Origin: a virus
Taxonomy: Duplodnaviria; Heunggongvirae; Uroviricota; Caudoviricetes
DNA length: 18,845 bases
Strand: one strand, 5' to 3'
IMG/VR virus record: IMGVR_UViG_3300015171_000003
Shown: positions 1-18,845 of the stretch, piece by piece
How positions within the stretch are numbered: position 1 is the stretch's first letter
How the letters are laid out: every line of letters starts with the position of its first letter
Notes under the pieces: model-generated
What the model saw: the letters and a program-made list of their open reading frames with translations, nothing else
Database searches by the model: none
Told to the model about the DNA's origin: nothing
Made by a program: the position numbers and the translations under genes

Positions 1-939
1 AATAACAGGTTTTCCAGACATAGTAAATTCTAATAATGGTCTTCCCCAACCTTCTGCGTGTGTAAATGTAATAAAAGATGTTACCTTTGGATGATTATAT
101 AAATCATTCATTTCTTCGTCTGTTAATTCACCGTGTAATACATAAACATTTGGTAAATCAGCACCTTTAATAGAATCCTTAATAGCTTTAATCTTTTGCA
201 AAATTTCATACTTATCAATAACAGAAATTGTTGCTCCACTTGTTTTTAAAATTAATGATGGTTTAATAGATTTTCCTTTAAATGTTTCCATAAAAGTTTT
301 TACTAACATACCAATGTTTTTTCTATCTTCACCCAAATTACCCGACATCCAATGTCCTACACATAAAAAATTAAATTGTTCGGGGATTCCATCTAATTCT
401 TTCTTTACATTTTCAGAAATAGTTGATGTTGTCTTATAAACTTCAGTATCAATACCCTCAAAAACAATTTCAATAGGCTTTTCTAATTTCAAAGGAACTT
501 CTTGGCCAGTTTGTTGATCTTTCTTCATGAAAGAGGTAGATTGAAATACAGTTCTAGCATGTCTACTAGGAACAATATTCATGTCCATTTTATTCAATCC
601 TTCAATCCATTCACCCTTGCATTGTGTGGTTTCAATACCCGCTGTAATACCAATATTATACTTTCCAATTGGTTTAAATTCATTTGGAATAGAAACTTGA
701 ATGAATACATCCGGTTGTTCCTTTAATGGTTCTCTAATCAACCGTGGTTCAATTTCATCTAAAATTTTTCTTGGTAAATTTGCAACAGGACATCCTCCCC
801 ATCTTGTAGATGCAATCTTAATATCATACTTGTTTTGTCTTACTAATGACAAAAATAAATCTAATGCATGTTTTCCATATCCACTTAAAGTTAATAGTGG
901 ACCCTGAAATACTAATGTTGGCTTTCCTTCGTTACTCAT
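1..939 (-). CDS. GT4/GT-B glycosyltransferase, 3' end runs off the window
   Basis: Not in the ORF track. Manual translation from ATG 939 is open to base 1: MSNEGKPTLVFQGPLLTLSGYGKHALDL...FLCVGHW...GEDRKNIG...FTHAEGWGRPLLEFTMSGKPVI. EGWGRPLLE is the GT4 ExFGxxxxE motif. Confidence 0.9.
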   Translation of the reverse strand, partial: MSNEGKPTLVFQGPLLTLSGYGKHALDLFLSLVRQNKYDIKIASTRWGGCPVANLPRKILDEIEPRLIREPLKEQPDVFIQVSIPNEFKPIGKYNIGITAGIETTQCKGEWIEGLNKMDMNIVPSRHARTVFQSTSFMKKDQQTGQEVPLKLEKPIEIVFEGIDTEVYKTTSTISENVKKELDGIPEQFNFLCVGHWMSGNLGEDRKNIGMLVKTFMETFKGKSIKPSLILKTSGATISVIDKYEILQKIKAIKDSIKGADLPNVYVLHGELTDEEMNDLYNHPKVTSFITFTHAEGWGRPLLEFTMSGKPVI

Positions 940-940
940 T

Positions 941-1570
941 TTATTTCTCAGTTAAATACTTTGTTAATTGTTCTTCTGCAAATTTTACACATGTTTCTGA
1001 GTATGGAATATCTATTGATTCCTTATAAAATTTCATATATTGTAATTTAAGATTATGATATTCTAATTCAGACAAAGTACTTTTATTTAAAGGATTAAAC
1101 ATTTGATCTCTAATTTTCATCAATGATTCGGAAGTATTATCGCGTTTACATTTTAAATTATAATTAAATCTTTCTATTAATCTCGATCTTGTTTCATCTA
1201 TACTATCTCCTTCTAATGGAGATGAACAATAGTAACCATCAGGGCAATAATATAAATTTTCATCATTTTTAAAAAAAGCAAATTCATCATAATAATGTTT
1301 GTCAATTCTCAGTCCTCTACTATAAGTCTCATATGTTCTACAGCTTTCAAATAATACTCTATTATTATTTTCTGGATTAATAATTTCATATTTAGATTTC
1401 TTTCCATATGGAAGTAATTTTGATGTTTTTTCACAAATATTTATTGCCGTAGCATAATTTGTACATACTACAAATATATTTTTATTAGATCCTGTTGATA
1501 ATTCTCCTAATAGATCTCCAATTAATCTATAAGTCTTTCCTGTTTGTCTTTCTGTAATGTCTATAGTCAT
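941..1570 (-). CDS. Short stand-alone P-loop ATPase resembling the terminase large-subunit ATPase domain
   Basis: Walker A-like RQTGKT, RG..D..YYDEFAF Walker B, and a SSP motif III-like element; 209 aa with no nuclease domain. Confidence 0.55.
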   Translation of the reverse strand: MTIDITERQTGKTYRLIGDLLGELSTGSNKNIFVVCTNYATAINICEKTSKLLPYGKKSKYEIINPENNNRVLFESCRTYETYSRGLRIDKHYYDEFAFFKNDENLYYCPDGYYCSSPLEGDSIDETRSRLIERFNYNLKCKRDNTSESLMKIRDQMFNPLNKSTLSELEYHNLKLQYMKFYKESIDIPYSETCVKFAEEQLTKYLTEK

Positions 1571-1575
1571 AATTA

Positions 1576-1604
1576 AGTTTATTTCTTTTCTTCTTAATAT
1601 GCAA
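1576..1604 (-). promoter_or_regulatory. sigma70-like promoter TTGCAT-17-TAAACT
   Basis: -35 at 1604-1599, -10 at 1581-1576, ATG 5 nt downstream at 1570. Confidence 0.55.
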
Positions 1605-1605
1605 T

Positions 1606-2265
1606 TTATATTAAGTTTTTTAAATATTTCGGTAAAAATTTTGCAGCATTTTCTTCATAAATCTCCTGAAAATTTTGTTTATTAACAATTGGACTAAATA
1701 TTTTCTTACTAATATAAACTTTCTTACAATTAGGATTTGTAAATTTATACAAAGAACTTGATGGATAAACTAACATACTAGTTCCAACCACAATAAAATA
1801 ATCTGATTTTTTAATTTTATCAACCATCTCATTCATATTTCCATGCGGCACTTCCCCAAATAAAACAACATTGGGTCTATATAAATCAAAATTTTCAACA
1901 TCATTAATATTAACTTTAACATTAGTATCTAAATGTATCCACTCAGACATATTTCCGTGAAAATGATGAACATTTTTAGAACCAGCTTTCTCATGTAAAT
2001 CATCAACATTTTGTGTTATAATAAAAACTTCATGCCGATTTTGTAAATTTGAAATGGCTTCATGTGCTAAATTTGGTTTACAATTTTCATATTTCCTATA
2101 CAAATCTTTGAAAAATTTAGAAACTTCCTTTGGATCATTTAATAGAGCATCTAAACTAGAAACTTTCTCTGGATCATTACTATTCCACAATCCTAATTGT
2201 GATCTATAATCTGGAATTCCTGATGGAACACTTATTCCTGCGCCTGTTAAAAATGTAATGTTCAT
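1606..2265 (-). CDS. Sir2/CobB-family NAD-dependent deacylase lacking the Zn-binding cysteines
   Basis: TGAGIS..SGIPDYR, ITQNVDDLH, HFHG, RPNVVLFGE and GTS..VYP motifs. Confidence 0.93.
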   Translation of the reverse strand: MNITFLTGAGISVPSGIPDYRSQLGLWNSNDPEKVSSLDALLNDPKEVSKFFKDLYRKYENCKPNLAHEAISNLQNRHEVFIITQNVDDLHEKAGSKNVHHFHGNMSEWIHLDTNVKVNINDVENFDLYRPNVVLFGEVPHGNMNEMVDKIKKSDYFIVVGTSMLVYPSSSLYKFTNPNCKKVYISKKIFSPIVNKQNFQEIYEENAAKFLPKYLKNLI

Positions 2266-2284
2266 TAATTAGTATTTTCAAGTT

Positions 2285-2542
2285 CTACAATTTGGTTATA
2301 ATCAATCCATTTTCAAGTCCTACAATTTGCTTACAATCAATCCATTCCTGTACACAAGATATTGATAGAGTTGGAAATTCTCCTCTATTATCCTCTACAT
2401 TTTTTAAAGAAATATAGTCTTTTTCAATACTTATATCAGCAACTTCTACAATTGACAGTCTTGGATTAAAATATGCATCGAATGATAATATTGAAAATCT
2501 ATCTCCTGTAATAAGTTCTTTTGCGGCTTTCATATTAATCAA
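2285..2542 (-). CDS. hypothetical protein
   Basis: ORF packed between neighbours and overlapping the upstream stop; may start at the second Met. Confidence 0.65.
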   Translation of the reverse strand: MINMKAAKELITGDRFSILSFDAYFNPRLSIVEVADISIEKDYISLKNVEDNRGEFPTLSISCVQEWIDCKQIVGLENGLIITKL

Positions 2543-3494
2543 TCTTTGGCATAATTATTCCCATATTTCCATTAGGCATACTATGTCCAACAAATTCATC
2601 GGCGGTATGAAGACTAAATTTAGGTCTAGGCACCCAATTATTAAATGTAGCTTCCATTCCATCAATAAATGTCTGACACATATTCTTGGAATTTAAATCT
2701 CCATTAATCATCCAATTTCTACCAATTAATCCTCTTCTTTTTCTTTCCTCTCTACCTAATAAATAAAGTTTCTTAATAGCCTTGGCTCCATCTACCCAAT
2801 CACTATGATCATCAAAAATATATGGCGTTGGTACACTTCCTTGTAAAATTCTCTTTACTGGATATAATGGCACTACCCATTCTCCATGTGTCTTATATCT
2901 GCCATCGTGATTAGACCCCCATTCTTCCGTAAATACAATTGGCTTACCATTATCATCTAAGAACCCACATTGATCTTGAAGACCTCCTGTTACAGTTACA
3001 ATAATAGGAGTTCCAGACATTACACTTTCCGCAGTACCTAATCCAAATCCTTCATTGGAAGCCATATTAATTGTTACATCAACCATGTTATACAATAGGT
3101 TCATTTCTTCTTCAGATGCTCTACCTGTAGAGAAAAGAATGTTTTGTTGTGGACATACCGCATCTCTTGTTGCAATCAAATCTGTGCCAGCCTCATCGAC
3201 AGGATGGGTATGCATTAACAACAAACATTTATCAGACTTTTCTTTTGTGAGAGATTCACAAAATACTCTAAAAGCAAGCATAACATCACTTGTTTGTTTT
3301 CTGCGAATGTTTCTGTTATTATAAAACACAATGAAATCATATTCCTTATCTTTGAATAATTCCTTCTTTTTCTTTTCAATAGCATCAAAATCTTTTTGTT
3401 CTGAATATGGAAAAAATGTTTTTGAATTAATACCGTGTGGACAATATTGGATTAATGTCTTACTTTCTACTTTGTTGTTAATTTTAAAGGCCAT
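2535..3494 (-). CDS. GT4 glycosyltransferase, C-terminal (nucleotide-sugar-binding) portion
   Basis: YCPHGIN, FYNNRNIRRKQTSD, NEGFGLGTAESVMSGTPII motifs. Confidence 0.88.
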   Translation of the reverse strand: MAFKINNKVESKTLIQYCPHGINSKTFFPYSEQKDFDAIEKKKKELFKDKEYDFIVFYNNRNIRRKQTSDVMLAFRVFCESLTKEKSDKCLLLMHTHPVDEAGTDLIATRDAVCPQQNILFSTGRASEEEMNLLYNMVDVTINMASNEGFGLGTAESVMSGTPIIVTVTGGLQDQCGFLDDNGKPIVFTEEWGSNHDGRYKTHGEWVVPLYPVKRILQGSVPTPYIFDDHSDWVDGAKAIKKLYLLGREERKRRGLIGRNWMINGDLNSKNMCQTFIDGMEATFNNWVPRPKFSLHTADEFVGHSMPNGNMGIIMPKID

Positions 3495-3498
3495 AATT

Positions 3499-4109
3499 TT
3501 ATTTTAAATCATTTAATGTAATCCATTTATTTTTTCCAAGAACTGCTTTATTAATATTTTCTGTTTGTTTACTAATTGCAAATAAAGTATCACAAGATTC
3601 ATAATAAGATCTATTATACATGGGATAAATTACGTCATCCCATATATTATAGTATATTATAGGTAATTTTTGCCTCAATTCATGTTCTATTTGAAATACA
3701 AATCCAAAAAATCTAGGATCGGTGAATAATCCAAGTGCATCTGGATTCTCTATCGACATAATTTGTCTAATAATATCTGGATTAGAATATCCGGTACAAG
3801 GATAAATTATTACATAAGCATCTTTAACACCAGTTTTTTCTGCTGTTGCTTGTGATAAATCTACTCTTTTACCTTCTTCTGGATGTTGCAATAATCCTCC
3901 TACACAACACCAATCATATTTATGTACTGTTCCAAATACTAATTCTCTTGCCATCGTTGCGATTCCACTTGAAAATCTAATTTTTCATTGCCCAAGATGT
4001 TACCACCTTGGGCTTCACCAATATCATCTGCCAAAAGAAAAATTTTCTTCTTCTTTAGCTGATGACTATTGGCCCCCTCCAAGGCTACTGTTTCATTGTT
4101 ATTACTCAT
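3499..4109 (-). CDS. GT4 glycosyltransferase, N-terminal portion, interrupted by a 41-nt insertion (joined product about 189 aa)
   Basis: 4109-4020 encodes MSNNNETVALEGANSHQLKKKKIFLLADDI; a different frame resumes at 3978 with RFSSGIATMARELVFG. Joined, this gives the expected GT-B beta1/Gly-loop start KKIFLLADDIRFSSGIATMARE. The ORF track shows only 3499-3954. Confidence 0.8.
3979..4019 (-). other. 41-nt coding-gap element with 10-bp GNRA hairpin, flanked by an ATT direct repeat
   Basis: ATT|GGTGAAGCCCAAGGTG-GTAA-CATCTTGGGCAATGAAAAATT|AGA; stem 4013-4004 pairs with 3999-3990; 18/41 GC. Confidence 0.8.
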
Positions 4110-4121
4110 ATATTTTTATTA

Positions 4122-4337
4122 TTAAAACGCACTCCCACTTTTTTCCAATAAAGTTGACAAAGATTCTATTTTTGATTTAAATTTATCATCTCTAAGGTAC
4201 AGATAGATTGATCTATTTATCAATTTTTGTAAGGTGAAGTTTGTAAATGCCGCGACATTTTTAAAAGATTCATATTCAGTTTCAATTACATTAATTGAAG
4301 TTTTTGTTATATTATTTTTATCAGTAAATGCGGTCAT
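4122..4337 (-). CDS. small protein, possibly ribbon-helix-helix DNA-binding
   Basis: TKTSINV strand followed by two predicted helices (FTLQKLINRSIYLYL); fold assignment is an inference. Confidence 0.55.
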   Translation of the reverse strand: MTAFTDKNNITKTSINVIETEYESFKNVAAFTNFTLQKLINRSIYLYLRDDKFKSKIESLSTLLEKSGSAF

Positions 4338-4408
4338 TGTCTTATTTGTAGAGATAAATAGAGATGAAATACTATAAAAACAAAAATAATTAAATATTTT
4401 TGAAAATA

Positions 4409-5413
4409 TTATTCATCTTCTTTAGAAGCTTTTCCGTCACAATGTTCAGTTCCTTTGAACGAACAATATTTACAATTCTTTTTAGCTTTGCCTGGAGTTT
4501 TTGGAAATTTGCCATTTTTATTATGATTTCCTTCTTTATCAAACCCAACATTAATAAATTCCATAAAACTCTTTACAGCATTATTCATTGCATATGTTGC
4601 TGATGGTGGTATTACAGATTGAATTCTGCTTTGTACATAATCTACATTTTCAAATAATTTTCTTTTAATAATGAAAAATTCTACAGAAACATCTTTTTCT
4701 GGCACTTTCATTAATTTTGAAAAAATCTTTTTATAAAGAAGAAGTTGATTTAATTTGACATTGTCTTGTTTTTGATATTTATTCCACCCATTTGTGGAAG
4801 TTTTGATATCATATATCAAGTATTTTTTAGTTATCTTATCCTGTAAAATCAAATCGACAAATCCTTTATATTTTAAATTTGGTCTAACATTAAATACCAA
4901 AGGGAATTCAATACCAATAATTTCATATTTCTTACTTGGAAAATATTTTGTCCTAATATCTGATCTAACAAAATGTTTTAGAATTTCGTTTCCATCTTCC
5001 ATAAATCCAGAAATATCTTCTTCATTAGAAATATATTCCACATCACTACTTATATCAAATACATGTAATTCTTTTTCAAGTTCCTCGACAGTTTTTCCCA
5101 AAGATTCCGCATAATCTTTTTTCTTTTGACCATCGGGTTTTTTTAAACATTTTCTAAACTCTTCTTCAAAAACAGGAAATAATTTAAGATCATCTGCTTC
5201 TAGCGCGGATTTTGAATATAAAGTATCTAAATACAATTGCAAAGCTTTATGAATTGCAGTACCAAATGCAGTATTGATACTATTTTCATATTTCTTTAAT
5301 TTATCAATATATCCTAACTTCCAAGATCTAGGACATTTTGACCAATCACTATATTGACTATAAGATACTGTTTTTTCTTTTTTCTGTGGAATAACATCTA
5401 CTTCATTAACCAT
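4409..5413 (-). CDS. PD-(D/E)XK exonuclease, Cas4/AddB-like with four-Cys Fe-S staple
   Basis: N-terminal SYSQ..W.KCP, GTAIH, E..GFVD...YDIKT catalytic motif, C-terminal CKYC...HC. Confidence 0.88.
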   Translation of the reverse strand: MVNEVDVIPQKKEKTVSYSQYSDWSKCPRSWKLGYIDKLKKYENSINTAFGTAIHKALQLYLDTLYSKSALEADDLKLFPVFEEEFRKCLKKPDGQKKKDYAESLGKTVEELEKELHVFDISSDVEYISNEEDISGFMEDGNEILKHFVRSDIRTKYFPSKKYEIIGIEFPLVFNVRPNLKYKGFVDLILQDKITKKYLIYDIKTSTNGWNKYQKQDNVKLNQLLLYKKIFSKLMKVPEKDVSVEFFIIKRKLFENVDYVQSRIQSVIPPSATYAMNNAVKSFMEFINVGFDKEGNHNKNGKFPKTPGKAKKNCKYCSFKGTEHCDGKASKEDE

Positions 5414-5419
5414 ATTAAA

Positions 5420-5473
5420 TTACTTTTCTCTTATGTCCACAATACATTTTGTAGGAATATTTTGATAAGTGTA
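5420..5473 (-). pseudogene. 3' half of a small ORF interrupted by IS607 (YTYQNIPTKCIVDIREK*)
   Basis: In frame with 7459-7352 once the element is removed at the shared AGG/TA junction. Confidence 0.4.
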
Positions 5474-5491
5474 CCTTCATAGTTACTAATT

Positions 5492-6730
5492 CTATTGTCT
5501 TTCATTACAAAAGTCAATATTATTAGTTTTTTGAGTACAAGGAACTATAGATTCCTTATCTAAAACTTTCCAATAGAAACCTGTCCTATTGTTCTGCTTT
5601 AACCGTTCTTGTTCTCCGATCAGAGACAAGTTAAAAGATAGATTAACTGAAGCATTATAATCCGAATCACATTCATAAGAACATGTTCCACATCTAAACT
5701 TCTTCTTCGTTCTATTACTTTTCCGTACCCATCCACATTTGTTACATCTTTGACTTGTGTAAGTCGGATTTAAACGGTTTACTTGGACACCAAGTAAATT
5801 ACATCTGTCCTCCAACTTGTCTAGGATTTGTGGATAATTCCAATGAGAAAGTTTTCGGCTTGTCCGAAATCCTTTTCTCAAATTTTTTATGTTTTCTATA
5901 TTAATTTGTTTAACATTATTCAAATTTAATTGATTTATACTCCAATTAACAAAATTCTTTCTATGAGTTTGTGATTTTCTAAAATTAACAGAACCACGTT
6001 TCTTTTCGGATATTTTATTTATGATTTTATCTAAAGAATATCCATGATTATCTTCTTTAGATTTAATTCCATTAGAACAATAAAATAAATCTGTCTTTCC
6101 AATATCAATCCCGACAACATTTCCAGTTTCTACTTTTTTTGGTTCTTCTAAATCAAATATGAATGTTATCTCATTTTTAGATAATCTTATTCCTTTCTTA
6201 AGTTTCCCATTTTTTAATATCTTATTAAAATGTTTTGTCTTTTTTATCGGAATTCCTATCTTTAATTTATTTCCAAGTGATGTTAATGTCAACCAGATAT
6301 CAAATGAAGTTTTATTATCAGAATCAATTTTTACAAATCTTTCATCCAGTTCACATTCTAAATTTTCTATATTTGGTTTGTTTTGATTTATATTATTATA
6401 AATTTTCTGTAACTTTCTCGCTTTCTTAAATTTTCCTTGTTCTTTAAATTTATTTATTATAAACAATCTTCTTTGTTGTTTGACTTTTGTTCCTCGAACA
6501 ATCCCACTTGTTTGTTTTCCTAAACATTGGATTGTTCTTGCGGATAACCACGTTTCTACATCAGATGTTAATTCTTTTGGTAACAATGTCGGAACTTTTT
6601 CTAAATCCAATAATTTATCAATAAAAATCTTAGAAACTCTTTTATATTCTTCTATAAAAAAGTCGATTTTATCTAATTTGTTTTTATTAGAAAATTTTAA
6701 AGTGGATTTAGAAGACCGGATCATGATCAA
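5492..6730 (-). CDS. tnpB: TnpB RNA-guided endonuclease (IS607-associated)
   Basis: RuvC-I GIDIG, RuvC-II IENI, PTYTSQRCNKC...CGTC zinc finger, RuvC-III DSDYNAS; catalytic D/E/D all present. Confidence 0.93.
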   Translation of the reverse strand: MIMIRSSKSTLKFSNKNKLDKIDFFIEEYKRVSKIFIDKLLDLEKVPTLLPKELTSDVETWLSARTIQCLGKQTSGIVRGTKVKQQRRLFIINKFKEQGKFKKARKLQKIYNNINQNKPNIENLECELDERFVKIDSDNKTSFDIWLTLTSLGNKLKIGIPIKKTKHFNKILKNGKLKKGIRLSKNEITFIFDLEEPKKVETGNVVGIDIGKTDLFYCSNGIKSKEDNHGYSLDKIINKISEKKRGSVNFRKSQTHRKNFVNWSINQLNLNNVKQINIENIKNLRKGFRTSRKLSHWNYPQILDKLEDRCNLLGVQVNRLNPTYTSQRCNKCGWVRKSNRTKKKFRCGTCSYECDSDYNASVNLSFNLSLIGEQERLKQNNRTGFYWKVLDKESIVPCTQKTNNIDFCNERQ

Positions 6731-7286
6731 GTTCTTTAATTAATTGTTCTGTTTTTCTCTTAGATCTTCTTTGTCCATAAATTCTAGCACAAAATGAAGT
6801 TATTACATTTACAAAATCTTGGATTAAATCTTCTTTTTCATTTAAAATTTGATTGACATAAATTACTTCACAATTTATATGTTTACATAAAGTATCTATG
6901 TATGAAGAACCAAATCTGCTTAATCTATCTCTATGTTCCACTACGAGTTTTGTGACTTTTCCTTCAGATAAAATTTTTAATAATTTTTTCCGTTTATCAT
7001 TTAAACCACTACCAATTTCTTTAATATTTTCATCTGTTTTCCATCCATTTGCATTACAATAACTAATTAATCTATTGGACTGGGATTCTAAATTAATTTT
7101 ATTTTCTGAAGAAGAAACTCTCGCATAAGTTATCACATAATCTTGTTTTATAATAAGATTTTCTTCTGGCACGATGATTGTGCCAGAAGGTAATTTATAT
7201 GCTAGAGGAAGTTCTCCTCTATTAAACATTAACCATGCAGTTCTGTATAATATTCCTTGTTTTTTTGCCCAATGACTTAACTTCAT
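6708..7286 (-). CDS. tnpA: IS607 TnpA serine recombinase (likely start MKLSHWAK at 7286)
   Basis: N-terminal MerR-like HTH, YARVSS catalytic Ser motif, EIGSGLN, VVEHRDRLSRFG, DFVNVITSFCARIYG. Confidence 0.95.
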   Translation of the reverse strand: MKLSHWAKKQGILYRTAWLMFNRGELPLAYKLPSGTIIVPEENLIIKQDYVITYARVSSSENKINLESQSNRLISYCNANGWKTDENIKEIGSGLNDKRKKLLKILSEGKVTKLVVEHRDRLSRFGSSYIDTLCKHINCEVIYVNQILNEKEDLIQDFVNVITSFCARIYGQRRSKRKTEQLIKELDHDPVF

Positions 7287-7313
7287 ACATGATAAGTATG
7301 AAATGGAAATATA

Positions 7314-7343
7314 AAACAATAAAAAATAATAAAAAACAATAAA
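7314..7343 (-). repeat. three tandem 10-bp direct repeats at the IS607 left end (TTTATTGTTT/TTTATTATTT/TTTATTGTTT)
   Basis: Read directly; consistent with TnpA-binding repeats known at IS607 ends. Confidence 0.75.
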
Positions 7344-7351
7344 TTTGATTA

Positions 7352-7459
7352 CCTATGATAATACAATGGATTATTCTCAAATGACTCAACCAAATTGGTT
7401 AATAAAATTCCTGATATAGGAGATTATATTTCTTTTACTATTTTAGATAAACTTTTCAC
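7352..7459 (-). pseudogene. 5' half of the small ORF interrupted by IS607; contains one in-frame TAA
   Basis: GTG at 7459: VKSLSKIVKEI*SPISGILLTNLVESFENNPLYYHR, ending at the AGG junction. Confidence 0.35.
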
Positions 7460-7461
7460 AA

Positions 7462-8283
7462 TTAAAATTTATATAATTCCCATGGTTTAGCAAATCCTTT
7501 AAATCCATCTTTTTCTGGTGTAAATGCTTCAAAATTATCTCCATAATGATACAAATACATTTCATTCTTAATTTTATCAGGCAAGAATTTCAATTCATCA
7601 TATGTTGCATGAACAGTTCCTGGAGAAAATAATTGACAATCATGAAAAATACATTTGTAATTTTCTATTGGAAAATCTTTAAAAATATTTGTATCAAATC
7701 TAGTATCTCCACTAAACATAACAGTATCATCAATAATTAACCCCGTTGTCCAAAATGCTTTACCCCATTCTTCTACACCACCAGGAACATGAATAGTTCT
7801 AAATATTTCCAATTTAATATCATCAACAATAACTTCATACTTTTCTCTTGGTTGTGCTGCCATCCATGTTGGATTAATAAAATCTACAAAATCAGAAAAT
7901 TTCAATCTACCATCTTCATTAATTTCACAACCACCCTTTAATGTTTTTTCCCATAAAATGTCAGCAAATGGAAATGTAATAATAAATCTAGACTTTCTTT
8001 TAGAAACATATCTGGACATTAATAAAAGCTCTTCCAAACCACCAGCATGATCGGCATGAGCATGAGTTACATGATAATAATCAAAATCAGTGATCTTAAT
8101 ACCCTGTCTATACAACGATTGTGGAATAGTAGTACCTACATCAACCAATATAGTTTTTCCTCCCTTAGCAATGATTATAGACGATTGATCATTCTTCTTC
8201 GCAAATGCACTTCCCACCCCAACAAATGTAATTACCAATTGTTTCTCAGAAGCTTTCTTTATTTTATTTAATATTTCACTCAT
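7462..8283 (-). CDS. apyc1: MBL-fold phosphodiesterase, Apyc1 (anti-Pycsar)-like
   Basis: GSAFAKK, THAHADHAGGLEE, LWEKTLKGG, SGDTRFD, FHDCQ, VHATYDEL and HYGDN occur in the order I recall for Apyc1 proteins. Confidence 0.8.
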   Translation of the reverse strand: MSEILNKIKKASEKQLVITFVGVGSAFAKKNDQSSIIIAKGGKTILVDVGTTIPQSLYRQGIKITDFDYYHVTHAHADHAGGLEELLLMSRYVSKRKSRFIITFPFADILWEKTLKGGCEINEDGRLKFSDFVDFINPTWMAAQPREKYEVIVDDIKLEIFRTIHVPGGVEEWGKAFWTTGLIIDDTVMFSGDTRFDTNIFKDFPIENYKCIFHDCQLFSPGTVHATYDELKFLPDKIKNEMYLYHYGDNFEAFTPEKDGFKGFAKPWELYKF

Positions 8284-8286
8284 AAT

Positions 8287-8634
8287 TTAATTTGGGAGAA
8301 TCAAACTAGACTTTTCTTTTAAAGTAATAAATGAATCATTTGGTGCTAGTTTCAAATTCTTTGAATACACGTCAATATCTTTATTAATATTGTAAATTTG
8401 TTCCATAGAAGGAACTTCTGGAAAATGTATTCTTCCTCCAGATGAATCTAAGGCCCAACCACCACCATGTTTTGGATCAACATGAAACCACCCAGAACAA
8501 TATGCATAAAATATATTTTCTATTGTTGCATTTGGTGATGCCATTTGTAATGCCAATAACATTTTTTGTATAACTTCTGGTTGTTTCTCTAAAATTTTAG
8601 ATATTTGATCGATTGTTTCTTCGTATGATTTCAT
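8287..8634 (-). CDS. hypothetical protein
   Basis: 115-aa ORF in a tightly packed operon. Confidence 0.75.
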   Translation of the reverse strand: MKSYEETIDQISKILEKQPEVIQKMLLALQMASPNATIENIFYAYCSGWFHVDPKHGGGWALDSSGGRIHFPEVPSMEQIYNINKDIDVYSKNLKLAPNDSFITLKEKSSLILPN

Positions 8635-9116
8635 AATTTTATTTTTAGAAAATTGTTTACTTTATTATAATTTTCAACTTGTTCATTTGTTAAATTTTTA
8701 AATTCTGGATAGTAATAAAATAATTCTTCTTGTGTTTTTATATAATCTCCAGAATGATGTATATGATATCTAATAATAGAAATCTGTGGTGTATAAACTC
8801 CATTAGGATATATTGGCATATTAATTGAGTGATAATAGAAATCAATATTAGTCGGGTTTACAAATGCATAAAATTCATCTTCAATAAAAATTGTCTTTTT
8901 TAATTCTAATAAGAATTTTCTAATTCCTTCACAAGAATCTAAATTATAGTTTCTCACAAAATCACTTTTACAAATAAATTGATCCACTCCATCTTTTTTA
9001 ATAATTGGTGTTGAAGTATAACTTATACTTTTAAACCTATTTTCCAAAGATATTTCCGAAATAACTTTTAAAAAGTTCTCGTGTATTGTTTTTTCTAATG
9101 TTTCTTTTTCACTCAT
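8631..9116 (-). CDS. hypothetical protein
   Basis: 161-aa ORF, ATGA overlap with next gene. Confidence 0.75.
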   Translation of the reverse strand: MSEKETLEKTIHENFLKVISEISLENRFKSISYTSTPIIKKDGVDQFICKSDFVRNYNLDSCEGIRKFLLELKKTIFIEDEFYAFVNPTNIDFYYHSINMPIYPNGVYTPQISIIRYHIHHSGDYIKTQEELFYYYPEFKNLTNEQVENYNKVNNFLKIKL

Positions 9117-9120
9117 AATG

Positions 9121-9720
9121 TCATATTTTATTCAAAACTTGTTGTACATGCCCAATTAATTCTTGATTTTCAAGTAAGTTTTCTTTATTTTTTTGTTCTT
9201 TCCAGATAATTTTAAAATCCGCAATATTATACAATATTGGATTATTTAACTTTTCGTGATCATTTGCTGGTTTTAGAATTTCCCCATCTAACAATTCTTT
9301 GGTTAAATGTACTAAAACACCATTTAATTCATCCCTAATCCATTGTGCTTCATCTTTGTCATAAATTGAGTATCTGACATCGGTAATTAAAATATAATCC
9401 ACAGAACCACGAATAGCCTCAATTTCTTTATTTAAAATATCAATCCAATATCTTCCATTAGTTCTTTTTCTTTGAATATCTCCAGAAATTACTAAAAGTG
9501 GTCTAAAAATTTCTTTAATATTTCTATCTTCTGTCCAAACATTAAATCCAAATTTTTCTTTTATGAATTGTTCACAATCCTTTTTTAATGCTCTTGCCAA
9601 TGACAAAATTTTTATAGTTTTTCCAATTTTATTACATTCATTCTCAAAGATAGAAGCAAATGTATCTTTTCCACATGATGCCACTCCAGATATTCCAATA
9701 ATCTTAGTTAATTTCTTCAT
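9121..9720 (-). CDS. deoxynucleoside monophosphate kinase (T4 gp1-like)
   Basis: IIGISGVASCGKDT P-loop, LARALK, RPLL, ILITDVRY. Confidence 0.85.
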   Translation of the reverse strand: MKKLTKIIGISGVASCGKDTFASIFENECNKIGKTIKILSLARALKKDCEQFIKEKFGFNVWTEDRNIKEIFRPLLVISGDIQRKRTNGRYWIDILNKEIEAIRGSVDYILITDVRYSIYDKDEAQWIRDELNGVLVHLTKELLDGEILKPANDHEKLNNPILYNIADFKIIWKEQKNKENLLENQELIGHVQQVLNKI

Positions 9721-9732
9721 ATTATCTATATT

Positions 9733-9927
9733 TTATGAACTCATTTGATTAATTATTTCCTCTGAACTTAAAGATTTAATTATAATTTTTCTATCCTCTT
9801 CTGAAACGTTTGTATATTGAAAAACCGCCGTCAATAATAACCGAACTTTATCTAATTCAAAAGAATCCAATTCTGTAATTTCAATAGAATGTTTCTCATT
9901 CTTACTTACCTTTAATTTTATTTTCAT
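9733..9927 (-). CDS. hypothetical protein
   Basis: 64-aa ORF overlapping upstream stop. Confidence 0.65.
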   Translation of the reverse strand: MKIKLKVSKNEKHSIEITELDSFELDKVRLLLTAVFQYTNVSEEDRKIIIKSLSSEEIINQMSS

Positions 9928-10403
9928 AATTTCAATTTTTTGATTAATTTTGGATCTGCGCCATACAACTTACAAATATTATATATAGACTCAATACCTT
10001 CTTTTGATTTTCTTAATAATTCAATGTATTCTCCTGCTTCTCTAAGAGAAATCTCATAATATTTTACAAAAAGATCTAGAACCCATTTTTCAACTTTATT
10101 TTCATCTTTACTTTCTTTAATATATTTGTTATACAATTTTCTTTTGGGAATTAAAGAAATTAATAATTTATAATAATTTTCTGGAGATAATATATTAGAA
10201 TATTTTTGTAAATAATTAATAGTTTCTATGTAAGATTCTTCCATTGATAAAAATCTATTTATCATATAAGAACTCCAAGTTTTTTTATCTCCATCTGTAA
10301 TATTCTGAAAATAATCTACTCGTTGTCCATAACATACTTCATTTAAATGATCAAACAAAGTCTTAGATTTATCTAATGGATCTTTAATCCTTTTCTTCAT
10401 CAC
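9924..10403 (-). CDS. DNA polymerase clamp-loader small subunit (T4 gp62-like)
   Basis: LFDHLN...YMINRFLSM...YYKLLISLIPKRK..KYIK pattern typical of gp62 homologues. Confidence 0.75.
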   Translation of the reverse strand: MMKKRIKDPLDKSKTLFDHLNEVCYGQRVDYFQNITDGDKKTWSSYMINRFLSMEESYIETINYLQKYSNILSPENYYKLLISLIPKRKLYNKYIKESKDENKVEKWVLDLFVKYYEISLREAGEYIELLRKSKEGIESIYNICKLYGADPKLIKKLKL

Positions 10404-10690
10404 TTCTTATAAGCTTTTTGTAAACGTAATACCTCAGATTTAAACATTGGATTAGCATCGGCACATCTAGATATGTTTTCCCAAATCTCCGAAGCTGATA
10501 AAGGACCTGATATAAATTTATCATCGGCAATTTCTTTTTCTAAAGGACCAAATAAAATAACTTCGAACAAATTTTCAGAAATCTTTTTGGAATAAAACCC
10601 AATTATTTCTCCATTTTCATTTTTTACAAAATTCCCAATAGTAATTGGTAATGTGCTCTCTACTTTATATGACTGTACAAGTTTCTTCAT
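10400..10690 (-). CDS. hypothetical protein
   Basis: 96-aa ORF with its own promoter. Confidence 0.75.
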   Translation of the reverse strand: MKKLVQSYKVESTLPITIGNFVKNENGEIIGFYSKKISENLFEVILFGPLEKEIADDKFISGPLSASEIWENISRCADANPMFKSEVLRLQKAYKK

Positions 10691-10696
10691 TTATTA

Positions 10697-10725
10697 ATGA
10701 TATTATGTTTTGCAATTAATAACAA
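10697..10725 (-). promoter_or_regulatory. sigma70-like promoter TTGTTA-17-TATCAT
   Basis: -10 ends 6 nt before ATG 10690. Confidence 0.45.
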
Positions 10726-10731
10726 TTTATT

Positions 10732-11049
10732 TTAACTATAGGTTTTCTTTAACCTATTACACAATTTTACATAAACATCACCATGACACCTTTTTGGATT
10801 ACAAAAACAAACCAAAGTTTTTCCATTTAAAGATGCAACTGCATGTAAAAATTCTCTATCAGATTTCATTCGTGTAATACAATATTCCTCAAATCTATTG
10901 ATATTTTTCTCTCTATCTTCTTCACATTTTAATCGTTCTGGATTTCCAAAATATCCACTTAATCCTTTTCCAGATCTTCCAATATAAACATATTGAGTAT
11001 TACTTTTCCAATCTCTAGGAGCATTTTTAATGTGAATTACATTTGTCAT
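10732..11049 (-). CDS. DUF4326 family protein
   Basis: YVYIGR, FGNP, L.GKTLVCFC.PK.CHGDV motifs. Confidence 0.88.
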   Translation of the reverse strand: MTNVIHIKNAPRDWKSNTQYVYIGRSGKGLSGYFGNPERLKCEEDREKNINRFEEYCITRMKSDREFLHAVASLNGKTLVCFCNPKRCHGDVYVKLCNRLKKTYS

Positions 11050-11071
11050 ATTTTGTAATAGTTATAATTAA

Positions 11072-12724
11072 TCATAAATGAACTGCATCTCGCCACCACT
11101 TTGGAAAAAATTTCTTCCATTTATTATAAAACCATAAGAAATTTTCACAAAGTATATAAGTGACAGCAGTATCTTTATCATTTCTGATACTTCTTCCAGT
11201 AGATTGAATTAATGTTAAAACTGTTTCGTGCGCATACCATTCTGGATTTAATTCAGCACGCTTTTTAATTGCTATTGTTTCTAAATTAGGAAATGGCATT
11301 TTCAACACGACTTGGAAACGAGAAAGATCGTCCTTAAGGTCTACGCCCTCATTTAGAGATGGAGACAGCAAAACTGTATTATCGCTCGTCTTATGCGATT
11401 CTAGGATAGCTGCTTTTGATTTTGAATCGACATGTGAAAGAATGCGATCATCTTTAACTTGTTTTAGAACACAATCCATCTGTTTATATGAAGTGACAAA
11501 AATAATTCCCTTTTCATTTTTATGTTCATCCAAAATAACTTTAACAGTCTTTGAAAATGGTTTCATTGACTCCTGCAAATCATCATGCTTAATTTTTCCA
11601 CACGGATGATACAAAATAGGTCTATTCTCTTTTGGAAATGGAAGATCCTTACTAATAAAACAAGTCTCTTTGGGATTCAATCCATATTCTTCAATAATAT
11701 AATCTTTATCAAGAATAGTTCCAGACATGATAATATTCTTCTTGTTTTTCTGAAATAAAAGTTTATTCATGTATTTTTTTGGACTTAATGGAGTGACACA
11801 AATCTTATCATTAGACCATTCAGCAATCCATTCTAAATCATTCCATTCTTTAACGTATCCCATGAATTTCTCAATAGTTTTCTTTAAAGTATCAATCTTC
11901 CTTGAGATTTTCATATACTCTGGAATATTATCGGGATTGATATCTTCGTCACCATTCTCAAATGATTTCAAACATTCTTCTAATTGCATTAATTCTTTTC
12001 GTAAAGCTACACCATAAACTGTTTTAATCCATTCAGTTAATTCTGATATTTTATAACTCTTGTCTTTTCTATAAGGAGGGACTTTTAAATTAAAACTTTC
12101 TATCGTTCTCTTTGATAATTGAAATGTAATAAAATCTTTTACAAAGTCTGCTAGTTTATGCCCTTCATCAAAAATCATTAAACCTCTTTCTGGTGGTCGA
12201 TTCTTAAAACCATATTCTGTTTGATATAAATAATATGATAAATTTGTCACTCCGCATGGTGCAAGCAAAAATTTATTTCTGGCAATATCATATAAACAAT
12301 CATTACAAGATTTTTTCATTCTGCCATGAAGTTCTTTTGATTCTTTACAATTTAAAACTGTTCTATTCTTTTTATGACATATAAAATTTTGAGCAGATTG
12401 AATTGTTACCAGTCCTTTGTCCTCATAAGAATCCATGTACTGTTGTTGTAACTGCAATGTGGTCGTTGTAATATATGTTTGATATGGTTCTCTATTAAAT
12501 CCTTGTTTAGAATTTGCATAGAGTGTTCTACCTAAAGTATATGCGATTGCCGATTTTCCGCTTCCTACTGGTGCATTTATTAAAAAGTTTTTATATTTAT
12601 TATAATTTTCAGAAATAAAATCTAAAATGTCTGATTGCATTGGACGATATTGTTCTTCAACAAAATAATCTCGCCAATTTGATAAATTTACTTTTGTTGA
12701 CATAGGTGATAAAACAGAATCCAT
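11072..12724 (-). CDS. DinG/XPD-like SF2 helicase with four-Cys (Fe-S) region
   Basis: APVGSGKS, IFDEGH, MSGT, EGVDLKDDLSRFQVVLKMPFP, QSTGRSIR; Cys cluster FICH..NC..SCNDC. Confidence 0.9.
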   Translation of the reverse strand: MDSVLSPMSTKVNLSNWRDYFVEEQYRPMQSDILDFISENYNKYKNFLINAPVGSGKSAIAYTLGRTLYANSKQGFNREPYQTYITTTTLQLQQQYMDSYEDKGLVTIQSAQNFICHKKNRTVLNCKESKELHGRMKKSCNDCLYDIARNKFLLAPCGVTNLSYYLYQTEYGFKNRPPERGLMIFDEGHKLADFVKDFITFQLSKRTIESFNLKVPPYRKDKSYKISELTEWIKTVYGVALRKELMQLEECLKSFENGDEDINPDNIPEYMKISRKIDTLKKTIEKFMGYVKEWNDLEWIAEWSNDKICVTPLSPKKYMNKLLFQKNKKNIIMSGTILDKDYIIEEYGLNPKETCFISKDLPFPKENRPILYHPCGKIKHDDLQESMKPFSKTVKVILDEHKNEKGIIFVTSYKQMDCVLKQVKDDRILSHVDSKSKAAILESHKTSDNTVLLSPSLNEGVDLKDDLSRFQVVLKMPFPNLETIAIKKRAELNPEWYAHETVLTLIQSTGRSIRNDKDTAVTYILCENFLWFYNKWKKFFPKWWRDAVHL

Positions 12725-12736
12725 AATTTGGAATAA

Positions 12737-12765
12737 ATTATATTATAAAAATACTAAACTGTCAA
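12737..12765 (-). promoter_or_regulatory. perfect consensus promoter TTGACA-17-TATAAT
   Basis: -35 at 12765-12760, -10 at 12742-12737, ATG 12 nt downstream. Confidence 0.85.
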
Positions 12766-12767
12766 TT

Positions 12768-12800
12768 TCAATTAATACAAAGTTTTAAAACCTTAGCTAT
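12768..12800 (+). repeat. 33-bp imperfect direct repeat, copy 1 (core AATACAAAGTTTTAAAACCTTA)
   Basis: Matches 13514-13546 at 30/33 positions, 22-bp exact core with palindrome GTTTTAAAAC. Confidence 0.9.
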
Positions 12801-12854
12801 CTCTGTTCTAGGAACTTCTTGCATATAATATGCCACATTAAATTTTATTTTCAT
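12768..12854 (-). CDS. putative 28-aa peptide MKIKFNVAYYMQEVPRTEIAKVLKLCIN
   Basis: Manual translation; start context TAATAAAT-ATG like other genes; too short to be sure. Confidence 0.3.
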   Translation of the reverse strand: MKIKFNVAYYMQEVPRTEIAKVLKLCIN

Positions 12855-12885
12855 ATTTATTAATAATTCTACCAAATTTATATAT

Positions 12886-13512
12886 ATGTTAAATTTATTT
12901 TATTCAGTATTATCACAAGCCAGAGTTAATACTACCCCCCCCCCAATATTAGTATATTTTAATCCGAGTGAAACATATTCTACTATAACACTTTCTAATA
13001 CAAATCAAACAGCAGGTCCTACTTCAGGAGCTAATTTGTCAACTTATTTAATTAATGGAAATACAACTGGAAAATTTTATGTTGAATTTATTGTTAATAC
13101 AGTTGATGCTACTAACTATCCATTTATAGGGGCGAGTAATATATTTAATGATGCCTCCTATCCAGGAGGAATGGGAGCAACTTCTTTTAGTACTCAATGT
13201 AGTGATGGTGGTGTTCCACATGCTCAAGGAGTCACTGTAACAGGAGTAAAAGCTGGTCAAATACTCGGTGGTAATAGAATTGGATATGCTATAGATATAG
13301 GTAATGGAAAATTTTGGATGAGTGTGAATGGTTCTTGGGCTAATAGCCAAAATCCAAGTAATGGAACAATTCCAATGGTGACTTGGACACCTTCCGGGAC
13401 ATTTTATCCATGTATTGGTATGCAGTCATCAGCCGTAATAACTGTATATGGAAATTCATCATTATGGACTTATACTAGACCAACAGGTTTTTTAGGTTTT
13501 GACGGAAGTTAA
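12886..13512 (+). CDS. SPRY/B30.2 (ConA-like beta-sandwich) domain protein, possible virion accessory or adhesin
   Basis: TGKFYVEF, IGYAIDIGNGKFWMSVNGSW, GTFYPCIG motifs; G/T/S/N-rich; the only convincing plus-strand gene. Confidence 0.78.
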   Translation: MLNLFYSVLSQARVNTTPPPILVYFNPSETYSTITLSNTNQTAGPTSGANLSTYLINGNTTGKFYVEFIVNTVDATNYPFIGASNIFNDASYPGGMGATSFSTQCSDGGVPHAQGVTVTGVKAGQILGGNRIGYAIDIGNGKFWMSVNGSWANSQNPSNGTIPMVTWTPSGTFYPCIGMQSSAVITVYGNSSLWTYTRPTGFLGFDGS

Positions 13513-13513
13513 C

Positions 13514-13546
13514 TTAATCAATACAAAGTTTTAAAACCTTAACTAT
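13514..13546 (+). repeat. 33-bp imperfect direct repeat, copy 2
   Basis: See copy 1; overlaps the stop codon of 13539-13943. Confidence 0.9.
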
Positions 13547-13943
13547 TCCATGCTTTCAAATAATCTTCGAGATGCATTCCAATTTCTAGATCATCTTCTG
13601 TTTCAAGATTTATTATTTTAAAATTAATCCAAGAATTATTAAAATTATCAACCAAATCTACTTCCAATAAAATATCATCGTTACTCCACAAAATCCCAAC
13701 TACATGTATATTATATTGATTATTTTCATTTAATAATTTTCTTGACGAAATCAAATCAGATATCAATTCTCGAAATTTGCAATAATCTAAAGTAATTATA
13801 ATAAGATTTTCTTCTTTTTTTGAAAAGTCTTCTGGCCTTAAACTTTCTATACTAATAGATAATTCCAATTCATCACCTTTAATTCTAAAAGAAAGAATAT
13901 AATCTTCTTGTCCACCAGCACTTATCTTTATTAATTTATTCAT
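13539..13943 (-). CDS. hypothetical protein
   Basis: 134-aa ORF overlapping upstream gene. Confidence 0.7.
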   Translation of the reverse strand: MNKLIKISAGGQEDYILSFRIKGDELELSISIESLRPEDFSKKEENLIIITLDYCKFRELISDLISSRKLLNENNQYNIHVVGILWSNDDILLEVDLVDNFNNSWINFKIINLETEDDLEIGMHLEDYLKAWNS

Positions 13944-14187
13944 ATGAAGTTTTTTGTTTTTTGCCTTTTAAAACTTGTTCAGCACCTTTGATAAATAAAT
14001 CATCGGCGGGTATCTTTTCAAATTCCTTTACTAAACAATTAAAACTTAAATCACAATTGAAATATACTAATTCCCCATTTCCATTAGTACATTCAAATGC
14101 CAATCTGTTATCTTTCATCATTACTAATTTGTGACTACTATATATTTTATTTAAAATGAAAATAGCTCGTTGCATTTTACTTTTCAT
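13936..14187 (-). CDS. hypothetical protein
   Basis: 83-aa ORF in coupled array. Confidence 0.7.
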   Translation of the reverse strand: MKSKMQRAIFILNKIYSSHKLVMMKDNRLAFECTNGNGELVYFNCDLSFNCLVKEFEKIPADDLFIKGAEQVLKGKKQKTSYE

Positions 14188-14359
14188 AATTTATAGTTCC
14201 ATCTTTATTTAATATGAATGATATGTTAATCTCTTCTAGTGGATAATATATTAGCATATTTATATCAATTTTGTTTTTATCTGTATCAAAATTTCCAGAA
14301 TAAATAGTTATCATTCCATTTTCATCTATTGTTTTACTTTCGGGGATATATGTAATCAT
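14177..14359 (-). CDS. hypothetical protein
   Basis: 60-aa ORF in coupled array. Confidence 0.6.
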   Translation of the reverse strand: MITYIPESKTIDENGMITIYSGNFDTDKNKIDINMLIYYPLEEINISFILNKDGTINYEK

Positions 14360-14469
14360 AATTTCTTTTTATATTTTTTAAACCCCAAATATTCCAACAA
14401 CTGACGCAAATAACAAATCGGCGGAGTATCATCATCTAAAGATTTTTTGCAATATGGACATTTACTCAT
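14356..14469 (-). CDS. 37-aa CxxC peptide MSKCPYCKKSLDDDTPPICYLRQLLEYLGFKKYKKKL
   Basis: Below ORF-track cutoff; ATGA overlaps with both neighbours fill the gap exactly. Confidence 0.7.
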   Translation of the reverse strand: MSKCPYCKKSLDDDTPPICYLRQLLEYLGFKKYKKKL

Positions 14470-14675
14470 TCTGTAATAGTATCTAATTGTTTCCTAATAT
14501 ATCTCATAAAAATCATTCCTTTATCTTCTGGAAGGAATGTTCCTTCGCCAGTATCAGAAATTGGTACTGGAAATTGAAAATTTTTGTCAACAACTTCATA
14601 CCACAATTCATTTTTCCTATAAAATAGAAATTTAACTTTGGTTCCCGACACTAAATCTTTAATATTTGTTTTCAT
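14466..14675 (-). CDS. hypothetical phage protein
   Basis: 69-aa ORF, FPVPISDTG...FMRYIRK. Confidence 0.75.
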   Translation of the reverse strand: MKTNIKDLVSGTKVKFLFYRKNELWYEVVDKNFQFPVPISDTGEGTFLPEDKGMIFMRYIRKQLDTITE

Positions 14676-14686
14676 TTATATAATTT

Positions 14687-14857
14687 CTATTTTTCCAATA
14701 CAGGATTTTCTAGTGGAGATACTTCTGTTTCAATGTCCCACTTACTATACATTTTGTTTAGCATATCTTTAATATCGTTAATTGCTTCATCTTCAGTTTC
14801 TGGTTCACAATAAGGAAAATGTATTGTTATTTTTAAATTTACTGGATATGTTTTCAT
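14687..14857 (-). CDS. 56-aa hypothetical protein MKTYPVNLKITIHFPYCEPETEDEA...
   Basis: Manual translation; starts 1 nt after upstream stop and fills the gap. Confidence 0.7.
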   Translation of the reverse strand: MKTYPVNLKITIHFPYCEPETEDEAINDIKDMLNKMYSKWDIETEVSPLENPVLEK

Positions 14858-14858
14858 T

Positions 14859-15083
14859 TTATTCTTTACTTAATTCATTTTCTGTTTGATCGCTACCCAA
14901 ATTATCACATTCATCATGTGCATAATGGCCATCACAAAGAGAACATTTGGAAGACCATGGGGATTTATCTTTTGATTTTTTATTTTTCGTCTTTCTAAAA
15001 ATAGAATCAAAATTTTTCTTATAATTTCCCGAAAAACAATTTCTTGGGGAATCTCCTTTGCCATTTTGATTTGGTTTACTCAT
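14859..15083 (-). CDS. small basic protein with GKGDSPR motif and C-terminal Cys/His cluster
   Basis: ORF with own promoter; CSLCDGHYAHDEC possible metal site. Confidence 0.7.
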   Translation of the reverse strand: MSKPNQNGKGDSPRNCFSGNYKKNFDSIFRKTKNKKSKDKSPWSSKCSLCDGHYAHDECDNLGSDQTENELSKE

Positions 15084-15092
15084 ATATACAAT

Positions 15093-15121
15093 ATTATGTG
15101 ATATTTTTATATAATTGTAAA
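15093..15121 (-). promoter_or_regulatory. sigma70-like promoter TTTACA-17-CATAAT
   Basis: -10 ends 9 nt before ATG 15083. Confidence 0.6.
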
Positions 15122-15122
15122 C

Positions 15123-15743
15123 TTATTTTTTTCTAAATACTAAAAAATAAGAGTGATATATTCTAGCATGTTTTTGTTTTTTATTTTTGCCAATTGGAAT
15201 TCTATGTTTTGCACCTAATATGAATAAATCTTCAGTATCAAATCCAATTTCTCCTGCCAAATTTAAAACCAACTGATGAGTACAATGCATAGAATGATTG
15301 TGAATAATATCTTGACATTTAACAACAAATATTCCATCTTTTTTTAAAACTCTATATGCGTCTGCAATTGTTCTTGAATAATGCACAATCAATTCATCAT
15401 ATTTCCAATAACCTCCAAATCTGGAACTCATTATTGACTTTTTAGTTGTTCCATGTTCTCTTCCATTTTTTACATAAGTTAAAAAAGGAGGATCAAACAT
15501 TATAGAAGAAAACTTATTATCTATTACATCAAGATTTCCACTATCACATTTAATAACATCAGAAAATAATGGATCAATATCAAATTTGTATTTTGGTTGA
15601 TTTCTATTCTTATAAAATGAACCATTCCCATATGTTACATCACATTCAAATCCATCAGGAAGATATAATTTCTCAATGGCATCTAATATTTCATCATTTG
15701 AAAAATACAAACTTTTAATTACTATATCATTTTTCATCTTCAT
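15123..15743 (-). CDS. orphan amino (N6-A/N4-C) DNA methyltransferase
   Basis: CDVTYGNGSF SAM-binding motif I, FDPPF motif IV, RVLKKDGIFVVKC. Confidence 0.82.
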   Translation of the reverse strand: MKMKNDIVIKSLYFSNDEILDAIEKLYLPDGFECDVTYGNGSFYKNRNQPKYKFDIDPLFSDVIKCDSGNLDVIDNKFSSIMFDPPFLTYVKNGREHGTTKKSIMSSRFGGYWKYDELIVHYSRTIADAYRVLKKDGIFVVKCQDIIHNHSMHCTHQLVLNLAGEIGFDTEDLFILGAKHRIPIGKNKKQKHARIYHSYFLVFRKK

Positions 15744-16260
15744 TTTTTACAATTATTATTTTATTGTTTTCATAATTTATATTATACAAATTTTTGTCCA
15801 AAAACTTATTAAAATCTATTTTGAATAGTCTGAATCTTGCTTTGTCTATGAATGGAAAATTTAATTTTTCGTTGGGTAGCTTTTCAAAAAAATATGGAAT
15901 AATTTCATTCAGTATAATATAAAAGTGAGTATTGTATATTTTAGAATCATAATCCATTTTATAATAAACATTAGGTCTATTATAATTTGGTCTCCCATTT
16001 TCATCTTCAAACCATAACTTTACATCAAATTCATCTCCATTTTTTAATAAACGAATGTTGTGAATTTTTTCATGAATATCATAAAATTTAAACCAACATT
16101 TACCAACAGATGTGTATGAATAATGATCTTGAGGGTTTACTAATTCAGAAATTATTATATGATTCTCATAAGCAATAGATTCTTCTAAATCCAATTGTTT
16201 ATATTCATTTTCTTCTAATAATTCTTTCAATAAGTTTTTTATACTACCCCACTTGTTCAT
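15727..16260 (-). CDS. hypothetical protein
   Basis: 177-aa ORF overlapping both neighbours. Confidence 0.7.
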   Translation of the reverse strand: MNKWGSIKNLLKELLEENEYKQLDLEESIAYENHIIISELVNPQDHYSYTSVGKCWFKFYDIHEKIHNIRLLKNGDEFDVKLWFEDENGRPNYNRPNVYYKMDYDSKIYNTHFYIILNEIIPYFFEKLPNEKLNFPFIDKARFRLFKIDFNKFLDKNLYNINYENNKIIIVKNEDEK

Positions 16261-17026
16261 AAAATTTTTTTATTATATTTGTAAATTCATTTGGCAATAA
16301 ATTAAAACAATAATCCCTTATATTATTATCAATTGTATCTATTCCATAATATGCTTCACAAATTCCACCTGCCATTGCACAAATAGTATCAGTGTCTCCA
16401 CCAATATAAATACATTTTTTCATACAATCTACAAAAGAATTTGATATATAAAAACAATATAGTGCCTCTGAAACAGTTCCTTCACAAGTAGCATTTCCAA
16501 TATAATTTTTATGCAAATCTTCTAAATTCTTATCTTTAATGGAAAATCCATATTTTTCTTCTAAATAACTAATTATTATATCTTTATTTTTATCTATTTT
16601 TGCTTTAAAAATAGCCTCTGCAATACAAAGACCTCCTCTAATTCCTTCTAGAGTATTATGGGTGGACTTGCAAGATTTTTCCGCTTCTTTTATCATATCA
16701 GAATATTCTTTATAATAAAATGGAATTGGGGATATTCTCATAGCAGACCCATTTCCAAAACTAGGAATAATTGGCATATCATTAATAAGCCACATTTTAA
16801 ATCTAGAACTAAATCCAGAATTAATATATTTTCTTCCCCATTTCTTAAAACTATCAATATATTGATTATTATTTAATAAACAATCCATCACGGCAATTGT
16901 AAGAACAGTGTCATCTGTAAATCTACAATCCTTGTGTATCAATTCATTACTATTAATATTTTGTTTATTTAATTTTGGACCTTCAAATCTAGATCCTATT
17001 ATGTCACCAATTATACTGCCAATCAT
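16244..17026 (-). CDS. ADP-ribosylglycohydrolase (DraG/ARH family); ATG start at 17026
   Basis: GDIIGSRFE, FTDDTVLT, GNGSAMRISP, THN, GGDTDTICAMAGG motifs. Confidence 0.93.
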   Translation of the reverse strand: MIGSIIGDIIGSRFEGPKLNKQNINSNELIHKDCRFTDDTVLTIAVMDCLLNNNQYIDSFKKWGRKYINSGFSSRFKMWLINDMPIIPSFGNGSAMRISPIPFYYKEYSDMIKEAEKSCKSTHNTLEGIRGGLCIAEAIFKAKIDKNKDIIISYLEEKYGFSIKDKNLEDLHKNYIGNATCEGTVSEALYCFYISNSFVDCMKKCIYIGGDTDTICAMAGGICEAYYGIDTIDNNIRDYCFNLLPNEFTNIIKKFYEQVG

Positions 17027-17032
17027 CAAACA

Positions 17033-17061
17033 ATTATATGATATTGATGGTTACATGTCAA
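17033..17061 (-). promoter_or_regulatory. perfect consensus promoter TTGACA-17-TATAAT
   Basis: -35 at 17061-17056, -10 at 17038-17033, ATG 6 nt downstream. Confidence 0.88.
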
Positions 17062-17099
17062 AATAAAATAACCCAACTTAATTTAAAAATTGGGTTATT
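17058..17099 (-). terminator. intrinsic terminator after HNH gene
   Basis: 10-bp inverted repeat AATAACCCAA/TTGGGTTATT (17099-17090 with 17076-17067) followed by TTATTTT. Confidence 0.65.
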
Positions 17100-17123
17100 C
17101 TACCTTGTAGTTCTGGTGGTGAT

Positions 17124-17759
17124 TTACTTAGCAACAATAAAGTGCTTATGATCTTCATTCCTAATATCCTTAATAATCGCAGAAATAGGCATAGGCACAG
17201 GCTCCTTTGGAATCTTAATCAACTTATAACCAATTTCTTCATTTAACATATGTCCTTTCTTGGAATTCAAGTCCTTGTGACAAAGTACCATATTTGACCA
17301 AGTATTTTGACCGCCCCTTGCTTTTGGAATTACATGATCAATATTAGCAGTACTCTTTGTGAGAAGTTGACCACTGTACTGACAAATAAATTTATCTCGT
17401 TGAGCAATACTCATTTTTGTTGGTCTTGCTTTCTTGACTGGCATCTTTTTGAAATGTACATTAACAATAACAGTAGGGACCCGACATGCTTGCTTTACAC
17501 TAGAAATAGACAAATCCCAAGGTCTAATTGGCAATTTAATCCAATCTTCCCACTTTACAGGATTCATATAAATAATATTGTCAGTTAATGGATTTCCATT
17601 TTCATCCTTCTCATATTCAATGTCAAGAGCATGTGCTGGTGGACATTCATCAGTTCCTCCAGTCATTGCAACAATTGCATCCTTGACACTCAACATTCTA
17701 ATTGGTAGCCAATTTCCATTCAAACTTAATACCACAATCTTATTTACAATCGTACTCAT
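17124..17759 (-). CDS. HNH endonuclease with N-terminal VLSLN..W domain
   Basis: RDKFICQYSG, NIDHVIPKARGG, N.VLC...NSKKG. Confidence 0.9.
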   Translation of the reverse strand: MSTIVNKIVVLSLNGNWLPIRMLSVKDAIVAMTGGTDECPPAHALDIEYEKDENGNPLTDNIIYMNPVKWEDWIKLPIRPWDLSISSVKQACRVPTVIVNVHFKKMPVKKARPTKMSIAQRDKFICQYSGQLLTKSTANIDHVIPKARGGQNTWSNMVLCHKDLNSKKGHMLNEEIGYKLIKIPKEPVPMPISAIIKDIRNEDHKHFIVAK

Positions 17760-17785
17760 ATATTTAATTATTTACTATTTATAAA

Positions 17786-17814
17786 AATATACAACTATTC
17801 TTATAAAAAGTCAA
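17786..17814 (-). promoter_or_regulatory. sigma70-like promoter TTGACT-17-TATATT
   Basis: -35 at 17814-17809, -10 at 17791-17786 upstream of the HNH gene. Confidence 0.6.
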
Positions 17815-17849
17815 TTGTTATTTCGGCATTATTCTTTTATTATAAAATT

Positions 17850-17926
17850 TGGAGCCTAATATCAAAAATCGAATTGATATTTTTGCTTTTACCGAAGCAA
17901 TGTTCTTCCACTTGAACTAATTAGGC
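17850..17926 (-). tRNA. atypical or degenerate tRNA-Thr(GGT)-like, 8-nt anticodon loop and 8-nt T-loop
   Basis: Acceptor GCCTAAT/ATTAGGC, D-arm GTTC/GAAC, TTGCT-TCGGTAAA-AGCAA, ATCAA-TTCGATTT-TTGAT, encoded CCA. Confidence 0.7.
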
Positions 17927-18020
17927 ATATAGACCATTTACTTTGGTCAAAACGGTTAGACTTATATGAAATGCCAGTGGCAGAGCATATCCTGCGTGTA
18001 CTTTGCTGTTCTAACTTGGA

Positions 18021-18269
18021 TTATTCAAAATCATCTAAATGTATCTTAAAAAAATCAACAATCTCTTCCCAAGTTTTAGCACTTTCATTTACTTTTGATC
18101 TATCATCATCATTATCACTCCTATCAAACACTTCTAAAAAATAAGTCCCGTCTTCATTTAAAGAAATGATCTCGCTAATTTCTGAATCACTATAATAATA
18201 AAAATTATCTTCTGGATAATAATTAAAATCACAATATTCTAATATCTCGCGTTGTTTTTCTGTGAACAT
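18021..18269 (-). CDS. acidic hypothetical protein within tRNA cluster
   Basis: 82-aa ORF starting 2 nt after the tRNA-Ser CCA. Confidence 0.7.
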   Translation of the reverse strand: MFTEKQREILEYCDFNYYPEDNFYYYSDSEISEIISLNEDGTYFLEVFDRSDNDDDRSKVNESAKTWEEIVDFFKIHLDDFE

Positions 18270-18271
18270 AA

Positions 18272-18361
18272 TGGCGGAAGTAGTCAGAGTTCAACTGACG
18301 GACCCTTGCGGATCGGCACATTAGCAGTATGCTGTAGAAAAGCGACATCTACGTTACTTCC
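18272..18361 (-). tRNA. tRNA-Ser(GCT), class II, non-canonical D/T loops
   Basis: GGAAGTA/TACTTCC acceptor, G73, CCA, anticodon loop CT-GCT-AA, variable arm with GCAA loop, T-arm GTCAG-TTGAACT-CTGAC. Confidence 0.85.
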
Positions 18362-18439
18362 AATAATCTATAACTATTGTTTGAAATTTTCTTAATAGAT
18401 CAAATCATACGTCATCTATTTAATTTATTTCAAACAAAT

Positions 18440-18525
18440 TGGTAGGAGAAGTGGGATTTAAACCCACGATATCTTGCGATAGATGCTTATGAAACATCTT
18501 GCTTAAATCACTTGCATATTCTCCC
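18440..18525 (-). tRNA. class II tRNA with CAT anticodon (Met/Ile2 anticodon on a Leu-like body)
   Basis: GGGAGAA/TTCTCCT acceptor, A73, CCA, loop TT-CAT-AA, variable arm TATC-GCAA-GATA, T-arm GTGGG-TTTAAAT-CCCAC. Confidence 0.85.
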
Positions 18526-18598
18526 ATAACTTTTCAAAGTATTCTCACAAAAATCGGGTATTTTTTTGGCAAAGCTCCTAAAAATGCAGAAACTGCTT

Positions 18599-18835
18599 CC
18601 GTTCTAATAAACCTACAAAAATCTAAATTCATACTTTTAAATAATAAATTGTTGACTCTTTGTTATCTTCTTGTTTCTTCGGTATCACTTTTTTCTGAAT
18701 TGCTCCAGACCAAGAGGCGATGTCTCCACAAGCGTTAATTCCCGTAGAACTTACGGTATTTTGTCTTAAAAATTCTTCTCCACACTTCTTTAAATTTTTA
18801 GTATCAAAACTATCATTTTTCTTAAAAAATGTCAA
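18599..18835 (-). mobile_element. remnant 3' end and right end of a second IS607/TnpB element (probable omegaRNA region)
   Basis: Translates to a TnpB-like C-terminus (NLKK...NTVSSTGINACGD...KQE) with degenerate RuvC-III and an upstream in-frame TAA; ends ...TTTATTAGAACGG as I recall for IS607 right ends. Confidence 0.6.
18807..18835 (-). promoter_or_regulatory. promoter TTGACA-17-TAGTTT with TGn extension
   Basis: -35 at 18835-18830, TGA then -10 at 18812-18807. Confidence 0.5.
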
Positions 18836-18845
18836 AATATTTTAA

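Follow-up and report, generated by a model that had tools for sequence, protein, structure and literature searches.

A 41-nt gap in a bacteriophage glycosyltransferase gene as a candidate site of gene-60-like translational bypass

Introduction

Natural programmed bypassing is, to our knowledge, confined to very few systems, namely T4 gene 60 together with its MobA relatives and the byp elements of yeast mitochondria, and among phages we know of bypass decoding only from T4 gene 60. How a ribosome departs from one codon and settles on another is a matter of continuing debate. Escherichia coli is also known for short tRNA hops across a stop or a slowly read codon; the classical examples were of low efficiency or synthetic.

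The MobA and gene 60 arrangement of T4 runs from the endonuclease through an appended N-terminal extension and a short stretch with homology to the endonuclease target to the gap, which shields the element's own genome from cutting and outlasts loss of the nuclease (10.1101/2022.08.31.505936). Progressive pairing of the mRNA behind the ribosome has been proposed as the driver of forward movement in gene 60, according to Wills et al. 2024 (10.1101/2024.12.09.627546). The byp elements of Magnusiomyces capitatus mitochondria, as summarized in an account of the T4 elements (Manning and Atkins 2022, 10.1101/2022.08.31.505936), are mobile hairpin inserts of 27–55 nt that occur in 81 copies.

Here we describe a 41-nt interruption in a phage glycosyltransferase gene and compare it with interruptions in related genes. 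The comparison suggests, with a probability that we put at roughly 0.65, that the 41 nt are the coding gap of a bypass cassette that works like gene 60 and arose separately from the T4 MobA element. Our literature search found no publication on bypass in glycosyltransferase genes.

Results

A Frame-Breaking Gap in a Conserved Motif

The window, as the whole 18,845-nt stretch of DNA analysed here, from an uncultured large phage, is called, encodes on its minus strand a glycosyltransferase that is divided between its two domains (Table 1). The Glycos_transf_1 C-terminal domain and the strand/Gly-loop motif of the N-terminal domain (KKILLLSDDLRMHSGIAT across about 190 family N-termini) are those of a GT-B/GT4 enzyme, and the N-domain is 50–68% identical to the N-domains of phage glycosyltransferases. 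The family consists of phage GT4-like glycosyltransferases, with more than 7,600 matches, and its motif KKILLLSDD[LI]R[MF]xSG[IV]AT is almost invariant across about 190 N-termini. Division between the N- and C-domains is common, with many C-halves of about 330 aa alongside fused forms of about 490 aa; of the named relatives, Flavobacterium phage immuto gp90 is contiguous (480 aa), and the gene of Microcystis phage Mel-JY01 is split. Some relatives carry an endonuclease gene inside the split, of DUF559 (L010), EndoVII/HNH-like (L014), or DUF723/HNH type (L020).

Table 1. Features of the interrupted glycosyltransferase gene in the window, in the order of transcription
Feature	Position	Strand	Description
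First coding piece, glycosyltransferase	4020..4109	-	ATG, 18-aa N-terminal extension MSNNNETVALEGANSHQL, family first strand KKKKIFLLADDI
SD-like motif GGAGGGGG	4073..4080	-	just 5' of the stem-loop; anti-SD duplex -11.2 kcal/mol
5' stem-loop	4017..4073	-	core 4066-4023, about -16 to -17 kcal/mol; 3' arm formed by the LLADD codons
Candidate take-off codon ATT (Ile)	4020..4022	-	relatives interrupted at the same position
41-nt coding gap	3979..4019	-	6 nt, 24-nt hairpin, 8-nt A-rich spacer, landing codon
Gap hairpin	3990..4013	-	10 bp, GUAA loop, -18.5 kcal/mol
Candidate landing codon ATT	3979..3981	-	decoding would resume at AGA 3978-3976
Remainder of N-terminal GT-B domain	3499..3978	-	RFSSGIATMARELV...LNDLK, then stop
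C-terminal GT-B domain, separate ORF	2535..3494	-	Glycos_transf_1, Pfam PF00534, E 1.1e-7; 4 nt past the N-domain stop

The N-domain itself is interrupted within the family motif. The minus-strand ORF that starts at ATG 4109 reads MSNNNETVALEGANSHQLKKKKIFLLADDI before it departs from the frame of the family and ends, after 56 aa, at TAG 3941-3939; the −1 frame, shut upstream by TGA 3987-3985 and open from there, reads K-I-RFSSGIATMARELV... to TAA 3501-3499. Exactly 41 nt of the minus strand (4019-3979) part KKKKIFLLADDI from RFSSGIATMARE. Their removal, or equivalently that of 4022-3982, yields DDIRFSSG, the exact reading of the nearest uninterrupted relatives, P0122 (KKKKIFLLADDIRFSSGVATMARE; longer stretch KKKKIFLLADDIRFSSG) and P0003 (KKKKIFLLADDIRWHSG). 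ATT stands on both sides of the gap (4022-4020 and 3981-3979), and the GC content of the gap is 18/41, compared with 0.22–0.36 in 500-nt windows of the surrounding DNA. The hairpin (4013-3990) has one G-U among its 10 bp and occurs once in the window, with 0 copies expected from shuffles.

These features had been singled out in an earlier note made from this DNA alone. The ORF reading and the alignment of relatives bear out its claim of a frame-breaking 41-nt gap within the conserved N-terminal motif, and the matched ATT codons, the GC count, the 10-bp stem with a GTAA-type tetraloop, and the limit that TGA 3987-3985 places on re-entry were all obtained again on recomputation. The earlier note was also right that no stop follows the take-off codon of the window, whereas the relatives all have one; the N-terminal extension and the association with homing endonucleases lay beyond its view. 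The codon after take-off in the window is GGT, which is not rare (14.9 per 1000, the second most used Gly codon).

The identical insert, with 0 mismatches, recurs in a separate Logan assembly of run ERR4837132 (L108), which may rest on the same reads. The best relatives of the window gene reach 68–69% protein identity, and none above 69% was found in a 5.8-billion-protein set, IMG/VR, or JGI metagenomes. Two other GC hairpins in the window, considered as second inserts, were rejected as in-frame coding palindromes, one (7162-7190) inside an IS607-type TnpA gene and the other (14548-14570) inside a 69-aa ORF.

Relatives Interrupted at the Same Codon Boundary

Alignment of homologues, a check that the earlier note had proposed, revealed both gapped and gapless forms, with the gap always at the same codon boundary. 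Eleven lineages, the window included, are broken there; the junctions in Table 2 comprise five gaps of 6 nt, three of 5 nt, one of 39 nt, and one of 41 nt (the window). DD[IL]R is uninterrupted at about 165 homologous loci, among them 80 IMG/VR loci and 77 of 78 JGI loci. The starting set comprised nine family proteins beginning at MxSGIAT, whose DNA, together with pattern scans, gave the junctions. Variable-gap scans returned 154 loci with one true glycosyltransferase (L346), and a scan for TGATT-type patterns gave two false positives only. L103 represents five assemblies, three of them identical and two differing by 2–3 nt over the 346 nt compared. A profile of short upstream ORFs picked up about 20 additional small ORFs whose final residues are exactly ...LLLSDDL, DDLR, or DDI.

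Table 2. Junctions in the interrupted lineages
Lineage	Take-off codon	Gap	Resume codon
L014	ATC	TGATT	AGA
L103	CTC	TGATT	AGA
L020	TTG	TAGTG	AGA
L018	CTT	TGACTT	AGA
L021/L022/L192	CTG	TGACTG	AGA
L189/L193	CTT	TGACTC	AGA
L191	CTT	TGACTA	AGA
L016	CGC	TGACGT	ATG
L346	ATT	39 nt	AGA
Window	ATT	41 nt	AGA

In each case, removal of the gap restores the family consensus exactly. Take-off and landing codons are synonymous in 8 of the 10 lineages and identical in 3; the probability of 8/10 synonymous flanks arising by chance is about 7e-8 with the lineages treated as independent, and because they are partly related, p-values of this kind overstate their independence. The flanking codons change together, as in CTT/CTT (L018) and CTG/CTG (L021). 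Landing codons are poorly matched in two short-gap lineages (L103, CTC to ATT; L020, TTG to GTG).

A stop codon directly follows the take-off codon in all ten interrupted relatives, with the window as the sole exception. Reassignment of a stop codon was rejected as an explanation: all three stop codons (TGA, TAG, and TAA) are found in this position, and a 5-nt gap shifts the frame. More generally, the gap is not read in triplets, because L014 and L191 share an extension (..RHIEQ..) yet have gaps of 5 and 6 nt, and L346 and the window share a layout yet have gaps of 39 and 41 nt.

The coding sequence 3' of the gap is under purifying selection in two pairs of sister lineages (L020 and L103, pN 0.16 and pS 0.77; L014 and L191, dN/dS 0.29), and differences among the interrupted lineages in the codons of the upstream strand are mostly synonymous. 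We saw no sign of recent cassette transfer, nucleotide identity near the gap not being clearly above that deeper in the gene.

L346 has the gap layout of the window. Its junction reads GAC GAT ATT, the 39-nt gap, and AGA ATG CAC AGT, and the gap consists of TAA and 3 nt, a GC hairpin of 10 bp capped by a tetraloop (−18.2 kcal/mol), a stretch of six A-rich nt, and finally ATC. An intact 456-aa ORF lies 3' of the gap, and both the start, MSNNN, and the gene neighbourhood are as in the window. The N-domains of the two are only 46–47% identical despite this common layout. The hairpin of L346 cannot be translated, because TAA directly follows the take-off codon. Anti-SD pairing inside the gap is −10.5 in L346 compared with −2.4 in the window, where the spacer is AU-rich (AAUGAAAA).

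A Covarying Stem-Loop Upstream of the Gap

The N-terminal extension of the window is missing from its nearest uninterrupted relatives and resembles the extensions of L020, L103, and L346. In every cassette, the extension supplies the 5' arm of a stem-loop and the conserved LLSDD coding sequence its 3' arm, which runs up to the take-off codon. In seven interrupted loci, the folding energy of the 100 nt up to take-off ranges from −23.0 (window) to −31.0 kcal/mol, compared with a mean of −9.5 (sd 3.3, minimum −17.2) in 90 uninterrupted loci (Mann-Whitney p 5.8e-6).

The two arms covary. The pair of Asp codons in the 3' arm and the facing segment of the 5' arm occur in the combinations GACGAC/GUCGUC, GATGAC/GUCAUC, GACGAT/AUCGUC, and GATGAT/AUCAUC. 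When arms were swapped between cassettes, pairing fell from −21.8 for a cassette's own arms to −12.0 (permutation p 1e-5); the own 3' arm was the best partner in 7 of 9 cases and second best, behind that of a sister cassette, in the other 2.

No cassette in the set has a weaker stem-loop than the window. Its take-off codon is paired within the 3' end of this upstream helix, and the gap hairpin begins 6 nt beyond that codon; in the extended stem-loop (4073-4017), pairing takes in the take-off AUU together with GGU, the first gap codon. Upstream and gap sequences may interact further: GCCUUGG (4085-4079) and CCAAGGU, which is part of the 5' arm of the gap hairpin, are able to pair, and for the 5' half of the gap the complementarity to the upstream RNA exceeds that of 99.4% of shuffles (p about 0.005). 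The region 4109-3950 as a whole folds at −51.3 kcal/mol (z = −5.7).

Homing Endonuclease Genes Next to Interrupted Genes

In L020, L021/L022, L193, and the P0089 contig, the immediate upstream neighbour of the interrupted gene is a DUF7487 gene. These genes match PHROG families of endonucleases and homing endonucleases weakly, and their TnsA-like match is faint. A DUF723/HNH gene occupies the same position in L191, and L103 retains a degraded remnant. An endonuclease-type neighbour directly upstream was found in 5 of 11 interrupted lineages versus 2 of about 166 uninterrupted loci (Fisher p 6.7e-6). No endonuclease gene adjoins the interrupted gene in the window or in L346, and we infer that these cassettes lost theirs. 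The gap may have originated as a disruption of the conserved DNA target of these endonucleases, as has been proposed for T4 mobA/gene 60. The arrangement of endonuclease, extension, and gap matches the cassette architecture described for MobA and gene 60.

Discussion

Judged from sequence comparison, we estimate a probability of roughly 0.65 for productive bypass from AUU 4022-4020 to AUU 3981-3979, the AUU-to-AUU option of the earlier note, which is favoured by the shared boundary, the gaps of 5, 6, and 39 nt in relatives, the matching codons, and the covarying stem-loop. The model would run as follows. A ribosome arriving at the first AUU would be held there, in the relatives by a stop codon in the A site and in the window by the 10-bp GC hairpin positioned at the mRNA entrance. 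The upstream stem-loop would then re-zip behind the ribosome and draw the mRNA forward, with the helix in the window perhaps extending over the take-off codon into the gap. Peptidyl-tRNA-Ile would unpair, the ribosome would slide across the gap, and the tRNA would re-pair at the second AUU, in the A-rich stretch past the hairpin. Decoding would restart at AGA to give ...LLADDIRFSSGIAT.... The weak points of this model for the window are the common GGT codon after take-off, the weakest helix of the set, and the weak anti-SD pairing in its gap.

A broader proposal can be put forward only tentatively. According to it, the cassettes would constitute a second natural phage bypass system that is modular and independent of gene 60, and re-zipping of the upstream helix over the take-off codon would be its main driver. 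One cassette type would serve gaps of 5–41 nt, and in the window RNA structure alone would trigger the jump, without a stop or a rare codon. The system would confer self-immunity on at least two unrelated homing endonuclease families.

Among the alternatives, the one that survives best, though we consider it unlikely, is that the window gene is crippled or decaying. About 36 extra nt of hairpin DNA would have entered an ancestral site for a short hop (ATT-TGA..TT-AGA, like those of L014 and L103), so that the N-domain would be made poorly or not at all. The window is alone in lacking a stop after take-off and has the weakest stem-loop, and the 3' end of its gap (TGA, four A, TT, then AGA) looks like the TGATT gaps of relatives; nor are there close relatives to show that the 41-nt version is conserved. 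Against decay, L346 keeps the same hairpin layout at 46–47% identity, with its downstream ORF intact. Furthermore, ATT codons flank the window gap exactly, the gap is complementary to upstream sequence, and the ORFs of both domains of the split glycosyltransferase are intact.

A second alternative, which we regard as improbable, is a split gene. In the window, the 56-aa product would provide the first strand in trans, and the remainder would start at ATT 3981 or ATG 3954; in the relatives, termination at the stop would be followed by reinitiation at a nearby ATG, with the stem-loop bringing the SD-like motif near the start. Most short-gap relatives do have an ATG 3–8 nt past the stop, in a subset biased towards an ATG after the gap, as the short-gap cases were first found through Met-starting ORFs. 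Five of 9 cassettes carry an SD-like motif 5' to the stem-loop (window, L103, L020, L018, and L193; the other four −10.9 or lower, against a 1st percentile of −9.3 in the anti-SD duplex background), and the same gene is already divided between its two domains. However, the effective spacing from this motif to the ATG would be about 16 nt, and matched flanking codons would serve no purpose. In L191 the sequence past the stop (LRAHSGVAT) offers no ATG, and its first start-like codon is reached only within the conserved SG loop; in the window, no ATG, GTG, or TTG precedes RFSSGIAT. Reinitiation would therefore lose the conserved loop in both. In addition, a Rossmann-type domain that lacks its central first strand is unlikely to fold, given what is known of the GT-B fold, which also counts against a split gene.

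The other mechanisms raised in the earlier note fared less well than bypass. A −1 slip of tRNA-Lys on GAA-AAA-U (3987-3981), after translation of the hairpin, would place a 14-residue insert (GEAQGGNILGNEK + I) between DDI and R. Within the gap the zero frame has no stop, and five consecutive A stand before the landing ATT, but there is no slippery heptamer of the form X-XXY-YYZ (U-GAA-AAA does not conform), and the only downstream structure is a weak 6-bp helix 3 nt away. The slip is further weakened by L346, which shares the layout and has TAA at once after take-off, leaving its hairpin untranslated; moreover, the insert would fall in the most conserved loop of the family. We consider such a slip highly improbable. 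The same low standing is given to excision at the RNA level, in which a nuclease and a ligase would take out a tiny intron. This mechanism would suit a compact hairpin between short repeats, with the hairpin kept in both long-gap versions, but the gap region has no Rfam match at E up to 1 and contains no bulge-helix-bulge motif, and the 5–6-nt gaps that share this site and stem-loop cannot be introns. Least probable of all are an assembly artefact and an unrelated mobile element, miniature and palindromic, that made a 3-bp target duplication: despite the GC-rich palindrome in AT-rich DNA with ATT on either side, the insert sits exactly at the recoding site of the family and was reproduced by a second assembler, and the search for further copies suggested by the earlier note found no second one in the window and none in either 777 kb of related loci or an exact scan of IMG/VR (0 matches), and only 6 singletons, consistent with chance, in a degenerate scan of GTDB genomes (596 Gb).

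Bypass, the preferred reading, can thus be set beside the described systems. Like the 50-nt bypass of T4 gene 60 (10.1101/2022.08.31.505936; 10.1101/2024.12.09.627546), the window has a non-coding gap of tens of nucleotides inside a conserved phage gene, matched take-off and landing codons, and a 5' stem-loop that possibly drives forward movement. The compact gap hairpin with its tetraloop, the AU-rich 3' part of the gap, and the N-terminal extension on the interrupted frame are further likenesses, as are the link to free-standing homing endonucleases and the survival of the cassette after endonuclease loss. The relatives also share the stop after take-off; the window differs in having neither a stop nor a rare codon there. 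Unlike gene 60, which encodes part of topoisomerase II (large subunit), the host gene is a GT4-like glycosyltransferase, the nucleases are of DUF7487 and DUF723/HNH type (with DUF559 also linked) rather than MobA, and the gaps range from 5 to 41 nt. The take-off codon is located at the 3' end of the upstream stem-loop, whereas in gene 60 it lies within the 5' side of the take-off stem-loop, and where gene 60 has an SD-like element near the landing site, the window shows weak anti-SD pairing in the gap and has an SD-like motif 5' of the stem-loop instead. Because host gene, nucleases, and placement of take-off in the RNA structure all differ, the cassette would be gene-60-like in its working but not a member of the MobA element.

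The byp elements, which are bypassed to give a collinear protein, resemble the window in being hairpin inserts in AT-rich coding DNA with matched flanking codons. They are multi-copy and mitochondrial and start with a codon that lacks a tRNA; in contrast, the window element is single-copy, starts with a common codon, and resides in a bacteriophage. The 5–6-nt relatives consist of a codon, a stop, and a matching codon, as in short E. coli tRNA hops over a slow codon or stop, but here the site is conserved in natural genes and has a dedicated stem-loop. The split of Aeh1 nrdA by MobE (10.1101/2022.08.31.505936) is a parallel for the other division of this gene: the glycosyltransferase is likewise split into N and C parts with short added tails, and relatives hold endonuclease genes inside the split, although that of the window holds 4 nt and no endonuclease.

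The glycosyltransferase family offers a natural series at one site, with gaps of 5, 6, 39, and 41 nt that all lie behind a covarying upstream helix. A stop follows take-off in all but one member, and a gap hairpin is present in some and absent from most. With a few reporter constructs, the series would allow a direct test of the proposal that mRNA pairing behind the ribosome is the driving force. It also broadens the notion that a homing endonuclease shields its own genome by disrupting its target, with the ribosome left to repair the reading. For annotation, the consequence is that gene callers truncate such interrupted genes; in the window, the called N-half is 151 aa.

SD-like motif beside the stem-loop

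In five of the nine cassettes compared, namely that of the window and those of four glycosyltransferase loci with gaps of 5–6 nt (see table), a GGAGG-like motif lies 5–8 nt 5′ of the base of the stem-loop; it is absent from the L014/L191 lineage, which also has gaps of 5–6 nt. The DNA around these motifs is very AT-rich, and start codons there are without SD sequences. L346, a locus with a 39-nt gap, has in place of the motif a hairpin whose 3′ arm, close to the landing site, is rich in G.

Features of the window and of related glycosyltransferase loci
Feature	Location	Strand	Remark
GGAGG-like motif	window 4073–4080		just 5′ of stem-loop; also in L103, L020, L018, L193
N/C domain split of glycosyltransferase	window 3492–3501	minus	short tails added
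DUF559 endonuclease gene	L010 1608–2474		exactly in N/C split
EndoVII/HNH-like endonuclease gene	L014 6519–7106		exactly in N/C split
DUF723/HNH endonuclease gene	L020 5262–6404		exactly in N/C split
TnpA, serine recombinase	window 6708–7319	minus	overlaps TnpB/Cas12f-like gene
TnpB/Cas12f-like gene	window 5492–6730	minus	overlaps TnpA

Domain split and neighboring endonuclease genes

At the split between the N and C domains, the window reads ..ITLNDLK, a stop, 4 nt, and then MAFKINNKVES..; in P0003, a relative in which the two domains are fused, a linker occupies this position. In L003/L049 (IMGVR_UViG_3300046092_000171), the glycosyltransferase is uninterrupted, the gene immediately upstream of it encodes a DUF7487 endonuclease, and the glycosyltransferase loop is SGVACQ, not SGIATM. 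This may represent a form of self-immunity that relies on substitution instead of a gap.

Additional observations

Two further small ORFs, P0280 and P0334, continue beyond DDI/DDL with no immediate stop and carry unrelated tails of 12–13 residues; they may reflect sequencing errors or else additional versions of the gap that lack a stop. ARAGORN identified one tRNA, with a CAT anticodon (18440–18525, minus strand), and no suppressor tRNA able to read the relatives' stops was found within the window.

In the Logan assembly of ERR4837132, the phage is broken into two contigs at window positions 3606–3623, approximately 360 nt downstream of the 41-nt gap, with contig L108 ending at 3606 and L013 starting at 3623 (an 18-nt overlap). 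The phage also contains an IS607-type gene pair (5492–7319, minus strand), in which a 13-bp palindrome (7162–7190) is in frame within TnpA and codes for PSGTIIVPE.

Follow-up and report, generated by a model that had tools for sequence, protein, structure and literature searches.

We analysed a stretch of 18,845 nucleotides from a virus of the Caudoviricetes (IMG/VR record IMGVR_UViG_3300015171_000003), referred to below as the window; all genes of the region described here, and all features given below, are on its minus strand. A GT-B glycosyltransferase is spread over three ORFs at 4109-3939 (56 aa, ORF1), 3954-3499 (151 aa), and 3494-2535 (319 aa, Glycos_transf_1). Upstream there is a small conserved ORF of 71 aa (4337-4122), and no homing-endonuclease gene is found between this ORF and the glycosyltransferase start. 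The second of the two breaks in the gene (3501-3494) is a conserved gene fission: the relatives have separate N-half and C-half genes, and the C-half of the window (3494-2535) is likewise a separate gene. In the relatives, one to four ORFs are located between the N-half and the C-half, several of them endonuclease-like [DUF559 in L047, NUMOD3 in L045, and DUF723 in the contigs carrying the protein P0169]; in the window the two halves are 4 nt apart, with no ORF between them.

The first break lies within the N-half. Its exon 1 (4109-4020) contains 30 codons, MSNNNETVALEGANSHQL + KKKKIFLLADDI, which read ...KKIFLLADDI at the end, and the last of them is the ATT for the Ile of DDI (4022-4020, the take-off codon). 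It is followed by a coding gap of 41 nt (4019-3979), which shifts the frame, starts with the codon GGT, and has a second ATT (3981-3979, the landing codon) as its last three nucleotides. Exon 2 (3978-3499) resumes at AGA 3978-3976 and reads RFSSGIATMARELVFGT...; its first in-frame ATG is found eight codons further on (3954), where it overlaps the end of ORF1. In the homologues KKILLLCDDI is followed at once by R [for example, the single-gene homologue of Flavobacterium phage vB_FspM_immuto_2-6A reads ...KKILLLCDDIRMHSGIATMARE...], and the window has its 41 nt exactly at DDI|R. Joining the two frames of the window across the gap restores the conserved protein, with DDI followed by RFSSGIATMARE from AGA 3978-3976 onward, as compared with DDIRFSSGVATMARE in P0125 and DDIRMHSGIATMARE in phage immuto. 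The GGT directly 3′ of the take-off codon is a common codon (1.45% of codons), neither a stop nor rare, and both gene halves downstream are intact.

The exon 1 RNA is predicted to fold into a long hairpin, or rod, made of two helices. In the outer helix, 4073-4061 (codons A-N-S-H-Q of the N-terminal extension, with G4066 bulged) pairs with 4028-4017 (GAT GAT ATT GGT, composed of the two Asp codons, the take-off ATT, and 3 nt from the start of the gap), forming 12 bp with pair probabilities of 0.72-1.0, except for one pair at 0.5. In the inner helix (4059-4030), 4059-4048 pairs with 4042-4030, with one bulged U, and closes a GAAAA loop (4047-4043), so that the QLKKK codons pair with the IFLLA codons; over both helices, the pair probabilities are mostly 0.7-1.0. 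Both helices had been drawn in the initial annotation of this DNA, including the coverage of the take-off codon, and were recovered here by RNAfold and by the pair probabilities. That annotation also called the rod complementary to the insertion, which turned out to be incorrect: only GGT 4019-4017 of the insert takes part in the rod, and the rest of the 3′ arm is conserved exon 1 coding sequence (LLADDI). RNAfold gives −46.7 kcal/mol for the region 4115-3960 (156 nt), with z = −5.1 against dinucleotide shuffles. The rod alone has −25.5 kcal/mol; synonymous recodings sampled according to the codon usage of the window average −13.3 (sd 3.3), and 3 out of 1000 of them were equally stable. The annotation's expectation that the fold would outdo synonymous controls therefore held for usage-resampled codons. 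Permuting the synonymous codons within the 30 codons, a weak control since only the few synonymous codons present are exchanged, gave 75 out of 1000 that fold equally well. A search of the window RNA (3800-4300) with the covariance models of Rfam 15 returned no match at E up to 1.

Downstream of the take-off codon the gap has a hairpin of its own (4013-3990), which begins 6 nt past the take-off codon and consists of a 10-bp G+C-rich stem with a GUAA tetraloop (probability 0.999); it encloses the sole other Ile-type triplet of the gap, ATC 3998-3996. A third helix that would compete with this hairpin had been proposed in the initial annotation, between GCCTTGG (4085-4079) and CCAAGGT (4011-4005), and on this basis a mutually exclusive fold acting as an RNA switch. 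The 7-bp complementarity is indeed present in the sequence, but the helix has a pair probability of 1e-4, and imposing it would raise the ensemble free energy by 5.9 kcal/mol, because the 10-bp hairpin of the gap is nearly always formed. In addition, in 28% of shuffles the 41-nt gap and the 36 nt preceding the rod share a complementary run of at least 7 (P 0.28), and the helix is impossible in the 14 related alleles with a gap of only 5-9 nt (see below) and absent elsewhere. Being at chance level and thermodynamically negligible, the alternative helix gives no support to a switch. A small A-U stem around the landing codon (3987-3970), another element of that annotation, is predicted with a probability of about 0.6-0.8, but it is weak (all A-U but one G-C pair), is found in the window and absent from the three other alleles with long gaps, and is probably of no consequence.

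Protein- and pattern-guided scans of IMG/VR, Logan and ENA assemblies, and JGI metagenomes yielded about 250 loci of this glycosyltransferase family. About 190 distinct alleles are uninterrupted at DD(I/L)R, and 18 distinct alleles (the window included) are interrupted, every one of them at the same DD(I/L)|R junction. The gaps have lengths of 5 nt (TAATT, TGATT), 6 nt (TGACTT, TAACTC, TGACTA, TGAGTT), 8, 9, 39 (two alleles), 40, and 41 nt (the window). In 17 of the 18 alleles the gap ends in a triplet that the tRNA of the take-off codon could also decode (in the window, ATT 4022-4020 and ATT 3981-3979), the exception being L227, with ATT/GTT. TGA or TAA directly follows the take-off codon in 15 alleles; the three without a stop at this place are the window (GGT), L183 (GTT), and L240 (GGC), all of which have long gaps with a tetraloop hairpin. 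The four long-gap alleles (these three and L230) share a common order of rod, 3-8 nt, 10-bp stem with tetraloop, A+U-rich tail, and landing codon, and in all four the Ile-type triplets of the gap are confined to the hairpin; L183 and L240 have one stem sequence in common, and L230 and the window show the same architecture with different stems. As for a Shine-Dalgarno-like element, which in bypassing of the gene 60 type lies about 6 nt 5′ of the landing codon, the window offers only GGGC at a distance of 8 nt and L183 has GAGGGGGA at 6 nt, and there is no room for one in the short gaps. Unrelated genes made up 15 of the 18 matches of the pattern scan for long gaps. Four proteins near L012 that start with MTSGI... 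were also considered as products of interrupted genes; two of them were examined, and both read through the junction, L040 being cut by the contig end and L041 by an Illumina adapter.

All 18 interrupted alleles fold into a three-tier hairpin of 18-26 bp, and none of the 138 distinct uninterrupted alleles has such a rod. Its 3′ edge is located from −4 to +3 nt relative to the last base of the take-off codon (1 nt beyond it in the window), and 13-20 of the last 20 exon 1 nucleotides are paired in it. We also took the 24-nt segment whose end is 3 nt beyond the take-off codon and computed the energy of its duplex with the 82 nt upstream. The first six interrupted alleles range from −21.5 to −29.0 kcal/mol and the 138 distinct uninterrupted ones from −4.2 to −15.7 kcal/mol (mean −8.8), two ranges that do not overlap (Mann-Whitney p = 1.8e-5); the 16 interrupted alleles scored range from −15.6 to −29.0 kcal/mol. 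The rod accompanies the interruption rather than the gene. The same division is seen at the N-terminus: uninterrupted genes begin with MKEGYIP..RKK or similar, and interrupted ones have another extension, commonly MSN....RH(I/V)E(Q/K)..RKK, with codons that form the 5′ arm; its part ..RH(I/V)E(Q/K)..RKK is kept in most alleles, as a nascent-peptide signal might require, but a conservation at the peptide level is here inseparable from the constraint on the RNA.

The two arms also vary together. With the window included in the MAFFT alignment, RNAalifold returned no more than an invariant core of 8 bp, because the 5′ arm of the window sits at a non-homologous position; covariation was scored on a hand-set structure of 23 pairs in the 15 alignable alleles, and the window was handled separately. 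In this set 80.9% of the cells are paired (as compared with at most 49% when the partners are slid), and nine pairs vary on both sides, with a score of 0.185 against 0.137 ± 0.011 in shuffles, none of which (0 out of 500) is as high. Covariation is plainest at the second Asp codon, in its synonymous third base: six alleles have GAC with a G in the 5′ arm, and four have GAT with an A. The outer helix shows no variation in its core, because C-D-D is encoded there. In the window the 3′ arm is unusual, with GCA GAT GAT ATT GGT instead of TGT GAC GAY ATT; the two window arms paired together give −22.6 kcal/mol, versus −7.7 to −18.6 kcal/mol when they are paired with arms of other alleles. The initial annotation had regarded the otherwise non-conserved N-terminal codons as co-adapted, and had pointed to covariation among homologues as a check; the distribution of the rod, the covariation, and the best fit of the arms to each other all bear this out, so that overall its observation is confirmed in part and its interpretation supported in part. 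One could still take the rod for a chance fold of A+T-rich coding sequence, in line with the weakly significant permutation of synonymous codons; given the z of −5.1, the 3 in 1000 recodings, the separation from the 138 uninterrupted alleles, and the covariation, we find this hardly believable.

On balance, we think it fairly probable that the opening 30 codons of this phage GT-B glycosyltransferase gene hold a mobile cassette for translational bypassing (ribosome hopping), with the rod as its 5′ signal; the rod most likely helps ribosomes to hop over the gap, as in phage T4 gene 60. The putative cassette would consist of three parts: an N-terminal extension that replaces the usual one, with codons reverse-complementary to those for the conserved (K)KILL(C/A/S)DD(I/L), the two together giving the 18-26 bp hairpin; a non-coding gap of 5-41 nt exactly between DD(I/L) and R; and a landing codon, the final triplet of the gap, for the same tRNA as the take-off codon. 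In the window, peptidyl-tRNA-Ile would stand on ATT 4022-4020 in the P site, with the rod's 3′ arm unpaired in the mRNA channel: at P-site take-off, the ribosome would enclose some 12 nt on the 5′ side of this codon, corresponding to the 3′ arm of the outer helix, and the inner helix would already have re-formed behind the ribosome, at the exit. The outer helix would then zip as the mRNA exits, each emerging nucleotide pairing with the waiting 5′ arm, so that the message is pulled through until the tRNA re-pairs at ATT 3981-3979 and decoding restarts at AGA, giving ...LLADDI-RFSSGIATMARE... In the long-gap alleles (the window and three others), the 10-bp tetraloop hairpin would shorten the single-stranded path and hide the internal Ile triplets.

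We considered other ways in which the two frames could be joined or the rod could be used. A −1 frameshift on the A-run GAA AAA T (3986-3980), after the gap has been read as 13 extra codons, is conceivable in that a Lys-tRNA could re-pair from AAA 3983-3981 to AAA 3984-3982, with the weak stem downstream; but 14 residues would then enter the conserved loop after strand beta-1, the 10-bp G+C-rich hairpin would have to be translated through, and the matched codons and the rod would be left unexplained. The scheme is inapplicable to L183, L240, and L230, which have in-frame stops in the gap, and to the gaps of 5-9 nt, and in place of an X XXY YYZ slippery heptamer with a stimulatory structure 5-9 nt downstream, shared by relatives, there is only the run of five A in the window and nothing comparable in the other alleles; we consider it very improbable. 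Four further candidates were rejected: an intrinsic terminator (no U-run follows the rod), a mini-intron (the gaps can be as short as 5-9 nt, and there is no known splicing signal), stop-codon readthrough (which cannot serve gaps of 5, 8, 40, and 41 nt), and a recoded TGA (the other genes of L012 are open under table 11, and alleles with TAA exist).

Several observations point to mobility of the cassette. On a quick tree of 144 N-half sequences the interrupted alleles are scattered, with six changes, at least four of which are forced by well-supported branches, and uninterrupted sister alleles adjoin several interrupted ones (window/L047, L043/L130, and L012/L123); for example, the closest relatives of L012 are 83% identical and uninterrupted. 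L183 and L240 have identical rods and gap hairpins in front of a downstream gene that is only 74% identical, indicating that the cassette moves between alleles; moreover, their gaps are 39 and 40 nt long, and this difference of 1 nt implies that the gap is not read as codons. Most of the alleles belong to one cassette lineage, so that the number of independent events is below 18. Six of the interrupted alleles have a homing-endonuclease-like gene next to, or overlapping, the start of the glycosyltransferase: in four it encodes a protein of 305-313 aa with treble-clef zinc, DUF723, and PvuRts1I-like nuclease parts (PHROG 559 "HNH endonuclease," E 2.6e-68), and in two a GIY-YIG-like protein with the NUMOD3 motif. 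Among the 167 uninterrupted alleles for which sufficient upstream sequence was available, none has either family beside the gene start. In about half of the interrupted ones, including the window, only the conserved small ORF is found upstream, and cassettes lacking the endonuclease gene still have the rod; the window appears to hold a cassette of this kind. Following the example of mobA/gene 60 (bioRxiv 10.1101/2022.08.31.505936), the gap would probably shield the allele from the endonuclease of the cassette.

Protection might also be the whole function of the cassette, which would then be an immunity scar against a homing endonuclease in a gene that is split or dead. Translation would stop within the gap or beyond it, the remainder of the protein would be unmade or reinitiated (at ATG 3954 in the window, and at the ATG of R-M in several short-gap alleles), and the rod would serve otherwise, e.g., by stabilising the 3′ end of the endonuclease transcript or by slowing ribosomes. 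It is consistent with such a scar that several alleles have an ATG directly past the landing site, where gene callers start the protein, that ATG 3954 overlaps the end of ORF1 in the window, that the gene is also split at its second site into two separately translated halves (fission being tolerated), and that a close gap-free relative may exist. We nevertheless judge it unlikely, as it explains neither the matched take-off and landing codons of 17 alleles nor a rod edge that is fixed at the take-off codon, and the rod is kept in cassettes that have lost the endonuclease gene. In addition, nine alleles have no in-frame Met for at least 50 codons past the landing codon, or none in the 100 codons examined, so that nearby reinitiation after termination is not available to them, and this stretch is still open and conserved. 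The landing codons include CTT, CTC, and CTA, which are unable to act as start codons, and in the window a start at ATG 3954 would lose the eight conserved codons RFSSGIAT upstream of it.

A further possibility is that the family hops but the allele of the window is a decayed, non-functional copy with the rod as an inherited relic. There is no stop after its take-off codon, GGT being common, no endonuclease gene at the gene start, and a divergent N-terminal extension. No close relative with the window's own cassette, nor a second copy of it, was found in searches that included IMG/VR and the metagenome scan: an exact search of IMG/VR with the insert hairpin gave no matches, a homologue search with the 56-aa ORF1 returned only ORF1 itself, and the 54 loci recovered with the window N-half in the metagenome scan are at most 62% identical, none of them interrupted. 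The near relative that we did find, a lake-metagenome contig of 201 nt (one contig, depth 2.8) that is 92.6% identical to the window, reads through DDI-R without a gap; given this contig, the window insert may be recent, and the window allele could be recent, inefficient, or decayed. These features also weigh against bypassing: with a common codon after take-off, the window lacks a feature for poor A-site decoding, and ribosomes could read on to give the 56-aa ORF1 product; its cassette has no known close relative, and the closest contig is uninterrupted; and one allele, L227, has an unmatched landing codon. Decay of the window copy seems improbable to us all the same, since its rod is matched to its own unusual 3′ arm (−22.6 kcal/mol, against −18.6 or weaker with the arms of others), both downstream gene halves are intact, and L183 and L240, also without a stop, keep rod, hairpin, and matched landing codon across an indel of 1 nt.

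We compared the putative bypass cassette with known systems. In the short-range hops over a stop codon of E. coli, the peptidyl-tRNA detaches and re-pairs a few nucleotides downstream at a matching codon, which is the same event that the alleles with gaps of 5-9 nt would need; to our knowledge these hops are of low efficiency or engineered and have no dedicated conserved stimulator, whereas here a conserved hairpin of 18-26 bp is present at every natural site. The mitochondrial "byp" elements of Magnusiomyces capitatus are mobile, short G+C-rich hairpin inserts in A+T-rich coding sequence, with matched or near-matched flanking codons and an A+U-rich 3′ part. Hairpin inserts, flanking codons of this kind, an A+U-rich 3′ part, and mobility are found here as well; unlike the byps, which as far as we know are confined to a eukaryotic organelle, have many copies per genome, and have no reported upstream rod, the cassettes described here occupy one site in one gene family and have an obligatory 5′ hairpin.

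The likeness to the 50-nt bypass of T4 gene 60 (MobA element) extends over many features. In both, a gap without coding function interrupts a conserved motif of a phage enzyme, the take-off and landing codons match (exactly or by wobble), and take-off is usually followed directly by a stop. A hairpin (here in the long gaps) hides cognate triplets, and the gap is A+U-rich toward its 3′ end. The element supplies a new N-terminal extension, and the mRNA is structured on the 5′ side of the take-off codon. More than one family of homing endonucleases is associated, copies without an endonuclease occur, and the host gene is, in addition, divided into separate pieces. The initial annotation drew a comparison with the gene 60 5′ stem-loop, and it is an apt one. 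The putative system described here, however, shares no sequence homology with gene 60, the host gene encodes a glycosyltransferase and not a topoisomerase II, and the gaps are mostly 5-9 nt (39-41 nt in four alleles) instead of 50 nt. There is no convincing Shine-Dalgarno-like element before landing, and the window has neither a stop nor a rare codon after take-off. The take-off codon lies inside the 3′ arm of a long 5′ rod and not in a take-off stem-loop; and while conservation of the gene 60 5′ stem-loop does not extend across clades (Manning and Atkins, bioRxiv 10.1101/2022.08.31.505936), the 5′ structure here is the one universally conserved signal. MobA elements are found exclusively in Topo2L (Manning and Atkins, bioRxiv 10.1101/2022.08.31.505936); in place of a homologous cassette inserted in the Toprim domain of Topo2L, we find a Glycos_transf_1 host and endonucleases of the DUF723/treble-clef and GIY-YIG/NUMOD3 kinds. 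The putative cassette is analogous to, not homologous with, the T4 mobA/gene 60 element, and a literature search found no paper linking bypassing with a glycosyltransferase.

Long-range bypassing has so far been represented by essentially one bacterial-virus example (T4 gene 60 and its homologues) plus the byps of yeast mitochondria, and the cases described here would add an unrelated gene family and a non-homologous cassette with a 5′ hairpin as its one invariant signal. Pairing of the exiting mRNA has been proposed as the "driver" of forward bypassing in gene 60 (Wills, Parsawar and Atkins, bioRxiv 10.1101/2024.12.09.627546), and whether it drives the movement has been called the main unsolved problem of the field (bioRxiv 10.1101/2024.12.09.627546). 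We tentatively suggest that a spring-loaded hairpin at the mRNA exit could be the main and sufficient driver in this natural family of ribosome hops, a proposal about which we are close to evenly divided: the same rod would serve gaps from 5 to 41 nt, and the window would show that a stop after take-off can be replaced by a tetraloop hairpin in the gap. If so, evolution has made a series of variants for testing the exiting-mRNA driver model, still debated for T4 gene 60; the natural variants, at least 18 of them, differ in gap length, frame shift, stop after take-off, and gap hairpin, and simple reporters would make the driver hypothesis testable. Homing endonucleases would also have arrived more than once at a way to interrupt the target without breaking the protein.

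The cassettes matter for annotation too, since gene calling at present turns such genes into truncated proteins or two ORFs. Another family member, P0169, which starts with MSSGIATMSRE and is found on 12 contigs, is probably interrupted, and its relative in IMG/VR, L210, is uninterrupted.

The rod and the gap hairpin of the putative hop cassette are identical in two long-gap interrupted alleles, L183 (1384-1500) and L240 (934-1063), while the genes flanking them share only 74% identity and the gap itself differs in length by 1 nt (39 vs. 40 nt). This pair is direct evidence for transfer of the cassette between alleles, and equally direct evidence against the gap being decoded as codons. Only one allele, L227 (3770-3870, reading ATT TGA GTT AGA), has a landing triplet mismatched to its take-off codon: this mismatch could be a near-cognate landing that is tolerated, but L227 could also be a dead copy, or the mismatch a sequencing error.

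A possible gap-free relative of the window is represented by a single low-depth contig of 201 nt from a lake water metagenome (run X2), which is 92.6% identical to window positions 3786-3975 and runs on as ...GAC ATT CGT, encoding DDI-R without the 41-nt gap. Another locus of the family, the public metagenome contig L041, appeared to be truncated at the N-terminus; we rejected this as an assembly artefact, since Illumina adapter and index sequence (L041:1-75) is fused onto the glycosyltransferase gene at the contig start.

We compared the second break of the glycosyltransferase (window 3494-3501) with the loci L047 (3531-4533), L042 (3465-4211), and L045 (1658-2308), and the gene layouts identify it as a conserved gene fission. 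In the relatives, the N-half (about 176 aa) and the C-half (about 319 aa) each have a gene of their own, and one to four ORFs lie in the interval, several of which are endonuclease-like (DUF559 in L047, NUMOD3 in L045, and two DUF723 proteins in the contigs carrying the N-half protein P0169); in the window, the halves are separated by 4 nt, with no intervening ORF.

Judged from sequence alone, the minus strand of the window carries an IS607-type pair at 5492-7319, consisting of a serine-recombinase-like ORF (203 aa) and a TnpB-like ORF (412 aa), immediately upstream of the PD-(D/E)XK nuclease gene. L047, the closest uninterrupted relative of the window, carries no IS607-type element in the interval that separates its Apyc1-like and nuclease genes. 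In L047, the glycosyltransferase start is overlapped by an ORF of 268 aa that belongs to no known family (L047:2202-3008), at the position of the endonuclease genes in the interrupted alleles. In the interrupted allele L012, a 306-aa endonuclease-like ORF adjoins the interrupted gene, and a second one (218 aa, with a NUMOD1 motif; L012:1034-1687) is found about 1.2 kb upstream of that gene.

What the first reader, a model, noticed from the sequence alone, without database searches (positions are those of the whole stretch)
17850..17926. tRNA-Thr-like gene with an 8-nt anticodon loop
Seen: perfect acceptor, D, anticodon and T stems and an encoded CCA, yet an anticodon loop UCGGUAAA (8 nt, C at 33), an 8-nt T-loop and A53-U61. 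Established: expanded anticodon loops can cause +1 frameshift or quadruplet decoding. Inference: frameshift-suppressor tRNA, nuclease decoy, or decaying gene. Both extra bases are in homopolymer runs, so sequencing error is possible.
Basis: partly seen in the sequence, partly recalled or inferred. Interest (0 to 1): 0.5.

Follow-up and report, generated by a model that had tools for sequence, protein, structure and literature searches.

The report
Phage threonine tRNA with two enlarged loops
This is a real transfer-RNA gene for threonine in an uncultured large phage that carries one extra base in each of two loops; it is most likely a recently damaged or weakened copy, not a purpose-built device for reading four-letter codons.

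Summary
Window 17850-17926 (minus strand) is a 77-nt cloverleaf with 21 of 21 Watson-Crick pairs, an encoded CCA, the 8-nt anticodon loop UCGGUAAA, the 8-nt T loop UUCGAUUU and A53-U61. Default tRNA finders miss it. ARAGORN at 95% threshold calls it. Rfam's tRNA model gives 33.0 bits (cut-off 29) when the stretch is searched alone. It is a tRNA-Thr(GGU): its two best global-alignment matches among 363 phage tRNAs are both Thr(GGU). In distant relatives Thr(GGU) genes lie in tRNA arrays beside a gene of the same HNH family.

C33 is a family trait, not decay: 24 of 218 unique tRNAs in related phage arrays have it, including 4 of 6 Thr(GGU). The 8-nt loops are not shared. All 10 Thr(GGU) relatives have 7-nt loops, as do 268 of 268 (T loop) and 267 of 268 (anticodon loop) related phage tRNAs.

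Sequencing error is unlikely. A second assembly reproduces the stretch, and 476 homopolymer runs lie in 28 open frames. No gene needing a +1 shift at ACY-N was found in the window.

Best reading (0.5): two lineage-specific slippage insertions in a gene under relaxed constraint. A working, possibly toxin-evading or shift-prone tRNA is not excluded.

The parts
17850..17926 (-). tRNA-Thr(GGU)-like gene, 77 nt, with encoded CCA
   Evidence: ARAGORN -ps95. Rfam RF00005 33.0 bits on the stretch alone. Model R1 49.6 bits, E 1e-9, full length.
17888..17895 (-). 8-nt anticodon loop UCGGUAAA (C33; GGU at 17891-17893). The extra A lies at the 3' side, in an A4 run that continues into the stem.
   Evidence: Read directly. 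R1 alignment puts a 1-nt insertion after UCGGUAA. All 10 Thr(GGU) relatives have 7-nt loops.
17866..17873 (-). 8-nt T loop UUCGAUUU. The extra U lies at the 3' side, in a U5 run that continues into the stem.
   Evidence: Read directly. Rfam and R1 alignments both mark a 1-nt insertion there. 268 of 268 related phage tRNAs have 7-nt T loops.
17874..17878 (-). T stem 5' strand AUCAA; with 17861-17865 it gives A53-U61 in place of G53-C61
   Evidence: Read directly. The closing T-stem pair is G-C in 265 of 268 related phage tRNAs and A-U in 2.
17850..17852 (-). Encoded CCA end, preceded by discriminator U at 17853
   Evidence: Read directly.
17124..17759 (-). HNH endonuclease-family gene (211 aa) directly downstream. 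This is the syntenic anchor shared with relatives' tRNA arrays.
   Evidence: Pfam HNH_5, 40.3 bits. Homologues L001-L108. A same-strand tRNA ends within 400 nt upstream of the homologue in 26 of 68 loci that hold at least 400 nt upstream.
18440..18525 (-). Neighbouring tRNA(CAU), 86 nt, with a hairpin in the variable region; both loops 7 nt
   Evidence: ARAGORN default. Rfam 47.7 bits. Brackets.
18272..18361 (-). Neighbouring class II Ser(GCU)-like tRNA with encoded CCA. It was read by eye and both tools missed it.
Evidence: Read directly. No Rfam hit even when the stretch is searched alone.

Best explanation
This is a genuine phage tRNA-Thr(GGU) gene at the downstream end of a small tRNA cluster. 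It belongs to a phage Thr(GGU) type that often carries C33.

In this lineage alone it has gained one A in the A-run at the 3' side of the anticodon loop and one U in the U-run at the 3' side of the T loop. It has also swapped G53-C61 for A-U. The two extra bases look like replication-slippage insertions in a 28% G+C genome.

The most economical reading is that the first change weakened the tRNA and the second then met little selection. On this reading the gene is in early decay, or is at best a poor, shift-prone threonine decoder. It is not a dedicated four-base decoder.

Shown: the anatomy, the family relationship, the absence of the 8-nt loops in relatives, and the reproducibility of the assembly. 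Inferred: slippage as the cause, the order of events, and the loss of function.
For: Three rare traits sit in one gene:
- An 8-nt anticodon loop is seen in 0 of 268 unique ARAGORN (-ps95) tRNAs of loci L001-L108.
- An 8-nt T loop is seen in 0 of those 268.
- A non-G-C closing pair of the T stem is seen in 3 of 268.

All 10 Thr(GGU) relatives have 7-nt loops of both kinds. Model R1, built from nine of them without the window gene, aligns the gene over its full length. It shows exactly one inserted base at the 3' end of each loop and one missing base in the variable loop. Both insertions lie in homopolymer runs.

The two neighbouring tRNAs of the same window have 7-nt loops of both kinds and a G-C closing pair in the T stem (read directly; for the CAU tRNA).

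A working tRNA with an extra base 3' of the anticodon would risk +1 shifts at ACY codons. These make up 112 of 5351 codons in the window's 28 ORFs. No ORF pair in the window needs such a shift.

Standard detection scores are low. ARAGORN default misses the gene and Rfam gives 33.0 bits against 47.7 for the neighbour.
Against: There is no sign of decay outside the loops and the 53-61 pair.
- 21 of 21 pairs are Watson-Crick.
- Every stem difference from the two nearest relatives is two-sided and keeps pairing: 10 of 10 against L168 and 8 of 8 against L245. This shows long-term selection on structure, though not necessarily current selection.
- The tertiary and identity nucleotides are kept: U8, A14, G18, G19, A21, U54, U55, C56, A58, G1-C72, C2-G71, G35, U36 and CCA. 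The ThrRS identity rules are recalled, not tested.
- Both insertions lie where loops should tolerate them best. They are 3' of the anticodon stack and 3' of the T54-A58 core.

8-nt anticodon loops can still bind cognate triplets in the A site, as shown for SufJ (PMC4238358, passages). No sister genome was found, so the age of the insertions and any conservation are unknown. No RNA data exist.
Confidence: 0.5

Rival explanations
1. It is a working threonine tRNA whose unusual anticodon loop (C33 plus an extra A) is tolerated or selected. The altered loop would escape host or competitor enzymes that cut or modify tRNA anticodon loops, and the tRNA would still read ACC/ACU as triplets.
For: C33 recurs in this phage group. 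It is present in 24 of 218 unique tRNAs, in 12 of 15 Leu(GAG) and in 4 of 6 Thr(GGU). It is also present in L153 and L168 from IMG/VR.

Phage tRNAs are proposed to evade anticodon nucleases through loop changes (PMC10264068, section 4). tRNA-Thr(GGU) is the specific target of at least one toxin, an ADP-ribosyltransferase acting on its anticodon (PMC13617354, abstract and section 18 part 1).

The window carries counter-defence genes: Apyc1 at 7462-8283 and an ADP-ribosylglycohydrolase at 16244-17029. The stems and tertiary bases are intact. ACU and ACC are 112 of 248 Thr codons.
Against: C33 can be had with a 7-nt loop, as all C33 relatives show. So C33 does not explain the extra A, the 8-nt T loop or A53-U61. 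The host and its nucleases are unknown. There is no expression or charging evidence.
Confidence: 0.27
2. It is a natural +1 frameshift-promoting (four-base-reading) tRNA-Thr, used to express or rescue phage genes that need a +1 shift at ACC-N or ACU-N.
For: It has an 8-nt anticodon loop with the extra base next to the anticodon on its 3' side. [quoted passage not shown] Elsewhere this genome has a frame-breaking gap in a glycosyltransferase gene and an in-frame stop in an ATP-grasp gene (earlier notes).
Against: No pair of minus-strand ORFs in the window needs a +1 shift at an ACY codon. The few overlaps that hold ACT-N are ordinary neighbouring genes. For the 941-1570 / 1-939 pair I checked that the downstream gene has its own ATG.

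The glycosyltransferase gap at 3979-4022 is 41 nt. Upstream and downstream frames read differ by +2/-1, not +1.

The trait is absent from all relatives. Untargeted shifting at 2.1% of codons would be costly. Only 18.8 kb of a much larger genome could be examined.
Confidence: 0.07
3. It is a tRNA-like RNA that is not used in translation. It could be a decoy that soaks up a tRNA-directed defence enzyme, or a processing or structural element of the tRNA transcript.
For: A tRNA shape and CCA are kept while the loops that matter for ribosome function are altered. It lies in a counter-defence-rich genome.
Against: There is no precedent in the papers searched and no conservation of the altered form. 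Nothing distinguishes this reading from plain decay.
Confidence: 0.08
4. The two extra bases are assembly or sequencing errors in homopolymer runs, and the real gene has 7-nt loops.
For: Both extra bases are in runs (A4, U5). Only one run holds the DNA, and it is probably the source sample. Only contigs, not raw reads, could be laid.
Against: Logan's separate assembly of run X1 covers 12935-18627 in one 5695-nt contig at depth 11, with 0 other letters and 0 gaps. The window's 28 ORFs (16,053 nt) hold 476 homopolymer runs of 4 or more bases and all 28 frames are open. Two indel errors within 77 nt are therefore improbable.
Confidence: 0.05

Closest known systems
Phage-encoded tRNA-Thr(GGU) genes of large-phage tRNA arrays (L168/L220, L245, L153, L042, L054, L058, L060, L074, L077, L087)
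   Same: The anticodon GGU is shared. The loop UCGGUAA with C33 is present in 6 of the 10. The D arm is nearly identical to that of L168, and the variable loop and T loop resemble those of L245. Like them, the gene lies in a tRNA array next to a gene of the same HNH family. CCA is encoded.
   Different: All 10 have 7-nt anticodon and T loops and a G-C closing pair in the T stem. The window gene has 8-nt loops of both kinds and an A-U closing pair. It is also far more A+T-rich (34% G+C against 50-65%).
SufJ, the Salmonella +1 frameshift suppressor derived from tRNA-Thr3(GGU) (PMC4238358, passages read)
   Same: It is the same isoacceptor with an 8-nt anticodon loop. SufJ shows that such a loop still pairs with ACC as a triplet in the A site and then promotes a +1 shift.
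   Different: SufJ's extra base is C31.5, on the 5' side next to the stem. Here the extra base is an A on the 3' side, and position 33 is C rather than U. SufJ is a laboratory mutant selected for suppression. No suppression is shown here.
SufA6 / SufB2, tRNA-Pro frameshift suppressors with an extra base 3' of the anticodon
   Same: The extra base is on the 3' side of the anticodon, as here.
   Different: They are a different isoacceptor (Pro, CCC-N), with an extra G beside m1G37. They are laboratory mutants. [quoted passage not shown] The exact 37.5 position is recalled.
Natural tRNAs with non-standard anticodon loop size (yeast mitochondrial tRNA, tRNAs in a phage, a glass-sponge mitochondrial tRNA), as listed in Atkins et al. 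2016 (PMC5009743, passage read)
   Same: They are naturally occurring expanded anticodon loops, including some in a phage. The first three listed are stated not to be known to mediate frameshifting.
   Different: The phage cases are said to have many relatives, which suggests conservation. No relative shares the trait here. The cited reference could not be read because the reference list lies beyond the held text.

Membership tests
tRNA (Rfam RF00005) | Score at or above the curated gathering score | tested here: met
   33.0 bits against 29 when 17835-17940 is searched alone. There is no hit when the whole window or 17700-18845 is searched, presumably because the filters dropped it.
tRNA (Rfam RF00005) | Cloverleaf of four stems, with U8, A14, G18, G19, U54-U55-C56 and A58 | tested here: met
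   ARAGORN drawing and direct reading. 21 of 21 pairs are Watson-Crick.
tRNA (Rfam RF00005) | 7-nt anticodon loop with U33 | tested here: not met
   The loop is UCGGUAAA: 8 nt, with C at 33.
tRNA (Rfam RF00005) | 7-nt T loop closed by G53-C61 | tested here: not met
   The loop is UUCGAUUU, 8 nt, closed by A-U.
tRNA-Thr(GGU) isoacceptor | GGU at the anticodon position and closest sequence relatives are Thr(GGU) | tested here: met
   By global alignment score against 363 unique phage tRNAs, the two best matches are both Thr(GGU): L245 (score 28, 54 of 77 identical) and L168 (score 19, 50 identical). The next best score is 10. Model R1 alone does not settle the isoacceptor. The gene's 49.6 bits rank 14th of 65 matches, below all 10 Thr(GGU) (58.3-96.4) and level with other tRNAs.
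tRNA-Thr(GGU) isoacceptor | ThrRS identity elements (G1-C72, C2-G71, G35, U36; rules recalled for E. coli) and actual charging with threonine | not testable with these tools
   The named bases are present. Charging needs an experiment.
+1 frameshift suppressor tRNAs (SufJ / SufA6 / SufB2 type) | Extra nucleotide in the anticodon loop | tested here: met
   There is one extra A 3' of GGU relative to all 10 relatives.
+1 frameshift suppressor tRNAs (SufJ / SufA6 / SufB2 type) | Measured +1 shift at the cognate codon plus one base | not testable with these tools
   This needs a reporter assay.
+1 frameshift suppressor tRNAs (SufJ / SufA6 / SufB2 type) | Genes in the same genome that need a +1 shift at ACY-N | tested here: inconclusive
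   None was found among the window's ORF pairs. Only 18.8 kb is available and no whole genome is held.
Nuclease- or toxin-evading phage tRNAs (van den Berg et al. 2023) | Anticodon-loop differences from the host's tRNA at the recognition or cleavage site of a host enzyme | not testable with these tools
   The host and its enzymes are unknown. C33 is shared with relatives, but its effect was not tested.
tRNA pseudogene | Disrupted stems, or loss of conserved tertiary or identity bases | tested here: not met
   There are 0 mismatches in 21 pairs and the conserved bases are present. Only loop sizes and 53-61 deviate, so 'pseudogene' is inferred from the rarity of these traits, not from visible wreckage.

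The most novel reading that the evidence does not exclude
A phage carries a natural counterpart of the laboratory frameshift suppressors: a tRNA-Thr(GGU) with an extra base 3' of the anticodon. It would promote +1 shifts at ACC-N or ACU-N, either to express a frameshifted phage gene that lies outside this window or to buffer indels in a slippage-prone, A+T-rich genome. The C33 and the enlarged loops might at the same time keep it out of reach of anticodon-directed host toxins.
Probability: 0.07. Interest if true: 0.8.

Novelty: new member of a known kind. Interest (0 to 1): 0.33.

Why it matters
Natural tRNAs with enlarged anticodon loops are very rare. If this one were charged and used, it would be a natural counterpart, in a virus, of the laboratory frameshift-suppressor tRNAs. 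That would bear on how reading frame is kept and on four-base-codon engineering.

As it stands, the gene is a single unconserved case and most likely impaired, so its weight is modest.

The more solid by-product is that C33, in place of the near-universal U33, is common in the tRNA arrays of a widespread group of large environmental phages (24 of 218 unique tRNAs). That deserves a test for links to t6A modification or to evasion of anticodon-directed enzymes. The case also shows that default tRNA finders miss such genes.

Tried and rejected
Searches that led nowhere:
- (IMG/VR pattern) was mis-spaced: 19 N where the gene has 17 (checked). Its zero result means nothing. Searches used patterns that do match the window.
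- blastn of 17780-18560 against INPHARED phages found no match.
- JGI metagenome contigs held 0 matches to the D-arm/GGTA/TTCGA pattern.
- IMG/VR with a looser D-arm pattern found only the L168/L220 contig.
- GTDB genome contigs gave 2 matches, both non-tRNA chance hits.
- The 82-aa ORF inside the cluster has no relative in IMG/VR.
- Helicase relatives L008 and L009 are only 34% identical and have no tRNA nearby. tRNA arrays elsewhere in those records hold no similar gene.
- The T-arm pattern of the neighbouring tRNA(CAU) gave 25 IMG/VR loci, none a sister phage. Among their 80 unique tRNAs, one (L246, Glu) was drawn with an 8-nt T loop but with mismatched stems.

Reads: only run X1 holds the stretch, and it is kept as contigs. 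No RNA holder is listed. X2 and X3 hold next to nothing.

Signals: the promoter and terminator scan gave 9 promoter-like sites against 6.7 expected from shuffles, which decides nothing.

Link to the 41-nt glycosyltransferase gap: rejected, because the frames on its two sides differ by +2/-1.

The 93-nt spacer at 17927-18020 has no meaningful Rfam match.

Integration-site remnant: rejected. The cloverleaf is complete and no integrase lies beside it.

Literature: no paper in the held library joins bacteriophage with the eight-base anticodon-loop phrases (1 paper returned, a general review). A search on mycobacteriophage frameshift tRNAs found nothing relevant.

Full report
**What is there.** The window is 27.9% G+C. 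Nearly all its genes lie on the minus strand and read cleanly under the standard code. No whole genome is held for it. Earlier notes of this scan describe it as part of a large uncultured phage.

On the minus strand of 17850-17926 lies a 77-nt sequence that folds as a cloverleaf. Its parts are:
- a 7-bp acceptor stem
- a 4-bp D stem with an 8-nt loop that holds GG
- a 5-bp anticodon stem with the loop UCGGUAAA
- a 4-nt variable loop
- a 5-bp T stem ending in A53-U61, with the loop UUCGAUUU
- discriminator U and an encoded CCA

All 21 pairs are Watson-Crick.

**Is it more than chance, and is it a tRNA?** ARAGORN at default settings reports only the neighbouring tRNA(CAU). At a 95% threshold it reports this gene as tRNA-?(Thr|Tyr) with a four-base anticodon ggta. 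In 200 dinucleotide shuffles of the window, that threshold gave 2 hits in 3.77 Mb and the default gave none.

Rfam's tRNA model found nothing here when the whole window or 17700-18845 was searched. When only 17835-17940 was given, it scored the gene at 33.0 bits, above the curated 29. It marked an inserted base in the T loop and a longer anticodon loop.

The minimum-energy fold is cloverleaf-like: -18.4 kcal/mol, z -2.55, with 3 of 200 shuffles as good. It extends the anticodon stem to 6 bp with a 6-nt loop. So the gene is a tRNA by the family's own score, but it fails the 7-nt-loop, U33 and G53-C61 features.

**Sequencing error?** Only one public run holds the stretch. It is a soil metagenome and probably the source. 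It is kept as contigs, so reads could not be counted.

Its independent Logan assembly covers 12935-18627 in one 5695-nt contig at depth 11, with no differing letter and no gap. The 28 ORFs of the window (16,053 nt) hold 476 homopolymer runs of four or more bases, and all 28 frames are open. Indel errors in runs must therefore be rare in this assembly. Two of them within one 77-nt gene are improbable. I put this reading at 0.05.

**Relatives.** No close relative of this phage was found. One early pattern was mis-spaced and is void.

The 211-aa HNH-family protein directly downstream (17124-17759; Pfam HNH_5) has many distant homologues: 36-53% identity in 80 metagenome loci and 43-51% in 7 IMG/VR loci. 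Of the 68 loci with at least 400 nt upstream, 26 have a same-strand tRNA ending within 400 nt upstream of the homologue. In 37 there is one within 1500 nt. The arrangement of a tRNA array followed by this gene is therefore widespread.

Seven of those arrays hold a tRNA-Thr(GGU). A scan of IMG/VR for the loop motif plus T-loop and CCA landmarks returned 80 of 111 matching stretches. Only two were tRNAs, L153 and L168. Both are Thr(GGU) with the 7-nt loop UCGGUAA.

L168 (also held as L220) has a D arm almost identical to the window gene's. It sits in a nine-tRNA array that encloses a homologue of the same HNH gene.

By global alignment score against 363 unique phage tRNAs, the two best matches are both Thr(GGU): L245 (54 of 77 identical) and L168 (50).

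A covariance model built from nine Thr(GGU) relatives, without the window gene, matches the gene over its full length at 49.6 bits (E 1e-9). It places exactly one inserted base at the 3' end of the anticodon loop, one at the 3' end of the T loop, and one missing base in the variable loop. That score alone does not fix the isoacceptor. The model also hits other tRNAs at similar scores, and the gene ranks 14th of 65.

**What is shared and what is not.** C33 is shared. Among 218 unique tRNAs called at default threshold in the related loci, position 33 is U in 193, C in 24 and A in 1. C33 is present in 12 of 15 Leu(GAG) and 4 of 6 Thr(GGU). It is also present in L153 and L168.

The enlarged loops are not shared:
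- All 10 Thr(GGU) relatives have 7-nt loops of both kinds.
- Among 268 unique tRNAs (95% threshold) of the related loci, the T loop is 7 nt in all 268 and the anticodon loop is 7 nt in 267.
- The closing pair of the T stem is G-C in 265 of 268.

A caveat applies here. The finder penalises odd loops, so some such genes may have gone unseen.

The two other tRNAs of the window have 7-nt loops and a G-C closing pair in the T stem (read directly; for the CAU tRNA).

**Signs of selection.** Against its two nearest relatives, every stem difference is two-sided and keeps pairing: 10 of 10 against L168 and 8 of 8 against L245. This shows long-standing selection on the fold.

It says little about the present. 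A second slippage in a 5-base run may be about as likely as a first stem-breaking substitution (my own rough estimate, not a tool result).

**Decoding.** Thr codons in the window's ORFs are ACT 99, ACC 13, ACA 124 and ACG 12, out of 5351 codons. A G34 tRNA would serve 112 of the 248 Thr codons.

Laboratory suppressors show what an 8-nt loop can do. SufJ is tRNA-Thr(GGU) with C31.5. [quoted passage not shown] Suppressors with the extra base 3' of the anticodon also exist. SufA6 is named in those passages, SufB2 appears in a search listing, and the exact position is recalled.

A review states that almost all tRNAs have standard loop sizes. It says the few natural exceptions, including tRNAs in a phage, are not known to mediate frameshifting (PMC5009743, passage; its reference list is not held).

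I looked for ORF pairs in +1 relation with an ACY codon in the overlap. I found only ordinary neighbouring genes. The 41-nt gap in the glycosyltransferase gene noted earlier is +2/-1, not +1. Untargeted shifting at 2.1% of codons would be costly to the phage.

**Defence context.** Phage tRNAs have been proposed to escape anticodon nucleases through loop changes (PMC10264068, section 4). A type VI toxin ADP-ribosylates the anticodon of charged tRNA-Thr(GGU) specifically (PMC13617354, abstract and section 18 part 1).

The window carries an Apyc1-type anti-Pycsar gene and an ADP-ribosylglycohydrolase.

Evidence on how C33 affects t6A modification is mixed. C33 blocked t6A formation by the E. coli TsaBCDE enzymes on a U33C initiator tRNA (PMC8887486, passages). 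A later structure paper reports no base-specific contact with U33 (PMC13276492, passages).

These facts make an evasion role for C33 plausible. None of them explains the extra bases.

**Verdict.** The gene is real, and it is a phage tRNA-Thr(GGU) of a C33-bearing type. Its two enlarged loops and A53-U61 are peculiar to this lineage. Three traits that selection removes almost everywhere else are found together in one gene, and both insertions lie in slippage-prone runs. That is best explained by relaxed constraint.

My estimates for each reading:

| Reading | Confidence |
|---|---|
| Early decay, or a weakened and possibly shift-prone decoder | 0.5 |
| Functional variant, possibly useful against anticodon-directed enzymes | 0.27 |
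| Non-translational tRNA-like role | 0.08 |
| Dedicated frameshift tRNA | 0.07 |
| Sequencing or assembly error | 0.05 |

Raw reads, the full genome, sister phages, and charging and reporter assays would decide between them.

Noticed in passing
Loci L001-L108 (tRNA arrays of related large phages); window 17894: C33 replaces the near-universal U33 in 24 of 218 unique tRNAs of these arrays. It is concentrated in Leu(GAG) (12 of 15, loop UCGAGAG) and Thr(GGU) (4 of 6), and occurs singly or in pairs in Gly, His, Ile, Pro and Val. The 15 papers listed from the C33/U33 search (19 found) and the 12 listed from the phage-tRNA/U33 search (65 found) include none that describes this in phages.
   Followed up: partly
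window 17124-17759 and homologues in L001-L108, L220:1633-2205: A conserved 190-211-aa HNH-family protein sits directly after, or inside, phage tRNA arrays. A same-strand tRNA ends within 400 nt upstream in 26 of 68 loci, and within 1500 nt in 37 of 68. It could be a homing endonuclease that favours tRNA clusters, or it could have a tRNA-related role.
   Followed up: partly
Loci L001-L108: Most T loops in these arrays begin UGCGA or UGCAA (142 of 268 unique tRNAs). That puts G at position 55 where tRNAs normally have U (pseudouridine). The D loops lack the usual GG.
   Followed up: no
window 18440-18525 (-); L011:1501-1595, L012:1929-2021, L034:578-672 and others: The window's tRNA(CAU) is 86 nt, with a small hairpin in the variable region. 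Relatives carry 92-95-nt tRNA-Ile(UAU) genes with a long extra arm. Long extra arms on Met/Ile-type anticodons are unusual.
   Followed up: no
L079:2121-2195: ARAGORN calls a tRNA with anticodon UUA (it would read the stop codon UAA) inside a tRNA array upstream of the HNH homologue.
   Followed up: no
window 16244-17029 and 7462-8283: An ADP-ribosylglycohydrolase gene (Pfam 108 bits) lies about 800 nt downstream of the tRNA cluster, and an Apyc1-type anti-Pycsar gene (121.6 bits) lies further on. A toxin is known to ADP-ribosylate tRNA-Thr(GGU) (PMC13617354), so the hydrolase is worth testing on modified tRNA. This is pure speculation here.
   Followed up: no
window 17927-18020: The 93-nt spacer between the 82-aa ORF and the tRNA looks more G+C-rich than its surroundings by eye (not measured) and holds small hairpins. 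It has no meaningful Rfam match and no ARAGORN call even at an 80% threshold.
   Followed up: partly
window 18598-18845: Logan's assembly breaks into short pieces at 2.5-6 times the depth of the rest (27-65 against 11), with loose ends. This suggests a repeat at the end of the contig.
   Followed up: no
window 5492-7319: A TnpB-like ORF (412 aa) overlaps a serine-recombinase-like ORF (203 aa). This is the layout of an IS607-type insertion element inside the phage genome. I read it from the translations and ran no family search.
   Followed up: no
window 3990-4017 (+): The hairpin inside the 41-nt coding gap of the glycosyltransferase gene gave a weak hit to the acceptor-stem ends of the Thr tRNA model (10.2 bits, E 0.85). 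This is probably chance.
   Followed up: no

Follow-up and report, generated by a model that had tools for sequence, protein, structure and literature searches.

The question raised by this locus is why two neighbouring tRNA genes of a phage should carry something other than G19–C56 at the base pair that locks the D-loop to the T-loop. The initial annotation had proposed, from a manual alignment, that a tRNA-Ser gene has C19–G56 and that a tRNA gene with a CAU anticodon has A19–U56. The window, by which we mean the whole stretch of 18,845 nt that was analysed, forms the end of a contig of 82,845 nt from an uncultured large phage, with the tRNA genes about 320 nt short of that end. The G+C content of the window is 27% and nearly all genes are carried by the minus strand. 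Its phage-type gene products include a helicase, a PD-(D/E)XK nuclease, a TnpB-like protein, an HNH endonuclease and glycosyltransferases, and it also encodes an Apyc1-like phosphodiesterase, Sir2 and an ADP-ribosylglycohydrolase. The helicase is about 30% identical to jumbo-phage helicases. Because the relatives found with the helicase in the viral and metagenome contigs searched were only 28–34% identical, a comparison of synteny was unusable. A Shine-Dalgarno-like motif was absent from all 30 genes of the window, which fits a host that initiates translation without one, for example a member of the Bacteroidota, and is taken only as a hint. Nothing was added by L003, another assembly of this DNA from run ERR4837132, and a scan for promoter and terminator consensus sequences near the tRNA genes gave sites no more numerous than in shuffled sequences.

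The first gene, at 18272..18361 on the minus strand, is a class II tRNA-Ser(GCU) gene of 90 nt whose minimum-free-energy fold was the cloverleaf (z −3.2). It was missed by ARAGORN, and RF00005 gave no match even at E ≤ 10 when a 98-nt stretch was searched. Because the gene was invisible to these tools, a class II covariance model, R1, was built from 17 canonical phage tRNA-Ser genes, with all odd-elbow genes excluded. R1 matched the gene over its full length with 53.7 bits (E 6.6e-11). The gene was compared to canonical bacterial and phage class II tRNA-Ser, represented by the RF00005 family and the 17 phage genes of R1. It has the same 7-bp acceptor stem with G1–C72, G2–C71 and A3–U70, the same discriminator G73, an encoded CCA, the anticodon loop CUGCUAA, G18, and a long variable arm in which a 5-bp stem is capped by a GCAA tetraloop. 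The GCU anticodon, G73, G2–C71 and the long variable arm are those of a bacterial-type tRNA-Ser. The 7-nt T-loop, UUGAACU (18288..18294, minus strand), keeps U54, U55, A57 and A58 as in the canonical genes, but by direct reading and in the R1 alignment it has G56, at 18292. Alignment with R1 to canonical tRNA-Ser placed G18 at 18343 and C19 at 18342 (18342..18343, minus strand) in the D-loop. Apart from C19–G56 in place of G19–C56, the gene differs from the canonical set by A8, C9, U15 and U21. The core of a tRNA is expected to contain U8, a G15 or A15 that pairs with position 48, and A21. The Ser gene is without U8, without the 15–48 Levitt pair and without A21, and the core of its tRNA may be built differently or be impaired. 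The gene probably encodes a functional serine tRNA for AGY codons, which make up 28% of the serine codons in the genes of the window.

Next to the Ser gene is an 82-aa ORF (18021-18269), an orphan for which no homologue was found. Its ATG starts 2 nt past the CCA end of the tRNA gene (18267-18274), so that the mRNA of this ORF would acquire its 5′ end when the 3′ end of the tRNA is processed.

The second gene, at 18440..18525 on the minus strand, is a class II tRNA gene of 86 nt with a CAU anticodon. It was found by ARAGORN, scored 47.7 bits with RF00005, for which the gathering threshold is 29 bits, and scored 56.6 bits with R1. The minimum-free-energy fold was a full class II cloverleaf (z −3.6). 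The gene has A73, an encoded CCA and a variable arm that is shorter than that of the Ser gene with the same GCAA cap. The RF00005 and R1 alignments both placed G18 at 18509 and A19 at 18508 (18508..18509, minus strand), and the T-loop, UUUAAAU (18456..18462, minus strand), has U56 at 18460 by direct reading and in both alignments; G18, U54, U55, A57 and A58 are all kept. The initial annotation had described the stems and the CCA of both tRNAs as intact. The CCA and the cloverleaves bore this out, but the D-stem of the CAU gene is reduced to 3 bp with A13/A22 and its acceptor stem has a G1–U72 wobble.

The CAU gene joins its anticodon to its body in an unorthodox way. A73, the long variable arm and an intact D/T tertiary core (U8, A14, G15 with C48, G18, U55 and A19–U56) are of the tRNA-Leu type, but CAU is not a leucine anticodon (NAG, UAA or CAA), although it is a single base away from CAA. 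Nor does the gene have the class I body of an elongator tRNA-Met or a tRNA-Ile2 (lysidine), since it is class II with a variable region of 14 nt. By BLAST, the 3′ 28 nt showed 86% identity to tRNA-Leu genes annotated in T4-like phages. The gene shares with the T4-type tRNA-Leu of T4-like coliphages the class II body, A73, the T-stem, the 3-bp D-stem and a near-identical 3′ acceptor strand, and it differs by the CAU anticodon, by A19–U56 in place of G19–C56 and by the G1–U72 wobble. The gene probably has a class II body of the leucine type to which a CAU anticodon is joined. Other phage arrays repeatedly contained class II bodies whose anticodon is not one of Leu, Ser or Tyr; examples are L213 and L258 for CAU and L185 and L222 for UAU.

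The base assignments at 19 and 56 were supported by two independent covariance models, RF00005 for the CAU gene and R1 for both genes, which upheld the manual numbering and confirmed that both partners are changed in each gene with Watson-Crick pairing kept. A plain MAFFT alignment had mis-registered D-loops without GG, and covariance models were therefore used. Position 56 is unambiguous in both genes because the T-loop has 7 nt between the strands of a 5-bp stem. In the Ser gene, the 11-nt D-loop, AUGUCGCUUUU, contains the dinucleotide GC only once; the R1 alignment inserts two bases ahead of G18, and position 19 is assigned from the model alignment (posterior about 0.7–0.8) together with the spacing of the D-loop. 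Some other C19 genes were aligned ungapped by R1, giving U18/G19 in Ser(CGA) of L154 and L156 and in Leu(UAA) of L223, and in these genes C19 is assigned from complementarity alone. By fold and model alignments, both genes in the window have a 7-bp acceptor stem, a 5-bp anticodon stem with a 7-nt loop containing U33, and a 5-bp T-stem with a 7-nt T-loop. The predicted docking of the loops in both includes G18/U55, U54/A58, a purine at 57 and a Watson-Crick 19–56 pair. Neither has G19–C56 itself: the Ser gene carries C19/G56 and the CAU gene A19/U56. Matched bases at 19 and 56 in two genes are expected by chance about 1 time in 16.

A third tRNA-like gene is located at 17850-17926 on the minus strand, with a Thr-type acceptor stem (GCC...GGC), U73 and CCA. 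It scored 38.8 bits with a class I model and 33.0 bits with RF00005 when a short stretch was searched. This gene retains the elbow G18G19 and C56, and both its anticodon loop (UCGGUAAA) and its T-loop have 8 nt. ARAGORN found one of the three tRNA-like genes of the window, and Rfam at the gathering threshold found none of the three when the whole window was searched, although two of them exceed 29 bits with RF00005 when only a short stretch is searched. Thus, tRNAs of this kind are easily lost in annotation, and counts of phage tRNAs may be too low.

Covariation between positions 19 and 56 in the tRNAs of this phage and its relatives had been named as a check in the initial annotation, and viral contigs were scanned blindly with the commonest D-arm fixed, a base other than G at 19 and the T-loop left free. 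The T-loops were located by acceptor and T-stem pairing only. Among the viral matches listed there were 78 distinct tRNAs, and 70 of these had the complementary base at 56: A19 was paired with U56 in 62 of 65, U19 with A56 in 7 of 12, and C19 with G56 in the single case. The non-G19 D-arm covered at least 12 specificities in viral contigs, with Thr(UGU) the commonest among the matches listed, and C19–G56 was present in other phage tRNA-Ser, tRNA-Leu and tRNA-Pro genes. A class I model was built from canonical tRNAs, and an Infernal alignment of the best 150 tRNAs of the listed loci gave 128 distinct rows, with GC at 19–56 in 62, AU in 50, UA in 5, CG in 1 and other combinations in 10. In this set, whose loci had been selected by a base other than G at 19 and in which related sequences each have a row of their own, 19–56 was paired in 92% of the rows compared to 62% in shuffles, none of 500 of which was as high. 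The covariation score was 0.93, compared to 0.35 in shuffles and at most 0.42 with slid partners, and the association of A19 with U56 was very strong (Fisher p = 2e-29). Outside the selection, 16 of 325 co-resident tRNAs in the listed viral loci had a matched non-G–C pair. These results showed a tight coupling of the two positions. They also contradicted the description of G19–C56 as invariant, since matched pairs other than G–C are frequent in viral-contig tRNAs and are present in bacterial tRNA-Gly and tRNA-Ala.

Some tRNAs in the viral loci departed from this pattern. A tRNA-Thr(GGU) at 341-414 of L153 (IMGVR_UViG_3300037258_000931) has the D-loop AGUGAAA and the T-loop UUCAAUU, with G18, A19 and an unmatched C56, and a few other mismatched 19–56 cases occurred. 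A separate class of tRNAs in L192, L205, L245, L257, L258 and other viral loci has the T-loop UGCRANU and D-loops without GG. It looks like an A18/G55 elbow variant, and its members share arrays with A19–U56 tRNAs. Two general causes of the swap were considered and found no support. For A+T pressure as the origin of A19–U56, the G+C content of swap-bearing loci was lower (38% versus 44%), but that of the tRNAs themselves was not (0.557 versus 0.551, p = 0.5). A genome-level factor was not apparent either, as swapped tRNAs were not clustered within loci beyond chance (P = 0.25).

The same D-arm scan was run on one genome per prokaryotic species. Among the bacterial matches listed, 99 of 106 tRNAs had A19–U56 and 5 of 106 had U19–A56, and of the 72 distinct bacterial sequences listed 92% were tRNA-Gly(UCC, GCC or CCC) or tRNA-Ala(CGC). 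The tRNA-Gly(UCC) of Bacteroides bouchesdurhonensis and Leyella lascolaii has A19–U56 and stands in the gene order Thr-Tyr-Gly-Thr, a 394-aa EF-Tu and Trp, which is the classical housekeeping operon; its neighbours in this Thr-Tyr-Gly-Thr-tuf-Trp operon are all canonical tRNAs. This Bacteroidales housekeeping tRNA-Gly(UCC) was found by the D-arm scan at L323 5096-5170 and also in L352, L310 and L339, and further bacterial swap loci were L313, L283 and L289. U19–A56 occurs in the tRNA-Gly(GCC) of some Saccharibacteria and A19–U56 in the tRNA-Ala(CGC) of Opitutia. The exact D-arm was present in just 5 of 301 sampled Bacteroidota genomes, and a phylum-wide trait found no support. Like the CAU gene, the Bacteroidales tRNA-Gly(UCC) combines a natural A19–U56 with an otherwise canonical elbow. 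It differs from the phage genes in that it is class I, chromosomal and confined to a single isoacceptor family, whereas the two phage genes belong to class II, and one of them has the rarer C19–G56. The swap is used more broadly in phage tRNAs than in cellular ones. The presence of A19–U56 in a housekeeping tRNA-Gly indicates that the pair is tolerated by cells. In a literature search that lacked many subscription journals, no paper describing natural A19–U56, C19–G56 or U19–A56 tRNA pairs was found.

Compensatory exchanges of the same kind have also been engineered. In human and bovine mitochondrial tRNA-Ser(UGA), serylation was lost in G19C and regained by A19:U56 or C19:G56 (PMC10412605). 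The charging of Aquifex aeolicus tRNA-Leu was unmeasurable with G19C, and G19U:C56A regained 0.54 of kcat/Km (PMC2377443). Cleavage of Thermus thermophilus pre-tRNA-Gly by the protein-only RNase P PRORP3 was unaffected by G19A/C56U (PMC4797305). Charging or processing was thus kept in these constructs, including Ser and Leu systems, although they were studied in vitro with mitochondrial, Aquifex or plant-type enzymes and the genes here are natural phage genes. Recognition of the elbow has been reviewed as mainly a stacking on the flat outer face of the 19–56 pair (PMC4810234).

We consider it the best explanation, with a probability of roughly two in three, that the locus holds two real and probably functional phage tRNA genes with a compensated, isosteric and nearly neutral elbow pair and no dedicated device. 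At the lock between D-loop and T-loop, one Watson-Crick pair would have been exchanged for another, C19–G56 or A19–U56. Because G18, U54, U55, R57 and A58 are all retained, the two loops should interdigitate normally and present the usual flat base-pair face on the outside of the elbow. The factors that stack on this face or measure the L-shape, namely RNase P, the ribosomal L1 stalk and L5, the CCA enzyme, SerRS and LeuRS, should still accept both tRNAs. The compensatory change may have passed through a G–U wobble intermediate and been nearly neutral, and the frequency order A–U >> U–A > C–G is the one that this path predicts. C19–G56 requires two transversions and an unpaired intermediate, and neutral drift therefore explains it less easily. 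The two genes look like maintained tRNA genes because of their stems, their CCA and a raised G+C content of 50% (Ser gene) and 40% (CAU gene) compared to 27% for the genome, and we infer that both are expressed, matured and charged. The proposal that they are selected, functional tRNAs was partly supported to that extent. Neither gene had a homologue in exact-word scans of viral contigs or in BLAST against GenBank phages, which leaves selection on these particular genes putative; the BLAST yield of the region was a T-arm match to a canonical tRNA-Asp and the 3′-end similarity to T4-type tRNA-Leu. The preferred reading is also weakened by the swap in two of the three tRNA-like genes, more than a background of roughly 2–5% would give, and by the odd core of the Ser gene, which was missed by two standard finders.

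The oddities of the Ser gene could instead mean that the cluster is degenerating and out of translation, with the complementarity at 19–56 a coincidence or a relic. All three tRNA-like genes are aberrant in some way: the Ser gene with A8, U15 and U21 escaped ARAGORN and RF00005, the second gene joins a class II body to a CAU anticodon and a G1–U72 wobble, and the third, a Thr-like gene, has 8 nt in its anticodon loop and in its T-loop. The cluster also sits between the HNH endonuclease gene and the contig end. However, decay under the A+T pressure of a 27% G+C genome would break stems first, and in all three genes every stem is fully paired and the CCA is kept. Both elbow changes are moreover matched on either side, and phage tRNA arrays elsewhere repeatedly contain class II bodies joined to unexpected anticodons. 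We therefore regard degeneration as unlikely. A role outside decoding, in which the RNAs are tRNA-shaped decoys for tRNA-binding host proteins or signals for processing a downstream mRNA, would suit the gap of 2 nt between the CCA of the Ser gene and the start codon of the following ORF, where tRNA processing would define the mRNA 5′ end, and the unorthodox match of anticodon to body in the CAU gene. Both anticodon loops are canonical, with 7 nt, U33 and a purine at 37, and the discriminators suit Ser (G73) and Leu or Met (A73) as in working tRNAs, which makes such a role very improbable.

The swap could also be adaptive, with a non-G–C elbow evading a host factor that reads G19–C56, to which the host tRNAs stay sensitive; a defence ribonuclease, a T-loop-cutting toxin or a modification enzyme would be candidates for such a factor. 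Evasion of this kind was suggested by the initial annotation. We know of no system that discriminates tRNAs by the bases at 19–56, and none was found in the literature examined. It would fit the spread of the swap over at least 12 viral specificities, compared to the 92% of tRNA-Gly and tRNA-Ala among the bacterial matches listed, and also the presence of two different swapped pairs in two of three local tRNA-like genes, one of them the C19–G56 that is hard to reach by drift. Counter-defence-type genes are present in the window as well, including those for the Apyc1-like phosphodiesterase and the ADP-ribosylglycohydrolase. On the other side, the A–U pair also serves housekeeping cellular tRNAs, the third tRNA-like gene retains its G–C elbow, and swapped tRNAs are unclustered within loci beyond chance (P = 0.25). 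In documented cases, the phage tRNAs were likewise shown or proposed to differ from host tRNAs where the conflict matters, but the difference lay in the anticodon stem-loop or in expression and never in the elbow. The T5 tRNA-Lys escapes PARIS through its anticodon stem-loop (PMC11464382), the T5 tRNA-Tyr escapes retron-Eco7 through high expression (PMC11555353), and a study on mycobacteriophage tRNAs reportedly places escape from a tRNA-cleaving defence in the anticodon stem-loop (PMC10264068). Here, there is no linked nuclease, and nothing connects the swap to such a defence. Adaptive escape thus seems quite unlikely. More doubtful still is that the non-G–C pair is a selected phage disguise from a putative host factor that would read the outer elbow pair; if true, this would account for the contrast between many phage isoacceptors and mostly tRNA-Gly and tRNA-Ala in bacteria.

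With the compensated, nearly neutral pair as the preferred reading, the locus contributes two further examples of a tolerated elbow variant and no new principle. What is new is the context, in that the same pair is found in housekeeping bacterial tRNAs and that exact swaps are functional by published mutagenesis. The textbook "invariant" contact needs pairing only, and not G–C, both in nature and in mutagenesis. The contrast between phages, in which many isoacceptors carry the swap, and cells, in which it is mostly tRNA-Gly and tRNA-Ala, offers a route to what enforces G19–C56.

Follow-up and report, generated by a model that had tools for sequence, protein, structure and literature searches.

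A class II tRNA with anticodon CAU in a large phage, a putative elongator tRNA-Met on a Tyr-type body

The tRNA cluster at the end of the contig

The window, by which we mean the whole stretch of 18,845 nucleotides analysed here (IMG/VR record IMGVR_UViG_3300015171_000003), forms the final 18.8 kb of a contig of 82,845 bp and has a G+C content of 24-33%, with an overall value of 27% cited for the phage. Its genes lie nearly all on the minus strand and have functions typical of a large phage, including a DinG/Rad3-type helicase, an exonuclease, a clamp-loader subunit, glycosyltransferases, Sir2, an ADP-ribosylglycohydrolase, an HNH endonuclease and a TnpB-type transposase that is adjoined by a resolvase-family gene. 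The host is likely to be of the Bacteroidota type, which fits the finding that no Shine-Dalgarno motif is present upstream of any of the 22 minus-strand gene starts between 1570 and 18269. The sole genome match to the TnpB of the window, with 42% identity, is located on a phage-like contig (L081; G003 contig 620, 9.8 kb) that is binned with a Bacteroidales MAG and carries 11 irregular tRNAs, including a 90-nt Thr(UGU). Whole-window megablast against phage records gave no match. The helicase has closer relatives, at 62% identity, on a 217-kb contig, and distant ones, at 34% identity, in a 281-kb phage whose ordinary array has a normal Leu(CAA) and CAU tRNAs of class I; the array of the 281-kb phage is uninformative for the CAU tRNA of the window.

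The sole default ARAGORN call in the window is an 86-nt tRNA gene with anticodon CAU, from here on tRNA(CAU), whose features are listed in Table 1. The Rfam model RF00005 matches it with 47.7 bits (E 1.8e-9, model positions 1-71, in a 271-nt region searched), above the gathering score of 29 bits, and its predicted fold of -24.3 kcal/mol (z = -3.64) was beaten by only 1 of 200 shuffles. An Rfam search of the whole window (1-18845) at gathering thresholds returned zero tRNAs, as the speed filters of the default run lose such odd phage tRNAs. The gene that lies next in the cluster, a Ser(GCU)-like tRNA, was missed by both ARAGORN and Rfam, although a perfect class II cloverleaf is its minimum-energy fold (z = -3.24); standard pipelines can therefore miss or mislabel genes of this kind. 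This Ser(GCU)-like gene has a G at the expected C56 of its T-loop, and its variable arm too has a GCAA loop.

Table 1. Features of the tRNA cluster, with coordinates in the window
Feature	Position	Strand	Details
Class II tRNA gene, anticodon CAU	18440..18525	-	CCA encoded at 18440-18442, A73 at 18443; ARAGORN, Rfam, fold
Anticodon CAU (positions 35-37 of the 86-nt gene)	18489..18491	-	Within loop UUCAUAA, with U32 and A38
Variable arm, 14 nt	18468..18481	-	3-4 bp stem, GCAA loop, 3' tail to C48; stem covaries in look-alike family
D-arm, 3-bp stem and 11-nt loop, Tyr/Ser-type layout	18500..18516	-	G15; A19 replaces G19
T-arm, U56 pairing with A19	18451..18467	-	Sequence parse
tRNA-Ser(GCU)-like gene, class II, 90 nt	18272..18361	-	G73, CCA, A8-C9; 79 nt downstream of tRNA(CAU), same cluster
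Thr(GGU)-like tRNA gene, 8-nt anticodon loop	17850..17926	-	ARAGORN at lowered threshold, 4-base anticodon GGUA; folded
HNH endonuclease gene beside the tRNA cluster	17124..17759	-	PHROG HNH families, best E 2.3e-17

The cluster runs from tRNA(CAU) through the Ser(GCU)-like gene, an 82-aa ORF and the Thr(GGU)-like gene to the gene for the HNH endonuclease. Since the contig ends 320 nt upstream of tRNA(CAU), the array may continue beyond it. ARAGORN detected no Ile(UAU) gene in the window. In relatives, a normal Thr(GGU) adjoins the long-armed CAU tRNA.

The gene for tRNA(CAU) is intact. Its acceptor stem has 7 bp, of which the first is a G1.U72 wobble, and its T-stem 5 bp. Direct parsing of the sequence gives U8, A9 and A26; the D-stem consists of three pairs (10-12 with 23-25), with A13 and A22 unpaired, and the five pairs of the anticodon stem end in U31.G39. 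The universal tertiary positions are kept (U8, A14, G15-C48, G18, A21, U33, U54, U55, A58 and G53-C61), and the sole deviant pair of the elbow, in which A19 with U56 replaces G19-C56, is compensated; by eye, phage tRNAs that share the T-loop of tRNA(CAU) also have G-A at the expected G18-G19. With a variable region of more than 10 nt that forms its own stem-loop and a 3-bp D-stem, tRNA(CAU) belongs to class II. The original prediction, made from the letters alone, had named the CAU anticodon, the long variable arm, the 3-bp D-stem, A73 and G1-U72, all of which are present at the stated coordinates, and had noted that Met and Ile2 tRNAs are class I. CAU on a class II body breaches the bacterial rule by which only the tRNAs for Leu, Ser, Tyr and Sec have long arms.

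Architecture of the body and its likely synthetases

Class II tRNAs of Bacteroidota genomes were tabulated by architecture (Table 2). At all seven features compared (A9, G15, the place of G18, a 17-nt D-arm, C48, A73 and an arm of 12-15 nt) tRNA(CAU) has the modal value of the Tyr set, with four misses for Leu and three for Ser; the D-arm is 17 nt long in tRNA(CAU) and in all three sets.

Table 2. Class II tRNAs of Bacteroidota genomes compared with tRNA(CAU)
Feature	Leu (n=14)	Ser (n=11)	Tyr (n=26)	tRNA(CAU)
Position 9	G	G	A in 22/26	A
Position 15	A	G	G	G
G18 at D-arm index	8	7 in 10/11	7	7
Position 48	U	C	C	C
Position 73	A	G	A	A
Variable arm	11-17 nt	16-20 nt	12-15 nt	14 nt

With bacterial tRNA-Leu, tRNA(CAU) shares A73, a similar arm length and the 3-bp D-stem, but it differs in G15-C48, A9, an earlier G18 and an anticodon other than NAA or NAG. 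Of 33 phage tRNA-Leu, 31 have A15 with U48 and 32 have G9. The body had initially been described as Leu-like, which does not hold, since G15-C48 and A9 stand in place of the A15-U48 and G9 of Leu and G18 lies one position earlier. A Leu body or origin was rejected on G15-C48, A9 and the layout of the D-loop, set against all 14 Bacteroidota Leu tRNAs with A15, U48 and index 8.

The likeness to tRNA-Tyr(GUA) extends to U8-A9, the 3-bp D-stem with its 11-nt loop, G15-C48, A73 and an arm of 12-15 nt with a 3-bp stem and a 3-nt tail, whereas tRNA(CAU) differs from it in a CAU anticodon that is devoid of U35, in G1.U72 rather than G1-C72 and in the whole of the anticodon arm. The D side of tRNA(CAU) was compared with that of 428 tRNAs whose D-arm is 17 nt long, drawn from a collection of 1184 distinct tRNAs. 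The closest was a phage tRNA-Tyr(GUA) (L008 4020-4104), identical at 18 of 20 positions (8-26) and at 41 of 52 positions outside the anticodon and variable arms. Sequence profiles did not single out Tyr: a position-specific, structure-anchored matrix gave 17.4 bits for Ser, -10.7 for Tyr and -37.8 for Leu, and profile HMMs ranked Ser over Tyr over Leu with bacterial sets and placed Leu about level with Tyr with pooled sets. These rankings are inconsistent, since they depend on the sequence of the stems and on a Tyr set of narrow diversity, and were therefore not relied on. In architecture the body is accordingly of the Tyr/Ser type, and its A73, A9 and short arm are discriminators of the Tyr type. 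Tyr is indicated by two independent links, namely the nearest D-side tRNA and the tRNA-Tyr(GUA) genes returned by the D-arm search described below.

A class II body with A73 could in principle mark a deliberate mistranslator, in which Tyr, Leu or Ser would be charged on account of the body and AUG would be misread, and the LeuRS of E. coli does ignore the anticodon (PMC9976931). We consider this very improbable. The determinants of E. coli LeuRS are A73, the A15-U48 Levitt pair, G18G19 and A20a (PMC9976931), and tRNA(CAU) has U at 20a and lacks A15-U48, G19-C56 and the D-loop layout of Leu, so that LeuRS should reject it. Both charging with Leu and descent from a Leu(CAA) by one mutation, which had been among the options first put forward, are thus unlikely. 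Of the critical TyrRS determinants, A73 and U35 (PMC9976931), the second is missing in an anticodon that is CAU rather than GUA, with A at 35, and TyrRS should therefore reject the tRNA. SerRS should do likewise, given that position 73 is A instead of the G73 of Ser and that the arm is shorter than in all 11 Bacteroidota Ser tRNAs. Moreover, the full CAU anticodon is enough for MetRS: a tRNA-Val that carries CAU is as good a substrate of this enzyme as tRNA-Met, and tRNA-Ile2 in its unmodified form accepts Met (PMC9976931).

Codon use in the window also argues against mistranslation. In a small sample of two genes, those for the helicase and the ADP-ribosylglycohydrolase, each aligned to 119 homologues, Met was the commonest residue (0.21) in the columns aligned with 20 internal ATG codons, followed by Leu, Ala, Val and Ile at their usual levels, and Tyr was outside the top six. 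At 19 ATA codons the mean frequency of Ile was 0.37, compared with 0.40 for ATT, and TAT codons align with Tyr. There was thus no sign of recoding of ATG or ATA in these two genes, and in the phage ATG and ATA appear to behave as standard codons for Met and Ile, respectively.

Long-armed CAU tRNAs in other phages

A search for the same architecture in other phages, as the original prediction had proposed, recovered a family of 86-nt long-armed CAU tRNAs with the layout of the window. We used a pattern that combines a CAU loop with class II spacing, a T-loop and CCA; among the first 120 IMG/VR matches, which were examined, at least 35 long-armed CAU tRNA genes of 81-90 nt were confirmed by ARAGORN among the matches listed. 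Two patterns, run on IMG/VR and on metagenomes, gave at least 65 distinct long-armed CAU tRNAs in phage and metagenome contigs. These are heterogeneous, some having initiator-like acceptor stems and some forming an A8-C9 family, and one group shares U8-A9, the 17-nt D-arm, G15-C48, the 14-nt arm and the loop UUCAUAA with the tRNA of the window. Eleven sequences of 86 nt, including that of the window, align free of gaps. In this alignment 96.4% of cells are paired across the cloverleaf, the arm stem and two tertiary pairs (slid controls, 33-59%), and both-side changes occur in 14 of 25 pairs, a count reached by 0 of 500 shuffles. The variable-arm stem (helix 6) is 100% paired with both-side changes in two of its three pairs, and the 19-56 pair shows one both-side change. 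The compensatory covariation of the family is strong, and its structure is under selection.

Since ten of the eleven aligned sequences had been retrieved by a pattern that fixes the anticodon loop, the invariance of the loop in the alignment is by construction, and we therefore searched IMG/VR with the D-arm of the family alone, leaving the anticodon free. Of the 15 matches, nine are loci of long-armed CAU tRNAs, all with the identical anticodon arm, and two are genuine tRNA-Tyr(GUA) genes (L401 and L407) with the same D-arm and variable-arm design; four contained no tRNA and none had a Leu anticodon. The D-arm look-alikes thus carry CAU or GUA and never CAA or UAA, which, together with the architecture, makes a mutated Leu(CAA) unlikely; the outcome that the original prediction had named as fatal to its idea, orthologues that all have CAA or TAA anticodons, was not what the anticodon-free search returned. 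The best look-alikes share the layout of tRNA(CAU) at about 65-75% base identity. Exact pieces of 38 nt and 23 nt found no match in IMG/VR, blastn matched no more than 29 nt, in the T-arm, to any of 50,697 phage records, and the metagenome scan contained no near-identical copy. On these comparisons tRNA(CAU) is a member of a widespread phage class, and not a one-off mutation or a damaged tRNA-Leu.

The arrays of relatives bear on the decoding role of the family. The long-armed CAU gene is found repeatedly between Ile(UAU) and Thr(GGU), and of 26 distinct arrays with 10 or more tRNAs, 15 contain no other CAU tRNA and 10 contain Ile(UAU). A complete phage genome of 166.6 kb with terminal repeats carries the look-alike L188. 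Among its 16 tRNAs, the long-armed CAU tRNA is accompanied by Ile(GAU), Ile(UAU) and a CAU tRNA of class I that is initiator-like. With the Ile and initiator-like CAU tRNAs present, the elongator Met slot in this phage would be left to the long-armed CAU tRNA.

We also considered a non-decoding role, in which tRNA(CAU) would act as a decoy or sponge in the shape of a tRNA, such as one directed at a defence nuclease with specificity for the body or variable loop of tRNA-Tyr, or as another regulatory RNA. The Tyr-type body would suit such a role, as would the irregularity of the neighbouring tRNAs in the cluster. It is nevertheless improbable, because a decoy would not need the U33, CAU, A37, A73 and CCA that are all kept, nor an anticodon arm that stays the same throughout the family even in the D-arm search, which did not select for it; that the long-armed gene is so often the only CAU tRNA of a large array argues in the same direction.

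Decoding identity and the long arm

To sort the possible identities of a CAU anticodon, the CAU tRNAs of 61 Bacteroidota genomes were divided into three types, with the Ile2 and elongator types split by C4-G69/C5-G68, which we take to be the E. coli TilS rule. All 17 distinct Ile2-type tRNAs have G1-C72 and C32. The 24 distinct elongator-type tRNAs have G1.U72 in 15 cases and U32 in 20, and the one initiator seen, with three G-C pairs in the anticodon stem, has a C1/U72 mismatch and C32. The tRNA of the window, with G1.U72, U32, A4-U69, G5-C68 and U29-A41, and with G-C in one of the three pairs 29-31/39-41, is therefore elongator-like. At the foot of the anticodon stem, 17 of the 24 elongator-type Bacteroidota tRNA-Met (L233, L242-L271) have an A31/C39 mismatch. 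The G1.U72 pair itself is also found in the class I CAU tRNAs of the 281-kb relative (L049 1501-1578 and L050 1501-1578), in a phage Leu(CAA) (L033 6970-7052) and in one member of the long-armed CAU family (L294 2762-2847).

A serious rival is that tRNA(CAU) is a tRNA-Ile2, in which TilS of the host, or a phage TilS encoded outside the window, makes lysidine at C34 so that AUA is read as Ile. Like tRNA-Ile2(CAU) of the E. coli ileX/TilS type, it has CAU, A37, A38 and A73, and such a tRNA would suit an AT-rich and AUA-rich genome: ATA makes up 25 per 1000 codons in the window of this 27% G+C phage, and the window has no Ile(UAU) gene. The pairs and bases expected of Ile2 are, however, absent. 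Neither C4-G69 nor C5-G68 is present, U29-A41 replaces C29-G41, and U32 and G1.U72 stand against the C32 and G1-C72 of every Ile2-type tRNA in the Bacteroidota sample. The pair at 12-23 is C-G, whereas the IleRS determinant is U12 with position 23 (PMC9976931). No TilS was found among 10 ORFs of the window scanned against Pfam, PHROGs assigned functions other than TilS to 9 of 10 further window ORFs scanned, and the records of five relatives contain no TilS domain (PF01171). In relatives, moreover, a separate Ile(UAU) accompanies the long-armed CAU tRNA. We regard the Ile2 identity as rather unlikely for tRNA(CAU).

An initiator-type or dual-purpose tRNA-Met is a further possibility, in that a weak G1.U72 pair might allow partial formylation and so serve start codons as well as elongation. 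Dual-function initiator mutants have been reported, as have natural initiators with a U1:G72 wobble or U1:A72 (PMC6265465), and acceptor stems of the initiator-like kind are seen in many of the other long-armed CAU tRNAs of phages. Even so, tRNA(CAU) has neither a 1:72 mismatch nor the three G-C pairs at 29-31/39-41, only one of which is G-C, and in the Bacteroidota sample G1.U72 marks the elongator type, the one initiator seen having C1/U72. We hold this reading to be very doubtful.

On balance, tRNA(CAU) is probably an elongator tRNA-Met on a Tyr-type body that decodes internal AUG codons. An unusual Met or Ile tRNA was one of the options originally raised, and it is the Met form of it that we favour; we infer both the amino acid that would be charged and the reason for the long arm. 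Like Bacteroidota elongator tRNA-Met, tRNA(CAU) has CAU, A73, G2-C71, U32 with A38 and G1.U72, but the known tRNAs belong to class I and have a variable region of 5 nt and a D-stem of 4 bp, whereas tRNA(CAU) has a 14-nt paired arm, a 3-bp D-stem, a D-loop of the Tyr/Ser type and A19-U56. It would thus combine an anticodon arm and acceptor end of the Met type with a class II body of the Tyr/Ser type. The MetRS determinants CAU and A73 are both present, and MetRS of the host would charge the tRNA through them, so as to supply Met at internal AUG codons during infection. In the classic binding geometry of class Ia synthetases, the enzyme leaves the variable-arm face of the tRNA free, and since MetRS is of class Ia, the extra arm should be tolerated.

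Several routes could account for the retention of the long arm. [quoted passage not shown] We advance only tentatively, as possible but not likely, the view that the long-armed Tyr-type body is adaptive rather than the product of drift. According to this view, a Met anticodon arm and a Met-type acceptor end were grafted on a tRNA-Tyr scaffold, and the resulting tRNA escapes host defence nucleases, or the phage's own shut-off of host tRNAs, aimed at the class I body of tRNA-Met. If so, the family would be one of rule-breaking class II elongator tRNA-Met and would stand beside the long-armed Thr, Asn, Lys, Ile, Glu, Asp and Cys tRNAs of the same arrays.

A long extra arm has been regarded in bacteria as reserved for the tRNAs of Leu, Ser and Tyr (PMC9976931), and we found no description of a class II or long-armed tRNA with anticodon CAU in full-text literature searches. 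Closest to such a tRNA are allo-tRNAs and the polycistrons of phage tRNAs described as 'irregular' (Mukai et al. 2017, PMC5389517). Allo-tRNAs likewise have a long arm and anticodons outside the usual class II amino acids, and occur in phages and in tRNA polycistrons, but they have Ser identity and an 8/4 or 9/3 geometry of acceptor and T-stem (PMC5389517), in contrast to the 7/5 geometry, A73 and short arm of the tRNA described here. The latter is of interest as an intact long-armed tRNA with a methionine anticodon, whose structure is under selection in relatives and which is common in large phages. Should it be charged with Met, the variable-arm rule would be a cellular habit and not a constraint of the translation machinery, and phage tRNA arrays would be a reservoir of re-bodied tRNAs, with a bearing on phage-host conflicts over tRNA cleavage and as natural scaffolds for orthogonal tRNAs.

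Unusual tRNAs of other kinds were observed in the course of these searches. A conserved element with a tRNA-like end (UUCAUAA resembling an anticodon loop, T-arm and ACCA) is shared by contigs from metagenomes, of which two or more carry the label human gut (L280, L282, L287, L295, L296, L298, L300, L314, L317, L321, L325, L326, L328 and L335); the 5' part of this element does not form a cloverleaf and ARAGORN makes no call. The arm half of one long-armed CAU tRNA matches genes that are annotated as tRNA-Asn in phages of Salmonella and Escherichia and as tRNA-Lys in phages of Caulobacter, Ruegeria and Rhodobacter. Long-armed tRNAs for Thr(UGU), Asn(GUU), Glu, Asp, Cys, Lys, Trp, His and Ile(UAU) recur in phage arrays (L003 1539-1625, L020 6868-6950, L272 2449-4278, L081 2908-2997 and L129 7347-7440), sometimes adjoining a class I copy for the same amino acid, and long-armed tRNAs with anticodons other than CAU are also present in contigs of about 110 kb that are T5-like in appearance. 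The reverse case is seen in the array of L008, in which Leu tRNAs of 76-81 nt have short variable regions (1411-1491, 3066-3141, 8105-8184 and 8770-8846).
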